NCBI GenBank assembly: GCA_963804995.1
Contig: CAWDSK010000001.1
Location: 608,001 to 672,000 of the forward strand
DNA: 64,000 bases
Reading direction: 5' to 3'
DNA from: an uncultured Acidobacteriota bacterium
GTDB lineage: Bacteria; Acidobacteriota; Terriglobia; UBA7540
The notes beneath the pieces are model-generated. The model did no database searches. It was not told the DNA's origin and saw only the letters and a program-made list of their open reading frames with translations. Every line of letters begins with the position of its first letter. Position 1 is the first letter of the stretch. The translations under genes and the position numbers were made by a program. This document shows, piece after piece, positions 1-64,000 of the stretch.

Positions 1-238
1 CAAAGCGGGTTACGAGGGCGGGAAGCAAGTCATGAATCGAGTCAGGATCTTCGCCCGTGCCGCCAGCCTGGGCGACACGCGCTCGCTGATTGTGCACTCC
101 GCCTCCACCAGCCATCAAGCCGTTCCGCGTGACCAGCGGCTCGCCATTGGGATCACCGATGGCTTGGTGCGCCTGTCGATAGGGGTCGAGGCCGCGGAGG
201 ACCTTATCCAGGACCTCGATCAGGCGCTGGCATTTTGA
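1..238 (+). CDS. C-terminus of a PLP-dependent Cys/Met metabolism enzyme (cystathionine gamma-synthase/lyase or methionine gamma-lyase); 5' end lies outside the window
   Basis: SLGDTRSLIVHSASTSH...GITDGLVRLSIGVEAAEDLIQDLDQAL is the typical C-terminus of this family. Confidence 0.85.
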   Translation, partial: KAGYEGGKQVMNRVRIFARAASLGDTRSLIVHSASTSHQAVPRDQRLAIGITDGLVRLSIGVEAAEDLIQDLDQALAF

Positions 239-384
239 TGGGAAGACCGCTTGATCTTCAGTTGCTTCAGCGGCCGCGGCGGGCCATTTTCTTAGAGGGG
301 TCGGAGGGGCGGGGCTTCAGAGTTTGTGGAAGGAATCCGTCGGCGCTGCCCTTGTCGACGCCAGTTTTCTTCCCCTTGTCAGCA

Positions 385-550
385 CCACCCCGTCGCTCGG
401 CGCGCCACCCCTCCTCATCTGAGTAGGGAAGTTCTGTAACCACTCCCCTCCTGATTTAGGAGGGGTGGTGCCCTGGGCGACGGGGTGGTTACCGGCAGCG
501 CGCCGAGCGCCGGGGTGGTTACAGTGGCGCCTGGAGCGCCGGGGTGGTTA
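385..550. repeat. Intergenic hairpin/repeat cluster between convergent genes
   Basis: CCCCTCCTGATTTAGGAGGGG palindrome plus three copies of CGGGGTGGTTA. Confidence 0.5.
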
Positions 551-1261
551 TTCTTCGTTCTCAACTTCTGCTTTGAGTGCCGCGAGGTCCGGGATGATGA
601 CCGTCTTGCCTTCCATCTTCACCAGCCCTTCAGCCTGAAAGCGGCTCAGGTTCCGCGAAACGAGTTCGCGGACGGTTCCAATGTGCGAGGCAAGTTCCTG
701 ATTGCTTCCCAGTAATGTGAATTCGGTCCCACGCGCCGTCGATTTTCCACGTCGTTTGGCGAGGCGAAGCAACAGTGCTGCCAGCCGATGCCGGACCGTC
801 GTGAATGAAAGCTCTTCAATAATTCCTACCAGCTTCCGAAGGCGCGCACCCACCACTTTTAGTACCTTTAGGGCAACTTCCGGATGTTCGAGGCAGAGCG
901 CTTGAAAATCTTTCTTGCCGACAAATATCAAGGCCGTATCACCCAGGGCGACGGCAGAGGCAGGATAATTTCCACCATCGAATAAGGGCACCTCGGCAAC
1001 GGATTGCCCCGGAGCCTCTATGGTTAGCACCTGCTCGCGCCCGCCCGCCGATGTCTTAAAAACTTTTACCGCTCCCGATGCAACCACATGCAGGCCCTGG
1101 CAGGCTTCGCCCTCGGAAAAAACCACGGCGCCGCCCTCAAGCTTGTGCAGGACGGCGCGCTCCGCCAAGAATCCCAATTCTTTTTCCGAGAGGTCCCAAA
1201 ACATCGGGACCTTTTTAAGAATCGCGGCACGCGCTGCTTTGGACTCAGTCATACGCGACAA
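548..1261 (-). CDS. Crp/Fnr family transcriptional regulator
   Basis: cNMP-binding domain (VFSEGE...SGAVKV) and C-terminal HTH SNQELASHIGTVRELVSRNL. Confidence 0.92.
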   Translation of the reverse strand: MSRMTESKAARAAILKKVPMFWDLSEKELGFLAERAVLHKLEGGAVVFSEGEACQGLHVVASGAVKVFKTSAGGREQVLTIEAPGQSVAEVPLFDGGNYPASAVALGDTALIFVGKKDFQALCLEHPEVALKVLKVVGARLRKLVGIIEELSFTTVRHRLAALLLRLAKRRGKSTARGTEFTLLGSNQELASHIGTVRELVSRNLSRFQAEGLVKMEGKTVIIPDLAALKAEVENEE

Positions 1262-1338
1262 TTTTAGCCCTGATTATCGAGATGCGGATATGTCTTCGCC
1301 CCAGGACCCGTTCGGAGGCAGCGAGTTCGAGCCACTCC

Positions 1339-2724
1339 TCACAACGGTAAGCGCAGCCGGGCTTCGCATCCTGTGCGATCTTTGCGATTCTCAAGCGTCA
1401 GGCTCCCGCCGTGGGCCTCTGCGATTTGCCGACTCAAGACCAGGCCGATTCCGGAGCCTGAGGGCTTGGTGGTGAAGAACGGAACGAAAAGGTTGGAGGT
1501 GTTCGCCAAGCCTGGCCCTTCATCCTGGATGCGCACCTCGAGTTGGTCACCTTGGCGAGCCCAGCCGACCTCAACTCCGCCTCCCGTTTCAAGCGCTGCA
1601 TCCACCGCGTTGCGGAGCAGATTGATGAGCAACTGTTCCAACTGGTCGGCATCCGCGCGAACCGTCACTTCCGGCCCGGGCAAGAGAGTAATCGCCGCCC
1701 GGCGCTCCAGTCCTGCCACGCGACGCACCAGGGCGCCCGCTTCCACCGGCCGGAGCGTCGGACTGGGCAGACGCGCCAGGCGCGCGTAGGCTTCCATGAA
1801 GCGGGTCAACGCCGCCGCACGCGCCTCAATCACTCCCAGTCCTTGACGCACATCGCCTTCCCAATCCGCGGGCCGCGGCTCCCGGTCCAGTATTCTTTCA
1901 AGAGTCCCGGCCATCGATTTGATGGGAGCCAGGGAATTGTTAAGCTCGTGGCCGAGCACGCGAATCAGTCGCTGCCACGCCTGACGTTCTTCTTCGCGCA
2001 GGGGGCGGCTCAAATCCGTCAGGACCAGCAGATGGTGCGGCTTCCCGCCCTCGCGGAAGGTGCTGCGCCGCATGCCCCAGCGTCCGGCTCCACCCGGGAA
2101 GGAGGTGGTCAGGGTTCGCGCCGGTTCCCCTTCCAGCCAATCCGCAAGTCCCAGTTCCTCGGCCGTGCGTCCCAGGATGCGCTCACTGGGCTTGCCGAGA
2201 AGCCGCTCGCCCGCGCGATTCATCAGCCGCAGGCACTCCTCGCCATCGAAGGTGAAAACGGCAACGTCGATTTCCTCCATCACTTTGCGCATCAGGGCGG
2301 TTGCTTCCAGCGCACCCAGCCGCCGGGCTCGCAGCATTTCGCTCAAGGCGTTCACTTCCACCATCACCTCTCCAAAAGCGTCGTCCGGGCGCGCGCCGCG
2401 AGCGCGGATGGAGTAATCCTCTTCGCGCAGAGCTGCCAGCAGGTTGGAAAGGGTTCGCAGCGGATAAACCAGACGGGAGCGGAGTGAAAGCGCGCCGCCC
2501 AACCAGAATGCCGCCACCAGCGCGGTTAGTGTCCAACGCGTGCGGTCCGTGTAGTCGCGAGACCAAAGCAGAATCACCGTCACCAGCACGGCGGGAAGTC
2601 CCGCAATCACCGCGGCCGTCAGGAGCTGGATTTCAAAGCGCATCTGCCGGCTGACGCGAGGTGAACGCCGGGAAGTGGCGTCGCGCCTGGTGGGCTCGGT
2701 CGCGAGAATCACTGGATTGCTCAC
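1339..2724 (-). CDS. Membrane sensor histidine kinase (PAS, HisKA, HATPase)
   Basis: Two N-terminal TM segments, H-box LGHELNNSL, N-box INLLRNA, G boxes DEGPG and FFTTKPSGSGIGL. Confidence 0.92.
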   Translation of the reverse strand: MSNPVILATEPTRRDATSRRSPRVSRQMRFEIQLLTAAVIAGLPAVLVTVILLWSRDYTDRTRWTLTALVAAFWLGGALSLRSRLVYPLRTLSNLLAALREEDYSIRARGARPDDAFGEVMVEVNALSEMLRARRLGALEATALMRKVMEEIDVAVFTFDGEECLRLMNRAGERLLGKPSERILGRTAEELGLADWLEGEPARTLTTSFPGGAGRWGMRRSTFREGGKPHHLLVLTDLSRPLREEERQAWQRLIRVLGHELNNSLAPIKSMAGTLERILDREPRPADWEGDVRQGLGVIEARAAALTRFMEAYARLARLPSPTLRPVEAGALVRRVAGLERRAAITLLPGPEVTVRADADQLEQLLINLLRNAVDAALETGGGVEVGWARQGDQLEVRIQDEGPGLANTSNLFVPFFTTKPSGSGIGLVLSRQIAEAHGGSLTLENRKDRTGCEARLRLPL

Positions 2725-2734
2725 CTTTTCACCG

Positions 2735-4099
2735 CTACAAACCGTATTTCTTCATCCGGCGATAGAGGGCGCTTCGGCTCAGTCCCAGAGCGTCGGCGGC
2801 CGCGCTGACGTTTCCCTCATAGCGGGCCAGCGCTTTTTTGACCAGCAGGCACTCAACGTCTTCGAGACTCATCTCTTCCACATGTCCAACCCCCTCGCGG
2901 CCCGCCCGCAGGCCCAGGTCGCTCGAACGTACCGCATCGCCCTGGGCCATCAGAACCGCCCGTTCGACCGCGTGCTCGAGCTCACGGACATTGCCCGGCC
3001 AGGGGTATTCGAACAGCGCCTGCATTGCCGCGCTCTCAAAGCCTGACAGATGCTTTCGGTAGCGTTGCGCGAACTGGCGGAGGAAATAGTTCGCGAGCAG
3101 GGCCAGGTCTTCACGCCGCCCCCGCAAAGGTGGAAGCGCAATCTCAATAGTATTCAACCGGAAGAGCAGGTCTTCACGAAACCGTCCGGCGTGGATTTCC
3201 TGGGCGACGTCAGCGTTGGTCGCTGACAAGACGCGCACATCCACCCGCCGAGTCTTCGATGAGCCCACGCGCTCAAGTTCTCCCGTTTCGAGCACCCGCA
3301 GCAGCTTGGCTTGCAGATTTAACGGAACGTTGGCGATTTCGTCGAGGAATAGCGTCCCCCCGTCCGCGAGTTCGAACCGGCCCACGCGATCCGCTTTGGC
3401 GTCCGTAAAGGCGCCCTTGACGTGGCCGAACAACTCGCTTTCGAAGACGCCTTCGGAAAGGCCGCCTGCGTTCACAGTGACCATGGGCCGCGAAGCGCGT
3501 TCGGACAAGACGTGCAAACTTCGCGCCACCACTTCCTTGCCCGTGCCGTGCTCGCCGGTGATCAACACATTCGCATCGGAAGGACCGACGCGCCCGATCA
3601 GGTCGAGCACCGGCCGCATGGCCGGAGATTCCGCGATCAGGGTGGGCCGGCCTTCGGCTCGCAGCAGACGGTTTTCCGCTTCCAGGCGCTGCCCCTCGCG
3701 CAAGGCGCGGCTCAACTCCAATTGGGTTTTTAGAATCGACAGCAGGCGGGCATTTTCCCAGGGCTTCTGGATGAAATCGCGGGCCCCGCGGCGCATGGCC
3801 TCCACAGCGATTTCCACGCTGCCCCAGGCGGTCATCACCACCACGGGCAGCGTGCTGTCCATACTCTGCACGCGCGTTAGCAGGTCAAGCCCCTCCTGCC
3901 CGGAGGTAGTGTCTCGAGCGTAGTTCAGATCCATCAGCAGAAGGTCATAATCCGCCGCTTCGAGGAGGGCCAGAACCCCAGAGGGAGACGTAGCCGCCCG
4001 GGTCTCAAACCCTTCCGCCTTCAGCAATAGCCGCAGCGCCTCGATAACGTCAGCCTGGTCGTCGGCAATCAGGATTCGCGGCGGGTTTGTCGTCTTCAT
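2735..4099 (-). CDS. Sigma-54-dependent (NtrC-family) response regulator; probable start MKTTNPP at 4099
   Basis: Receiver domain, GEHGTGKE Walker A, GAFTDA motif, C-terminal Fis HTH. Confidence 0.93.
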   Translation of the reverse strand: MKTTNPPRILIADDQADVIEALRLLLKAEGFETRAATSPSGVLALLEAADYDLLLMDLNYARDTTSGQEGLDLLTRVQSMDSTLPVVVMTAWGSVEIAVEAMRRGARDFIQKPWENARLLSILKTQLELSRALREGQRLEAENRLLRAEGRPTLIAESPAMRPVLDLIGRVGPSDANVLITGEHGTGKEVVARSLHVLSERASRPMVTVNAGGLSEGVFESELFGHVKGAFTDAKADRVGRFELADGGTLFLDEIANVPLNLQAKLLRVLETGELERVGSSKTRRVDVRVLSATNADVAQEIHAGRFREDLLFRLNTIEIALPPLRGRREDLALLANYFLRQFAQRYRKHLSGFESAAMQALFEYPWPGNVRELEHAVERAVLMAQGDAVRSSDLGLRAGREGVGHVEEMSLEDVECLLVKKALARYEGNVSAAADALGLSRSALYRRMKKYGL

Positions 4100-4283
4100 G
4101 TGATTGGATTCCGCTCCGGCAGTTAGATGTGATGGCCCCACCAAACACCACCCTCGGCGGGAATTCTAGCACGTCCGCGCCCGTGGGGACCTGTCCCCTG
4201 GAGTTTTTGTAGTGCATTAGGGTGGGCAACGGCGTGAAATCCCTCTCCTCCGAAAAGGACAAAAGTACCTGCCTGATCCACCC

Positions 4284-4299
4284 TGTGACTTAAGTTACA
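4284..4299 (+). promoter_or_regulatory. Crp/Fnr-type site upstream of feoA
   Basis: TGTGA-cttaag-TTACA, one mismatch to TGTGA-N6-TCACA. Confidence 0.5.
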
Positions 4300-4314
4300 T
4301 GCAAATGGTTTGCA
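4300..4314 (+). promoter_or_regulatory. Fur-like palindromic operator upstream of feoA
   Basis: TGCAAA-TGG-TTTGCA perfect inverted repeat about 80 bp before feoA. Confidence 0.5.
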
Positions 4315-4393
4315 ATTAGCTAGTTTCAGGGTGAGGAGTTTTTAAGCATTTTGGCCTTTTGTCTGGAACCTACCTTGCCCTAATGGGGTTGGT

Positions 4394-4651
4394 ATGCGAG
4401 ACACAGCGAACTTTGACTCACCCATGAACCTCTACCAAGCTGACGACCACGCCCACCTTAGGATTCTTTTAATTACGGGTGGTTGGGATGTGCGTCGCTC
4501 CTTCAACCAGATGGGCATCCAGCCGGGCGATCGCGTCCGGGTATTACGTCGTGCCCCTTTTGGCGGTCCGCTGATGATTGACAACCGCGGCACCCAAGTT
4601 GCGGTTGGTAAGCAACTGGCGGAAAAGATCCGCGTTGAAGTCCTGCCGTGA
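4394..4651 (+). CDS. feoA: Ferrous iron transport protein A
   Basis: QMGIQPGDRVRVLRRAPFGGPL motif; overlaps the start of feoB. Confidence 0.9.
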   Translation: MRDTANFDSPMNLYQADDHAHLRILLITGGWDVRRSFNQMGIQPGDRVRVLRRAPFGGPLMIDNRGTQVAVGKQLAEKIRVEVLP

Positions 4652-6669
4652 AGGTCGCACTGGTCGGCCAACCCAATTCAGGTAAGAGTACTCTTTTTAA
4701 TGCCGTGGCGGGATACCGCTCGCTAACCTCAAACTTTTCCGGCACCACGGTAGAGTACACGTACGGTGAGGCGCGGGTGAATGGCGCCGTATTGGAACTG
4801 GTAGACTTGCCAGGCCTTTATTCCCTCACGCCAACCTCTCCGGTAGAAGCTGTCAGCCGGGATTTTCTGCTCGCCGGTGGGTGGGACGTCATCGTCAATG
4901 TATTGGACGCCTCGCAACTGGCGCGCAGCCTGGAGCTGACCCTCGAAGTGCTGGACCTCGAAGCCCCGTTGGTCATTTGCCTGAACATGATGGACGAAGC
5001 CGTGCGCAAAGGTATGACGATTGATTCGCGCGCCTTGGCAATCGCCTTGGGAGTGCCGGTGGTGGAAGCGACCACGGCGCGGGGGCGCGGCATCATGGAA
5101 ACCTTTCGGACGGCGCAAGCGGTGGGTGCTGCCGGGCACAACCGTACGCGCGCCTTCATTTACGCAAAGGATGCGGAAGTGGTGGTCGAGCAACTGGCGG
5201 AGAAGATTGCCGGAGTCACACACGCGCATGGGTCGCCGGCCCTTCAGACGCACGAAGCATCGGCCTCGGCTGCCCACACACCCGAACAACTTTCTGCCGT
5301 CAGCGTTGCAGTGGCGGAAGCCGGCGGCAGCGAAGCGCCGGAATTTCCTCCCGCACGCTTCCGAGCCCTCCAGTGGGTGCAGAGTGATCCCCTCGAAACC
5401 CGGCGCGAGGCCCCGGACGTAGCGCCGGCGGTAGAATGGGCGCAAGCTGAGATCGCGGTGCGCACAGGCCAGCCGGCGGATGCGGCAATCTCCGCGGCGC
5501 GGCACGCTGCCTGCCTCACACTTTTTGAGCGCGTGGTGCGTGTGGCGCGGCCCCGCACCGATTGGCGCGAGAAGTTGGATCGTCTGGTCATGCATCCCTT
5601 CTGGGGTTACGTGGCTTTGCTTGGTGTCTTTCTGGGATTCTTCCGCCTGATATTCGACGTGGGCAAGCTGGGTGAGGCCCGCATCCTGGCGGTCTTCGAC
5701 CTGCTGGTGGCGACGCTCGCGCAGCACCTTGACCCGCAGAGCGCACTCTTCGCAGCCACGAAAGGCGCCGTGTTGGGGACGGCCGGGGCGGTAGCCATCG
5801 TGCTGCCCTACCTCCTGCCGTTTCTCGTGGGCTTGGCGATTCTTGAAGACATCGGTTACCTCTCGCGTGTCGGTTACCTGATGGACGCCGCGATGCATCG
5901 CCTGGGACTGCATGGCACGGCCACCCTGCCGATACTGGTGGGCTACGGATGCAGCGTACCGGCCGTGATGGCCACGCGCATCCTCACTTCCCGGCGTGAC
6001 CGCTTTATCGCGGCATTCCTGGCGGTGCTGGTGCCCTGCTCGGCGCGCATGACGGTGATCTTCGCGCTGGTGGGCTTCTATCTGGGGGCGAATTACGCTC
6101 TCGGCATCTACGCACTGAACATTGTGGTAGTAGCTCTCGCGGGACACGTGCTAGCGCGCCTCTGGCCGGAAATTTCACCCGGCATGCTGCTTGAAGTTCC
6201 CGCCTACCGAGTGCCTGCGCCGCGCGTGGTGGCGCTCAAAACCTGGTGGCGACTGCGGGAATTTGTTTTGGTGGCGTTTCCACTGCTGGTGGTGGGGAGC
6301 GTGTTGCTGAGTCTTGTGGATTTCTACGGCTGGCAACATGGCATCAATGCGGCGCTCTCACCGCTCACGGCGCTGCTGGGATTGCCACGCTCCGTGGGCC
6401 TGACGCTGATTTTCGGCGTGCTGCGCAAAGAACTGTCGCTCTTGATGCTAATGCAGGCGCTCGGCACAACCCATGTGCTGGGCGTCATGACCGCGGCGCA
6501 AATCCTGATCTTCACCCTCTTCGTAACTTTCTACCTGCCTTGCATGGCCACGCTCGCCTCCCTGCTGCGCGAACTCGGCTGGCGACTGACCCTCGCCGCG
6601 TCAACTGCACTGCTCGCACTGGCCATCGTCATCAGCCTCGCGGCGCGCGGGATACTGGCGCTTTTGTAG
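4648..6669 (+). CDS. feoB: Ferrous iron transport protein B
   Basis: GQPNSGKS G1, DLPG G3, NMMD G4, gate motifs GYGCSVPA and FYLPCMAT. Confidence 0.95.
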   Translation: MKVALVGQPNSGKSTLFNAVAGYRSLTSNFSGTTVEYTYGEARVNGAVLELVDLPGLYSLTPTSPVEAVSRDFLLAGGWDVIVNVLDASQLARSLELTLEVLDLEAPLVICLNMMDEAVRKGMTIDSRALAIALGVPVVEATTARGRGIMETFRTAQAVGAAGHNRTRAFIYAKDAEVVVEQLAEKIAGVTHAHGSPALQTHEASASAAHTPEQLSAVSVAVAEAGGSEAPEFPPARFRALQWVQSDPLETRREAPDVAPAVEWAQAEIAVRTGQPADAAISAARHAACLTLFERVVRVARPRTDWREKLDRLVMHPFWGYVALLGVFLGFFRLIFDVGKLGEARILAVFDLLVATLAQHLDPQSALFAATKGAVLGTAGAVAIVLPYLLPFLVGLAILEDIGYLSRVGYLMDAAMHRLGLHGTATLPILVGYGCSVPAVMATRILTSRRDRFIAAFLAVLVPCSARMTVIFALVGFYLGANYALGIYALNIVVVALAGHVLARLWPEISPGMLLEVPAYRVPAPRVVALKTWWRLREFVLVAFPLLVVGSVLLSLVDFYGWQHGINAALSPLTALLGLPRSVGLTLIFGVLRKELSLLMLMQALGTTHVLGVMTAAQILIFTLFVTFYLPCMATLASLLRELGWRLTLAASTALLALAIVISLAARGILALL

Positions 6670-6715
6670 TCTCACTCATTGCGATCTGATTCGACGTGCG
6701 ACGCTGGCAGTAAGC

Positions 6716-7258
6716 GTAGCGCGGTCCCCCGTTTTTGGGGTCCGCGGTACTTCGTCACAATACATTCGCTCCATTGGCGCAGGAAGAGCCGCAGACCTCA
6801 ACGGCGGAGGTCTGCGCTACGTTTGCTCATGTGACTCCATCGTGTAGTGCACAATGCGGGTGTAGCGCGGTCCCCCGTTTTTGGGGTCCGCGGTACTTCG
6901 TCACAATACATTCGCTCCATTGGCGCAGGAAGAGCCGCAGACCTCAACGGCGGAGGTCTGCGCTACGTTTGCTCATGTGACTCCATCGTGTAGTGCACAA
7001 TGCGGGTGTAGCGCGGTCCCCCGTCTTTGGGGTCCGCGGCACTTCGTCACAATACATTCGCTCAATTGGCGCAGGAAGAACCGCAGACCTCAACGGCGGA
7101 GGTCTGCGCTACGTTTGCTCATGTGACTCCATCGTGTAGTGCACAATGCGGGTGTAGCGCGGTCCCCCGTCTTTGGGGTCCGCGGCACTTCGTCACAATA
7201 CATTCGCTCAAATGGCGCAGGAAGAACCGCAGACCTCAACGGCGGAGGTCTGCGCTAC
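6716..7258. repeat. Tandem array of about 3.7 copies of a 146-bp unit built from a GTAG...CTAC REP doublet
   Basis: Units start at 6716, 6862, 7008 and 7154 with GTAGCGCGGTCCCCCG; each doublet ends in CGCAGACCTCAACGGCGGAGGTCTGCGCTAC; units are nearly identical. Confidence 0.92.
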
Positions 7259-7336
7259 GCGTGCTGCTGTGGCGTGTTGCAAGATGGCGGCAGCGAGAGG
7301 GCATGTTATACTTGGGGAGACGGCTGAGGAGCAGCG

Positions 7337-7565
7337 GTGAAGATCGACGATTACAAGACCATTCTCTATTGCCAGGAAGATGGCGCGTGGGTAGCAGAGA
7401 TCCCGGCTATTTCAGGATGTTACGCCCTGATGCCCACCCGCGAAGAAGCGCTTGCCGAGCTCTCCAGAGTCTTTGAATGGTGGTCGTGAGATTGGCCCGC
7501 CACTTTTCTTCAAAATCCTTCGCCAGCTTGGGATCACCTCCGCGCAGTTTCGGGAACTGCGATAA
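7337..7565 (+). pseudogene. HicB N-terminus joined to HicA C-terminus (internally deleted hicBA module)
   Basis: GTG at 7337 after GAGGAG gives MKIDDYKTILYCQEDGAWVAEIPAISGCYALMPTREEALAEL (HicB-like); another frame from about 7479 gives GGREIGPPLFFKILRQLGITSAQFRELR* (HicA-like). Confidence 0.7.
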
Positions 7566-7639
7566 CACACGCCACGGGGACTGCGACGACCGGGATCAGG
7601 GAGTTACGACTTCCCGGGTAGGCGGGGTGATGCAGAGCC

Positions 7640-8173
7640 TTAAGGCTCATCGCGGGGCAATACCTGGGTGCAGGCCGGGCAGAATTCCGCGCGTTTCAGG
7701 TCGATGCGTTCGACGCCGTTTGAGGCGCTCATTACGCAGGTGTAATCGGAGCAATGGCGCAGCCCGTAGGTGTGGCCGAGCTCGTGGAGGGCTTCTTTCA
7801 GCAAGCGGTCGTGGAGAAGTTCGGGGTCGCTGGGTAGACCGTAGAACTCCTGGCGCAGTCGATGCGCGGAAACCAGGGCCCCGCCGTCCGACATCTGCGC
7901 TTCACCGAAGACAAAAGTCAGGACGGGGATGTAGAGGTCTACCTCGGTCACTCCCAGCACCTTCCAACTATCGCTGGGCGGCCTCTCCAGAATCTTCTTC
8001 AGGATCTCGGAAGAGTGGTATTGCTGGCGCAGGGAGTTGTAGGCGAACTCCGTCTCCAACCCATCCGGCTGGATGGAACACGCCACCTGCAACCGCCGCG
8101 TCAGGCCCTCGGCAAGAGGTTCCAGAAGCGCCCGGTCCACTTTTCCAATTGGCATCAGCGAGATGATTCTCAT
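7640..8173 (-). CDS. Archaemetzincin family Zn metalloprotease
   Basis: HELGHTYGLRHC-x4-CVM motif and C-terminal FCPAC. Confidence 0.9.
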   Translation of the reverse strand: MRIISLMPIGKVDRALLEPLAEGLTRRLQVACSIQPDGLETEFAYNSLRQQYHSSEILKKILERPPSDSWKVLGVTEVDLYIPVLTFVFGEAQMSDGGALVSAHRLRQEFYGLPSDPELLHDRLLKEALHELGHTYGLRHCSDYTCVMSASNGVERIDLKRAEFCPACTQVLPRDEP

Positions 8174-9525
8174 GGCGCGGCCGGGATAGCCTTCCGGAAT
8201 CCGTATTTCTTGATCTTATTGTAGAGGGTGACGCGGTCGATGCCGAGCACTTTGGCGGTCCGCGTCTGGTTCCACTCACAGACCTCGAGCACGTGCAGGA
8301 TATGCCCGCGTTCTACGTCATCAAGCGCTAACCCCCCCTCAGGCGCGGGCGGCGTTGAGACCTGCAGGGGAAAATCCGCAGCCTGGATTTCCGGCTCGCG
8401 GCCAATCACCATGGCGCGTTCGATGGCGTTTTCCAGTTCCCGTACATTGCCGGGCCACTCGTATTTCATCATAAGGTCGAGCGCCGGCCGGCTAAGACTA
8501 GTGAAGCGTTTGTTCATGGCGCGCGAATACTTGTGCAGGAAATGATCGGCGAGTAGGGGGATATCCTCTTTGCGCTCGCGCAGGGGCGGTACCGTGATGC
8601 CGAAAACATCCAGGCGGTAATAGAGGTCGGGGCGGAAGGTGCCCTCTCTTACCAGGGTGGTCAGGTCCTTGTTGGTGGCAGCGACGGCACGAAAATCCAC
8701 CTTGATCGGCTGGTTGCCGCCCACGCGGGTGATCTCTTTTTCCTGGAGGACACGCAGCAAGTCGGTCTGGGTCTTCAGGCTGATGTCGGAAATCTCGTCG
8801 AGAAAAACCGTGCCACCCTCGGCGACCTCGAATTTGCCTTTCTTGCGGTACTGCGCGCCCGTGAACGCCCCCTTCTCATGCCCAAAGAGTTCGCTTTCGA
8901 GCAAGGTCTCCGTCAGCGCGCCACAATGGATGGTGACCATGGGCATGAAGCGGCGCGGGCTCAGGTTGTGGATGGCGCGCGCCACCAACTCTTTGCCGGT
9001 CCCGCTTTCCCCGTGAATCAGTACGGTGGTATCGGTGGGCGCCACAGTCCGGATGGCCTCCAGCACTTTCTGCATGCCGCGGCTTTGGCCGACCATCTCA
9101 ACGGCCTGAACTTCCTCCAGATTTTCGCGCAAGCGCAGGTTCTCTTCCTTCACGCGGCGATGGTCGAGGGCTTTGGAAACCGTGTGGGCCAGGTCATCCG
9201 GGTCGAACGGCTTCATGATGTAATCGTAGGCGCCGTCTTTGAGCGCCTGCACGGCAGTCTCAACCGAGGCATACCCGGTCATAATGATGACGATGATGTT
9301 AGGGTCGACCTCGCGAATCTTGCGGTGTAGCTCCAGGCCGTCCATGCCCGGCATCTTGATGTCTACCAGGGCCAGGTCCCAACGCTGGCGCGGCAGCTTC
9401 AAGAGCGCCTCGCGGGCGCTGGTGGCGGTATCCACACTGTAGCCCTCTTCTTCAAACCATTTTCCAAGCGATTCCCGCACGACACCTTCGTCGTCGACTA
9501 TCAGGATGCTGGCCTTTGGATTCAT
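8170..9525 (-). CDS. Sigma-54-dependent response regulator; probable start MNPKAS at 9525
   Basis: Receiver domain, GESGTGKE, GAFTGA, C-terminal HTH. Confidence 0.93.
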   Translation of the reverse strand: MNPKASILIVDDEGVVRESLGKWFEEEGYSVDTATSAREALLKLPRQRWDLALVDIKMPGMDGLELHRKIREVDPNIIVIIMTGYASVETAVQALKDGAYDYIMKPFDPDDLAHTVSKALDHRRVKEENLRLRENLEEVQAVEMVGQSRGMQKVLEAIRTVAPTDTTVLIHGESGTGKELVARAIHNLSPRRFMPMVTIHCGALTETLLESELFGHEKGAFTGAQYRKKGKFEVAEGGTVFLDEISDISLKTQTDLLRVLQEKEITRVGGNQPIKVDFRAVAATNKDLTTLVREGTFRPDLYYRLDVFGITVPPLRERKEDIPLLADHFLHKYSRAMNKRFTSLSRPALDLMMKYEWPGNVRELENAIERAMVIGREPEIQAADFPLQVSTPPAPEGGLALDDVERGHILHVLEVCEWNQTRTAKVLGIDRVTLYNKIKKYGFRKAIPAAP

Positions 9526-9544
9526 TTTCTCTACTCCTTCAATT

Positions 9545-9575
9545 CGGGATACGGGATACGGGACACGGGATACGG
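9545..9575. repeat. Heptamer tandem repeat (CGGGATA/CGGGACA), left flank of the four-helix-bundle gene
   Basis: cgggata cgggata cgggaca cgggata. Confidence 0.8.
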
Positions 9576-9590
9576 AACCCGCGGTTCGCC

Positions 9591-9962
9591 TCAAGATTTC
9601 GCCTTCCGTATTCTCAACACCCCGATCAAACGATTAAGCATTTTCTCGATATCTTTAAACGGCTTCGAAACCGAACCAAACTCCTCTGAATTTAGAAAGT
9701 GTAAGTTGCACGCAACAATCAGGTGTGTCTCCAGTTCCATCAGTGACCCTCGCGCCACCGTCAGGAACTGAATGTATTCTCCCCTGGACCCTCTTCCCCA
9801 TCCTTCTGCGATATTAGCGGCGACCGAGGTCGTGGCCCTGCGGATCTGTGAAGTCAAGCCGTACCGTTCTGTGTCGGGGAAGTGAGCGGTTAATCTGTAG
9901 AGTTCGGTTGTAAGGGAAACAGACTTCTTCCAAACATCCAACTCCTTGTAGTTCTGAACCAC
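9591..9962 (-). CDS. Four helix bundle protein (23S rRNA IVP / bAvd-like family)
   Basis: YKELDVWKKS...FPDTERYGLTSQIRRA..SVAANIAEG..R...EYIQFL..ARGSLMELETHL. Confidence 0.92.
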   Translation of the reverse strand: MVQNYKELDVWKKSVSLTTELYRLTAHFPDTERYGLTSQIRRATTSVAANIAEGWGRGSRGEYIQFLTVARGSLMELETHLIVACNLHFLNSEEFGSVSKPFKDIEKMLNRLIGVLRIRKAKS

Positions 9963-9978
9963 AAATGCCCCCTACGCT

Positions 9979-10008
9979 CGTATCCCGTATCCCGTGTCCC
10001 GTGTCCCG
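9979..10008. repeat. Heptamer tandem repeat (CGTATCC/CGTGTCC), right flank, reverse complement of 9545-9575
   Basis: cgtatcc cgtatcc cgtgtcc cgtgtcc. Confidence 0.8.
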
Positions 10009-10012
10009 GCTT

Positions 10013-11626
10013 TCACGCCGCGGCGCCGATGTTTACCGGCGGCTCCTCCGGCAGGAGGACGGTGAACCGCGTCCCCTTCTGCGCCGTAGAAGCCACCTCG
10101 ATGTTTCCTCCGTGCTGCTGGATGATGCCCAGGGCAATAGCCAGGCCCAGACCCGTCCCTTGGCCTTCTTCCTTGGTCGTGAAAAAAGGCTCGAAGATGT
10201 GCGAAAGGACCTCCGGGGGAATGCCCGGCCCTTCATCGCTTACCACGACCGAGCCCAAGCGTCGCCCCGGGTCGAAGGTGCTTTCGATAACCAGCCGCCC
10301 GCCCTGCGGCATGGCCTCGATCCCGTTCATCAGGATTGCCAATAACGCTTGCTGAACTTGTCCCGAGTCGAAATAGAGGGCCGGCAGGTCGGCTGCGAGT
10401 CTCTTCTCCAACTCGATGTTCTGCAAAGTCATTTGATGTCCTACCAAAAGTAGACAGCGTTCGATGATGGCATTCAGATCGTTCTTCTGCGGATTAATGG
10501 GATTCTGCCGGGCGAAGGTGAGCAGGTTTTTGACGATACTGCCGCAGCGCCGGCTCTCTCCCTCGATGATATGCAAGTAGCTTTTGGCCTCGCCCAGACG
10601 TTGGTCGTTGCTGAAGCCCTTGTCGGCCATGCGCGAAATCAGCTTGCTGTAAGTCAGGATGCCGGCCAGGGGATTATTGATCTCGTGTGCGACCACTGCT
10701 GCCAACTTCCCGAGTGACGCCATCTTCTCCGACTGGGTCAGGCTGCGATAGGCGCGCTCGAGCTCCTCCGTCTTCCGGCGCACCCGGTCCTCGAGCGTCT
10801 GAGTCCACTGCCGGTTTTCCGCCTGTGCCTTCTTCAGTTCTTGCGTCATTTGGTTAAAGGAAACGGCCAGGCTACCGATCTCGTCCTGGCTTGTTTCCGG
10901 CAGAAGATAATCCAGGTCGCCCTGTGCCACCGCGCGGGTGCCTTCCGTCAGCCGGCGTACGGGTTTATGAACCGTGAACCAGATCAGCCAGGCTGAGAAC
11001 AGGCTCACCATCAGGATGGAGGCGATGGTAAAGACCACCAACCGCCGCTGGTGCTGGGCCACGGCAAGGTCAGCGGCGGCCAGCGAGAGGTTTGTGTCAA
11101 GCACGCCCAGTACCTGGCTGCTGTCGGTGTGCGCGTGGCAAGCGGCGTTCGAGCAATCCGCCTCATTTTCGATGGGCCGGATCAGCCCCAGCACGCGGGT
11201 GCCATCCTGCGCGGTGTAGATGCGCATCCTGTCCGGCCGGTCGAGCCGGGCCAGCGGCTGCGCCTGCGCGTGACAGGCGTAACAGGCTTCCGCTTTCTTA
11301 TCCACAAACTTGCCCACCTCTTTCGCGTCCGTGGAAAAGCTGATTTGCCCTTCCTTATTAAAAATGCGGATGCGGCTGATGCCGTTCTCGTGCCCGATGG
11401 TGTTGATGATGTGGAACACGTCCTCGCGCTGGTTGCGCAACATCGAGTAGCGAATGCTGCGGCGGATAGTGTCACTGATGCGGTCGGCGCTCTGGAAGAT
11501 AATCTCCTGCTGTGATTTCCGCCAGGTGCGCAGGTTCCAGTACCCGTAAAGGCCAAAGAGAAGCGCCACCCCGCCCACCGCGCAGGCCGTCAGCTTGATC
11601 GCCAGACTGTGAGTTACACTAGTCAT
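10013..11626 (-). CDS. HAMP-domain sensor histidine kinase with periplasmic heme-c-type motifs
   Basis: Two TM segments, CYACH and CSNAACH in the periplasmic loop, AHEINNPL H-box, HATPase. Confidence 0.92.
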   Translation of the reverse strand: MTSVTHSLAIKLTACAVGGVALLFGLYGYWNLRTWRKSQQEIIFQSADRISDTIRRSIRYSMLRNQREDVFHIINTIGHENGISRIRIFNKEGQISFSTDAKEVGKFVDKKAEACYACHAQAQPLARLDRPDRMRIYTAQDGTRVLGLIRPIENEADCSNAACHAHTDSSQVLGVLDTNLSLAAADLAVAQHQRRLVVFTIASILMVSLFSAWLIWFTVHKPVRRLTEGTRAVAQGDLDYLLPETSQDEIGSLAVSFNQMTQELKKAQAENRQWTQTLEDRVRRKTEELERAYRSLTQSEKMASLGKLAAVVAHEINNPLAGILTYSKLISRMADKGFSNDQRLGEAKSYLHIIEGESRRCGSIVKNLLTFARQNPINPQKNDLNAIIERCLLLVGHQMTLQNIELEKRLAADLPALYFDSGQVQQALLAILMNGIEAMPQGGRLVIESTFDPGRRLGSVVVSDEGPGIPPEVLSHIFEPFFTTKEEGQGTGLGLAIALGIIQQHGGNIEVASTAQKGTRFTVLLPEEPPVNIGAAA

Positions 11627-11866
11627 TCAGATCCCTCGGCACACGGGATACGGGACACGGTATACGGGACATGGGAAACGGGATGTGGGGCTCAGGTTAC
11701 CGAGCATGTGACTCTCAATTTGGAATTGTGGACCCATCACTCTCCGGATCTGAGAAGTCAGGCCGTATCGCTCCGTATCTGGTAATCGCGAAGTTAATCT
11801 GTAAAGATCCGTAGTAAGGGCAATTGCCTTCTTCCAAACATCGAGCTCTTTGTTGTCGTGAACCAC
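11627..11866 (-). pseudogene. Truncated second four-helix-bundle gene
   Basis: MVHDNKELDVWKKAIALTTDLYRLTSRLPDTERYGLTSQIRR matches 9591-9962, then diverges into heptamer repeats. Confidence 0.82.
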
Positions 11867-11962
11867 AATTCCCCTCAGCTCCGGGCTGCAAGTTCCGTGT
11901 CCCGTATCCCGTTTCCCGTACCCCGTATCCCGTATCCCGTCTCCCGTGCCCCGTGTCCCGTG
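11641..11962. repeat. Inverted heptamer arrays (11641-11690 and 11896-11962) flanking the truncated four-helix-bundle gene
   Basis: acgggat acgggac acggtat acgggac... on the left; cgtgtcc cgtatcc cgtttcc cgtaccc cgtatcc cgtatcc cgtctcc... on the right. Confidence 0.82.
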
Positions 11963-13074
11963 CTTGGCTCCATCACATTCAGGTAGCGGACCGCCAAACT
12001 GAACAGCAGGAACCCCACGCCCACGATCGACAGCGTTACCGCCACCTCCGTCCAGCGGGGGAAGTAGTGCACGCCGGAAGAAGCCGCCAAGCCTGTAATC
12101 GAGACGTTCAAGCGGTTCAGAATGAAGCCTGTGATCACCAGCACCGCGACGGCGAAAAGGCTCTCGCGATTTTCACGAACCTTGCGGAAAAGAAGCATCG
12201 GCAAGGGAATGAGCACGCCCAGCGTAACTTCTAAGAGGAAGAGGACCGTCTCGGTGGAAGGTTCGCGCAGGTGAGAGAGCGCCCCGCGCCCCCAGAGGTC
12301 CTGAAATTTCAACAGGCCGTAAATCGCCAGCACCACGGCCATCGCCCGACCCAACACTTCGAGCAAGGGCATCTCAATCTCCCGGCCAAAGGCGCGTGAA
12401 CTCAGGTTGGATTCAAATATCACCATCGCCATTCCCACGCCCACCGCGGAAATGAAAAAGAACACGGGGAGCAGGGGCGAATACCAATAGGGATGCAGCT
12501 TGGTGGGCACGATCAGGAACAGGCTGCCCAGCGACAACTGGTGCAAAGTCGAGAGCATCACGCCGGCAATCACCAGCGGAATCGTCGCGGCTTTAACCAG
12601 GCGCAGTGGGGTGTGCAGGTGAAAGCGTTCCAGAACCGCGGGAGAGAATTCCAGCGCCAGCACCGTGAGGTAAAGCATCACGCACCAGGCAACCTCAAAC
12701 ATCACGGAGTGCGGATTCCACATCACCAGGGGATGCCAGATGTTGTAAGGCTTGCCCAGGTCGAAGAGCAGTGCCACGGCCACCAGGGCGTAACCCAGAA
12801 ATGCGGTGAGAATCGAAGGGCGAAGCACAGCGTGGAAGCGCTCGATGTGGAAGACGTAAACGATCGCCGCCAGGGTGAAGCCGCCTGCCGCCAAGCCCAC
12901 GCCGCAAAGCACGTCGAAACCAATCCAGATCCCCCAAGGAAACTGATCCGACAGGTTCGTGGCGGCGCCCAACCCTTTGACGAAGCGCAGCACTGCGGAA
13001 TAGAAACCCGCAGCCAGGATTAGAACGAGGACTATCCGCCAGAAAGTGAGCTTAGGAAATTTTGAGAAGGTCAT
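11875..13074 (-). CDS. NrfD/PsrC-family membrane subunit (HybB/HmcC-like); probable start MTFSKFPK at 13074
   Basis: TNLSDQFPWGIWIGFDVLCGVGLAAGGF, DLGKP, SVMFEVAWC, LSTLHQLSLG; about 10 TM segments. Confidence 0.88.
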   Translation of the reverse strand: MTFSKFPKLTFWRIVLVLILAAGFYSAVLRFVKGLGAATNLSDQFPWGIWIGFDVLCGVGLAAGGFTLAAIVYVFHIERFHAVLRPSILTAFLGYALVAVALLFDLGKPYNIWHPLVMWNPHSVMFEVAWCVMLYLTVLALEFSPAVLERFHLHTPLRLVKAATIPLVIAGVMLSTLHQLSLGSLFLIVPTKLHPYWYSPLLPVFFFISAVGVGMAMVIFESNLSSRAFGREIEMPLLEVLGRAMAVVLAIYGLLKFQDLWGRGALSHLREPSTETVLFLLEVTLGVLIPLPMLLFRKVRENRESLFAVAVLVITGFILNRLNVSITGLAASSGVHYFPRWTEVAVTLSIVGVGFLLFSLAVRYLNVMEPSTGHGARETGYGIRGTGNGIRDTELAARS

Positions 13075-13253
13075 AATCAAACCCCGTAAATGCTGTCCGT
13101 TGTCAGTGGTCCGTGGTCCGTTGTCCAGCCGCCACTCGATCCATTCTCCATCGTAGGGGGCCGGGTGGTTGCCAGGAACCCCTGGAGACTGCCCCCACCG
13201 TCGAACCTTTAGCAACGGACAACGGACCACGGGCGACTGACGACTGTTCCCTG

Positions 13254-14075
13254 TCACCTGTTCCCTGTCACCTGCTCTTCCGCCTTCGCCACCTCTTCGC
13301 GGCGGTTGGTAATCCACCAGATCCCGCCCAGAAGCACCCCACCCAGGGTGACAAGGCTGGGGATCTTGGAGAGCACCCGATAGGTCAACATCGGCATGGG
13401 GTCTGTGGGCAGGTTGGCGGGCAAGCCCAGTTGCTCAAAAGGCACCGCCGAGAGATAGAGCACCGAGGTGCCCCCCACTTCATCCTTGCCGTAAATGTGC
13501 TGGAAGTATTTCGACGGCTCTTCGCGCAAACGCTTCTCGGCCTCTTTCAGCAGATCGTTGCGCTCGCCAAAAATGCCGGCCTGCACCGGGCAGACCTCTG
13601 TGCAGGCGGGCTGCTGGCCTTTTGCCTGTCGAGGCGCGCACTGGGTGCACTTCCTCACCTTGGGCAGGAGGGCTTTCCATTCATAGCGGGGAATGCTGAA
13701 CGGGCAGGCCATCATGCAGTACCGGCAGCCCATGCACTTGTCCGCGTCGTAAACTACCGGTCCTGCAGCCGTCTTGTGCAGCGCGCCTACGGGACAAACT
13801 GACGCGCAAGTAGGTTCCTGGCAATGCATGCAGAATCGCCGCACGAAAATACTGCCATGCGTCTGGACCACGTTGAGCGTGTCTGCGGACAATTTGCCGT
13901 CCACCTCGCCGTGGCTTTGGGCGAAGGTAACAAGGGCCTCCTCGGTCAAGGGCCCTGCTGGAAGGTCCTTAGCACCGGACTCGTCGAGGGGAAGATAGTT
14001 CACGATCTTACAGGCGGTAGCGCAGGCTCCACATCCGATGCATTTGGTGGTATCGACGAGAATGGATTTGCTCAT
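13254..14075 (-). CDS. 4Fe-4S dicluster protein (HybA/HmcB-like) with C-terminal TM helix
   Basis: CIGCGACATAC, CMHCQEPTCASVCP, CMGCRYCMMACP, CTQC...PACTEVCP, IYGKDEVGGT. Confidence 0.9.
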   Translation of the reverse strand: MSKSILVDTTKCIGCGACATACKIVNYLPLDESGAKDLPAGPLTEEALVTFAQSHGEVDGKLSADTLNVVQTHGSIFVRRFCMHCQEPTCASVCPVGALHKTAAGPVVYDADKCMGCRYCMMACPFSIPRYEWKALLPKVRKCTQCAPRQAKGQQPACTEVCPVQAGIFGERNDLLKEAEKRLREEPSKYFQHIYGKDEVGGTSVLYLSAVPFEQLGLPANLPTDPMPMLTYRVLSKIPSLVTLGGVLLGGIWWITNRREEVAKAEEQVTGNR

Positions 14076-14148
14076 TTTTTAAACATCTCCGTAGAGCGAC
14101 AGATTGGACATTCTGCCTGTGACAAAAGTCCGACCCATTAAATGTATA

Positions 14149-14164
14149 AGCACGCCATATGCCG
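14149..14164 (-). promoter_or_regulatory. Putative sigma-54 promoter for the hybA-like operon
   Basis: Minus strand CGGCATATGGCGTGCT fits GG-N10-GC, about 75 bp upstream of the start. Confidence 0.55.
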
Positions 14165-14509
14165 AGAAATTCAGCAGTTGAGGCTCACAATAGGCCTTAT
14201 TGTCCGAGATACCTGCAGCTCAATTGCAACCAGATTCCACTGCTGTGAAATTACGCAATCGAGACCGTTCTGTGATTGGGAAAATTCGGGGGGGTGGTGC
14301 GAGCAGAGCTTGCAGATTATTCTTCCCCTTGGCGCCTGGTCCATGGGTCGGATCTTGGACGAGGAGAGAAATCACGCAATGGGTGCAGGTCTTTTAATGG
14401 GAGTCACCCGATATTAGCAGTTACAAGGTTTTGTTAAGAGTGGTGGGCTATCCACTATGCGAAACCGCTCCTACGATGCCAAGAATAATGACATGCTTCT
14501 CAATCGCCA

Positions 14510-15202
14510 TTACGGCTGGTGAAGGAAATTCGCCTCGAAAGCGCTCCAGGCCGTCGGGCCAAGTTCACTGAGGCAACCGACCGCAGGAAGTCCACCATCC
14601 TGACTTGTGACACCGAGGGCTAGGTCTGGCGAGACTTGCGTGAAGATGAACTCGCGAAAGCGCGCAAATTCGTTCTCGAGCCACATCACGGCTTGCTCAC
14701 CGAAGCGTACGTTCGGGGAGGTCTCCTCCACGCGGGTGGGGTTAAGGTAACAGATCCAGCCGCTTCCATAGGGGTCGGAGCTCACGAGCTCCGGTTGATT
14801 TACGAGGCGGCTGTTAACGGCCATCACCCGACCGGTCATGGCCGATGAAATGGTGACAGCGTGGCCATTGCGCTCCAGGCGAAAGAGGGGCTGACCGGCA
14901 CTCACCTGGTCGCCCACTTTGGGCAGAACAATCCGGCGGACCGCGCCAACCGCGCGCACAAGCAAAGCGTCAGCGCCCATTTCCAACCCGCCCGTAGGAT
15001 CGGGTCGGAGCCAGGTATGCTGGCTGGCGAGGTGAACGCCTTCCGGCACTTGGCACAACGCCTCAAGCTCATACGCCCTAGCCTGGGCTCCGGGACTCCT
15101 CGCCAGCGCCTGGTGTGCCACCCGCCACGCCTGCCACTTCACGATTCCCAAGTCCGTCAGAACCAGGCAAACAAACATCAGAGCCACAAAAATCGCGACC
15201 AT
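14510..15202 (-). CDS. Glycine cleavage H-like protein with N-terminal TM helix, no lipoyl lysine
   Basis: HLASQHTWL...MGAD...LPKVGDQV...SAMTGRVMAVN...SDPYGSGWI; GGAGG RBS before MVAIF. Confidence 0.82.
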   Translation of the reverse strand: MVAIFVALMFVCLVLTDLGIVKWQAWRVAHQALARSPGAQARAYELEALCQVPEGVHLASQHTWLRPDPTGGLEMGADALLVRAVGAVRRIVLPKVGDQVSAGQPLFRLERNGHAVTISSAMTGRVMAVNSRLVNQPELVSSDPYGSGWICYLNPTRVEETSPNVRFGEQAVMWLENEFARFREFIFTQVSPDLALGVTSQDGGLPAVGCLSELGPTAWSAFEANFLHQP

Positions 15203-15261
15203 AATCATCCTCCAGAGACATTTCAAGCGGGGCTCGTCCGAGCCACGTACCGAGCGTGACC

Positions 15262-15939
15262 TTAGCCGAGCAGCATTTCTTCTACGAACTTCTCCCACTG
15301 GAATTCAGGGACCAGACTTAGCACGTCCCCAATGGCGTGACCGCCGTCTTGCAGGCGAGCCTCCGAACCTGGACTAATGCGCGTGTGGAGATCGGCGACG
15401 GATTCCTCCATCCAGCGCTGTGCCACCCTCCCGTGCAACAGGTTTTTCAGATTGCCTTCCGCCGCCGGCGCGTTCACCGCCACCAGCCAACCGACGCCGT
15501 AAGGGTCCTGATGAGCGAGCGCGGGATTGCGCAGGACTTCCGGGTTTACGTCCACCACTTCGCCCTCGATGGGCGAGAGCATTTGAAAGCGATGACTGCC
15601 CCGGCCAAGCGTCCATCCCTTTTCGCCCTGACGCAGCCAGTGGCCGCGCGCGGGCAAATCGATTTGATCAATCTGGCCCACCAGCCGCGCCGCGAAATCA
15701 TCCAACCCGATGCGCACCACCTGGCGCGATTCTCTCATCGCCCAAGCGTGCCCGGGATGATAGGAAAGATGGGCGGGGACCTTGAAACCTCCCACGACGT
15801 TCATCGAAAAGGCCAGCTCTTCGCCCCGCACTTCCTCAGCCGCATTCTTTACTTCCATCTGCTGCGGCCGGCGCCTTTGGAGGTAGTAATCCACCGTGAC
15901 GAAGACTATGAATGTTGCGAGCATCAATCCAACAACCAT
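15262..15939 (-). CDS. Glycine cleavage H-like protein with N-terminal TM helix, no lipoyl lysine
   Basis: YHPGHAWA...RIGLDDFAARLVG...LSPIEGEVVDVN...DPYGVGWL. Confidence 0.85.
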   Translation of the reverse strand: MVVGLMLATFIVFVTVDYYLQRRRPQQMEVKNAAEEVRGEELAFSMNVVGGFKVPAHLSYHPGHAWAMRESRQVVRIGLDDFAARLVGQIDQIDLPARGHWLRQGEKGWTLGRGSHRFQMLSPIEGEVVDVNPEVLRNPALAHQDPYGVGWLVAVNAPAAEGNLKNLLHGRVAQRWMEESVADLHTRISPGSEARLQDGGHAIGDVLSLVPEFQWEKFVEEMLLG

Positions 15940-16005
15940 TTAGCACCTCAGGGGGTTCTGCTCCCTTGCTACGGAGCGAAGCACCCGAATCTCACGATGG
16001 ATAAT

Positions 16006-16021
16006 TGCAGACCACTGGCCA
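16006..16021 (-). promoter_or_regulatory. Putative sigma-54 promoter for the GcvH-like genes
   Basis: Minus strand TGGCCAGTGGTCTGCA fits TGGC-N9-GCA. Confidence 0.65.
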
Positions 16022-16448
16022 AAGGCAGCAGCTTTACAATAGTGAATAGTCCACCAATCCCCCCTAAAATGCAGCAGATAGAGCATCTCAGGAATTTAAT
16101 TGGAAATGGACATATTTGCTGAAAACTAGCCTAGTTGTTGCGGTTTTCAATAGCGGCACTTCGACGGAAGGTCGCATACTGTCGGAACAGTCTTTGTTTT
16201 CATGTTGATATAGGGCTGTTGTCTTGCACAACATAGGCCGGTGAATAGTTCAACAGGTATAGGACTCCCTTCGCTTGTAAGAAGCCCGCCTCATACGCTC
16301 GAATTATTAATGACGCTTTGAAAATTCACTTTTCCATCAGAGAGGCACATAGGTACAGTGTAACGCAATTCTCAGCGCCTCCGCGCCTCTGCGGTGAGTG
16401 GGATATCTCAGGGCATTGTTTCACAGCTTCTGAGGCAACGAGTTCCAT

Positions 16449-17516
16449 TTATCGGCCGCCTGCGGGTCCGGCGGCCTCCGGCTTGAGGTTCAACATGATC
16501 TGAAACCACCAATTGGGCTGGTAGTTGATCTGGACGGGAGCGCCGCGCAGGTTGCCGGTTGTTCCCAGCAGGATTTCGAAATCGGTTTTTTCTCCCGTGG
16601 TGTGGTTGGCGATCTGGAAACGTGCTTCGCGGAGATTGTGGTAGGTACGATCGACCTTCTGCTTGGTGTCGTTGAGGGTGAAATGAACCGTCTTCTCCAT
16701 CACGGGCCGAGTGCTCTCGAGTGTCACGGCATAGAGCCTGGAGTTGTAGATGTAGCACAGCGAAATCGGGGCGGCCTTTCCCTCCGAAGCGTCGCTGGTC
16801 AGTTCCTGGACCGTTGAAAGGAAGCCGCCCTGCCGGTTGCAGCCCATCGCCGCTCCTTCCAGGGCATGAAACTGACGTTCTTGCCCGTCCTTCAAGCGGT
16901 CGAGGGTCAGTTTCTCAGCGGGCTGCAATTCGCGGAAGTCGAAATCGTGGTCCGAGTAAAACGGCACGGTGGTGGACACGGCGCGGCCGGGATCCACTCG
17001 GCTGATGATGGCTTCGAAGCGGTGCTGGCCTGCCTTGTTTTCGTTCGAAAGCTCCTGACGCATGGCGCCCACGGATTCTCCCTTGGACAACTTCATGAAT
17101 CCCAGGAAAGCGCTCGACCCTGCTGCACCGGCCGCGTTGTGCTTGACCACCTCCGTTCCCGCGCCCCAGCGATTGATGCTGTGAGCCCGGGCGGGATCGG
17201 AACCGAAGAGGAGGTGAATGACCTCCAGTTTCGGATCGTCAGCGGCCTCGCCAACTTTGACGTAGCCGCCTCCCACGTCATCTTTCGAAATCCAGAAGAA
17301 AAGTAAACGGATCTGGACTGTCATCTCAAAATTGTATTGGGCGTCAAAGCGAGGTGGTGCGCTAAGCCAGTGCAGCGCTTCGGTAATAGCCGGAGCGTCG
17401 CCCGGTCGGTTGGCATCCGCCGGCCTGTTGGCATCCGAAGCAACGGCCACGGCGCTCAAGGCTATCGCAAAGATTGTCAAAAGAGAGGCCCCAATGGCCC
17501 GGCCTGGTTTCAGCAT
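16449..17516 (-). CDS. Hypothetical secreted protein
   Basis: Long ORF with signal-peptide-like N-terminus; no recognised domain. Confidence 0.65.
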   Translation of the reverse strand: MLKPGRAIGASLLTIFAIALSAVAVASDANRPADANRPGDAPAITEALHWLSAPPRFDAQYNFEMTVQIRLLFFWISKDDVGGGYVKVGEAADDPKLEVIHLLFGSDPARAHSINRWGAGTEVVKHNAAGAAGSSAFLGFMKLSKGESVGAMRQELSNENKAGQHRFEAIISRVDPGRAVSTTVPFYSDHDFDFRELQPAEKLTLDRLKDGQERQFHALEGAAMGCNRQGGFLSTVQELTSDASEGKAAPISLCYIYNSRLYAVTLESTRPVMEKTVHFTLNDTKQKVDRTYHNLREARFQIANHTTGEKTDFEILLGTTGNLRGAPVQINYQPNWWFQIMLNLKPEAAGPAGGR

Positions 17517-17752
17517 CAAGCAACCCCCAAAGTCCAAGATAGCGCAAGATTATGAATCTGCAAATAAGGAAGAGTCAATTGATGGTGAAGCTTCTTGGGG
17601 CGCTGGAACGGCAAGAAGCTCACCTCCTGATTCAGGAGGGGTGGCGCGGAAGCGACGGGGTGGTTACGGCAGGCTCTCGTAGCGGCGGGTTTACCCCGCC
17701 ATTTCCTCGGTGCTGTACTACTGCATGGCGCTGGAAAAGCAAAGCCAAGATT

Positions 17753-17826
17753 CACCACAGAGCTCACAGAGGCCACAGAGAAGAGATCCCCAGTCTGTCT
17801 CTGTGTTCTCCGTGTCCTCTGTGGTG
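17753..17826. repeat. Inverted nonamer repeat hairpin
   Basis: caccacagag ctcacagag gccacagag ... ctctgtgtt ctccgtgtc ctctgtggtg. Confidence 0.75.
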
Positions 17827-17838
17827 AATGGCTCTTCG

Positions 17839-17949
17839 GACGGCTACCGCGTCACCTACTTGCCGGTTGACCGCGAGGGCCTATTGAATTTGGCCGACCT
17901 GGAAGTTGCCATCACGAATGAGACCGCCGGGGTGGTGTTGACAAGATAG
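17839..17949 (+). pseudogene. Internal fragment of an IscS/NifS-like cysteine desulfurase
   Basis: DGYRVTYLPVDREGLLNLADLEVAITNETAGVV. Confidence 0.6.
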
Positions 17950-18424
17950 AGCCGAGGTGCTGATCTTGGCGTCACGCCACCGGAAATAGCTTGCGACTTG
18001 CGTACGATGCAGGAGTTAAGCGAATTGGCCCTGACCCACACCGTTTTTCGCAGGTAGTCACCGATAACAGATTCTGTAATCCTGCGCGGGCATGGGGCAC
18101 TTCTGCGGGTAGGGCGTTACACGACCAAGTGGATTTCCTACAGGCGCGGCGTGATGCAGGCGCAGTCGTTACTGAAACAACATATGCAGTTGTCTGACTT
18201 CGTACCCAGCTGATCGCATTTGCCGCGACGGCCCATGACGCGGTCTTCGTGAATGAGGCTGGAGGTCGAGCTGGCGATTCGGAGGTTGTGTGCAGTCAGC
18301 GCGACCGGAGCTAGGAGTGTGTCGGAAATAATAATTCGTCAACGAAGAATCAACAACTTACAGACACTCGAATCTCGCTAAGTTATTAATTCTACGTACA
18401 ACGAAATCTATCTCCGACGGGCTC

Positions 18425-19099
18425 CTAGGTACCCGGCACGTTAGGCGGAAGGAAATCGAGCAGCAGATGGAATATCTCAATTTGACCCAAGGTGATAGGC
18501 TCCCTACCGTGGCGTGACATCTGGAGTGGCCCAAGATCCTGAAGGCCATCTGCCTCAGCCAACCTCGTGCCCAGTGCCACCCTCAACACCTCGGTTCTCT
18601 CCGCAAAACCAGTTCTTAATCGGCCTAACCATTCCAAGGCTGTATCCGTTTGCACATATCCAAGCATTCCGCCAACAGCCTCCTTGGCGGCGTACCGGCC
18701 GACAATGAAACAGCCCAAACCGTCCTCTCCGAAGTACTTTTCAACTGAGTTCGGCCGGTACAGCCGCTTGGCTTCGATGTGAAATCGAGGCCTTTTGCCC
18801 TGGCCCGAGAGGCGCACGAATTCAATGTCCACCCGAGGGCGGCTGCGGCCCAGCTTGCCCGATACATTTTGGGGAGGATCGTCATGTACGTCGAAGAGTT
18901 GCATCCAAGCTTCAGCGTCCTCACTCTCTATTACCTCTCGCACGCCGCGAACGAGTTCGCCCGTAATGCTGGTCTCCTCCGCCTGGCTAAGGTCCGCAGT
19001 CTTGATCAGTTCATAGCCGCGCAGAACCAAAATGTGGCAATTTCGAATGAACGCCAAGCGATACAGGATGGCGCGATCTGGGTGCGGGTCCAAGGGCAT
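18425..19099 (-). CDS. Hypothetical protein with PD-(D/E)XK-like motif, coupled to the methylase
   Basis: RVDIEF...FHIEAKRL; its start overlaps the stop of the upstream ORF. Confidence 0.65.
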   Translation of the reverse strand: MPLDPHPDRAILYRLAFIRNCHILVLRGYELIKTADLSQAEETSITGELVRGVREVIESEDAEAWMQLFDVHDDPPQNVSGKLGRSRPRVDIEFVRLSGQGKRPRFHIEAKRLYRPNSVEKYFGEDGLGCFIVGRYAAKEAVGGMLGYVQTDTALEWLGRLRTGFAERTEVLRVALGTRLAEADGLQDLGPLQMSRHGREPITLGQIEIFHLLLDFLPPNVPGT

Positions 19100-22000
19100 C
19101 AGCCGACAACCCTCTCATTCTCTTCCGGGTGCGACTGGATGGATTCCGCGATGATGTCGCCCGCATCCTGCATGGCTTGAGTTTGGGTCCAATCCAGGCG
19201 ATGTAGCGGTTTCAACATGTACGTTTTGGACGGTTCGTATACGCGGAGGTTGCGGTGAAAGTAGAGCCATTGGGCGCGCTTCTCGATCAATTGGGTCTGA
19301 GCTGCCTCAAATTCATGTGCGCCTTCATCAGTTGCTTTCATAACCCGGACCGGCAAGCGCCCCGTGGCCCCGCTCACGATCTCAATAACGGTCAGACCCG
19401 AACCGCCAGCATAAAAAACATCGACGCGGTGACGGATGCCAGTTTTCTCGCCCACGAATCCATCAAGTTCATCGCGAAGTGTTCCAGCGTACGATTTCAA
19501 TTCCTCCACCTTCGGAGGATCAATTGCTTCCTTTCCGATTTTGCCCTGATTCAAGGAAAGGCGAACGTGAACTAGATCATGGATCGCGGCTCTGGCTCAA
19601 CTACCGAGCCTCAAGGAATCGAAAGTTAAATCGTTCAACTCACGAATCAAGTCTGGCCGTTCGAAGCTAGCCTTCCGACCAATGGCCTTCGCGATGTTGG
19701 AATAAAGAGATGTCCAATCGCCCAGCAAATTCGGATCCGCAAATGGGATCGGCAGGGTCCGTAGCGTCTTGAGCGAAAAGATCGTCTTTTGTATCCCGGC
19801 TTGGGACGTGCTAAGAAACTGGTGGTATATTGCGAAATCAGAGTTGAGGTAGAGGGCGAGCGCCTTTAAAAGGGGTTCGTTACCCCGGGGTGAAATGACA
19901 CCAACCTGACCGGGAGGTACGACAATAGCGTGCTCAGTGTACACCGCGAAGGTCCTTGACTCTCCCACCAAAACGTGTGGAGGCTGAGAAACCCTAAACG
20001 GTCTCGCGAACCTACCGCGCCTTACAAACGACTGGCTGGCCGACAGAGGCTGAAGTAACTCAATTGGGAAATCGAATAAGTACCTGCAGTTCTTGAGGGG
20101 CTCGACCGATAAGAGTGGCTTCCCAACAAGTTCGGGATGAAACTTGGCCCCCTCCCTTTTGGCTTGATCCTTGTTTCTTGTTTCAAGCCCCTGCGAAGCC
20201 AAGAGGATTCCTTCTTTTTCCAGTTGTCCGAAGGTCTGGAAGTGACGTTGCACAGCGCCAAGCACCTTCGCGTCGATTGACGAGCCCCACATTGCCAGCT
20301 TCCAAGGCAGCGAGCTTCCGTCGATGACCTCAGAATAAGCTAGTTCTCGCAGTTCGCTCGTGTTGACGATTAGGTTCCAGACAGGAACTCGCTTCCCAGT
20401 CCTCCATTGGGCTGCTGGCTGAGTAGCAACAAACGGGGAATACACCTCGACTGCCTCTGGGCCGCATTGAAGGTCTAGTTGTTGGGGTTTCGGGGAATAG
20501 AAAAATGCTGCCGCGGGAAGTCTGGCCCGGCCTGCAAATAATACTTCTGCGAGGTTCGCGAAATTGGCCACGGACCATAGTTGATTTTTCTGCAAAAAAG
20601 CCGCGCGAAAGGCTTTCGACTCGTACTTGAACAATGTCATGGCAGGAAGCAGCAAGCCAACGACAGCATCTGCCGCAACCAGATCAGAAGCCCGCCACGC
20701 GAATGCTTCGGCCATCTGATTTCCGCCAATCGGGTGCTCGGCCCCGTTGCGTTGCATCCAATTCATTGCTGGCTTGTCGACATTATCGAGCCGATTGGGA
20801 TTTAATTCTTTCCAGGGAGGATTACCCACGATCCAATCGAACCGCTTCCGTTGTATCAAATGCTGCCACTCACCACTTTCCGTGAAGGTATCGGCGTGGA
20901 AAATGTTCTGATTTCTCAGAGGTGGGAGCTTGAACTTTGTCTTTGTCAGGTCTGGCGGGTCAACGTACTCAAGCAGAGTGAGCGACAGGCTCAACTCCGC
21001 AATCTGGCAGGCATCCTCGTCAAGGTCGATCCCAAAAATGTGGTGCGTAAGAAGACTCCCGAGTTCAGCGGGGCGAAGCTGCTTTTGGGGGCACGCTGCC
21101 AAGCGGCGCTCAATCAGCTTTCTGTAACATTGGACCAGAAAAGCACCCGATCCACACGCCGGGTCCAGCACCCTCATTCCGGGCGTCAAAGGCTTGTGTG
21201 AGTCCAGCCGATCCACCATGAAGTTCACGACCGGCACTGGCGTGTAGTAAGCCCCTCGGGCGGCCCCTTCTGATCTTGCTGACGGGTGGTGGGTGGCGTG
21301 GAGGAACTGCTCGTAGATGACTGACAGGGTTTCAATGGGGATCAGCGAAAAATCGTAGATGTCGAAAAGAGGCAGTTGGCCCTCGGCGGTTCCCCCATGG
21401 AACACGGAAGCCACTCTCCGCAGCCGCTCTGCTCCAAACTCTTGAATCTTCGTACGTGAGAGCGGGAACACTGAGCCATTCAGCCATTCGTCAATACGCT
21501 GCACTAGTTCCGCAAATATGCTAAGCCGCGCATGCTGACCGAAAGCCTCATCATAGGAAATGTCCCACTCTTTCAGTTTAGCGTCGGAAAGTATATTTCG
21601 TTGCCGCAAATAGCGTAGGTATACGAACTTCCCAATCATGGAGTGCGAGAGGGCACGATTCTCAACGCCGTTTTCGCATAGCCAGTCATCCAGAGCGCGG
21701 AGATTCTTGAGGAGCCTCCAGTCAACCCTCGACTCCGGCGTCACCTGACTGCCCCATTCCTTCCATACAGCCCCCGAGTCGACAGCGGCGCCTCGAATCG
21801 ATGCAAGCTGAGCCGCGACTTGTCCAAAATCATTGATGGCACGAAGCGCGCCAAGGTTTGGGTCGTCTCCAGCATGATCGTCATAGCGGAACCCCGGGTA
21901 AAGACGCACCCATCCGGGACTCACGACTAGCAAAAAGGGGACGACGTTTTGGTTCCAGACTTTCCTGTGGATTTCCCGCGCTTGCTGTTCCGAATCAGCC

Positions 22001-22203
22001 TGGCAAACATAAACGACTGGAACATCTGATTGGGAAGGGTCGTAGGCGCTGCCGCGAAGTGTGTAGACCCCCTTGAGGTCACACGCCTGTTGCGCCATTC
22101 GGAGGATGTGGCCGTAGTTGGGGTCAAGTCTAAGAGCGTCACCGGAACGATAGTTCGGCGAATCGGTGTATTGGAGAGCACCCAGGACGTCCCCAAGAAT
22201 CAT
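19099..22203 (-). pseudogene. N-6 adenine DNA methylase (Eco57I/type IIG-like) with one in-frame TGA at 19597-19599
   Basis: YYTP, VLDPACGSGAFL (motif I), IVGNPPW (motif IV); reading continues in frame LRLGS*ARAAIHDLVHVRLSLNQGK. Confidence 0.8.
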
Positions 22204-22523
22204 GTTGGTCACATTGCCTGGCAAGCTTTTCCCTTGGATTACAACCGCCGTCTCACCCACACTGGCTAACGCGTGAAAATGCGCTGGCTTTGAATCGCTG
22301 CGCGGCCTGCTTTTTAATCGCCCGGCTATTCCGCCCCAGCAGCCGTAGATTACCCTTGCACGTGCCTCACTCCGTGAGCCGAATTGTATCACGATCGCGC
22401 AAGCGAATAAAAGGCGAATACATGGCGAATACGCGGCATCAGAATTTTATTCGCGCCTCAATTCACGCTGCGGAAAGGGCACATTGAGTCTCCGAACAAA
22501 TTCACTTGGCTGTGTAGTCGCCT

Positions 22524-22829
22524 CATGCTTATCCGGTTGTTTCAGCAAGCCACAATTAGTAGTATATGGGCATGCCCCGCCCAGCGTTTCCGAAAACCTT
22601 GCGCGAGTTCCGCGGGCCGCGAGTTCCGCCAGGCTTATCCTGATGAATTCGCCGTTCGCCATAATCGGCGCAAGAAACCTATGGCGGCTTTCCAAACCCT
22701 GTTGGGACTCGGAACCACGCACAAGTCCACGACCTATAAGGAGATGCGAAGCACGTGGACCTTGCCAAGCCGCCAAGCCATGGCTGACCACAACATATTG
22801 TGGCTTGCTGAAACAACCGGATAAGCATG
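22524..22829. mobile_element. IS1595-family-derived MITE (internally deleted element)
   Basis: Perfect 33-bp TIR CATGCTTATCCGGTTGTTTCAGCAAGCCACAAT; 8-bp direct repeat AGTCGCCT at 22516-22523 and 22830-22837; internal QAYPDEFAVRHNRRKKPMAAFQTLLGL resembles the IS1595 transposase C-terminus. Confidence 0.85.
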
Positions 22830-23023
22830 AGTCGCCTAACCATGCATATAGTCCGCCCGGTCACTTCGGGCGATTGCACTTGGAGGACAGCGCACCTTGA
22901 AACCGTACTTCGCCGGATTGGGAACGAAAACGTCTGTATTGAAATTGGCCAGCCTGCACCACTTGCATGCAATTGCACCCGGAAGGCGCGCTCCCCGAAC
23001 GTGAGTCAGCGCGGACCTGTTTC

Positions 23024-23398
23024 GTAGCGCGGTCTCCCGTTTTTGGGGTTCTTCGTTTGGAAAACCTCCAACCCGGGCGGCTGTAGCACAGCCACTCCTG
23101 GCTGTGTCGCCAAGCGCGAACGTCCGGCCGCATTCACAGCGAGGTAGCGCAGAGTCTCGCGCTCTTCGAGACTCTGCGGCTTTTCGTTTCTTGGCCGCGA
23201 CCGGCGATCACCACTTATTTCCCCAATGGACACTGCATCACCGTGTTAGGTGGTTAATACGTGCGTTAATACTATAGCGTATGCTCATTAGATTAAGAGC
23301 CGCAGAGTCTGAAAGGGCCAGACTCTGCGCTACCTCCTCGTGCCTGCTGTAGCGCAGCCACTCCTGGCTGTGTCGCCAAGCGCGAACGTCCGGCCGCA
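23024..23398. repeat. Cluster of GTAG-type REP hairpins, including a roughly 52-bp direct repeat
   Basis: GTAGCGCGGTCTCCCG, GTAGC(A/G)CAGCCACTCCTGGCTGTG twice (about 23081 and 23346), GTAGCGCAGAGTCTC and GACTCTGCGCTAC. Confidence 0.75.
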
Positions 23399-23564
23399 AA
23401 ATGGCGTTTGTGGGTGGGCAAGACCAGCGTTAATATAGCCCGCTGAAGCGCAGCGCGGCGGGGCCGCAACCAAACAGGCGTCATAGCCCTCTCCCCCGGG
23501 GGAGAGGGTGGATCGCGGCTTCTTTGACTGACCGGATTTTAATTTCATCCAGGGGGAGGAACCG

Positions 23565-24890
23565 ATGAGGAATTGGACGCGAAGAGGCTTTCTGGGAGCA
23601 ATGGCGGGGGCAGCGGCGGCAAAATCCTTGGGGGCTGAGCCCAAGGGCATTCCACCGATGCCGCAGCCCCAGATGGGGCGGGGTGTTATCAAGATTAAAA
23701 TCACCGATTTGAAATGTGCCATCATTGGCCAGAACCCGGTGGTGCGCGTGGTGACGGATCAGGGCATCTCGGGCTATGGCGAAGCCGAGTCCGTAAAGAA
23801 CTATCTCAAGCCGATGGTCTTGTTTTACAAGCAGTTTCTTCTGGGCGAAGATCCCACGGACGTGCAACGCGTGATGCTGAAGATTCGCCGCATGGGAGCG
23901 TTCAAGCCTTGGGGTGCAGCGGTGAGCGCCATCGAGATTGCCTTGTGGGACATTGCCGGGCAGGTGGCCGGGCAGCCGGTCTACAAGCTGCTGGGCGGAA
24001 AGATGCGCGACCGTGTACGCGCCTACGACGGGGCGGTGCGCTTCCCCATGCACGGCGAAACGCCTGCCGATTACGCCGAGAACACGCAAAAGATCAAAGA
24101 ATCCAAGGAAGGTTTCACCCTGATCAAACAGTCGGTGGGGTTTCACATTTCCGAAATGATCCGTGGTGTGCCCGACGGCTGGTTCGACTCTCCGGGACGC
24201 ACCGGACCAGGCCATCCTGACAGCGGCGTGCTGACCCAGCGCGGCATGGAACACATCGTGGCTTGCTGCGAAGCCATGGCCAAGGTGCTGGGCGATGAAG
24301 TTGCTCTGGCCCTGGATTGCGGACCCGGGTGGACCCTCAAGGACGCCATCACCTTTGCACACGCCATGGAACCGTACCATATCGAATGGCTCGAAGACGT
24401 GCTGACCGGCGACTATTCGGTTTATCCCAACGCGCAGTTGTTTAAGGAACTCACGCAGGCGACGTCGCTGAAGATTCATACGGGCGAAGAGATTTACCTG
24501 CGGGAGAACTTTAAGGACCTGATCGAAAACCAGGCAGTCAATGTGATCGGACCGGACCCGGAAGATGTAGGCGGCATGGCGGAACTGAAGTGGATCGCCG
24601 AGTACGCCGATCTGCATGGCATCCTCGTGGCTCCCCACGGAATCTGCGACGGGCTGATTGGGCTCGCCGCGCTCGTTCACATGTCGGCGACTCTGCCCCA
24701 GAACTACATCGCCTTCGAGTATCCCATCGGCGAGGAGGAATGGTGGTACGACATCATCGAGGGGCTGCCCGACCCCATCATGAAGAAGGGCTTCATCGAC
24801 ATATGGGACGCACCGGGTCTGGGCATCAGATTCAATGTCCCCAAAGCGAAAGCGCATCTCAGGCCGGAAGATCGCGACTTTTTCGACTGA
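23565..24890 (+). CDS. Mandelate racemase/muconate lactonizing enzyme family protein with Tat signal
   Basis: TRRGFL twin-arginine leader; SAIEIALWDIAG, WLED, TGEE, APH motifs. Confidence 0.88.
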   Translation: MRNWTRRGFLGAMAGAAAAKSLGAEPKGIPPMPQPQMGRGVIKIKITDLKCAIIGQNPVVRVVTDQGISGYGEAESVKNYLKPMVLFYKQFLLGEDPTDVQRVMLKIRRMGAFKPWGAAVSAIEIALWDIAGQVAGQPVYKLLGGKMRDRVRAYDGAVRFPMHGETPADYAENTQKIKESKEGFTLIKQSVGFHISEMIRGVPDGWFDSPGRTGPGHPDSGVLTQRGMEHIVACCEAMAKVLGDEVALALDCGPGWTLKDAITFAHAMEPYHIEWLEDVLTGDYSVYPNAQLFKELTQATSLKIHTGEEIYLRENFKDLIENQAVNVIGPDPEDVGGMAELKWIAEYADLHGILVAPHGICDGLIGLAALVHMSATLPQNYIAFEYPIGEEEWWYDIIEGLPDPIMKKGFIDIWDAPGLGIRFNVPKAKAHLRPEDRDFFD

Positions 24891-25151
24891 TCGGATTCAA
24901 ATTTCCGTCAGTGGGAGGAACGCAAAATTGGTCGCCCGCCATTAAGATCGGCGGACTTTCAGCCGCGGCGACACGGTGGCTACCCGCTTGGACGTAAAGA
25001 CACGCTGAACCACCAAGACACCAAGGCACGAAGTTACGCCATTTGTTAGACAATCCTCGCCAGAGCTTTCTAGTATCTTGGTACCTGGGTGGTGAAAGAT
25101 TTGCGAGCGCGGTCGTTACCGCCACCATTGACCGGAAGTTTGGCATCAAGG

Positions 25152-25192
25152 GAAAAGCCCACGGACAGAACAACCCTGTCCGTGGCTACCCC
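25152..25192 (-). repeat. Solo REP hairpin of the 45-53 kb family, abutting the IS701 end
   Basis: GAAAAGCCCACGGACAGAACAACCCTGTCCGTGGCTACCC. Confidence 0.75.
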
Positions 25193-26551
25193 CTACGTTA
25201 AGTTAAGGTAGACGGTTTCGTTTGCAAATTATGCTGCCACAATACGCACACTCGCCGGTCCAGGTGAATAACAAGCGTTGGATCTCACGGCGCGTCTGTG
25301 GCAGGGTCCACCCAGAAGTTTTTTTTGCTCCGCAACATCTCCAAGGTCAGGAAAGCATGCGCCAACATGACCAGGGTGACGTGGTGATGCCAGCCCGTCC
25401 AATTGCGGCCCTCGTAGTGATCCAGCCCCAGTTCCTCCTTGAGCTGCTGATAGTCCTGTTCGATCTTCCAGCGGCTTTTGACGATGCGCACCAGCCGTCG
25501 CAGGGGGTAGTTCTCCGGCAGGTCGCAGAGAAAATATTTCGTGGGCTCGGGCTCGCCGGGCGGCCATTCCACCAGCAACCAGACCTGCGGGTGGGGCGGG
25601 TCACCTTCGTCGAATCCGTGCCCGGGCTGGACGCGGGCCGCGTAGAAGCGGGACTCCAACCCGCCTTTCGTGCCTTCTCGCCAGCGCACTTGCTTCCACC
25701 CCCGGGCCTTCTCCGCCACTTCCCGTACCGCGCACGGCCGCTGCTCGCCGTAATGGTAAACTGTCGGCCAACGTCCTCGCCCCCGGGTTTTCCGCCAGCG
25801 CGGCGGTTTCGTCCACACCCGCACGGTGGAAGGAATGCCCACGGCATAAGGAAGTTGGCGAGCCTGCAGCCCCTGGCGAAATTCCGTCACTTCCCCGTAG
25901 GCGGCGTCCGCCAGCACCACCCCGCAGCGCAAACCCCAGGCGCGCGCCTCGTCGATCATTTCCAGCGCCAGTTGCCATTTCGTCTGGAATTTCACCGCGG
26001 CGGGGATGCCCGCGGCGCGGCGCCGCTCGGGATCCTGCGTCCAGCTTTCCGGCAAGTAGAGCCGCCAGTCCAGGATGGTACTTTCTTCCCCTCCCACCTG
26101 ATGCAGGCTCACGGCCACTTGGCAATTGGCCGTCTTCCCCAAGGTGCCGGAGTATTGCCGCGCTACTCCCACCGAGTGGTGACCCTGTTTGGGGAATCCC
26201 GTGTCGTCGATGACCCAGAGGGGATCGGGCAGCAGTTCTGCCGTCATGCGTCGCGCCAAGCGTTCCCAAACCGGAGCCCATGGCCAAGGACTTTGTCCGA
26301 TCAACTGCTGCAGGGCCTGGACATTCCCCTCGGGCAAACGTGCCGCCATCGGCTCGATCGATTTGCGTTCCCCGTCCCGCAACAGGCCGCGGACGTATAC
26401 CGAACTCCAATGCCGTCGCTCGCGCCGCCCCAGCGGCTCCAGCAGGTCGGCCAAGAATTGTTCCAAACGCTTTCGACATTTCTCGATTTCGCTCTCGGTC
26501 ATGGACCGGAGCTTAACACCTCCCCTGCGGGAGGTCAATAACTTAACGTAG
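25193..26551 (-). mobile_element. IS701-family insertion sequence
   Basis: Terminal inverted repeats CTACGTTAAGTTA and TAACTTAACGTAG around the transposase. Confidence 0.85.
25285..26502 (-). CDS. IS701 family transposase
   Basis: RKSIEPMA, IDDTGFPKQG.HSVGVARQYSG.LGK.ANCQ, ADAAYG, RWKIE..YQQLKEELGLDHYEGR.W.GWHHH. Confidence 0.95.
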   Translation of the reverse strand: MTESEIEKCRKRLEQFLADLLEPLGRRERRHWSSVYVRGLLRDGERKSIEPMAARLPEGNVQALQQLIGQSPWPWAPVWERLARRMTAELLPDPLWVIDDTGFPKQGHHSVGVARQYSGTLGKTANCQVAVSLHQVGGEESTILDWRLYLPESWTQDPERRRAAGIPAAVKFQTKWQLALEMIDEARAWGLRCGVVLADAAYGEVTEFRQGLQARQLPYAVGIPSTVRVWTKPPRWRKTRGRGRWPTVYHYGEQRPCAVREVAEKARGWKQVRWREGTKGGLESRFYAARVQPGHGFDEGDPPHPQVWLLVEWPPGEPEPTKYFLCDLPENYPLRRLVRIVKSRWKIEQDYQQLKEELGLDHYEGRNWTGWHHHVTLVMLAHAFLTLEMLRSKKNFWVDPATDAP

Positions 26552-26564
26552 TAGTATTGGGGGC

Positions 26565-26710
26565 TCGGGGTTAGGGTCCTGACTCCTAGCTTCTAACTCC
26601 TGGCTCCTGACTCCTCTCCCCCAGCCCCGTATCCCGAGTCGCGAACCCAGATTCCCGATTCCAGATTTGAGATCGCCGAGTCCCGAATCCCGTACCCCGT
26701 TTCCCGGCCG
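26565..26710. repeat. Degenerate heptamer tandem repeats
   Basis: tcctgac tcctagc ttctaac tcctggc tcctgac; cccgatt/cccgaat/cccgtac. Confidence 0.65.
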
Positions 26711-27074
26711 CCGGGCCCTCACCACTCTGACATTTTATCCTCCCAGCGGTGTCCCAGAAGTACCCCGTAGCGCGTCATAGCGGGCGTTGTCCCACCAAAT
26801 GTCACATCTTCATGCGTTATTTTCCCATGACTTTTAACAGGCGGATTCGCCGCGCTGCGCTATCTTATGCCGGCGATTACGCCAAAGGCCGCTTGAGGTC
26901 AGGCGGTTTCACGCCGCCTCGGACACGTTTCGATCGTCCGAGTGCGAGCGGTGCGTGGAACGGGCTATCGCCCTACCGCTTTTCTGCGCGCCCCCACTCC
27001 GAGGCCCCAGGGGAAAGGAGTCAAGATTCGCCAGTCAGCCCGCGCATTCTGAAGGCGGCGACGGGCCCCCTGCC

Positions 27075-28784
27075 TCAGGAAACATTCTCTTGAAAATAGG
27101 CGTTGGAGATGTACTGTGACACCATCCTTTGGGTGTTGAAGAACGACCCGTTGATGGCGATGGCGGAACGCATGACCGTGGCATAAGCCCTGGGCCGGCC
27201 ATAGAACATGGGGAGGATGACCGTTTCCAACTTTGCGTAAAGCGAATTCTCCTCCGCATCCTGGTTCTCCATGGTTTCAGTCCCGTGACCGATCGCCCAG
27301 CCCGTGATGCCTTCGATGCAACCCTCCACCCACCAGCCGTCCAGAATACTCAAACTCGGAACGCCATTGAGGGCAGCTTTCATGCCGCTCGTGCCGGAGG
27401 CCTCTTGGGGGCGCTTGGGTGTGTTCAGCCACAGATCCACCCCACTGTACAGAAGCGGCGCCCACGTCCAATTGTAGTCGGGTACATAGACAATCTTGAC
27501 GGCGTCTTTCAAAGTATCGGCCGCCTGGAAGATGCGGCGGATGACGTCCTTGCCGCCACCATCCGCGGGATGCGCCTTGCCGCCGTAGACGACCTGAAGG
27601 GGCCCTACATTCTGGGCAATCCATTTTAAATGGTCGGCCTTCGAAAACAGCAAGTCGGCGCGCTTATAAGTGGCGGCACGGCGGGCGAATCCGATGGTCA
27701 TGACCTTGTCGTCCAATTGGACTCCCGTACGTTTTTGAACTTCTGCCATCAGCGCCCGCTTAGCCAGGGCGTGGGCCTTCAAAATTTCCTCAGCAGGGAT
27801 GCCGATCGCATAGCGCAAATAGAGGTTATCCCTTCGCCATTCCGGCATGTAACGGTCGAAGAGATCGCGCAAGGGAGGCGTGGTCCAGGTGAGCCCGTGG
27901 ACTCCGTTGGTGATGGCTCGTACGGAGTACTGCGGGAACATATGGCGCGAGACTTCCCCATGTTGCATGGCGACGCCGTTCACATACCGGGATCCGATGA
28001 GCGCCAGGTACGTCATGTTCAAATGTCCGTCCAGGCACGCGCCATGGGCGATGAGGGCGGCGGTGCGGTCCTCACCCAACACCTGGCGAACCATGTCGAT
28101 GCTGAACTGGTCATGGCCGGCCGGAACCGGAGTGTGCGTCGTAAACACACACTTGTGCCGGACGTCGATAACATCCTCCGGCCGCGTGTCGCGCACGTTG
28201 CGCCCCGCCAAGCGCTGTTCAATCAGGGCCAACACCAGCAACGCGGCGTGGCCTTCGTTCATGTGATAGCTCGAGATGTGGTGGTGGCCCAGCTTCGGCA
28301 GGATGGCGACGCCTCCCATGCCCAGCAGGACTTCCTGGCACAGCCGGTAGTGGATGTCTCCGCCATAGAGATAATCCGTGAGCGTCTGGTCCCAAGGGGA
28401 ATTGTCGGGCAGAGCCGTGTCAAGCAGGTAGACCGGCAGCACGTCCCCGCCAATGCCTTCCACCAGGTATCGCCAGGCGCGCAGCTTGACCTCGCGTCCC
28501 TCAATGTTCACCGTAACCACGGGCTTCATCAGTTCCAACTTTTCCTCGGGATTCCACTGGACTGGCGACTCCGATTGGTTGCCGTGGCCGTCCAAATGTT
28601 GCGAGAAATAGCCCTTGCGATGGAGGAGGGTGACGGCCACCATGCGGGCTCCAATATCCGCGGCGGAGCGCAGCGTGTCTCCGGCCAGCACTCCCAGGCC
28701 CCCACTGTAGGTCGGAACGGCAGGGTCGAGAGCAATTTCCATCGAGAAATAAGCAACGCGCGAAGGAGAAACAGGTGGAATCAT
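27075..28784 (-). CDS. glgP: Alpha-glucan phosphorylase
   Basis: YFSMEI, YSGGLGVLAGD, HMNEGH, FTTHTP, ARRAATYKRA, EASGTSGMKAALNG. Confidence 0.94.
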   Translation of the reverse strand: MIPPVSPSRVAYFSMEIALDPAVPTYSGGLGVLAGDTLRSAADIGARMVAVTLLHRKGYFSQHLDGHGNQSESPVQWNPEEKLELMKPVVTVNIEGREVKLRAWRYLVEGIGGDVLPVYLLDTALPDNSPWDQTLTDYLYGGDIHYRLCQEVLLGMGGVAILPKLGHHHISSYHMNEGHAALLVLALIEQRLAGRNVRDTRPEDVIDVRHKCVFTTHTPVPAGHDQFSIDMVRQVLGEDRTAALIAHGACLDGHLNMTYLALIGSRYVNGVAMQHGEVSRHMFPQYSVRAITNGVHGLTWTTPPLRDLFDRYMPEWRRDNLYLRYAIGIPAEEILKAHALAKRALMAEVQKRTGVQLDDKVMTIGFARRAATYKRADLLFSKADHLKWIAQNVGPLQVVYGGKAHPADGGGKDVIRRIFQAADTLKDAVKIVYVPDYNWTWAPLLYSGVDLWLNTPKRPQEASGTSGMKAALNGVPSLSILDGWWVEGCIEGITGWAIGHGTETMENQDAEENSLYAKLETVILPMFYGRPRAYATVMRSAIAINGSFFNTQRMVSQYISNAYFQENVS

Positions 28785-29082
28785 GGCAACCTCGCTTTAA
28801 TAGTCTCAAACGTAGCGGACTTTCCCGGCCTCATCCTCGGGCACAGCTCAAACCCCAGAACGGTAGTCAGCAAAACCACAGTCAATCAGAGAGAGTTCGC
28901 CTCGCGAATCCTCACCTTCCTTATCGGCCTGACGGCGAAACAGGATGAGGGAGAATTAAATCCTTCCAGATAGTTTCGTTGGTTTAGTCCGGGTTTTTCA
29001 TCAAAGAAGGGAACAAAGGGGCTCAAACCCCGCACTTCCGACCGTTCGAAGAAAACACTTCGGCGTGCTGGGAAATCCCACC

Positions 29083-29210
29083 CTAGCAGGCTGTTGAAAA
29101 ACCCTCACGGTGCGAGGTAGCGGCGGGTTTACCCCGCCATATCGCCAACGATTTCAACAGCGGATGGCGGGGTAAACCCGCCGCTACATCGTCTTTCATC
29201 AGCCTGCTAG
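29083..29210. mobile_element. MITE with IS-type ends enclosing a REP doublet
   Basis: CTAG-CAGGCTGTTGAAA...TTTCATCAGCCTG-CTAG; internal GTAGCGGCGGGTTTACCCCGCCAT...ATGGCGGGGTAAACCCGCCGCTAC. Confidence 0.72.
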
Positions 29211-30964
29211 AGGCCATCGTTCACGGCCAACAGGGCGGGCACACCGGAGTTGCTGATGACCAGGTATATCATGCTGGTATAGGAGTTGACGGCCATGGTG
29301 GCGCTAGAGTCGCCGGCCGAAAGGGGCATGCTGCCCAGGAGTGCATTCGTTCCACCGTCAAAAACTTTGAGCGCTGGCGGGGAGGAAGAGTTGTCAACAA
29401 TGTACACGCGATTGCGTATGGGATTGACCGCAATCGGTCCGGGGCTGGAGACGGGGAGTGTGGCAAGGACCGCCTCAGTATTTCCGTCAATCACCTCGAC
29501 GCCGCTTCCCGAGAGGGGTGGGCCATACAGCCGATTGCTGCGGGGATTGACGGCACTGACCACCGCGGAGAACGGAACGCTCGAGCGGGTCAGTCCGTCG
29601 GCGGCAACTTTCCCCTCTCCTCCCGGACCCGCGAAGACGTAAGCCACGTGAGTGGCGGGGTTGACAATGATTTTGCTCATCACGCCGCCCGACCCGATTT
29701 CCGCGCTGGTCAGGGTATCGGCGCTGCCATCAATCCGAAAGACGGGGTCATTGTTTGCGCCGCACTGTGCCCCGCCCCAAACCAGGTTGCGGCTGGAGTC
29801 CACGGTGGTCTCGACCGGGCAGCCAAATCCCTGGACGGTGGTTATCAAATGGCCGTCCACGGAGCTGTAAACGTAGATCAAGCCGCCGTAAACGCCCGCG
29901 GCGTAAATCTTGCCGGTAGCGGGATTCACATGGGCGCCCGACCCCGTTCCCAGCGTCGAGATAACCCGATTGGTGTTGCCGTCAATCATCGCCACCTGTT
30001 GTCCGGCGGAGGCGCCGCCACTGGTAAATACCTTATTGGTATTCGGATCGACATCGACGTAGATGGCAGCACTTGCGGGGAGCCCGGTACGTGCGACGGT
30101 AAGCATAGCGCGGGACGATGGAACGCCACCTTCGCCAAGCAGGGTGCCCGTGGCGGTGATGCCCTCACCGGACCAATCCCAGCCGAGAGAGTTGCCCTGC
30201 AGGGTGACTTTGAGCGTTCCCCCGTCGACGCAGTTGTCCTTACCGTAGGTGATATGTTCCGTATACGAAAGGGTGGAACCTTCAAACCCCCGGAACTCCA
30301 GGGAGCCGCCACAGGTAAACGTGGGGTAGTCAATCGTGCCACCGCTTGCGCCCTGGAGTTCCATCATCACCAGGAAGGTATGGACAACGGGCTTATCCTG
30401 CGCCACGGTGCCATGCCATTTTCCCGTTAAGAACCGGCTGGAGGGCGACGTGCCCAATTCCTCAAGAGCTGCCTTGACCGTGGACGCTTGCCCGGCCACG
30501 GCCGTGAAGGGCCGTTCGAAATCCTTCCGGCCCGCCTGGGAGATCTTGAGCATATGGTCGCCGGGCTTCAGATTCACCATCACCAGGCGTCCCTGGGAGC
30601 TGGCTTGTCCTTGAAAGTCGCCGTCGACGTAGACCAGGGCGTCGGGCGAGGTTTCAATCACCAAGCGCGCCGGCTGCGGGGCCAATTTCCGCAAGATGGC
30701 GAGCAAGTCATCCGTCACTCCGGCGGCGCGCAGCTCCTCCTCTACCTGCTGTGACAGATCAAAACTGATCCCTCGTTCGCGCACAATGTCGATCACACGG
30801 GCGGGCGGGACACCTCCCTTCAACAATTGCACGACTTCATCCTTGGAAACCGGCTTGCGCGGATCTTGCGGGCCCGCCGCGAGCGGGATGAGAATGGTAA
30901 ACAGCACCAGAACGAGGGCAAGGTTGCGCCCCATGGTATGAACCAGAGATCCGGGATTTAGCAT
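29207..30964 (-). CDS. Secreted PEGA-domain plus YncE-like beta-propeller protein
   Basis: Signal peptide, LVIETSPDALVYVDG (PEGA), repeated VNP.T..IY blades; AGGAG RBS before MLNPG. Confidence 0.75.
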   Translation of the reverse strand: MLNPGSLVHTMGRNLALVLVLFTILIPLAAGPQDPRKPVSKDEVVQLLKGGVPPARVIDIVRERGISFDLSQQVEEELRAAGVTDDLLAILRKLAPQPARLVIETSPDALVYVDGDFQGQASSQGRLVMVNLKPGDHMLKISQAGRKDFERPFTAVAGQASTVKAALEELGTSPSSRFLTGKWHGTVAQDKPVVHTFLVMMELQGASGGTIDYPTFTCGGSLEFRGFEGSTLSYTEHITYGKDNCVDGGTLKVTLQGNSLGWDWSGEGITATGTLLGEGGVPSSRAMLTVARTGLPASAAIYVDVDPNTNKVFTSGGASAGQQVAMIDGNTNRVISTLGTGSGAHVNPATGKIYAAGVYGGLIYVYSSVDGHLITTVQGFGCPVETTVDSSRNLVWGGAQCGANNDPVFRIDGSADTLTSAEIGSGGVMSKIIVNPATHVAYVFAGPGGEGKVAADGLTRSSVPFSAVVSAVNPRSNRLYGPPLSGSGVEVIDGNTEAVLATLPVSSPGPIAVNPIRNRVYIVDNSSSPPALKVFDGGTNALLGSMPLSAGDSSATMAVNSYTSMIYLVISNSGVPALLAVNDGL

Positions 30965-31137
30965 TTGCACTCCTACTGCGGCCAGAAAGCAGGTGGGCCC
31001 CGGCATGCCAACCGCCGGCTGCTCTGCGAGGGAAACGTGTCTCATTGCGGCGTCGGCGCGCCACAACGCATAGGATTGTACACCTTATTAACCGGACGGG
31101 AGGGAATGTTGCTAACCCCGTGCTCGGGGTGGTGGGG

Positions 31138-32474
31138 CTAATCCGTGAAAAGGGCGGGAGAGCGCGCGACGTAGCGGACCGGCTTCTTAAGCTTCGTAAT
31201 ACGGCCTTCGCGGACCCCCCTAGCGAGCCAATCCTTGATTTGCAAGGAACGTACCCGCATGTTATCGGCAAGCCATTCGTCTGTTCGAGGTTCCTTAAGG
31301 AGGATCAACATCTGTTCGATGACCAGGATGTAAGCGTCACAACAATATTGCTCTGCGGCGGCGGGCGGCGGGGTCTCTTCTGCCGGCTTGACAGTTTCCA
31401 CGGATGGCGGAACCGTTGCCTCTGTGCTTGGTTCTGCGGAAACTGGAGTGTCTTTGATGGCTTCAACCTCCTTGTCTCTGTGCTCTTGCTCTAAAGGGGA
31501 TCGCTGAGCTGACGAAGAAAAAAGTTGCCCATTCTCATCTTCCGGCGCAGTGAAAAGTGCGCGCAGATTCTCCCACGGCTCCGCAGGAAATGAGATCCCT
31601 CCCCTGCGGAGCAACCTGGGATTTCCTGGGGCCAGGGCTCCCGTGGATTTGACGAACACCTTCACACGACCGTGCTGAAGTGCCTCCGTAGCTCCCGCCC
31701 ACGTACCCCCCGTTTCGGCTGAGCTGGCCACCACCAACGCAGCATCGCCCAGGCCATAGAGCAGCTTGTTTCGGTCCATGGCCGCATAGGCGAACCATCT
31801 CGAATCCGGGTCGTAAGGAGACACCAGGGTCAATCGATCACTCACGAGGTCTGAGCGGTACTGGCCCGAAGTGGCTGTCCTGGCTAAGCCTTCCGCAAGA
31901 ACTCCCAAAGCCCAACCGCCGGACTCAGAGCACCGGACATCGCTTCGCGGTCAATCCCCTTGGCTGCCCCGGAAATAATTGCAATGCCTTCTTTCGCACA
32001 ATGCTCGCCAATCCGGCGGGCGAACTCGCCGTCCTCTTCCGAGCGCTCACGGGACCCCACAACTACCAGGCCCCCACGGTTAAGCAGCTCCTTTGAGCCA
32101 ACTCCATAGAGGAGCGGCGGAGCCGTTTGCCCGAGATACCTCTTCAGACGTTCCGGATAGCAGGCGTCACTGCGACTGATCACCCAAAGTCCGGCTCTCT
32201 CCCACCTCTCGACGATCAAGGCAAGAGCGGCGCCGCGGTCCAGCAGATGTGCGACACGAACCGAATCCACTTCCGGGGACAGAAACCCCTCGAGCCTGCT
32301 CCGGCAATCCGTGCTTAACAGGTCACCCGGCCGCAAGCCCTGGCTCTTCAGCCACGACGCCAGGGCATTGTACTGCCGGAGGCCGAGGGGTTTCACTCCG
32401 TTGCCACCCCTTTGGCCGAGTTCTGCGCAAAGCAGGAGAACTGCTTGTGTGTCCGGCGTCAGAGTCGACTCCAC
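31138..32474 (-). pseudogene. dprA: DprA/Smf-like protein split by a -1 frameshift near 31926
   Basis: YPERLK...PPLLYG.G...VVGSR...ISGAAKGID; continues in another frame as ESGGWALGVLAEGL...AMDRNK...GGTWAGA. Confidence 0.85.
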
Positions 32475-32483
32475 TCGAATCTC

Positions 32484-34580
32484 CTAATCACCATCATCCG
32501 ATGAACTGTCCGCGAGTGCAAATGGATAGACGGGCCCACTCCCGGCTTTACGCAACCAAACTGTCAGCACCGTAAGCGTCCACCTAGAATCTACCATATC
32601 ATCTATCAACAAGACGGGCTCCGGTCTGACCATAGCTCCATCCCCATCGAAAGCCCCTGCGATATTATGAACCTGGTGGAAGCTGTTGGCCCGTGTCTTC
32701 TGGGGCTCAGTGTCCCTCACCTTTCGGATACATTCCACAAACGGAAGCCCCAACCGATGGGCAAGCCGACGGGCGAAGTCGGGAACAAGAGTCTGATGCT
32801 GCCTCGACGCCACGCATGTCAACCAACATGGTGCAGGGTCGGGCTTCCAGCGATTCCTGATCATACGCGCGGCTGCCTCGACAAGTTGATCGTCGAAACG
32901 GTGATCCCGCTGTTTGCCACGCCGCACAAGCTCCCCGAAGCCAGGGGCGCCCCAGCGGCAGAGTGCGCGCCCTTCCAGCGCCTGGTGCTCCGGCGCAATG
33001 TTCCCTTTCATTGCTGGATCGGGGAGGCCAGCGGGCCATCTTTTGCGCGGCAGGATAACGTTTTCCAGCCGATTGAGGAACTCCGCCGCTGCCTGAGCAA
33101 GATCCTCCGGGTAATCTTCCGGTAAAAGCCGGCCCACGCAGCTTACACACTTGCCGCAAGGTGCGGCATTTGGATCGCTGAGCTCCGCCGCCAGAAACTG
33201 CATCAGACAATCCCGCGTGCCCATGTAGGCGCTCATCCGTTCCTGCTCTTGCCGGCGCAGGTTCGTAATACGTTCGATCCGATCCACGGGCATCTGCCAG
33301 CGCACAGGGTTCAGGACGTAAGCCGAACCCCGTCCGGAGGGGATCCTTTGGATGGGCGCAGGAGATTCGAGCAGTAAGAACTTCAGTATCTTTTCGGTCT
33401 TCCCTTTCGACAGATTCAATCGTTGCTGTAGATTGGGCACCGTCAGCGCCCCGTTTGCAGCCCGCATCGCCGCCAGAAGTTGGTCCACCTCATCTGCGCT
33501 CGGGAAGGCCGTCCGGATGAAGTAGTCGGCGATTTCGTTGTCTTCTTCCCCGTTCAGCAGAATGCCGTAGGCATTATCGACCGCGCGTCCAGCGCGCCCC
33601 ACCTGCTGGTAGTAGTGCACGACCGAGGCGGGCCGCTGGAAGTGGATGACGAATCCAAGGTCCGGCTTGTCAAAACCCATTCCGAGAGCGACCGTAGCCA
33701 CCAGCGCTTTCACTTCATTATTGAGCAGCCGGTTTTCCAAGGCTTCTCGTTGTTCTGTCTCCTGGCCGCCGTGATAAGACTCCGCGTCGATGCCTTGAGA
33801 CTCGAGCCATTCCGCCAGGCGCTCTGAGTCTCGAATCGTGAGCGTGTAGACGATGCCGCTTCCGGGCAGGCCGGGAAGAATGTTCGCAAGCCAAGCCATC
33901 CGCTCCGCCTGCGAACGAAGGTATATGTTCTGGAGACCTAGACTGACCCGGGTCAAGGGGCCCCTTTGAACCTCTAAGTTCGGTCCGAGCTGTTGAAGGA
34001 TATCTTTCACGACGCGATCGTTTGCCGTCGCGGTTGTGGCCAGCACTGGGATATTGTGGGGAAGGGCTCTTAGGATCCTGACGATCCTCTGGTAGTCGGG
34101 GCGGAAGTCATGGCCCCAGTCGGAGATGCAGTGGGCCTCGTCAACGACGAAGAGGCCAACCCTATTGGCAATGGGAAGAAGGCATTGATTGACAAAGTCA
34201 TCGTTGGCCAGCCGTTCCGGGGATATCAAGAGCAAGTCAAACTGGTTGTTCCGTAGCCCATCCTCAATCCACAGCCAATCCTCCTGATTGGTGGAATTGA
34301 TCGTCTCCGCTTTGACCCCGATGTTTCGTGCCGCCGCGATCTGGTTCCTCATCAGCGAAAGGAGAGGCGAAATCAGAAGCGTGCATCCGGCCCCTTGATC
34401 GCGAAGGAATTTGGTGGCAAGGAAGTAAACCAAGCTCTTGCCCCATCCGGTTCGCTGAACCACCAACAGCCGCGCGCGCCTTTGCACCAGGGCGGAGATT
34501 GCCTCCCATTGTCCGTCGCGGAACTCTGCGTCAGGATTCCGTAATGCCTGGCGTAGGAGAGTAATCGCATGTGTCCGCAT
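32484..34580 (-). CDS. RecQ-family helicase with C-terminal phosphoribosyltransferase (ComF-like) domain
   Basis: QRTGWGKS, DEAHCISDWGHDFRP, YYQQVGRAGR, CGKCVSC; C-terminal VLLIDDMVDSRWTL. Confidence 0.9.
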   Translation of the reverse strand: MRTHAITLLRQALRNPDAEFRDGQWEAISALVQRRARLLVVQRTGWGKSLVYFLATKFLRDQGAGCTLLISPLLSLMRNQIAAARNIGVKAETINSTNQEDWLWIEDGLRNNQFDLLLISPERLANDDFVNQCLLPIANRVGLFVVDEAHCISDWGHDFRPDYQRIVRILRALPHNIPVLATTATANDRVVKDILQQLGPNLEVQRGPLTRVSLGLQNIYLRSQAERMAWLANILPGLPGSGIVYTLTIRDSERLAEWLESQGIDAESYHGGQETEQREALENRLLNNEVKALVATVALGMGFDKPDLGFVIHFQRPASVVHYYQQVGRAGRAVDNAYGILLNGEEDNEIADYFIRTAFPSADEVDQLLAAMRAANGALTVPNLQQRLNLSKGKTEKILKFLLLESPAPIQRIPSGRGSAYVLNPVRWQMPVDRIERITNLRRQEQERMSAYMGTRDCLMQFLAAELSDPNAAPCGKCVSCVGRLLPEDYPEDLAQAAAEFLNRLENVILPRKRWPAGLPDPAMKGNIAPEHQALEGRALCRWGAPGFGELVRRGKQRDHRFDDQLVEAAARMIRNRWKPDPAPCWLTCVASRQHQTLVPDFARRLAHRLGLPFVECIRKVRDTEPQKTRANSFHQVHNIAGAFDGDGAMVRPEPVLLIDDMVDSRWTLTVLTVWLRKAGSGPVYPFALADSSSDDGD

Positions 34581-34890
34581 ACTGGGCCAACTGAGGGGCA
34601 AAGTTGTTTGGAAAGCTTTGTTCCAAAGGCTTCTGGCGCGCGAAGCCAAGAATACGTTGACTAGAACGCCCGGTCAACCTTCGAGTCATCAGCACCCCGA
34701 CGAGCTATTTCCGTGTCATGGTCGCTGGTGAATCCTGCTTCCCCATAGATCTCATGTGTGGGCAAGCCTTAAATGTGGCCCGGCCTGTCACCGTGGGCAA
34801 TTGCGCCGGAGCGACGGCGGACACAGAAACTATACCGAGTGGGTAATTCGCTGGATTTGGAGCGAATCGTCCTTACCGGAAATCAACCCA

Positions 34891-36093
34891 CTACGGCTCC
34901 TGGCACTCTTGCAGTTTGGCGCTTGCCCACAGGATTCCTTCCAGGGAAAATCCCACCAGGAATCCCCACATGAGGTTGGTGGTAAGGAGAGAGACCAGGC
35001 CCACCGCGACGGCAATCAGGAACTGCGCCCGGCGCTTGAAGATGTCGCGCAGGTAGGCGGCATGCTGGACACCGACATACACCAGGAAGACTCCCAGCAC
35101 CGCCACCGGGATTAACTGCAACAGGCCGATGGCAGCGCGCCCGAAGAGAGCCAGCATGATACACACACCGCCAATCACATAGCTTGACTTGGGGGAGCGC
35201 GCGCCGAAGCGGTAATGCGCCGTGACTCCTCCCGATCCGTGGCAGAGCGGTGAACCCAGGATGGCAGCGGTGGCGAGGTTAACGAATCCGATACTCAGGC
35301 TGAGGGCCCGCACCGTGACGCGCCGTGCCTGCTCACCATAGAGGATCCGCGCGGTGTTTTCCGTGGCCACGATGGAGTTTCCGAAGGTGAGGGCGAATTG
35401 CGGGATGACCAGCAACGGCAGCACCCGCTTAAGCTCGGCCAGTTTGGGGTGCAACAACTCCAGAGGCACCACGCCAAAGCCCAGCGCGGGAAGCTTGCCC
35501 CAGGCGAGCGCCACACCCACGGCGATACCCGAGGCCAGCAATACCAGCGCTGCGGGAAAACGGTGAGATTGCCGGAACGCGATTAATAAACCGGCGCCCG
35601 CGAGGGCAATGATCAACGACGTGGGCTGGATGCCGGCAAGTGTCAGCCCCGACCGTGTTCCCAGCACCAGGCGCAAACCCTCCCGGATCAGCAGCAGGCC
35701 AAGCCCCAACTGGATGCCCCGGACAATCGGCAGGGTGAAGAGCTTGGCCAGCCATCCGGCCAGGTTCGTCACGCCCACCAGAAGCAGCAGGACGCCCATC
35801 AGCAGGCCGGCGCTGGCAATGGCGGAAGGAGTGAGCGACAGGGCCAGGGCAATTGCCGCCACCGCCTTAAAGGGCTGGACGGCCATCGGAATCCTGAAGT
35901 ATCGCGCCGTGATGCAATAGGTCAACCCGGCGGTCAGAAACACTGCCGTGGGATTCAGGTGGTTGAGGGTAATCAGGGCGATGGCGATGGGAAAGAGCAC
36001 GCCAATGTCGCCAAACGCCCCGGCCACATCCAGGCGTGTCAGTGGCCAGGCGAACCCGGCCGCTCGTGTTTCGGCATCGGTCGCGGCAGGCAA
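34891..36093 (-). CDS. Molybdate transporter (MOT1/sulfate-molybdate family)
   Basis: GAFGDIG, PMAVQPFKAVAA, PLCHGSGG.TAHYRFGARS. Confidence 0.85.
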   Translation of the reverse strand: MPAATDAETRAAGFAWPLTRLDVAGAFGDIGVLFPIAIALITLNHLNPTAVFLTAGLTYCITARYFRIPMAVQPFKAVAAIALALSLTPSAIASAGLLMGVLLLLVGVTNLAGWLAKLFTLPIVRGIQLGLGLLLIREGLRLVLGTRSGLTLAGIQPTSLIIALAGAGLLIAFRQSHRFPAALVLLASGIAVGVALAWGKLPALGFGVVPLELLHPKLAELKRVLPLLVIPQFALTFGNSIVATENTARILYGEQARRVTVRALSLSIGFVNLATAAILGSPLCHGSGGVTAHYRFGARSPKSSYVIGGVCIMLALFGRAAIGLLQLIPVAVLGVFLVYVGVQHAAYLRDIFKRRAQFLIAVAVGLVSLLTTNLMWGFLVGFSLEGILWASAKLQECQEP

Positions 36094-36095
36094 AA

Positions 36096-36563
36096 TCAGG
36101 ACCTCCGGGGCAGGGGGCGGATGATCATCACTTCAGTGGCCTTGATGAGCGCCGCCGCGGTATCACCCACCTTGAGGTCGAGATCCCGGCAGGCGTCGCG
36201 CGTGATGATGGAGGTAATAGTTTGCCCACCCATGTCGAGCACTACCTTGGCGAGCAGGCCAACGACTTCCAGTTTGATAATCCGGCCCACGAGTTGATTT
36301 CGCCCGCTGATGACATGCTCAAGGCCCGCGCCCATGCCAGAAATGGGAGGCGAGGGCGATGCCGACCCATGCCCCGCTGCGGAGGTCTTCCTCGTTCCCT
36401 TCTGAAAGAGCAGCCGGTCGACTTCCGAGTGCGGGATGCGGTGGTGGCCCCCAGGTGTCTGGACGGCCCGGACCTTGTTCTTGTAAATCCATTGTTTCAG
36501 GGTCGGATAACTCACGCCCAACAGCCGAGCGGCTTCCGGCAGGTGGAGAAGTTCCATGGGCAA
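36096..36563 (-). CDS. Excisionase-type HTH plus TOBE domain molybdate regulator
   Basis: EAARLLGVSYPTLKQWI...TPGGHHR; SGRNQL...SIITRDA..L.LKVGD...IKATEV. Confidence 0.88.
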   Translation of the reverse strand: MPMELLHLPEAARLLGVSYPTLKQWIYKNKVRAVQTPGGHHRIPHSEVDRLLFQKGTRKTSAAGHGSASPSPPISGMGAGLEHVISGRNQLVGRIIKLEVVGLLAKVVLDMGGQTITSIITRDACRDLDLKVGDTAAALIKATEVMIIRPLPRRS

Positions 36564-36735
36564 GGGTATCTCCTAATTTAGGCGATTGCAAAAGCTAAGT
36601 CTATACGGGTTGATACGGGTGGGCAAGGGAAAGGCGGTCGGGTCCTCGCTGCCCAATGGCCTGTTGAGATCTTCCCGTTCTGTCCCTCTTTATCTGTGCG
36701 ACACAAAAACGCTTGTCGCGTATATAATCCCGCGC

Positions 36736-38868
36736 ATGCGCCGAGTTTACTTGCTTCTCTTCAGCCTGATTATTTGCGCGCCGCAAACCGTCACTTCCGC
36801 CCACCGCAGCGAAGCGGCCGCTACCGTCAATTACCCTTGCGTCCCTCAAGCTTTGATTCTCTCCATTACTGGGAAGCACTATCCCGGGATCACGCGCGCG
36901 CTTTCCAGCGTGGGATTCCGGGTGCGGGAGGTTTCGGCTGCGACCTACGTTTCGTCCCAACGGGCGACTGAACTGCTTCTCATTGTCCCCGAATCGGAAG
37001 GCCAGCAGATTGAGCCACCGCTTATCCAATCCATCCTTAAGGACGTTGAAGGCGGGATGCCCTTGCTGCTGGATGGGGCGACGCCGCTCACGGCAGAGCT
37101 CGGGGTCAATGCCACAGGGGCGCGTGGCGACCTCACCAAGTATCGTTGGGACCACTACGCCGAAGACCCCCTCCGCCTACCGGGCCGGTTGACCTATCCA
37201 CGCTTCAAGGAGAACGCTGCCCTTCAGGTGTTGGCTCTCGACCCGAAGAACCATGCGCCGCTGGTAGTCTCGGGCAGCCGCGGGCAAGGACGATTCATCG
37301 CGAGCGCCATTCCGCTGGAACCGCACGCGGGGATGCTTTTCGAATACTTGCCCTTCCTGGCGCAAGCGATCGTGGATGAGCTGCACGTCACTCCTACGAT
37401 TGCCGCAGACAATCTTTGTGTTTACGTGGACGCGGGCGGTGAACCGAGGGTTGATCCAGCCATTGTGGTTGCCCAACTGAAGAGTTGGTCGGTCCGCGAG
37501 GTGCATCTCGGCGCCTTCTACGAATCGGAGATGTTCCAGGATTTCGCCCGACGCTTCATCGAAGCCGCCCATCGCGAGGGCATCGCGGTCTACGCGTGGC
37601 TGGAATATCCCATGGTCAGCGAAGAGTTCTGGAAACAGCATCCCAAATGGCGTGAAGTCACGGCCAGCGGCCAACCCGCGATCATGGACTGGCGTTATCA
37701 CATGGCGCTGGAAGATCCTGACTGCCTGCGCGCCGTGGTCGAGTTGACCCGGCACCAGGTGCTGGATTTCGATTGGGACGGCGTGGACTTTGCCGAGCTG
37801 TACTTTGAGGGGGCGCCCGGCATCTTCAAAGATCCGGAAGATTTCACCCCGATGCATCCCACGTTTCGCAAAATGTTCCAGGAGCGGTACGGCGTCGACC
37901 CGCGCGAGCTGTTTGACTCCGAGTCACCAAATTATGGCCTTAAGAATCCCAAGCTGCGGAGCGCGTTGCAGGAATTTCGCGTCGAGCTCATCACCCGGCT
38001 GACCGACACCATCCTCGAAACCCTGGCGAGTTGCCAGGCGGTGAAACCCTATCTTCAAACCACCCTCACTATCGTGGATGCGCTCAGCGACCCCGCGGTG
38101 ACCGAGCGGTTCGGGATCGATCCTGATCGCCTGATTGCTCTGCAAAAGAAATTCGGCTTCGCGGTCGAGATCGAGGACCCCTACACGGTGTGGAATTCCG
38201 GCCCTGACCGCTATCGCACAATTGGCGAGCATTATCGTGGGCGGCTGCAGCCCGGCACCCTGCTTTCCATCGATATCAATGTCACGGACCGAATGCCGCC
38301 CGGCCGCCCGCTGGATAAGCCTCGCGGGTTGGAACTCTATGCCTTGGTCTCCACGGTTGCCGCCCACGTGGACTTGCTCACACTTTACGCTTTCAGCACT
38401 CTCTCGCCCGATGACATGCGGCTGGTCCCCTTTGTTCTGGGTACACAGCAGTTCGCGGGCGAGATTGGCGAAAGCGGGGCGGTTGAGGCCCAGCGACAAC
38501 TCTTCTGGCGCACCGACGCTCGCGGGAGAACCGCCTACCTGGATGGCCGGGAATGGCCTTGCTGGTCCGATACTCAAGTTCTCATTCCGGCGGGAGCGCA
38601 CAGCGTCTCGACACGCCCACGGGCAGAAAATGCCGGGCCGGAGGCGTTGCGGATTGAATCCATTAACGGCACAATCCTGGCGGCAGAAAGGGCCGGCCAG
38701 CGCGTGACCCTTACCTATGAATCTCGCGGACGCTGCTACGTGACCCTGAACCGTCAACCAACTACCGTCCTCTGTGATGGCGCCTCTGGCCTCGGCAAGG
38801 TGATCAGCGATGGACAGCACGTGTGCCTCGAGCTGCCGCAGGGCAAACATACTGTCGAAGTTGAGTAA
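36736..38868 (+). CDS. Secreted hypothetical protein with putative glycoside-hydrolase-like TIM barrel
   Basis: Signal peptide MRRVYLLLFSLIIC; FIEAAHREGIAVYAW...HPKW...FDWDGVDFAELY. Confidence 0.65.
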   Translation: MRRVYLLLFSLIICAPQTVTSAHRSEAAATVNYPCVPQALILSITGKHYPGITRALSSVGFRVREVSAATYVSSQRATELLLIVPESEGQQIEPPLIQSILKDVEGGMPLLLDGATPLTAELGVNATGARGDLTKYRWDHYAEDPLRLPGRLTYPRFKENAALQVLALDPKNHAPLVVSGSRGQGRFIASAIPLEPHAGMLFEYLPFLAQAIVDELHVTPTIAADNLCVYVDAGGEPRVDPAIVVAQLKSWSVREVHLGAFYESEMFQDFARRFIEAAHREGIAVYAWLEYPMVSEEFWKQHPKWREVTASGQPAIMDWRYHMALEDPDCLRAVVELTRHQVLDFDWDGVDFAELYFEGAPGIFKDPEDFTPMHPTFRKMFQERYGVDPRELFDSESPNYGLKNPKLRSALQEFRVELITRLTDTILETLASCQAVKPYLQTTLTIVDALSDPAVTERFGIDPDRLIALQKKFGFAVEIEDPYTVWNSGPDRYRTIGEHYRGRLQPGTLLSIDINVTDRMPPGRPLDKPRGLELYALVSTVAAHVDLLTLYAFSTLSPDDMRLVPFVLGTQQFAGEIGESGAVEAQRQLFWRTDARGRTAYLDGREWPCWSDTQVLIPAGAHSVSTRPRAENAGPEALRIESINGTILAAERAGQRVTLTYESRGRCYVTLNRQPTTVLCDGASGLGKVISDGQHVCLELPQGKHTVEVE

Positions 38869-38947
38869 GGATAGGGGAAGGATTCAGATGGGTGTTTGGA
38901 CGCTTTCCGCGGGCACCTGCCGCCGCAAGTCAGAAGCGGCGTAGGTG

Positions 38948-39341
38948 CTACGCCGGCTGGTGCAGCTTGAGGCCACAGAGCTTGGCCATACGCACGAAGT
39001 CGCGATCGAGGGAGAACACTGTAGCGCCGTTCTCTGCGGCAATGGTGGCAATAATGGCGTCCGTCGTAGTCAGGGTGACGCCCCGCGATCGCGCCGACCT
39101 GAAGAGGGCTGCGGAACCCCGGTAGGTGTCGAAGCCGCTGGCTTCCAGCAGGTCAAAAAGGGCGAGGAAGCCTTCGATACGCTCAACGTCCCGCCTCAAA
39201 CCTTGAAGGATCTCGCTCACGACCACGCCGGTGATAGCGAGCGGCGCCCCCTCGTCAATCAGGCGGCGAAGCTCGCTTCCCGCTGCACCCGGTTCGAGCG
39301 CTGAGAAAATCGATCCAAACCGAGCTGTCCACCAGGATCAA
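38948..39341 (-). pseudogene. vapC: VapC/PIN toxin with a +1 frameshift near 39294
   Basis: MILVDSSVWIDFL; other frame PGAAGSELRRLIDEG...EILQG...TTDAIIA...SLDRDF. Confidence 0.82.
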
Positions 39342-39538
39342 GCGCGGTTCCTCCGCATCGCACGCAAATCGCCCTTCCAGACGCCGCGACCGTAATAACG
39401 CAACAGCCCTTTGCGCTTTTCCGTCCTCACCAGCAGCTCCAGGGCCCGGTCTACAATGGCGCGCTTGGTCTTGAGCCCGGTGAGGCCCTGTGCCTCGCGA
39501 ACCAGTTGGTCGTTCATCTCGATGTTCGTCCTGCTCAT
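39338..39538 (-). CDS. vapB: VapB-family antitoxin
   Basis: MSRTNIEMNDQLVREA...TKRAIVDRALE...WKGDL..MR. Confidence 0.88.
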   Translation of the reverse strand: MSRTNIEMNDQLVREAQGLTGLKTKRAIVDRALELLVRTEKRKGLLRYYGRGVWKGDLRAMRRNRA

Positions 39539-39662
39539 GCTGATTATCATACACCAAAAGTGCATATTTATGTGTATGGACCTTAGGGGTGCCGTTTGAT
39601 GAAGGGGCGATTCTACGGCCGATCCTCGGACGGCAGACTCCCTGCCAGCAAGAAAAGCGAGC

Positions 39663-39748
39663 GTAGCGCGGACCTGTTTTGAAGGTCCGCGGTTCATCCC
39701 ATATTGACAATCAAAAGCCGCGGACCAGCCGAACAGGTCCGCGCTACA
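39663..39748. repeat. REP doublet related to the 6.7-7.3 kb unit
   Basis: GTAGCGCGGACC...GGTCCGCGG and CCGCGGACC...GGTCCGCGCTAC. Confidence 0.75.
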
Positions 39749-39831
39749 CCTATTTGGGCGAATTGCCCTCCGCTGCCAAAACAAAAAGGGCGGGCACATG
39801 GCCCGCCCCTCTTCATGAATATGACTTTGCT

Positions 39832-41496
39832 TTACTTAATCTCCACCAGTCCGTTCCCATTTCCATTCGAGGGCGAAGCCTTGGCGGCCTTCAGGTCCAG
39901 GGGGACGGAAAACTGCTTCTCGATCTTTTCGCGGAAGCAGGGGCCGGAGTTGTAGGTGCAGAAGGGATAGACCAGACCGTTGGGCGCGGTGTAGTGGATG
40001 ACGCAGCGCTTCACGCGGTTGATGTCATAGTTATAGACATCCATGAAGTGCATGCCCGCGACGAGCAGGGTCTTATAAGTGAACGTGCCGTCGCCCTGGC
40101 CGCGGCCTTTGCTGTGATCGGTCATGCCCTGGAGAGTATTGAGGAAGCGCTCGAAGGTAAGTCCCGGCGGCGCGAATTCGGCCTTGAAGTGCCGCCGCAG
40201 GGAATTCCAGGCGCTGATCTTGGAGAAGAGTTTTACCCGCGCGCCCTCCGCCTTGCGTGCCAGCAGGTCGATATCGCGCAGCATGGCGCCGACATCGAAA
40301 AAGCGCGTGATGGGCACGGCCTTCTTCGATACCGGATCAACATATAGGTAGGTCCCCATGGCGCAATGCGGATGCGAAGTCAGGTTCGGCCGCTCGAATT
40401 TCTGAAGCGCCGAAAGCAATTTCGAAAAGGGTGAGGTGCAGGCGAGCGGGAACCAGTCGTTGTATTTATCGGTCATGCCCGTCTGGTCGGAAATGCAGTG
40501 CGCCAGGTCCGACTGGGTGAAGCGCTTGGCCTCCAGATCCCGCCGATTGATGCGGCCCGTGAAGGCCACCGGCTGGAAACTGAAGCCGCTGATGCAGTCG
40601 ATATTGTCGATGGCGAAGCGCACCATGTCGCCGAGTTGATGGTCGTTCACGCCTTTGACGATGGTGGGCACCAGCACAATCTTCAGGCCGTACTCGCGGC
40701 AATTCTCAATGCAGGCCAGCTTGATATCCATCAGTCGCTGGCCGCGCGTGCGGAGATAGATGTCATCGTTGAGGCCGTCGAATTGCAGATAAAGCGTGTG
40801 CAGGCCGGCTTCCTTGGCGGCCTCGGCAAATTCCGCGCGGGCGAAGGCAATGCCGTTGGTGGCTGTCTGGATATGCGTAAAGCCCAGTTCCGTCGCCTTG
40901 CGCAGCACGTCGAGATAGCGCGGGTACATGGTCGGCTCGCCGCCGGAGAACTGCACCACGCGGTTCGGCACCGGCCGTTGGGCGCGCAACCCCTCGATCA
41001 TCCCCACCACCTGATCGAAGGATGGCTCGTAGAGATATCCGGCCGTGTTGGCATTGGCAAAGCAAACCGGGCAGGTCAGGTTGCAGCGATTCGTCAGGTC
41101 AACATTTGAAAGGACGGTGTGCGAAGTGTGCATGGAGCACAGCCCGCAGTCGTCCGGGCAGCGCGTGGCGTCCGGAACCGCAGGGTTTTCCAGGCCGCGG
41201 TTGTCGCCGAATTCCCACTGTTCCATCTTGAGGTAGAGGCGCGCATCGGAATAAATCTTGTCGCGGAATTCGCCGTGCGCGACGCAAGTCTTCTCCATGT
41301 ATACGGCGCCATTCTCTTCAAAAAGATAGGCATCGATCACTTGCAGGCATTCGGGGCAAACGGACTGCGTGGTTTTGGGCAGACCTTTTTGCACCGGCTC
41401 AATCGGCGAGCCGGTAAAGGTGGTTTCCGGCTGGATAATTTTGAAGTCGCTTCGACGACGAGTCGGGGTAGGTGGAGCTACAGTCAACGTGGCCAC
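39832..41496 (-). CDS. tes: Radical SAM protein, tetraether synthase (Tes/GDGT-MAS, MJ0619 family) homolog
   Basis: SVCPEC...TCVAHG, CPDDCGLCSMH, RCNLTCPVCFANAN, QFSGGEPT, YLQFDG, FQPVAFTGR, SHPHC, MHFMD.YN.D..RV.RC.IHY...PFCTYN; GTG start after AGGAGG. Confidence 0.82.
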   Translation of the reverse strand: MATLTVAPPTPTRRRSDFKIIQPETTFTGSPIEPVQKGLPKTTQSVCPECLQVIDAYLFEENGAVYMEKTCVAHGEFRDKIYSDARLYLKMEQWEFGDNRGLENPAVPDATRCPDDCGLCSMHTSHTVLSNVDLTNRCNLTCPVCFANANTAGYLYEPSFDQVVGMIEGLRAQRPVPNRVVQFSGGEPTMYPRYLDVLRKATELGFTHIQTATNGIAFARAEFAEAAKEAGLHTLYLQFDGLNDDIYLRTRGQRLMDIKLACIENCREYGLKIVLVPTIVKGVNDHQLGDMVRFAIDNIDCISGFSFQPVAFTGRINRRDLEAKRFTQSDLAHCISDQTGMTDKYNDWFPLACTSPFSKLLSALQKFERPNLTSHPHCAMGTYLYVDPVSKKAVPITRFFDVGAMLRDIDLLARKAEGARVKLFSKISAWNSLRRHFKAEFAPPGLTFERFLNTLQGMTDHSKGRGQGDGTFTYKTLLVAGMHFMDVYNYDINRVKRCVIHYTAPNGLVYPFCTYNSGPCFREKIEKQFSVPLDLKAAKASPSNGNGNGLVEIK

Positions 41497-41817
41497 GGTT
41501 CCTCCTGAGGAAGGCGTATCAATTAAGGTTGCGCTGCATGGGCTGTGCACTTCGTATTACCCAGCAGCGTTAGAGAAGGTCTTGCTTAAGAAATAAGAAG
41601 TCCGACGCTAAAGGGACACATTGGAACATCCCGATGAAGTGAGGGGAACTACAAACCTTCGGATGGTAATTTGGGGACATCGAACGGCGAGAAACTAGGC
41701 TCGAATGGTTCAGACAAATTGTTCATTATAAAGGACTTGCGACATTTTGTCCGAACTGCTCTCCGGCCGCTTGACACTACTCCCTCTATCCAAAATCGAC
41801 TCGCGGGCAGACGATAA

Positions 41818-42228
41818 CTATTTTCTGAACAGGTTCTCGAAGGCCTGGCGAGCATCCAGCGGTCGGGAGGAAGAGGTCTCACGTTCCACGGTGGTGCGCG
41901 GCGAGTAGAAGCTGCATTGGTTGCGAGAATCCTTTTTAGGGAGGCGCGCGCTGATGGGCTGCGTACACTCGTAGCGGCTGGAAGTATCAAAGTAGGCGCA
42001 TTGCTTGCAGCTATGCAATTCAAAGCCGCAGCGCGGACACTTGCCCGTGAAATCAATGTCAGGCGGCAACAAAGCGGCGCAGGAACCACAGCGCACCACT
42101 TCGCGCTTGCCGGGCAGCTTCGGAGTCCGCGGCCCGAAGGTTTCAGGTTTCTTCGCGGGTCTGGACTCGGAGCGTTCGCGGTCGCCCCCCGAGTCCATAT
42201 ACCCCCGCTGTTTATACTTTCTCTCCAT
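41818..42228 (-). CDS. Hypothetical zinc-ribbon protein
   Basis: CGSC, CPRC, CKQC motifs; AGGAG RBS. Confidence 0.75.
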   Translation of the reverse strand: MERKYKQRGYMDSGGDRERSESRPAKKPETFGPRTPKLPGKREVVRCGSCAALLPPDIDFTGKCPRCGFELHSCKQCAYFDTSSRYECTQPISARLPKKDSRNQCSFYSPRTTVERETSSSRPLDARQAFENLFRK

Positions 42229-42342
42229 CAAAACTCCTTAGGAATTGGCAGCTTTATTTTCGTTCGTTGGATTGCTGATACTCTTATCATACGCCGCTCG
42301 TTCGCTCCACGCCAGCAGTAAAAAGCGTATTAGTAGTTTGAC

Positions 42343-42413
42343 GTAGCGGCGAGTTTACCCCGCCATCGTACGTTGAGATAAATCCACCCATGGCGGGGTA
42401 AACCCGCCGCTAC
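42343..42413. repeat. REP doublet (same family as 17679 and 29117)
   Basis: GTAGCGGCGAGTTTACCCCGCCAT...ATGGCGGGGTAAACCCGCCGCTAC. Confidence 0.8.
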
Positions 42414-42483
42414 ACCAAATTGAACCCGTACCGTAAAAAGACCCTGGTTTGCGGCGTGGTGTTAAAGCGGAAACCGCTCCCGC

Positions 42484-43455
42484 CTAGTATCCGAGGGTCT
42501 TCCGGACAAACTCGCGGCTGATCTTCCAATCGTCGCGCAGGGGCCGCGTGAGCTGGAAGCCCTTCTCGTGTGCGAGCTCGATCACGGGGTCGCCCGTAAA
42601 CGGAATCGCGTGCAGGGCCTGGGCGATGCCCACGTAATCCATGCTCCCCTCGCCCACGGCTTCGGACCAGGTGCCATCCGCTTTCTGATCGCGGATGTGC
42701 ATAAAGACGATTTGCTTGCCGAAGCGATGAATGAAGTCCACGGGATTAACTCCGCCCCGCACCAGCCAGTTGAGGTCCGGCCCCAATTTGACGTCGGGGA
42801 TGCGGGCCAGCGTGCCCTCCAGATCGTGCATGCCGTTTTCGACTTCGTAGGTATGATTGTGGAGGTTTAGAACCACACCGTGTGCCTTGCCGAAGGCGAT
42901 GATTTTGCGCAGGATCTCCGCTTGCGCGTCAAGCTGCTCCGGCGTCTTGGGTGCGTGGGCTTGGCCGACTGACGTTCCCAGGGTACGCCCTCCCAGTTGA
43001 GCGACGCGCGTAATGACCGTCTCGGCCTTTTCCAGGATTTCGCCGTGCTTCGAGCTGTCCCACATATTGGCCCCGAACGACGTGCCGAGGATCGGCAGGG
43101 AGTATTTGTGGGAAAGCGCGCCGATGCGCTCCACGGCGTCGTCGTGCATCAAGGCTGCATCCATCAGTTCGAAAGCGTCAATCCCCGCGTATTTGAAATC
43201 CGAAAAGATCTGCTCGAGGACCGGCGTGTAGTCGTGATTTGGAATGGGCGCGGCGTAAACCCAGGCGTGGCCACCTACCAGGATCTTTTTGGGTTTGGGA
43301 GCAGCGTTCCGCGCCAATGCCCCATCCGCCGCCAGCACTCCCGCCGCCATCGTCGCGGCAGACTTGAGGAACTCCCGACGGTCGCGACTCTTCAAAGTTT
43401 CGACTTGATCATCATGCTGACTCTTCGCTACTCCAGGATTGCTGGATCTCGGCAT
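42484..43455 (-). CDS. Sugar phosphate isomerase/epimerase (TIM barrel) with Tat signal
   Basis: DRREFLK leader; LHNHTYE, PDLNW, MHIRD, VGEG.MD, IEL. Confidence 0.85.
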   Translation of the reverse strand: MPRSSNPGVAKSQHDDQVETLKSRDRREFLKSAATMAAGVLAADGALARNAAPKPKKILVGGHAWVYAAPIPNHDYTPVLEQIFSDFKYAGIDAFELMDAALMHDDAVERIGALSHKYSLPILGTSFGANMWDSSKHGEILEKAETVITRVAQLGGRTLGTSVGQAHAPKTPEQLDAQAEILRKIIAFGKAHGVVLNLHNHTYEVENGMHDLEGTLARIPDVKLGPDLNWLVRGGVNPVDFIHRFGKQIVFMHIRDQKADGTWSEAVGEGSMDYVGIAQALHAIPFTGDPVIELAHEKGFQLTRPLRDDWKISREFVRKTLGY

Positions 43456-44201
43456 AACTCCTCCTCAGTTTGCAGGGTAGCTGCACTCCTCCACAGTTTG
43501 GGAAAGACGGGTCACTTGGGTCACGGTTCTACGCGGGCCTGATCGAATTTCCGAATCTCCTGCGGGGAGCTTTCTCGAACGCGGCGGTCGTACGTCGAGG
43601 GTGCTTCCTTTAGACCTCCTAAAATAAGGCTAGTTGGGCCCGGATGCAAGTGTTTGTAAGCGAAAACGCAAAAAATCCTGTTGCGACTGGCAGGCAAGGC
43701 GTCGGCTGAGGATCGGATCATCAGGCCGTCGAGCCCTCGGGTGATTTGCGAATGGTGATTGGCGATTCTCGAAGTCGGCATTTGATTCATCTTTTCATCT
43801 GACACCACCGATAACCGATGTGGGGAAGTCTGTCACGGGCGGATTGGGTCGGATGGGGTGAGGGGCTTGCCTGGCGGGTCCTGGCGAACCTCCATTTTCG
43901 TTTCTCGCGACCCTCCATTCCCCAGCATGGAGCGGCGCCGCGAGGCGCTCCGGCCGGGGACGTAGGGCCGAACGGCGTTCGGCCCAGGGCCAGCGCCGCT
44001 GGCCCCTACGGACGTGGCACGGGCATCTGAAGGTGTGAAAAAATACCATTTTCACCGCTGAGACGCTGAGACGCAGAGAAATGACCCTTTGTTTTCAAAC
44101 CTCTGCGCCTCCGCGTCTCCGCGGTGAAAGGCTTGATGGGATTTTTTCACAGCTTCTCTTGCCCGTGATGTTCATGGCCAGGATGGCCATGCCACACCGG
44201 A

Positions 44202-44570
44202 CTACCCGGTTTTGGAGGCTTGCTGGGGGCGGTTGAGCGCGTCGAGGAAACGGGGGAAGGCCTTTGCGTACGTCGCGAGATTGTCCGAAAAGTCCCCGAT
44301 CACTTTGCTCACCACATCGGCCTTGCGGGGGTGATCCCATTCATCGAAGAGGTAATCGTCAATGCGGACAGGAAACAGCACATTCTTATGTTCGCGGTCT
44401 TCCTTCTGCAAGGCGCGCTCGATTTCGCGAATGACGGGCGGGCTTTCGAGCGAATCCTTGGAGCAGATCACCACCAGTTTGTCATAATGCCGGATGGCGG
44501 TGTCAATCTCGCCCCACACCGGCTCGCCCCACTTGGCATTTTCGTCAAACTTCCAACATGTTTCGGCGCC
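44202..44570 (-). pseudogene. 5'-truncated TIR domain
   Basis: CWKFDENAKWGEPVWGEIDTAIRHYDKLVVICSKDSLESPPVIREIERAL...LFPVRIDD; the first TIR strand (FISYS) is missing. Confidence 0.75.
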
Positions 44571-44609
44571 GCCGTTGACAGCGATGCCTTGACGTTTTAA
44601 GATGATTAC

Positions 44610-44831
44610 ATGAATGCAACAATTGCCGCACCGATTGACTGGATCGAGGCTGTTGGAAATCTGCGTTTTCCATCGAAAGCGGACCATCGCCTTCAGGAAC
44701 TCATGGACCGGAACAACGAAGGGCTTTTGCAGGAATCTGAAAGGGAAGAACTGGAGGCATTGGTTGAATTGAGCGAGCGACTGTCGCTCGTCCGCGGCGA
44801 GGCATTGCAGATTCTAGGCAAGCAGCCATAA
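44610..44831 (+). CDS. Small hypothetical protein, putative antitoxin of the HNH gene
   Basis: RLQELMDRNNEGLL...EREELEALVEL; translationally coupled (TAATG) to the HNH gene. Confidence 0.72.
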   Translation: MNATIAAPIDWIEAVGNLRFPSKADHRLQELMDRNNEGLLQESEREELEALVELSERLSLVRGEALQILGKQP

Positions 44832-45244
44832 TGAGCGTCCCGGAAGAACTGTCGCGCACAGTTCGGGCACGCGCTCGCGGGCGGTGCCAATACTGCCTGA
44901 TGCACGAGAGCCTCCAGGGAGCCACTTTCCACGTTGAGCACATCATCCCACAATGCCAAGGCGGGCGCTCCGATTTGCAGAATCTCGTGCTGGCGTGCCC
45001 TGAATGCAATCTGCATAAAGCCAGCAGGATTACGGCGATTGATCCGGCGACTGGTGAGTCTGTGCAATTATTTCATCCCCTCCTGCAACGCTGGTCAGAA
45101 CACTTCCGGTTTAATCGCTATCAGATCGAAGGATTGACCCCCGTGGGCCGCACAACCATAGAAGTGCTAAACCTGAATCACTCCCGCCGTCAGCGCATCC
45201 GCGAAGTTGAGGAAGCGTTTGGTCTCTATCCGCCAGCGCATTGA
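44831..45244 (+). CDS. HNH endonuclease
   Basis: RCQYC...HVEHIIP...GG...NLVLACPECNLHK. Confidence 0.9.
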   Translation: MSVPEELSRTVRARARGRCQYCLMHESLQGATFHVEHIIPQCQGGRSDLQNLVLACPECNLHKASRITAIDPATGESVQLFHPLLQRWSEHFRFNRYQIEGLTPVGRTTIEVLNLNHSRRQRIREVEEAFGLYPPAH

Positions 45245-45365
45245 GGGATTTTCCTTGATGACACTCACCCCGCGTCGGTGATTTGCGTCCAAATGAGGTC
45301 CGCCCCGCTGAGGTCCAGCCCGACAAGGTCCGCGACCAGTTGTCAGTTATCAGTCATCAGTATTC

Positions 45366-45902
45366 AGCGGGTAGCCACGGACAGTGCCTTTCTGTCCGTG
45401 AGCTCTTCCCTTGATGACGAACCTCCAGTCGATTGTGGCCGCACTGATTGCGTTCCCGGTGGGTTCTTGAAGGCATGGGGGTGGAGTGGTAATCTGCGGG
45501 CGTGTCAAACGTCCACCGTCTGCGCCTCACCGACCGCATCTTCTTTGTCAGTATTGGGACCGCTTTGTGCGCGACGAGAAGGAATTCAATGAGCGTCTGG
45601 AGTACATGCACCTGAATCCCGTGAAGAAAGGGCTGGTGAAACGTCGGTAGCCACGGTCAGTGCAGTTCTGACCGTGGGTTCTTCTGGCCGTGGTCGAGTT
45701 ACAACAATTTTGCTTTGGCCAAGGCAACGGTGGCGGCGTGTCCCATCCGGATTGATGACGTGCGATTGCCTTTGGGGTATCGCGCACGATAAAAGCCCAC
45801 GGTCAGAAAAGCGCTGACGGTGGCTACGAGTTAAACTGCGATGGTGATATCACCGATGGAAAAAGGCCGCGGCCAAAAAGGCGCGGACAGTGGCTACCCG
45901 CT
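45366..45902 (+). mobile_element. REP-bounded RAYT remnant, copy E1
   Basis: Ends AGCGGGTAGCCACGG and GTGGCTACCCGCT; encodes MSNVHRLRLTDRIFFV, WDRFVRDEKEFNERLEYMHLNPVKKGLVKR, WSSYNNFAL...LPLGYRA. Confidence 0.82.
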
Positions 45903-46328
45903 TTAAGGAGTGCGCATGCAGTGGGCGAGGCTGGGAGCAATGGCTTGGAAATGCTTGAGGTTCAGGGTGTAAATGTGGCGGGCGCCGCAGTTTGCCGCGC
46001 AGCGCAGCAGCAGCGCATCGTAAATGCGGCCGCCGGTCAGGCCTTGTTCGGAAGCTTGGCGAATGGTGGCGAGATACTCCCGTTCGCTAAGGGAGACAAG
46101 CGTCAACCGTTGGCGGACCTCTTCGACAAACAGGGCCGCCTGTTCGGGAGGAATCAGGGGCTTTACAGGTAAAGCGCTCATCGAGGCGTAGACTTCAGCC
46201 AAGGTGTGAATCCCGCAGGCGGACTGCTCCTTGCTGGCCGCAGCGAAGAGCCGGAGGCTCGATTCGTGATGCGCATGACCGCGCCAGAAGGCGGCAATGA
46301 GAACGGAGGTATCGAAGAAGTCTCTCAT
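45903..46328 (-). CDS. vapC: VapC/PIN toxin
   Basis: FFDTSVLIAA...HTLAEVY...IYDALL...IYTLNLKHF. Confidence 0.9.
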   Translation of the reverse strand: MRDFFDTSVLIAAFWRGHAHHESSLRLFAAASKEQSACGIHTLAEVYASMSALPVKPLIPPEQAALFVEEVRQRLTLVSLSEREYLATIRQASEQGLTGGRIYDALLLRCAANCGARHIYTLNLKHFQAIAPSLAHCMRTP

Positions 46329-46588
46329 CGGGAGAGAGTTGCGCCCAGGCGCTTGGCGCGTTCGAGGTCAATCAGATCGGGAATGGAAGCGTTGCTCGGC
46401 TCGCCTTGATACACCCAGACGCCTCTTTCCTTTTGCAGAAGAGCCTGCGGACGAACCGGGCGCAAGGTAATGCGCTCACCTTCACTTTCCAGCACGAGGG
46501 TGTCGCCGGCTCCGAGCCGCATCTCTTCGCGCAGAGTTTTGGGGAGAACCAGCCGCCCGGCTTTGTTGAGTGAAACCTTGGTCGTCAT
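46325..46588 (-). CDS. AbrB/MazE-family antitoxin
   Basis: LNKAGRLVLPKTLREEMRLGAGD; CCATTCTAGAATGG palindrome just upstream. Confidence 0.88.
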   Translation of the reverse strand: MTTKVSLNKAGRLVLPKTLREEMRLGAGDTLVLESEGERITLRPVRPQALLQKERGVWVYQGEPSNASIPDLIDLERAKRLGATLSR

Positions 46589-46652
46589 AATGCCATTCTA
46601 GAATGGTTTAAACCACATGTAAATGGCGAAACCAAGTACGGCAAGCAATTGT

Positions 46653-47100
46653 AGCGGGTAGCCATCACGGTCACGGCTTTTGTGGCGGTGGGTTCTTCCC
46701 CTGATGACGAAGCACCTAGTGGGCTTTTCCCTTGATGCCCGACTCCTGATCAACGGTGGCGGCCCTGACGGCGTTCCCCGTGGGTGCTCGAAGGCCTCTG
46801 GCCGCGGTGATAATCTGCGGGCGTGTCCAACGTCCGCCGACTCCGCGTGACGGACTGCATTTTCTTTGTCAATGTGAACCTGCGTCCACGCTTCAAGCGA
46901 TTTAACGAATCTGCATGCGGTGAAGAAAGGGCTGGTGAAGCGCCCGGAGGATGGGCGGTGGTCGAGTTACAACAATTTTGCTTTGGACAAGGCAACGGTG
47001 GCGGCGTGTCCCATCCAGATTGATGACGTGCGATTGCCCTTGGGGTATCGCGCATGAGAAAAGCCCACGGTCAGAAAAACGCTGACCGTGGCCGCCCGCT
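46653..47100 (+). mobile_element. REP-bounded RAYT remnant, copy E2
   Basis: MSNVRRLRVTDCIFFVNVNLRPR then deletion to VKKGLVKRPEDGRWSSYNNFALDKATVAACPIQIDDVRLPLGYRA*; terminal hairpin. Confidence 0.82.
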
Positions 47101-47190
47101 TTGTTTTGCGCTATCATCGGAATCATCCGTTTTGTTAAATGGGTTTGGTAACGCTAGAACCACAAAGTACAAGGCTGGAGGGTAAGAATC

Positions 47191-47510
47191 ATGGCTATCG
47201 AGATTACCTTCGCCGATAACGTACCTCTGAAGGACGGTGGGAAACAGTTTATTATCCTTTTAGAGTTTCAAATGAGCAGTCGAGCCGCACAGTCATGCAA
47301 GGCATTACTGAACAAGCGAAATTATGGTCAAACCTGTCACGGGATGGCCTAATCGAAGTCGCAACTGAGTGGCTACGGTTTTGCACTGACAATAGAAGAT
47401 ACGATCCCTTTAATCATCCTGAAATTTCTAACCCAGAGGATGTAACGGTGCCGATCATGGACCATTGGCTCCAACATCACTCATTTTCCCAATTGGCAAC
47501 ACAAAATTAG
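47191..47510 (+). CDS. AT-richer orphan ORF, probably one gene with a -1 indel in a T run near 47250
   Basis: GGAGG RBS then MAIEITFADN; adding one T joins it to MQGITEQAKLW...TQN*. Confidence 0.45.
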
Positions 47511-47701
47511 AGCACTACCCAGGGATGACGATCCTTGCATTCACGGTTTTCACGATTGCTGGCATTTTGCTCTGGATAGGCGACCACCGAGGATGGGCCA
47601 TCCTCTGTTTTTTGATCGCCTTGGTAATCCTGTCAGCTATGCTGCTGTAGCAGAATTGGCACGCACACGCACGCGGACGGGGCAACCCATACAAACACTG
47701 T

Positions 47702-48610
47702 TTAGGATGAACTTTGCGGGGCGGAGAAACCGCCTGCGACCCAAACGAAAACCCGAAGTGTTCCCCAAGGTACCAAGAAACCAACCACGGGATAACAAAA
47801 AGGCAGGAGCAGGCTGGCGATAAAGGCCAATCGGGCCTTGAGTGTCTTCGCTCCCCTGCGTGCCCACTCGCCCGTTGTGAGTTGAATTGAGGAAATCGCG
47901 CCACCCTTGTCTGCATTCACGGTTTGAATGCCATCGGTGCCCTTCACGTCAACCGTGATCTCGGCGGCAGGATCGTCGGCAACGGCTTTATCGTATACGT
48001 TAGCGGCCTGCGCCGGATAATCGGGAATAATTAAAACTGGTGGTGTTTCCAAAGTGTACCCAGGCGGTATCGGCGGCGGTTGCGTAGGCGTTTCCAGCCG
48101 ATAACCGGGCGGTATAGGTGGTATTGCACGCGGTGGAATAGCCGGTTGCGCAGGAGCATCCAGCGTGTAGCCCGGTGGCGGCGGCGGTACAGCGGGCTTT
48201 TCTAGCGTATACCCCGGTGGAAGCGGGGGGACCGGCGGCTTTATCGTGAATTGTTGTGTCTTGTGCTGAGCGAGGTAACTTTTAATCGCCTCAGCAATCT
48301 TATCGTCGGACATGCCACCGGGGAAGGACACGTTGCCCACTCCAGGAACCTCAACGATTTTGTCGGGAGTGATGTATATTTCCTGCTTTCCGCCGATGCT
48401 CGAAAAAGCTACAGGCCCATGCTGCTTGGCTTGGTAGTCTTTTATGGCTGCGTTCACATCGAGCATAACCGGCAAGGCTTGAAGCCGTTCAAATCTCGTA
48501 TGCGAATTCCAGACATTCATGAGATTCCAATAACCAAAGGCTCCGCCCGCGACGCATCCCAGAGCCCCAAGCACGATTCCGACTCGCCGCATTCCTTCTC
48601 TCGTGTTCAT
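47702..48610 (-). CDS. Membrane-anchored protein with Pro-rich PPGYTL repeats
   Basis: N- and C-terminal TM segments; four P(L/P/I)PPGY(T/R)L(E/D) units. Confidence 0.72.
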   Translation of the reverse strand: MNTREGMRRVGIVLGALGCVAGGAFGYWNLMNVWNSHTRFERLQALPVMLDVNAAIKDYQAKQHGPVAFSSIGGKQEIYITPDKIVEVPGVGNVSFPGGMSDDKIAEAIKSYLAQHKTQQFTIKPPVPPLPPGYTLEKPAVPPPPPGYTLDAPAQPAIPPRAIPPIPPGYRLETPTQPPPIPPGYTLETPPVLIIPDYPAQAANVYDKAVADDPAAEITVDVKGTDGIQTVNADKGGAISSIQLTTGEWARRGAKTLKARLAFIASLLLPFCYPVVGFLVPWGTLRVFVWVAGGFSAPQSSS

Positions 48611-48759
48611 TGGTGTTCCTCCGCGCGTCGCTAACCTACTGTATACCTCGACTCGGGGGGGAGGGAAAGGGAAAAAGGCAGGGACGAGCGGCAAAGCAGG
48701 TGCCCCATGCCGGAGGAGCTAGGGAACGGAAGGTTGGCGTATCGTAAGGGAGACTCATG

Positions 48760-48945
48760 GCGGGTAGCGACGGTCAATGCAGTTCTGACCGTAGGTTCTT
48801 CTGGCGGTGGTCGAGTTACAACAATTTTGCTTTGCACAAGGCAACGGTGGCGGCGTGTCCCAACCAGATTGATTACGTGCGATTGCCATTGGGGTATCGC
48901 GCCTGAGAAAAACCCACGGTCAGAAAAACGCTGACCGTGGCCGCT
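48760..48945 (+). mobile_element. Minimal REP-RAYT 3'-end element, copy E3
   Basis: Hairpin, WSSYNNFAL...YRA* coding remnant, hairpin. Confidence 0.82.
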
Positions 48946-49729
48946 AGTCACTCTCAAGGCCCTCTAGCAAAGAGCTTAGCGGTGTCTTGTACTCTTTGTT
49001 CTGTGCCTTAGCATACCGTAGCTGCTGCGCAATAAAAGACAGTTCCTTCTCGAAATCGTCGTCTGATAGTGACGCTGCATGCATAAGCACTAAGCGGCGC
49101 ATAACGATGTCTAGCTGAGCGAACATTTTCTCAAGGTGGCGCACTGCGTACTCTTCAATATCGCCGTTTGGGCATAGTATGCATGTGTCAGTTTTCCCAC
49201 CGCAGCCTAAGCCAGACTTCTTTACCCGCCACAAGACATAGGCGCCAAGATGCCACATCTCCTCAGCGCGCAGTGTTGGGAGGTGCGCCGTGTCTGGGAA
49301 GAATAATCCCAAATAACTATCCGCTAAGACCCCACCCGCGCCGGTGAACTCAACTGTTTTGGCCGGTCTAAGCCTTACCCCACGCGAGCACAACATTTCA
49401 CTTTTGCCGTCACAAGCAAGCCCCATGATTAATGCAAAAGTAGCTGGTTGAGGGTCCAGCTTTATGGCCTTGAAGGTAGTCCGCAGAATTCCTTCTATCT
49501 CAGTTTTTGCTTGTGGTAATGAGCTACAAGAGGGTACTGATTCGGTTATAGACTGCGCGGTCGTCTGTAGGTAGTCCCAGTCGTTAGAGCCGGTGATAAC
49601 CACGGATACTGCATCGCCTGCCCCATACCATATTTTCTTCTGCCTAGACTTTCCTGTATCGTGGGTGAGTTCCCTATCTGCGCATAACACGATACCGTCC
49701 AAGCATTGGAAACCAGCGGCGATGGTCAC
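48944..49729 (-). CDS. Proteasome beta-like Ntn-hydrolase
   Basis: GTG start gives mature T1-IAAGFQCLDGIVLCA-D17-RE...KKI; later TGAGG and GCGGKTD. Confidence 0.68.
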   Translation of the reverse strand: MTIAAGFQCLDGIVLCADRELTHDTGKSRQKKIWYGAGDAVSVVITGSNDWDYLQTTAQSITESVPSCSSLPQAKTEIEGILRTTFKAIKLDPQPATFALIMGLACDGKSEMLCSRGVRLRPAKTVEFTGAGGVLADSYLGLFFPDTAHLPTLRAEEMWHLGAYVLWRVKKSGLGCGGKTDTCILCPNGDIEEYAVRHLEKMFAQLDIVMRRLVLMHAASLSDDDFEKELSFIAQQLRYAKAQNKEYKTPLSSLLEGLESD

Positions 49730-49851
49730 GGATTCTACCTTATCCAGCAACTCACGGGGTTTATGCGGAAGGCGTAAGGAAGGATACGGCGGCTTATGCC
49801 ATATGTCAACTTGCACGGATTCAACATAGTGGTAGAGTTTGATAAATGGGT

Positions 49852-50040
49852 AGCGGGTAGCCGGTCAGTGCAGTTCTGACCGTGGGTTCTTCCGGCGGTG
49901 GTCGAGTTACAACAATTTTGCTTTGGACAAGACAACGGTGGCGGCGTGTCCCATCCAGATTGATCACTTGCGATTGCCCTTGGGGTATCGCGCATGAGAA
50001 AAGCCCACGGTCAGAAAAGCGCTGACCGTGGCTACCCGCT
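49852..50040 (+). mobile_element. Minimal REP-RAYT 3'-end element, copy E4
   Basis: AGCGGGTAGCC...GGCTACCCGCT; close match to E3 and to the 3' parts of E1 and E2. Confidence 0.85.
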
Positions 50041-50275
50041 CGTGCAGCCGTAGCCGAGCAATTAGCGGTCAGCGTGGGAACCATCTGCGGGCAGGCCAAG
50101 GCGGTCGCTAATTAGGTCTGCCGGTTTCTACGGCGCGGGCTAACTCCAAGCCTCGCTAAGGCATGTCGGGTGAAGGCGAATAACCGCCTGAAAAGCCTCG
50201 CCGGGCCTGCAATGACCCACAGCTCAGTGAACTTGCGTGACCTGCGGAGGCGCAGCAGGAATTGGCAAAAGCGGT

Positions 50276-50710
50276 TTAAGTGCCTTTCGCCGCTTTGTCA
50301 ACATCCTTGCGGAGAGTCTTGGCCACGTCTTGAGCACGGAGCTTAACCGTGTCTGCTCCGCCAAACTTGAGATGCGGTTGGAAGTCTTTCTCCCACAAGC
50401 GCAATCCATCAGGAGTCTTCATGACCACAGTCACACGGGCACGAGACTCTTCAGCATAGACACGAACAGACAAGGCGCCTGTCAAAACAGCGTCGGCGGT
50501 CTTTGCATCTTCGGTTGTGGCGAAATGGGCTTTGCCCAGTTCGTCTGCAAGAAGAAGTCGGAAACGCTCGGCTTCATCGCTTTGGCCCATCGAGCCGACA
50601 TAGATTTTCTTGACCGACGCAAGAGACCCGTTTCCTTGAGCGAAGCATGTAGCCGTCACCAACACGCAGAATAGGATGACAGTGGTCATGGCTAGATTTT
50701 TAGTCGTCAT
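50276..50710 (-). CDS. Small secreted hypothetical protein
   Basis: Signal peptide ending TCFA; GGAG RBS. Confidence 0.68.
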   Translation of the reverse strand: MTTKNLAMTTVILFCVLVTATCFAQGNGSLASVKKIYVGSMGQSDEAERFRLLLADELGKAHFATTEDAKTADAVLTGALSVRVYAEESRARVTVVMKTPDGLRLWEKDFQPHLKFGGADTVKLRAQDVAKTLRKDVDKAAKGT

Positions 50711-50849
50711 TGATTTCTCCAGAGCGGGGCTTCGGCATACGGGATTTTCGACAATACGCCTCGAAAGGAAGTCTTTCAACCGGAATTTCCGCTCTCATTT
50801 TCCGGTTGACCGGTAACATACACCTGACCGCCTCTGAAGGCCATGTCCC

Positions 50850-51149
50850 GCGGGCCACGGTCAGCGATTTTCTGACCGTGGGCTTTTCTCATGCCCGATG
50901 CTCCAGCGGCAGGCCGTCAATCGGGATGGAACACGCCGCTACCGTTGCCCTGTTCAAAGTAAGTTTGCTGTAACCCGACCACCGCCAGAAGAACCCACGG
51001 TCAGGACTGGTCGCCGCAGCGACACCGTGGCTACCCCCGCCTCACCCGCCGCTTGCGCGCGGGATTGAACTATTCCTGCCTGCTATGCCTTCGTCATCAA
51101 GGGAAGAACCCCAAGGCCAGAAAAACGCTGACCGCAATGGCTACCCGCT
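50850..51149 (-). mobile_element. Inverted REP-RAYT element, copy E5
   Basis: Reverse complement of the E3/E4 unit (decayed) plus a roughly 70-bp spacer and a third hairpin. Confidence 0.8.
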
Positions 51150-51378
51150 AGGCCGTCACGCCCGGGTACTCAAATACTGGTGTTTGGATAACGCGCGAGG
51201 GCGACTTTCCCTCCCATACGATGTGCTGCAAGCGTTCAGCGGTTTCGGGAGAAAAGTAGCGCTCGCCCGTCTTCAGGGACACCCGTGCGGGCACGTGCTC
51301 GACGATGATGAAACGCCCTTCGATTTCCAGCGTGTAGGTTACGTTCTGCTCAACGAAAGTTTCTTCTGAAACATCCAT
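51148..51378 (-). CDS. YgiT/MqsA-type zinc-finger-like protein (Cys residues absent)
   Basis: VTYTLEIEGRFIIVEHVPARVSLKTGERYFSPET. Confidence 0.8.
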   Translation of the reverse strand: MDVSEETFVEQNVTYTLEIEGRFIIVEHVPARVSLKTGERYFSPETAERLQHIVWEGKSPSRVIQTPVFEYPGVTA

Positions 51379-51379
51379 A

Positions 51380-51691
51380 TCATATTCTCCGTTGCTTGTA
51401 TTCGACCCACTCGTTGGGATCGGGTTCATAGACGGTGACGATCTTCACCAGAGGGCGAGACGGATAGCTGCAATGGACATGAATAGGTCTGTCCATTCTC
51501 GTGAAACCCAGGATCAGGCAACTCGGGCCATACTTATCCTCGGGATAATCCTCAATGACCGCCCCTCTGCTTATCGCTTCCCGAACCTCCTGAACGTTGA
51601 CGTGTCGCAGGATAGCCTGGTCAATTGCGTGTTGCGAAAACTCGAATAAATCTGCTGCAACCTTGGTGCGTATTGCTTCGATCAGTGGCAT
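51380..51691 (-). CDS. DUF4258 family protein (putative toxin)
   Basis: FSQHAI...VIEDYPEDKYGPSCLILG...RPIHVHC...IVTVYEPDP..W. Confidence 0.88.
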   Translation of the reverse strand: MPLIEAIRTKVAADLFEFSQHAIDQAILRHVNVQEVREAISRGAVIEDYPEDKYGPSCLILGFTRMDRPIHVHCSYPSRPLVKIVTVYEPDPNEWVEYKQRRI

Positions 51692-51798
51692 CTCTTGGAT
51701 GATAGTCCAAGGTTAGCAGAGCTGCAACAACGTGAGATACATAAAGCCCAAGGCCAGCCCCTGACTTATATCGAATTCGCGGGTGGCGCCAGCCCGCG

Positions 51799-52084
51799 AG
51801 CGGGTGGCCACGGTCAGCGTTTTTCTGACCGTGGGCTTTTCTCATGCCTGATGCTCCAGCGGCAGGTCGTCAATCTGGATGGAACACGCCGCTATCGTTG
51901 CCCTGTCCAAAGTAAGTTTGCTGTAACTCAACCACCGCCAGAAGAACCCACGGTCAGGACTGCACTGACCGTGGCTACCCCCGCCTCACCCGCCGCTTGC
52001 GCACGGGATTGAACTATTCCTGCCTGCTATGCCTTCGTCATCAAAGGAAGAACCCACGGTCAGAACTGCACTGACTGTGGCCCG
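51799..52084 (-). mobile_element. Inverted REP-RAYT element, copy E6
   Basis: Close direct repeat of E5, including the GCCTCACCCGCCGCTTGCGC...GCCTTCGTCATCAA spacer. Confidence 0.82.
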
Positions 52085-52093
52085 TTGCGGCGC

Positions 52094-52531
52094 TTAGACG
52101 CCTAGGACGCGCAATCCGGCGGCGCGGGCCAATTTGGCTTGATCCCGGTCGAAGGTGTAAAAATCGTCGGCGGCAAGCGCCAGGGCGGAAGCCACGTGGA
52201 GGGCGTCCAGGGCGCGGCAACCCAGGCTGGGCGCGTAGCGCCGGGCGAGTTCGCGCGCCCGCGCCCAGGTTTCCGAGGGCAAATCTTCCCAACGCCAAAT
52301 GCCGGTTTGCAAGTCGTGGGTGAAGTTTTCCTCGATGGCCCGAGCCTCGCGCGCCGTCCACCCCTTGGGGCGAGCCGTAACCGCGTAAACGATGCTGGTG
52401 AATTCCGTCTCGCCGAAGGGCGTAACCATGAACACGGGATGATGGGCCTGGACCAAGGCGATAGCGGGGCGGGAGTTCACATCGCGGCCATACAGCGAGA
52501 CGAGGAAACTGGTGTCCGCGTAGGAATTCAA
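52094..52531 (-). CDS. vapC: VapC/PIN toxin
   Basis: YADTSFLVSLY...RALDALHVASA...FYTFDRDQ. Confidence 0.9.
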   Translation of the reverse strand: MNSYADTSFLVSLYGRDVNSRPAIALVQAHHPVFMVTPFGETEFTSIVYAVTARPKGWTAREARAIEENFTHDLQTGIWRWEDLPSETWARARELARRYAPSLGCRALDALHVASALALAADDFYTFDRDQAKLARAAGLRVLGV

Positions 52532-52770
52532 AGGCGGCTTCGGTCCTTTCGAAGCATCTCGCCGACGTTGAGATCAATGCGCCGGTTGCCAAAGATCTTC
52601 TTCTGGCGCGCGGCGAAATCCGGGTAGGCTTTCCCGGCGGCCGGTTCGGGAATGATGCGGGCGAGAATTTCATGCCGCTTGCGGAGGACCAGGGCCTCGC
52701 CGCGGCGTAGCGGCCCCTCGACCTTGCGCGAGAACTCCTGGCGGACCTCCCGGACGGTTACGTTCTTCAT
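52528..52770 (-). CDS. Phd/YefM-like antitoxin
   Basis: MKNVTVREVRQEFS...GEALV...LARIIP; GTTACAC-N7-GTGTAAC palindrome at 52771-52791. Confidence 0.8.
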   Translation of the reverse strand: MKNVTVREVRQEFSRKVEGPLRRGEALVLRKRHEILARIIPEPAAGKAYPDFAARQKKIFGNRRIDLNVGEMLRKDRSRL

Positions 52771-52808
52771 GTTACACATTTTAGGTGTAACCTGGGGAGG
52801 AAGTCAAT

Positions 52809-52853
52809 AGCGGGTAGCCAGGGTCAGCGTTTTTCTGACCGTGGCTACCCGCT
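52809..52853. repeat. Fused single REP palindrome, copy E7
   Basis: AGCGGGTAGCCAGGGTCAGCGTTTTTCTGACCGTGGCTACCCGCT. Confidence 0.85.
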
Positions 52854-53357
52854 TTGAAATCGGCGGGGCGGCGGCGCGTGCGTTCGAGCAGCACCGAGAA
52901 CAGCTTGGGAGGCAACAGCCCGATATCCTCGGCGAAAAGGCAGGAGAGCAGTCGCATCAAAAAGTGCGCGGCGCGCTGTGGGTCGACGCCCCTCGCTCGC
53001 AAGGAGTCCGCGAGGGTTGCGAACTCAGCGGCGGCCATTTCCGTTACATCTGCCGTGCTGCGATCGGGCCGGAGCCGGGCCGGATCGGTGAACACCGCGC
53101 GGAGAACCTCGATCGGGGGTAGCGTGCAATCGGCGGTTGCTTGGTTCTTCAGCAGGTCGTCAAGCGAGAAGCGATAGACTTGCTTTGCCGTGCCGGTGAA
53201 GTTGGTATGAACCTCGAACCGCGAAATCCTCTGACGCTGGATGCGGCTCGCCCAGCACGTCACAAAGTTCAAGGAAATGCATTTGGGCGCCCGCCCGCTC
53301 CGTGAGGCTAGCGTTTCGCCACTTGTTGACAAAATCAGGTAAGGTCAGCGTTGACAT
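52854..53357 (-). pseudogene. N-terminal remnant of an MmeI-like type IIL restriction-modification enzyme
   Basis: FVNKWRNASLTERAGAQMHFLELCDVLG; deletion; VHTNFT...HFLMRLLSCLFAEDIGLLP; cut at E7. Confidence 0.8.
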
Positions 53358-53544
53358 CTGAGTAGCAGCAAGACTGTAGCATATCGCTTAACGCTGTTGA
53401 ACACTTCTGCCACAATTCCAACTGTGTATTGCATTCGCCGCGTACGACCTGGTCGTCTTGCGAAACTCCACGAAGAAGGATTTGACGACCCAGGCGGAAA
53501 TCATCGGGTCAAACATCAACGCGGCATTGGGCTTCGGAGACCAA

Positions 53545-54030
53545 CTGACAGCGAGCTGAAACAATACCGGGATCATTTGAAGGAAGAGGTCACGGCCCGC
53601 ACGGCGGAGCTGATGGCTGCCGAGGTCGAGCTTCGTCACGCCCAGAAACTCGAATCCGTCGGCAGGCTCGCCTCAGGAATCGCCCACGAAATCAACACCC
53701 CCATTCAGTTCATCGGCGATAACACACGTTTCCTCCAGGAAACCTTTGCGACACTGCGCAAGTTGCTCGAGATGTATGGGACCCTATCAACAAGGCCCTC
53801 GTCAGCACCCTGACTGTGGCGCGCAATGAGCTCAAGTACGTCTCTTTACGACCAAAGAAATCGGGCGAGGGACAGGACAGGGCTTGGCAATTGCCCGCTC
53901 CGTTGTGGTCGATCGGCACGGGGGAACACTCACCTTCGCGAGCGAAGTTGGCAAGGGAACCACTTTCTACGTTCGCCTGCCGCTCGGTGGGGAAGCAAAG
54001 CCCGGGGAAGAAAATCCCGCCTGCAACCCG
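53545..54030 (+). pseudogene. Internally deleted histidine kinase remnant
   Basis: QKLESVGRLASGIAHEINTPIQFIGDN; later FTTKEIGRGTGQGLAIARSVVVDRHGG...GKGTTFYVRLP in another frame. Confidence 0.78.
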
Positions 54031-54923
54031 CTGCAAGGGTGATCATCCTGCATTGAAAAGCCGTGATTACTTGCTGTTTTAGCAGGGAATTTCTGGAGGT
54101 GCGGCTTTTCAATTCCACCCTTTGTCTTTCGATTTTCTATGGCGGTGGCCGCCCCGCAGTACAAGTCCGCAATTTCTTGTTTTTTCTATCTAGGATTCTG
54201 TGCCATTTGTGGTATTACGAAAATAAGAGGGCTTGATCGTTTGGGTGTGGTTCCATCGTGCTGCGCTACCGGCCTTCTCAACCAAACAGGATAGAAATTG
54301 AAATCATGGCCCTCTCCGAGGGGTCGCAGATTCGCCGCGGCGGAAGAGGGTGGACTGCAGCCGGCGTTTTCACCAGCCGGGGCGGGACGGGTGAGGGGTT
54401 ACTTCACCACCCGATGAACGGACCCGCACCCAACCGAAAAACTGGCAGCACCTTTTCTAGTTTGCTTACCGCTTCGCCACGCAACACCACCTGCTTCGAG
54501 ACTCTGATCTCTAGATCGAACGAGAGTTGGCGTGAGAGGCTCAGGCGGAAAATCTGCGCATCCGGCCGGGCGAGGGGGGAAAAGGTTGAGCCCGGCATGG
54601 CGTACTCCCCGACTCTAATCCTGTAGGCCCGCGACTTTTTGTCATTAGTGGGACATGTCCCACATGTTGCTCTCCGCGGGGCATAGCGAGCGAGGTCCCA
54701 CTTAATTCCCCACCCTCACGCGTTTTCTTCCTATGACTTTTGATGAGTGGCTCCGCCGCAATATGCCACAGCATCTGCCCGCGGCAATTGCGCCAGCCTT
54801 CTTGAATCAGTCAACTCATCTTCCCAGATGCCTTCGGTGGCCGCACCTTTACTCGGAGGGATTTCAATCCTCCATCAAAATCCCACCACGGCCCGAACGG
54901 GGTGTGCGACAAATCTGTGTGGG

Positions 54924-56252
54924 TCAGGCCGCGCGGGGGCGACGGTTCTCCCAGTAATCCTCGAATTTGCCGCTCAAGCGATGGCAGCGAAGGGCGATGA
55001 TGGCATTGGCCCCGCGGACCCTCCAGAACATACCGGAGCGCTTCAGCCGAGTGCCGATGAGGGTTTTGCAGCCGGCTTCGACGACCCCGGAACCTACGAA
55101 CAGATGCTGACGCCGAAAGGTCGGATAGCGCATCCGTTGGGCGTTGACGGTAAAATAATCTGCCGCGTGGCGCAAGAGTTCGGCGGCTTCGGGCGTGGCT
55201 GGGAACAGCGAGCGCAAATCGCGCACTAGGGATTCGATCCGCCCGCTCTCCAACTTCTCCTCCCGTTTTCTGGTCCACCTTCGGCGGTGGCGCTCGTCGG
55301 TGGGCCAGAGCTGGCCCGACAGCTCCCATAAGTGCTGTCGGGCATGATAAAGATCCACAATCTGAATGGCTCCCGGAAAGTGCTCGGCGGTGAGGTTCCA
55401 AATCCAAGGAGCACCATCGCCGATCACCACTTTCTTTTGGGCCCGGTTCCAGCCCCGACGATATGCTTCGAGGTAGATGCGCCGCCCAAAAACCTCGGCC
55501 GTTTCGATGCCTCCCGTGTAGGTGGTGGAGCCTTCTTCGCGCGCCGGTCGGCCCCGGGCATCCCGTGTCGTCTGGGCGAAGACACAACCTAATTTCACTT
55601 CCCGCGGGCGCGCTTGCTCGCTCTGTTTCCCCGCTCGACCCTCGGTTTCCGAACTCACCACCGGTACTCCCGTCCCATCCATCTCCACATAGAGTACCGG
55701 AATTTCCGGTCCCCTCACCTGCGGCAAGTTCCGTTGCAGGCCTTGCTGGATCGAGGCTTGTTCCTGGGCAGCAATCTCGGCGCCCAGAGCCTCTGCCTGC
55801 CGTTCCACGGCCTTGGTGGTCACCTCCAACCCGGCCAGCAGTTGCAGTTGTTCTCGACCGAGCGCAAAGGAGGTTTCGCTGCCCACCACCGCCATCATCC
55901 GTCGCACCCCAGGAGAATATTCCGTGCCCTCCACATCCAGTTCCTGATCGCGGGGACTCTGTCCCCGGTGACAGGCCGGACAAACGTAATAGGGACGCTC
56001 GGTCTCGACCCGCCCCAGCACGGTCAGCAGTTGCTTCCGACGCCTGCCGCGGTAGGGTGCCCCCTGACCACAGCCGCAGGGAACTTGGCGAGGGCACTCG
56101 TCCGGGGCGGCCAGCAACTCCTCCAGCACCGCCGCCCCCGCCCGGTGCAAGGCCGCGCGTGTGGCCATCTCGACGGCTTCCAAATCCAGCGTCCCGGACT
56201 TGCGCCGCCCAGCAAAGATCACCGCCAGCAGGGACTCTACTTCTCGCGCCAC
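54924..56252 (-). CDS. ISKra4 family transposase
   Basis: YVEMDGTGVP, IGDGAPWIW, DLYHARQHL, VGSGVVEAGCK...RLKRSGM.W. Confidence 0.92.
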   Translation of the reverse strand: MAREVESLLAVIFAGRRKSGTLDLEAVEMATRAALHRAGAAVLEELLAAPDECPRQVPCGCGQGAPYRGRRRKQLLTVLGRVETERPYYVCPACHRGQSPRDQELDVEGTEYSPGVRRMMAVVGSETSFALGREQLQLLAGLEVTTKAVERQAEALGAEIAAQEQASIQQGLQRNLPQVRGPEIPVLYVEMDGTGVPVVSSETEGRAGKQSEQARPREVKLGCVFAQTTRDARGRPAREEGSTTYTGGIETAEVFGRRIYLEAYRRGWNRAQKKVVIGDGAPWIWNLTAEHFPGAIQIVDLYHARQHLWELSGQLWPTDERHRRRWTRKREEKLESGRIESLVRDLRSLFPATPEAAELLRHAADYFTVNAQRMRYPTFRRQHLFVGSGVVEAGCKTLIGTRLKRSGMFWRVRGANAIIALRCHRLSGKFEDYWENRRPRAA

Positions 56253-56641
56253 TTCCCGCTGAATGGCTTCCGCCGTTTTTTTTCCTGCTCCGCCGCTTCG
56301 GCCTCCTGGGGGAGGGGGCGCTGACGGCAGATTTTTTCGTTCACCTCCACGAAGGCCCGGCGCAGTTGTTGAAACCTGCGGAACTCGGCAATCTGTCGTT
56401 CCGCCTGGTGCCGGGCGGCAGGGCTGGGGAAGGTTTCGCTGACGGTCCGGCCCTGCACCTTGTAAGTGAGCCGGAAGTTAGGGCCGTGGCCGGGATGATG
56501 GGGCTGATGACAGTGACAGTTGGACTTGCCGCAGCGGGCGGTAATGCTGGTGATCGAACCACTGCGGAGGTCACCCAGTTGGGCGATCTGGCGGATCAAC
56601 TCCGCCCGTTGGTTTTCCAGGACGTTAAGGGATTGGGGCAT
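56237..56641 (-). CDS. ISKra4 accessory ORF (DUF6788-like)
   Basis: LRSGSI...RCGKSNCHC...HGP motif upstream of the transposase. Confidence 0.8.
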   Translation of the reverse strand: MPQSLNVLENQRAELIRQIAQLGDLRSGSITSITARCGKSNCHCHQPHHPGHGPNFRLTYKVQGRTVSETFPSPAARHQAERQIAEFRRFQQLRRAFVEVNEKICRQRPLPQEAEAAEQEKKRRKPFSGKWREK

Positions 56642-56825
56642 GTTAAGGCCTCCTCTATCCTAACGTATCATATACGTTAGGATATAAGCGACAAAAAAAG
56701 AGCCAGCCCAGAGCGTTACATTTATGTCGCGCACCCGCCCGAACGTTGCGGATTCCGCGCGTTCACGTTAGAGTAAAAAACTGGCCAATGCTGGCTCCTC
56801 TGAATATCGATGTAGGAACTGATCG

Positions 56826-57743
56826 ATGAGTTTTCGCGACGTTGTTCTGAACCCGTCCATCCCCATGACGCTGTTTGAGGTGGTTCCGCCCGCCGCAGCG
56901 AAGCCCGAAGCATTGGAGTCTTCTCTCCACGAACTACGGCAGGTTCGAGACCTCGTGGACGCGATCAATCTGCCGGAAATCCACGAAGAGGTCCGTCCGG
57001 GTGAGCGCACCGGCAAGTTTCTGGAGCGTGTCGAGCCACGCCAGTTCGGTGCCCGAATCAAGCGCGAACTGGGGATTGACGTGGTCATCAATCGCGTCAC
57101 CGTGCACGATGCGGAACCGGAACGCTGGTTTCGCGAAACGCTGGGCCAGACGGACATCAGCAATTGGGTTCTCGTGGGGGGCGAGTCACGCGAGATTCGC
57201 TATCCAGGCCTGGGCCCCGCCGAAGCCGCTGCTTTGGTGAAGTCCCTCGCGTTGCCGGTTTCACTGGGCGGCATCGCGATTCCCAGCCGGGAGGGTGAGC
57301 CGGAGCGCATTCGCAAGAAGCAAGGTCAGGGGATTGATTTCTTCACCTCACAGGTAATGTTTGACTCAAACGATTTGGTCTGGCTAATTCAGCGCCTCAA
57401 CGGTGTGGAGGCGCGCATCTTCATCAGTTTCGCTCCGGTCAGCCATCAGCGCGATCTGGAATTCCTGCGTTGGCTCGGTGTCGATATCCCTCAGGACCTC
57501 AACCGGTTCCTGCTCGGCTCTGAGTCGGGTGCGGCCGCCTCAGCCGCAACCTGTCTTGATCGTTCGATCAACCTGGCCCAGCGCATCCTGATGGACGTCT
57601 TCGATAATCTGCCCCCTGATCCGCCTCCCCTCGGCCTGAACATTGAGCACATTAACCGTAGGAACTTCGCACCGGCGCTCGCCATGCTTGACCGGCTGGG
57701 AAATCTCTACGCCAACCTGGTGGCCGCGCGCGCCCGCGCCTAA
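56826..57743 (+). CDS. Methylenetetrahydrofolate reductase (mycobacterial-type)
   Basis: FEVVPP, DAINLPEI, LVGGES, GIDFFTSQVMFD, FLRWLGVDIP. Confidence 0.75.
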   Translation: MSFRDVVLNPSIPMTLFEVVPPAAAKPEALESSLHELRQVRDLVDAINLPEIHEEVRPGERTGKFLERVEPRQFGARIKRELGIDVVINRVTVHDAEPERWFRETLGQTDISNWVLVGGESREIRYPGLGPAEAAALVKSLALPVSLGGIAIPSREGEPERIRKKQGQGIDFFTSQVMFDSNDLVWLIQRLNGVEARIFISFAPVSHQRDLEFLRWLGVDIPQDLNRFLLGSESGAAASAATCLDRSINLAQRILMDVFDNLPPDPPPLGLNIEHINRRNFAPALAMLDRLGNLYANLVAARARA

Positions 57744-57753
57744 ATGCAGTGGC

Positions 57754-57845
57754 GCGTGACAAGTGACGAGTGACAAGCCAGAAACACCGCGGGAGGAAAG
57801 ACGAATTCATTTGCTTGTCACTGGTCACTTGTCACTCGCCACTGC
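57754..57845. repeat. Inverted heptamer repeat hairpin
   Basis: gtgacaa gtgacga gtgacaa ... ttgtcac tggtcac ttgtcac tcgccac. Confidence 0.75.
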
Positions 57846-57913
57846 TCTTAGCGTAGAATGCCAACGTGGATCGCAAATCGTCTTGCTCAAGAACCTCCAC
57901 GCGCCCCCGAGGC

Positions 57914-60333
57914 ATGAACCTCGTGGATGTCGCCGTCATGGCGGGTATCCGTAATCCGCTTACTTACCAGGTCCCGGATTCCCTGGCTGTCCAGCCCGGC
58001 CAACGAGTGCAGGTTCCGCTCACAACGCGCAAAGCCCTGGGAATCGTTCTGCGCACCGGGAGCCCGCTTCCTCCCCACGTTGAAGTGCGGCCTATCCTGC
58101 GCCTGATGGACGCGGAGCCCGTCGTCACGCCGGAATTGCTGGAGCTGGGCCTTTGGATCGCCGATTACTACGTCGCGCCCATCGGCGAAGTATTCCGCGC
58201 CATGTTGCCCTTGCGAGCGGACACACGTCACGCCCGCGTCGTTCGCCTGACAGAATTAGGACAACGGAAGCTCCGGGAAGCCACCACACCTGCGGAAGAG
58301 GTCACTGACCTGGGCGCTGACCTTCTCACCTATCTCGGCACGCGCGGCAGCGCTACGGTGGAATTGCTTCGCCAAAAATTCCCAGAGGCTTTTCTCCAGG
58401 CGCTGGAAAAGAAATGGGTCGTAGTTGAAAAGGTCGAGCGTGAGCGCAGCCAGCGCCAAGTTTATGCAGTGCGACTGGCCGGCCCCATGCCGGAAAAACC
58501 GGCGCGCCTCTCCCCAGTGGCGAAGAGAATCCTGGAAGCGCTCGAGCGGGAGGATCAGCCGGCGACCATCGCCAGCTTCTTGAAACGGCCCGCGCAAATC
58601 TTGCCGCACTCAAGAGACTCAGTGCCTCAGGCCTGATTGAACTTGGTCCCTCTCAGGAATTGTTGGCAGCGGCGGGGGCCACTCCGCCCAGTGAGTCCTC
58701 GCCTTTCGTTTTGACATCCAGCCAGCACACAGTTCTCGGCGACCTTACGAAACATCTAGAATCCGCCCAGTTTCAGACGGTACTCCTGCATGGAATCACC
58801 GGCAGCGGCAAGACCGAGGTCTACCTTCGACTGATTGGTCGTTGTCTCGAAATCGGCCGCACCGCTCTGATGCTGGTGCCTGAAATCGCCCTCACCCCGT
58901 CCGCCCAGGCGCAATTCCTGGCACGATTCGGCTCCGCGGTGGCGCTCCTGCACAGCGCCTTGACTGAGAACGAACGTCACGAAGCGTGGTGGCGAATCCG
59001 CCGCGGGGAGGCCAAAGTCATTCTGGGAACCCGCTCCGCGGTGTTTGCGCCCGCGACGAATCTGGGCGTGGTCATCGTCGATGAGGAGCATGACACCAGC
59101 TACAAACAGGAGGAGACACCGCGGTACAACGGACGTGACGTGGCCGTCGTACGCGCGCGCCTGGCCGGAGCGCTCGCCGTCCTGGGTTCCGCCACTCCTT
59201 CGCTCGAGTCCTACTGGAATGCTCAGGAGGGGAAATATCGCCTGAATGTGCTTCCGGAGCGCGTGGAAGGGCGGAAGCTCGCGACCGTCGAAATCGTCGA
59301 CATGCGTCAGGAGTTTCGCGAAACCCACACTCAGGTACCCGTATCACGCCGCCTGCGGGAGGAAATCGAGAGTCAGATTGCCAATCGGCAGCAGACGATG
59401 ATCCTGCTGAACCGGCGCGGCTACTCGTGGTTCCTGTTGTGCCGCAGTTGCGGCCAGACCCAGCGTTGTGTGAATTGCTCTATTTCTCTTACCTACCATC
59501 GGCGCGAGCATCGCCTGATTTGCCATTACTGTGGTTATACGGCTCCCGTGCCCGCGCGCTGCCCCAATTGCAGCAGTGAACATCTTTATTACGTGGGCGA
59601 GGGAACTGAGAAAGTCGAAAAGAAGTTTGCCGAGATTTTCCCTGGCGCCCGCGTGGCGCGGCTCGACCGCGACGTGGCTCGCCGTCCGGGCCAGTTCCGG
59701 CGTATCTTGGAAGACTTTCGGCAGGGCAAGATCGATCTTCTGGTGGGAACCCAAATGATCGCCAAGGGACACGATTTTCCCGGCGTAACGTTGGTGGGAG
59801 TAGTTTCCGCGGACATCGGTCTGGGGTTGCCGGATTTTCGTTCCGCGGAAAGGACCTTTCAATTGCTCACCCAAGCCGCCGGGCGCGCCGGCCGCGGCGA
59901 CACTCCCGGACGTGTATTGGTGCAAACATTCTATCCCGACCATTACGCGATCTTGCTGGCAGCGGAGCAGAACTACCCTGCCTTCTTCCACAAGGAAATG
60001 CGCTTCCGGCGCATGATGCACTATCCGCCCCTGACCGCCCTGGCAAACGTCATCGCGCAGGGCGCGAAGCTCGAACAGGCCGCCCAGGTCGCGAAGCAGA
60101 TTGGAGATTTCCTGATTCCGCTCGAGCCGCACACCGAGGGGCTCAAAATCCTGGGGCCGACGCCCGCTCCGCTGGCGAAAGTGGAAGGCCGCTTTCGCAT
60201 CCAGTTCCTGATCAAGTGCAGGTCGCGCGCCCGCCTGAACACCATCCTGCGGCAGCTTGCCGACCACTGCGAACAGCAAGGCATTCAGCAGCGCTCGGTG
60301 ATGGTCGATATGGATCCCATCAACATCATGTAA
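57914..60333 (+). CDS. priA: Primosomal protein N' with an apparent 1-bp deletion near 58552 (likely sequencing error)
   Basis: LTYQVP...GQRVQVP, GITGSGKTEVY, DEEHD, LNRRGY, four CxxC, GTQMIAKGHDF; adding one G gives an uninterrupted REGSAGDHRQLLE. Confidence 0.92.
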
Positions 60334-60337
60334 TCCT

Positions 60338-61333
60338 TTAGTGGATTGAAAACGGTGTGGGAATGAAACTGAGGGCTAAAATCACCGCCGCGACCAAGGC
60401 GAGAATCTTCCGGCCTCGGCAGAGGGTTTCCGCTGGTTCGACAACCATGGGATGGCGAAGGCCAAGGAACAACAGAATCACCCCCCAAACCATCCACCCA
60501 ATCCAGCAGAAGATCCCGAGGGGTAGGAGGACCAGGAAGAAACCCCGCGAAATGTTCCGGTACTTTTCGCCCAGAACCGCATAAAGGATGTGGCCGCCAT
60601 CGAGTTGCCCCACCGGCAGCAGGTTAAGTGCAGTGGCGAACAGCCCGACCCAAGCGGCGCAGCCCACGGGGTTCAGAACAAACTCCGCCGGACTTACTCC
60701 GGGCCGGAGCAGCTTCGCGAGCAGGATCAATGCCAGAGGGCTACCCAGCGAGATCGAATCAGGCGCGCTGACCGGCGAAGCGCCCCGCGAAAAGAAAATC
60801 GCCATTGCCAAGGCGGGGATGGCAAGCGCGAATCCTGCGAGCGGCCCGGAGATTCCGACGTCAAACAGCTCGTGGCGCGTCAGAATCGGCGACTTGATGC
60901 GAATGAAGGCGCCGAGCGTCCCAATCAGGGTCGGAGCGGGAATGAAATACGGATAGGTGGCATGGATTCCGTAATGCCGGCAGGTGAAGTAGTGGCCGAG
61001 TTCGTGCGCTAAAAGGATGCTCAGCAGAGTGAAGGAAAATGGCAAGCCGAGGACCAGCAGCGAAGGGTGTCGCCATAGTCCCCGGAAGTAAGCAAAGGGA
61101 ACCTCCCAATCAAATACCGGCAGATTCCGCGCGTAATTGATCTCGATGTGAGTACCCACGATCAAGGTCGTCAGGATGGTGAGTAGGAAGAGCGCAATGT
61201 GAAAGGCCAGGGAGTTGTACCAACGCCGGCGAGGTTCGAGGCGCCAGCGCACCGGAACCCAGGCGCGAACGGATAACGGTTCTTGAGGAGCCGGCGGCCG
61301 CTGGAGCCAGTCGGATTGGAATTCGTCGCCCAT
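60338..61333 (-). CDS. Site-2 protease (M50 family)
   Basis: LAHELGH and NLLPVGQLDGGH. Confidence 0.92.
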   Translation of the reverse strand: MGDEFQSDWLQRPPAPQEPLSVRAWVPVRWRLEPRRRWYNSLAFHIALFLLTILTTLIVGTHIEINYARNLPVFDWEVPFAYFRGLWRHPSLLVLGLPFSFTLLSILLAHELGHYFTCRHYGIHATYPYFIPAPTLIGTLGAFIRIKSPILTRHELFDVGISGPLAGFALAIPALAMAIFFSRGASPVSAPDSISLGSPLALILLAKLLRPGVSPAEFVLNPVGCAAWVGLFATALNLLPVGQLDGGHILYAVLGEKYRNISRGFFLVLLPLGIFCWIGWMVWGVILLFLGLRHPMVVEPAETLCRGRKILALVAAVILALSFIPTPFSIH

Positions 61334-61472
61334 ATCGGAATGGGGAAGAATCCTATTCTCGCCCGCTCCTGACCGCCTGTAAAGACCAGTGCCCCATGAC
61401 CCGTGACGAGCGCCTTCGAGCGTGGGCCGGGTTGTTGGCTCGCCACCCGTCACCCATCACGCGCCGCTGCGC

Positions 61473-61742
61473 TTAGGGGAGGGATTGCAGTTCCTTGCCG
61501 GGTTTGAAACGCACGGCCTTGCCCGGCGGGATGCTGACTTCCGCCCCGGTCCGGGGATTGCGGCCAATGCCGGTCTTGCGAGGTTTCACATTGAAAACGC
61601 CGAAGCCGCGCAATTCAATGCGGTCGCCCTGGGCCAAGGCCTTCTTCATCGAATCAAACACCGTCTCAACGGCCATCTCAGCTTTCGTCTTGGTGATGCT
61701 CGTGCGATTGACGACCTCATTGATGATGTCTAGCTTTATCAC
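61473..61742 (-). CDS. HU/IHF family DNA-binding protein
   Basis: IELRGFGVF...GRNPRTG...VRFKPGKEL. Confidence 0.95.
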   Translation of the reverse strand: MIKLDIINEVVNRTSITKTKAEMAVETVFDSMKKALAQGDRIELRGFGVFNVKPRKTGIGRNPRTGAEVSIPPGKAVRFKPGKELQSLP

Positions 61743-61905
61743 GGAAACCTCCTGAAAATACAGGCTTTAATCCTAGAAACTCAGAGGAGCATTGTCAAGA
61801 ATTTTCTCCTGGACTATGATGCTCTTCCTTTTTCTTGCCGGGCGGTACGATTTCGTGGCTTCGAGCGCGTGCCACGAACCCACACTTCACACGAGGTGAT
61901 TTGAT

Positions 61906-62460
61906 ATGCCGGTTAAAAGCGATCGCTGGATACGCAGGATGGCCACGGAACACAACATGATAGATCCCTTCGAGGAAAAGCAGGTCCGCGACGGGGTGAT
62001 TTCCTTCGGACTCTCCTCTTACGGCTACGACCTGCGCGTGGCAGATGAATTTAAGATCTTCACGAATGTCAACTCAACGATCGTCGACCCGAAGCAGTTT
62101 GACGCGCGTTCCTTCGTTGAATTCAAAGGGCCAGCGTGCATCGTGCCGCCCAATTCTTTCGCGCTCGCCAGGTCCGTGGAGTACTTCCGGATCCCGCGCA
62201 ATGTCCTGACAATCTGTGTCGGTAAATCGACTTATGCCCGCTGCGGCATTATTGTAAATGTTACACCACTCGAGCCGGAGTGGGAAGGCTTTGTCACACT
62301 CGAAATTTCGAATACCACGCCCCTGCCAGCCCGCGTCTATTCCGACGAAGGCCTTTGCCAGATTATTTTCCTCGAATCGGATGAGGTGTGCGAGACCTCT
62401 TATAAGGATAAGAAGGGCAAGTACCAAGCCCAACAAGGAATTGTGCTGCCCAAAGTTTAG
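61906..62460 (+). CDS. dcd: dCTP deaminase
   Basis: [38 protein letters not shown]. Confidence 0.96.
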
Positions 62461-62576
62461 CGGTTCCGAGGTCGAGGATTTGGATTGGAGAATCAAGTCG
62501 ACTCAGTCGTGGAAGGATGAACTCTACCCATCCAGCCAGCGACGGGATCGTTGAGCCCACAAGAGGTATTCTACCC

Positions 62577-63932
62577 ATGCGGTTCAGTTGGCTCCTGCTG
62601 GGGGTAGGGTTGCTGGCTACTCCCGCAGTTTTGGTGGCCGGCGACCCAATCCAGAATCCTGCGGTGGCTGTGGCGCCAGCCTCCGAGCATCCTGCTCCCA
62701 CCGGTCAAGTCCGCCCCACCGCGCCTCCGTCTAAAGCCACCTACACGCTAACCCCCGAGCGGCGAGCCCAGGCCGTTGCCTACGCGCACACGCGGTATGT
62801 TCTCTACTTTGTTGGGACCCTGATTTCCCTTGGCATATATCTGCTTCTCTGGCGCGCCCGCCTTGCGCTCGTCTTCCGCGATTGGGCCTGTAGGGCTTCC
62901 GGCCGCCTCATCTTGCAGTGCCTGGTTTTTGTGCCGTTATTTGTGGCCGCGGTAGCGCTTCTGAGCTTTCCTCTCGATTACTATTCGGGCTTCGTCGTAG
63001 AGCACCACTTCGGTCTCTCCACGCAAGGCCTGGCATCCTGGCTCGCTGACTGGGGAAAAAGCCTGGCCATTGAGACGGCTCTCGTGGTCATCCTAACCTG
63101 GGTCTTTTACAGCATCGTCCGCCGCAGCACGCGCCGGTGGTGGTTTCACTTTTGGTTGGCCTCAATTCCCCTCGTCTTGGCTTTCGTTCTCGTTGACCCA
63201 TATGTAATCGAACCTCTCTTTTACAAGTTCACACCTCTTACGAAAACGCAACCAGCGCTCGTCGAGCGGATCGAAGCCATGCTGAACCACGCCGGCCTCT
63301 CCATCCCACCCAATCATATTTTCGAAATGGATGCCAGCTCCAAAACCCGGGCGGTCGATGCCTATGTCTCCGGCCTGGGTTCAAGCAAGCGCGTCGTGGT
63401 ATGGGATACAACACTCAACAAAATGGGGCAGGATGAGTTGCTGCTGGTCCTCGGACATGAGACCGGCCACTACGCTTTGCAACACATCCCCAAGGAATTC
63501 GCTCTCAACGAAGCTGTCGCCTTCTTTTTCTTCTTTCTGGGATTCTTGGCGGTGAATCGCTGGGTGGAACGAGTGGGCCCGCGGACTGGACTTGCGGGTG
63601 CGGGCGACCTGGCGGCGCTACCGCTCGTCCTGATGGTGCTCACCGTGCTCGTGTTTTTATCCTCCCCCATCGTGAACGGGATCTCGCGCCACTACGAACA
63701 CCAGGCTGACCAGTTCGGTCTTGAAGTGGCTTATGGCGTCGTTGCTGATCCGAACACGGCTGAGGTGCACGCCTTCGAAATCCTGGGCGAAGAAGACTTG
63801 GACGATCCCGATCCCAACCCCTTCATCAAATTCTGGCTTTACACACACCCGCCACTCGAAGAACGTATCCGCTTCGCGGCCGCCTACAAACCCTGGGCAG
63901 AGGGCAAACCGCTGGAGCTTCTGGGTCATTGA
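62577..63932 (+). CDS. M48 (Ste24-like) membrane metallopeptidase
   Basis: LGHETGH, SRHYEHQADQF, THPPLEERI. Confidence 0.92.
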   Translation: MRFSWLLLGVGLLATPAVLVAGDPIQNPAVAVAPASEHPAPTGQVRPTAPPSKATYTLTPERRAQAVAYAHTRYVLYFVGTLISLGIYLLLWRARLALVFRDWACRASGRLILQCLVFVPLFVAAVALLSFPLDYYSGFVVEHHFGLSTQGLASWLADWGKSLAIETALVVILTWVFYSIVRRSTRRWWFHFWLASIPLVLAFVLVDPYVIEPLFYKFTPLTKTQPALVERIEAMLNHAGLSIPPNHIFEMDASSKTRAVDAYVSGLGSSKRVVVWDTTLNKMGQDELLLVLGHETGHYALQHIPKEFALNEAVAFFFFFLGFLAVNRWVERVGPRTGLAGAGDLAALPLVLMVLTVLVFLSSPIVNGISRHYEHQADQFGLEVAYGVVADPNTAEVHAFEILGEEDLDDPDPNPFIKFWLYTHPPLEERIRFAAAYKPWAEGKPLELLGH

Positions 63933-64000
63933 TTTCCTGATTAAGTTTCGGGAGGGATGATGCCGGCATCTTCTATGCCGTATTCTCTTAGCTTCCGGTA

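What the first reader, a model, noticed from the sequence alone, without database searches (positions are those of the whole stretch)
45366..53357. Integron-like cassette array built from REP-bounded RAYT remnants alternating with cargo modules
Seen in sequence: seven related elements (E1 45366-45902, E2 46653-47100, E3 48760-48945, E4 49852-50040, E5 50850-51149, E6 51799-52084, E7 52809-52853) carry ends of the type AGCGGGTAGCCACGGTCAG...CTGACCGTGGCTACCCGCT, some degenerate. Between them sit unrelated modules of about 0.6-1.7 kb: abrB-vapC, an orphan plus a Pro-rich protein, a proteasome-like gene, a secreted protein, DUF4258-ygiT and phd-vapC, followed by an MmeI fragment after E7. Almost all cargo is on the minus strand. 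Established: GTAG-hairpin REPs are substrates of RAYT HUH transposases, and integron arrays are likewise rich in TA pairs and orphans. Inference: a RAYT acting in trans captures or shuffles genes between REP ends, giving an attC-free and integrase-free cassette platform. I do not know of this being described.
Basis: partly seen in the sequence, partly recalled or inferred. Interest (0 to 1): 0.88.

Follow-up and report, generated by a model that had tools for sequence, protein, structure and literature searches.

The report
REP-bounded gene cassettes swapped between acidobacteria
Small toxin-antitoxin and defence genes in soil acidobacteria sit between cut-down copies of a single-strand-DNA transposon, and the same gene units recur next to different neighbours in other species, which points to an integron-like gene-swapping platform built without an integrase.

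Summary
The seven elements are real: internally deleted copies of a REP-flanked RAYT transposon, of a family with 143 loci in this Terriglobia genome. The cognate RAYT is intact in 5 of 29 congeners; none was found here. No attC cores and no IntI over cut-off. Arrays of 4-6 elements lie elsewhere in five relatives. Two cargo units of this array recur element-to-element at 99% with other neighbours, and two more share or shift one junction; core genes are 68-82% alike. Element ends join flanks at AG, the reverse complement of the C|T cut site of RAYTs (15 of 40 REP-free homologs; other offsets 0-5). Neighbouring elements are co-oriented (50 of 65). Best reading: RAYT end-joining captures genes, and crossovers inside elements exchange them; RAYT versus RecA for the exchange is untested. 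Against a dedicated system: 44 of 57 PIN genes have no element nearby, and polarity is loose. Gene sequestration by RAYT was proposed in 2012 (PMC3333891); cassette arrays I did not find in print. The scan noted similar arrays on other DNA (e1-6657572).

The parts
45366..45902 (+). E1, internally deleted REPtron: 5' REP, 5' leader, RAYT start and Y-motif/C-terminal pieces, one internal REP, doubled 3' REP
   Evidence: intact relatives
45903..46652 (-). Cassette 1: abrB/mazE-type antitoxin (46325-46588) + PIN/vapC (45903-46328); stop codon abuts the E1 end; promoter-like site 46623-46595
   Evidence: 98.9% over 749 of 749 bp in the G013:C6 array with other neighbours
46653..47100 (+). E2, internally deleted REPtron
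47101..48759 (-). Cassette 2: 71-aa orphan ORF (47295-47510, + strand) and Pro-rich predicted membrane protein (47702-48694, - strand)
   Evidence: no family; only partial homology in 1 of 28 congeners, without elements
48760..48945 (+). E3, 186-bp mini-element (REP, last RAYT codons, inverted REP with degenerate foot)
48946..49851 (-). Cassette 3: proteasome-subunit-like (Ntn) protein, ORF 48944-49816; its TAG stop overlaps the E3 end; promoter-like site 49809-49781
49852..50040 (+). E4, 189-bp mini-element folding into one long hairpin (REP doublet)
50041..50849 (-). Cassette 4: small predicted secreted protein (50276-50779); the same DNA is joined to an element end at another AG, about 190 bp closer to the gene, in L345
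50850..51149 (-). E5, inverted element of the array-enriched E5/E6 subfamily
51150..51798 (-). Cassette 5: DUF4258 (51380-51691) + YgiT-type finger (51148-51429); TAG stop overlaps the E5 end
   Evidence: 96.8% in G006:C600 with the same junction to an E6-like element but another cargo beyond
51799..52084 (-). E6, inverted element with internal REP
52085..52808 (-). Cassette 6: 83-aa antitoxin-like ORF (52528-52779) + PIN/vapC (52094-52531); promoter-like -35 box starts at 52807, next to E7
   Evidence: 99.0% over 723 of 724 bp in the L292 array with other neighbours; REP-free homologs at 79-93% in five congeners
52809..52853 (.). E7, 45-bp double-foot REP (two ends fused across one hairpin)
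   Evidence: term from PMC6006769
52854..53357 (-). 5' fragment of an MmeI-type gene cut at the E7 end; the uninterrupted homolog in G013:C10 has CT at this position
44561..45365 (+). Small ORF (44610-44831) + HNH gene (44831-45244) left of E1; accessory module, element-bounded on one side only
   Evidence: REP-free homologs in relatives

Best explanation
The array is a stack of accessory-gene cassettes built by a mobile REP/RAYT family of Terriglobia. Step 1 (shown): a 630-730-bp REPtron (REP - rayt - inverted REP) copies itself and decays by internal deletion into non-autonomous elements of 45-540 bp. Step 2 (junction signature shown, enzyme inferred): on single-stranded DNA the RAYT cuts C|T three bases outside the inverted foot (CTAC-CCG-C|T) and joins that end to another C|T; the two ends are joined independently, so each event deletes or captures neighbouring DNA and leaves a gene, often with its promoter and trimmed to its stop codon, between two elements. 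Step 3 (outcome shown, enzyme open): cargo plus its two attached element ends is exchanged by crossovers within the similar, mostly co-oriented element bodies and travels between species, giving arrays of 4-7 elements with different orders at different loci. RAYT strand exchange and RecA recombination both fit; I put them at about 45:55. Step 4 (inferred): toxin-antitoxin cargo is kept because its loss is costly. In this genome the array probably cannot capture new cargo now, because no intact cognate RAYT was found.
For: Intact 169-172-aa cognate RAYT with the same ends, NF047646 over cut-off, like 4ER8 at E 1.6e-10; two copies at 97-98% with unrelated flanks in each of two genomes (L182/L183, L185/L186). 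Conservation of 351 outer ends stops at AG, 71% and 75%. Identity to REP-free homologs is 0.76-1.0 up to that AG and 0.24 after it; 16 of 25 homologs have AG there, background 5.5%; with the last 8 nt left out of the query, 15 of 40 against 0-5 at other offsets. C|T cleavage and joining are documented for TnpA-REP (PMC8266576 passages; PMC3333891). In 0 of 17 such junctions does the far flank continue the homolog; no plain empty site for 118 complete elements. Five independent cassette families recur element-to-element at 87-99% among 144 spacers. Around the E6-type element: DUF4258|phd-vapC here, DUF4258|EEP in G006, orphan|EEP in G001, PIN_3|phd-vapC in L292, each cargo keeping its own end variant. 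Elements differ more than the cargo they flank: 8/750 v 20/448, 7/724 v 25/286, 17/832 v 13/293. Co-orientation 50 of 65. PIN genes within 800 bp of an element 13 of 57, ABC and response-regulator genes 5 of 127, p 2e-4. 19 of 45 spacers in relatives carry TA-type genes, 6 more nuclease or restriction genes.
Against: No intact cognate RAYT found in G000 or in the array carriers G013, G005, G001, G006, G017 (73-97% complete); intact RAYT genes mostly stand alone, not at the head of arrays. 72 of 143 elements in G000 are solitary and 44 of 57 PIN genes have none nearby. phd-vapC and abrB-vapC also occur without elements in 5 and 2 congeners. 25 of 40 junctions lack the AG in the homolog; two further MmeI junctions are not clean. 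REP-free homologs need not be the true pre-insertion alleles. Pairs in one array and related genomes are not independent, and 68 pairs had no orientation call. Lower constraint on non-coding DNA could explain part of the element-versus-cargo divergence. No close strain, raw reads or circles were available.
Confidence: 0.62

Rival explanations
1. A dedicated integron analogue: the RAYT alone excises cargo-plus-element single-strand circles between the C|T sites of successive elements and re-integrates them at another element, so arrays grow and reorder enzymatically.
For: Co-oriented runs; shared blocks end at the element's terminal C or CT; in vitro strand exchange between iREP sites and a circle model in PMC3333891; a 2.1-kb unit in L292 flanked by direct repeats of an element.
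Against: Elements beside shared cargo are more diverged than the cargo, as expected for crossovers inside them; no RAYT fixed beside arrays; mixed cargo orientation; no circle seen. This is a narrower form of the best explanation, not exclusive of steps 1-2.
Confidence: 0.3
2. Plain colonisation: elements insert one by one into tolerant, TA-rich variable regions; cargo moves by other routes and sharing reflects transfer of larger island pieces.
For: Genome-wide family, half solitary; most PIN genes without elements; REP-free homologs whose likeness ends near the same place, explained by the promoter's -35 box; some elements lie beside ABC and regulator genes.
Against: Exact element-to-element units with different neighbours on both sides; co-orientation; no simple insertion found; the same cargo joined at two different AG sites.
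Confidence: 0.15
3. An integron or CALIN whose attC sites were overlooked.
For: Cassette size and TA-rich content resemble integron arrays (own knowledge); an earlier scan note found such a case on other DNA (e1-1079689).
Against: No RYYYAAC...GTTRRRY core pair 41-127 nt apart on either strand of 44500-53400; no TIGR02249 match over cut-off in the genome; repeats are RAYT fragments.
Confidence: 0.02

Closest known systems
REPtron / TnpA-REP (RAYT) with REPs, BIMEs and REPINs (E. coli, Pseudomonas, Stenotrophomonas; PMC3333891, PMC8266576, PMC3116915, passages read)
   Same: GTAG foot plus hairpin, inverted REP pair around the gene, HUH and Y motifs, WQ and R residues, C|T at the ends, non-autonomous REP doublets; PMC3333891 already proposes sequestration of flanking genes (codA-cynR).
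   Different: This REPtron duplicates as a unit (E. coli's does not appear to, per PMC3333891); doublets are deleted transposons holding rayt fragments; clusters are spaced by whole genes of 0.5-2.7 kb, not short linkers; units move between species.
Integron cassette arrays / CALINs (own knowledge)
   Same: Small TA, defence and orphan cargo between repeated single-strand-folding sites; units shared across arrays in different order.
   Different: No IntI, attI or attC; sites are 45-540-bp transposon remnants; orientation only partly uniform; several cassettes carry promoter-like sites; no enzyme gene at the head.
pdif (XerC/D) modules of Acinetobacter plasmids (PMC6449649, listing and start of abstract seen)
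   Same: Integrase-free modules between repeated sites, with TA genes, recombined by an enzyme encoded elsewhere.
   Different: Chromosomal; sites are REP doublets, not 28-bp Xer sites; mostly direct, not alternating, orientation.
IS91/ISCR one-ended gene capture and MITE-flanked units such as IMU (PMC3333891 section 25; PMC3184786 passages)
   Same: HUH-type capture of adjacent genes from one end; non-autonomous ends mobilising cargo in trans.
   Different: Y1 RAYT rather than Y2 rolling-circle or DDE transposase; repeated captures stacked into arrays.
TIRtrons / TIRYTs, including acidobacterial ones (PMC3733652 passages)
   Same: RAYT-like gene between inverted repeats that form a repeat family.
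   Different: Ends here are true GTAG-hairpin REPs; cargo arrays are not described in the passages read.

Membership tests
REP / REPIN-type elements of a RAYT | GTAG tetranucleotide at the foot of a hairpin | tested here: met
   GTAG + CCACGGTCAG-n7-CTGACCGTGG
REP / REPIN-type elements of a RAYT | Multi-copy, extragenic, mostly inverted doublets | tested here: met
   143 loci in G000; 118 two-footed elements in the fetched set
REP / REPIN-type elements of a RAYT | Cognate RAYT gene flanked by the same REPs, with HUH and catalytic Y | tested here: met
   In congeners: (5 of 29 genomes intact)
REP / REPIN-type elements of a RAYT | Intact cognate RAYT in the same genome | tested here: not met
   Only fragments; best full-length match 41-42%, with other ends; assembly 92% complete
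REP / REPIN-type elements of a RAYT | Cleavage and joining at C|T | tested here: inconclusive
   Genomic signature present; biochemistry not testable
Domesticated single-copy RAYT (PMC5581495) | One copy per genome, no recent duplicates | tested here: not met
   97-98% identical whole-element pairs with unrelated flanks in two genomes
Integron / CALIN | attC sites (RYYYAAC...GTTRRRY, folded bottom strand) | tested here: not met
   0 core pairs; consensus scan only, IntegronFinder not available
Integron / CALIN | Integron integrase IntI | tested here: not met
   12 tyrosine-recombinase matches, none over the TIGR02249 cut-off
Integron / CALIN | Co-oriented cassettes exchanged as units | tested here: inconclusive
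   Units exchanged; elements co-oriented in 50 of 65 pairs; cargo strands mixed in relatives
Integron / CALIN | Excision as circles by the recombinase | not testable with these tools
   Only assembled contigs of other populations were available
pdif modules | 28-bp XerC/XerD sites around modules | not tested
   No dif-site scan run; the separating repeats are RAYT remnants

The most novel reading that the evidence does not exclude
A horizontally spreading, IS-like RAYT builds and reorders TA/defence cassette arrays by itself, capturing genes at C|T and excising and integrating cargo-plus-element single-strand circles: a second, independent invention of the integron on HUH chemistry, and a concrete host-level function for RAYTs.
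Probability: 0.3. Interest if true: 0.92.

Novelty: new variant of a known kind. Interest (0 to 1): 0.72.

Why it matters
What RAYTs do for their hosts, and how REPs move in vivo, are open questions (PMC5581495, PMC8266576, passages read). Here a REP/RAYT family leaves a readable in-vivo footprint (ends joined at C|T, each end separately), copies itself whole, and is tied to arrays of toxin-antitoxin and defence genes shared at 95-99% among species whose core genes are 68-82% alike. That makes the 2012 gene-sequestration proposal testable with a defined 172-aa enzyme and defined ends. Such arrays are invisible to integron finders, so they may be an overlooked store of defence genes in soil Acidobacteriota.

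Tried and rejected
Integron/CALIN: rejected. Structured RNA: no Rfam match in 40000-58000. Orthologous empty island: left and right core flanks are not adjacent in the relatives listed, so no empty site could be read. Simple insertion sites: none for 118 complete elements; hits there were duplicate loci or other tandem repeats. Strict convergent polarity: 11 convergent v 4 divergent switches, p 0.12, not supported. A general rule that ends abut stop codons or -35 boxes: 32 of 335 ends have an ORF stop within 12 nt against 5% of random AG sites, and 7 of 335 have GTCAA; weak, and the control is not intergenic; the promoter scan found 5 sites against 4.1 in shuffles. Low-GC island: flanks of elements average 57.9% against 58.5%. 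Sequencing runs: none holds more than 24% of the words, all contigs; loose ends pile at element ends and joints are confounded by the repeat, so not used as evidence. Viral contigs: 2 matches, not studied. L277 repeats the G001:C25 array at 99.9-100% in the same order and was not counted as shuffling. One search used a wrong loop length and was redone. In one search, rows without a near-perfect foot, and repeats of one junction, were dropped before the count of 29; 4 of 29 lacked AG on the element side. One search used a looser motif and includes some non-family sites; one of its 15 AG rows (C3:93100) has a homolog that is itself next to a hairpin. A HigA-like label for the ORF cut by the REPtron in L183 got no Pfam hit and is not used. 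No structure or complex prediction was run. Supplements were not opened; Supplementary Figure S7 of PMC3333891 (sequestered genes) bears on novelty.
Full report
Observation. The region 45366-52853 holds seven related elements at the stated places. Six-frame reading shows pieces of one RAYT gene: start and end in E1 and E2, the last ~34 codons in E3 and E4, a diverged inverted form in E5 and E6, none in E7. The window is G000:C1:608001-672000 of a 7.55-Mb, 92% complete genome. Titles of records holding the related transposase name Terriglobia or Acidobacteriota in most rows. The end motif has 6, 38, 80 and 125 hits at 0-3 mismatches; a profile gives 313 hits and none in the reversed genome. Merged, there are 143 element loci: 72 single, 20 pairs, 8 triples and this group of seven; 39 gaps are 3 kb or less against 7.1 expected. 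Cargo labels are checked under the observation check.

The parent element. G000 has 14 Y1 transposase matches with other repeat families, but no intact cognate gene: the best full-length match is 41-42% identical. Congeners carry it: a 169-172-aa protein between the same inverted REPs, over the NF047646 cut-off and alignable to 4ER8 across HUH, WQ and Y motifs; intact in 5 of 29 genomes. Two genomes each hold two whole copies at 97.8% and 96.8% with unrelated flanks, so this REPtron behaves like an insertion sequence, unlike the single-copy RAYTs of PMC5581495 (passages) and the E. coli REPtron of PMC3333891 (passages). E7 matches the 'double foot' REP that PMC6006769 explains by central deletion of an inverted dimer (passages). 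No attC core pair and no IntI over cut-off were found.

Junctions. Across 351 outer ends, conservation stops at AG five and four bases before GTAG. That is C|T on the other strand, the site at which TnpA-REP cuts and joins (PMC8266576 passages; PMC3333891). Where a flank has a REP-free homolog, identity holds to that AG and then falls to 0.24; 16 of 25 homologs have AG there. With the last 8 nt kept out of the query the count is 15 of 40, against 0-5 at other offsets; 25 of 40 do not show it. Two cases concern this array: the MmeI gene is cut at E7 where the uninterrupted G013 copy has CT, and cassette 4 is joined to an element at a second AG about 190 bp closer to its gene in L345. In none of 17 junctions does the far flank continue the homolog, and 118 complete elements gave no plain empty site. 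The two ends therefore seem to be joined separately, which deletes or captures neighbours; the caveat is that these homologs need not be true pre-insertion alleles.

Cassette exchange. I fetched 120 regions around elements from congeners, chosen from search hits and not a full census, plus loci. Arrays of 4-6 elements occur in G013, G005, G043, G001 (two), G017, G006 and contig L292. Among 144 spacers, eight families match end to end; three are one array seen twice, five are informative: abrB-vapC (98.9%, G000 and G013), phd-vapC (99.0%, G000 and L292), DUF4160-DUF2442 (95-97%, three genomes), a ParE pair (98%, G013 and G001) and a PemK-type unit (87%). Core genes beside the island are 68-82% identical in the same genus and are not adjacent there. 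Neighbours beyond the shared units differ. Around the E6-type element four combinations are seen: DUF4258 with phd-vapC here, DUF4258 with an EEP nuclease in G006, an orphan with the EEP nuclease in G001, PIN_3 with phd-vapC in L292; each cargo keeps its own end variant. The MmeI fragment with the same junction heads another set of cargo in G022. Elements flanking shared cargo differ two to nine times more than the cargo, which fits crossovers inside element bodies but could partly reflect weaker constraint. Adjacent elements are co-oriented in 50 of 65 pairs, 68 more being uncalled, and the E5/E6 subfamily is enriched in clusters, 24 of 34 against 67 of 158; pairs and genomes are not independent.

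Cargo bias. In 45 spacers from relatives, 19 carry TA-type genes and 6 more nuclease or restriction genes; shared cassettes count more than once, and counting DUF433 and DUF4160/DUF2442 as TA-type is own knowledge. In G000, 13 of 57 PIN genes lie within 800 bp of an element against 5 of 127 ABC and response-regulator genes. The bias is real but partial: 44 PIN genes have no element of this family, and phd-vapC and abrB-vapC also occur REP-free in five and two congeners.

Mechanism. Shown: origin from a mobile REPtron, AG/CT junction signature, element-bounded units re-neighboured across species, no integron parts. Inferred: RAYT makes the junctions by single-strand end transfer. Open: whether RAYT or RecA performs the exchange, and whether anything is active in G000. 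I give 0.62 to the combined capture-and-exchange account, 0.3 to its narrower RAYT-only form, 0.15 to plain colonisation.

Known and new. Section 25 of PMC3333891, read whole, proposes circle excision, integration near resident BIMEs and sequestration of flanking genes, with codA-cynR as example; its Supplementary Figure S7 was not seen. Tandem REPIN clusters are described in PMC3116915 (passages), TIRtrons in PMC3733652 (passages), MITE-flanked units in PMC3184786 (passages), pdif modules in PMC6449649 (listing only). Searches for REP/RAYT cassette arrays with TA cargo returned no such description in the open library, which lacks most subscription papers. Earlier notes of this scan report a patchwork joined at similar mini-elements in this genome (e1-3887304) and shuffled units between RAYT-linked repeats in Syntrophales (e1-6657572); I did not test them and they are not support. 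Verdict: real, a new variant of the REP/RAYT kind that works like an integron array without being one; interest 0.72.

Noticed in passing
L182/L183 and L185/L186 (about 9920-10555 in each): Whole REPtrons duplicated at 97-98% within one genome, with unrelated flanks: an IS-like RAYT, against the usual single-copy rule.
   Followed up: partly
L292:2384-4669: A 2.1-kb unit (element, PIN_3 module, element, phd-vapC) is flanked by direct repeats of a truncated element plus the same following sequence: tandem amplification, integrated circle or assembly artefact.
   Followed up: no
L026:7121-15849 (G005:C8): A six-element array sits between genes that read like trmD and rpsP (names recalled, from no call), i.e. 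inside a core ribosomal cluster.
   Followed up: no
   Followed up: no
L028:8147-8879 and window 45646-45680: A REP is inserted inside the rayt gene just after the catalytic tyrosine region; in G020 it keeps the frame open (182 aa). The 186-bp mini-element equals this internal REP to the 3' end.
   Followed up: partly
L199, L200, L203, L206, L208, L209, L196: Sister RAYTs at 56-62% identity have GTAGCCACG feet with different hairpin arms; some records are titled Acidimicrobiia. Not checked for arrays.
   Followed up: no
window 53397-53813 and 54924-56641: A broken histidine-kinase piece and an ISKra4-family transposase with a DUF6788 gene close the island on the right; a TIR-domain remnant that is multi-copy in the genus lies at 44202-44687.
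   Followed up: no
window 48944-49816: Proteasome-subunit-like orphan family concentrated in Acidobacteriota in the atlas, carried as a cassette; function unknown, possibly defence.
   Followed up: partly
window 25176 region (G000:C1:633119-633194): A lone element of the same family lies 20 kb left of the array, next to another transposase-like ORF (25285-26538).
   Followed up: no
L348, L349: Two viral contigs carry an exact REP end; a possible route of transfer.
   Followed up: no
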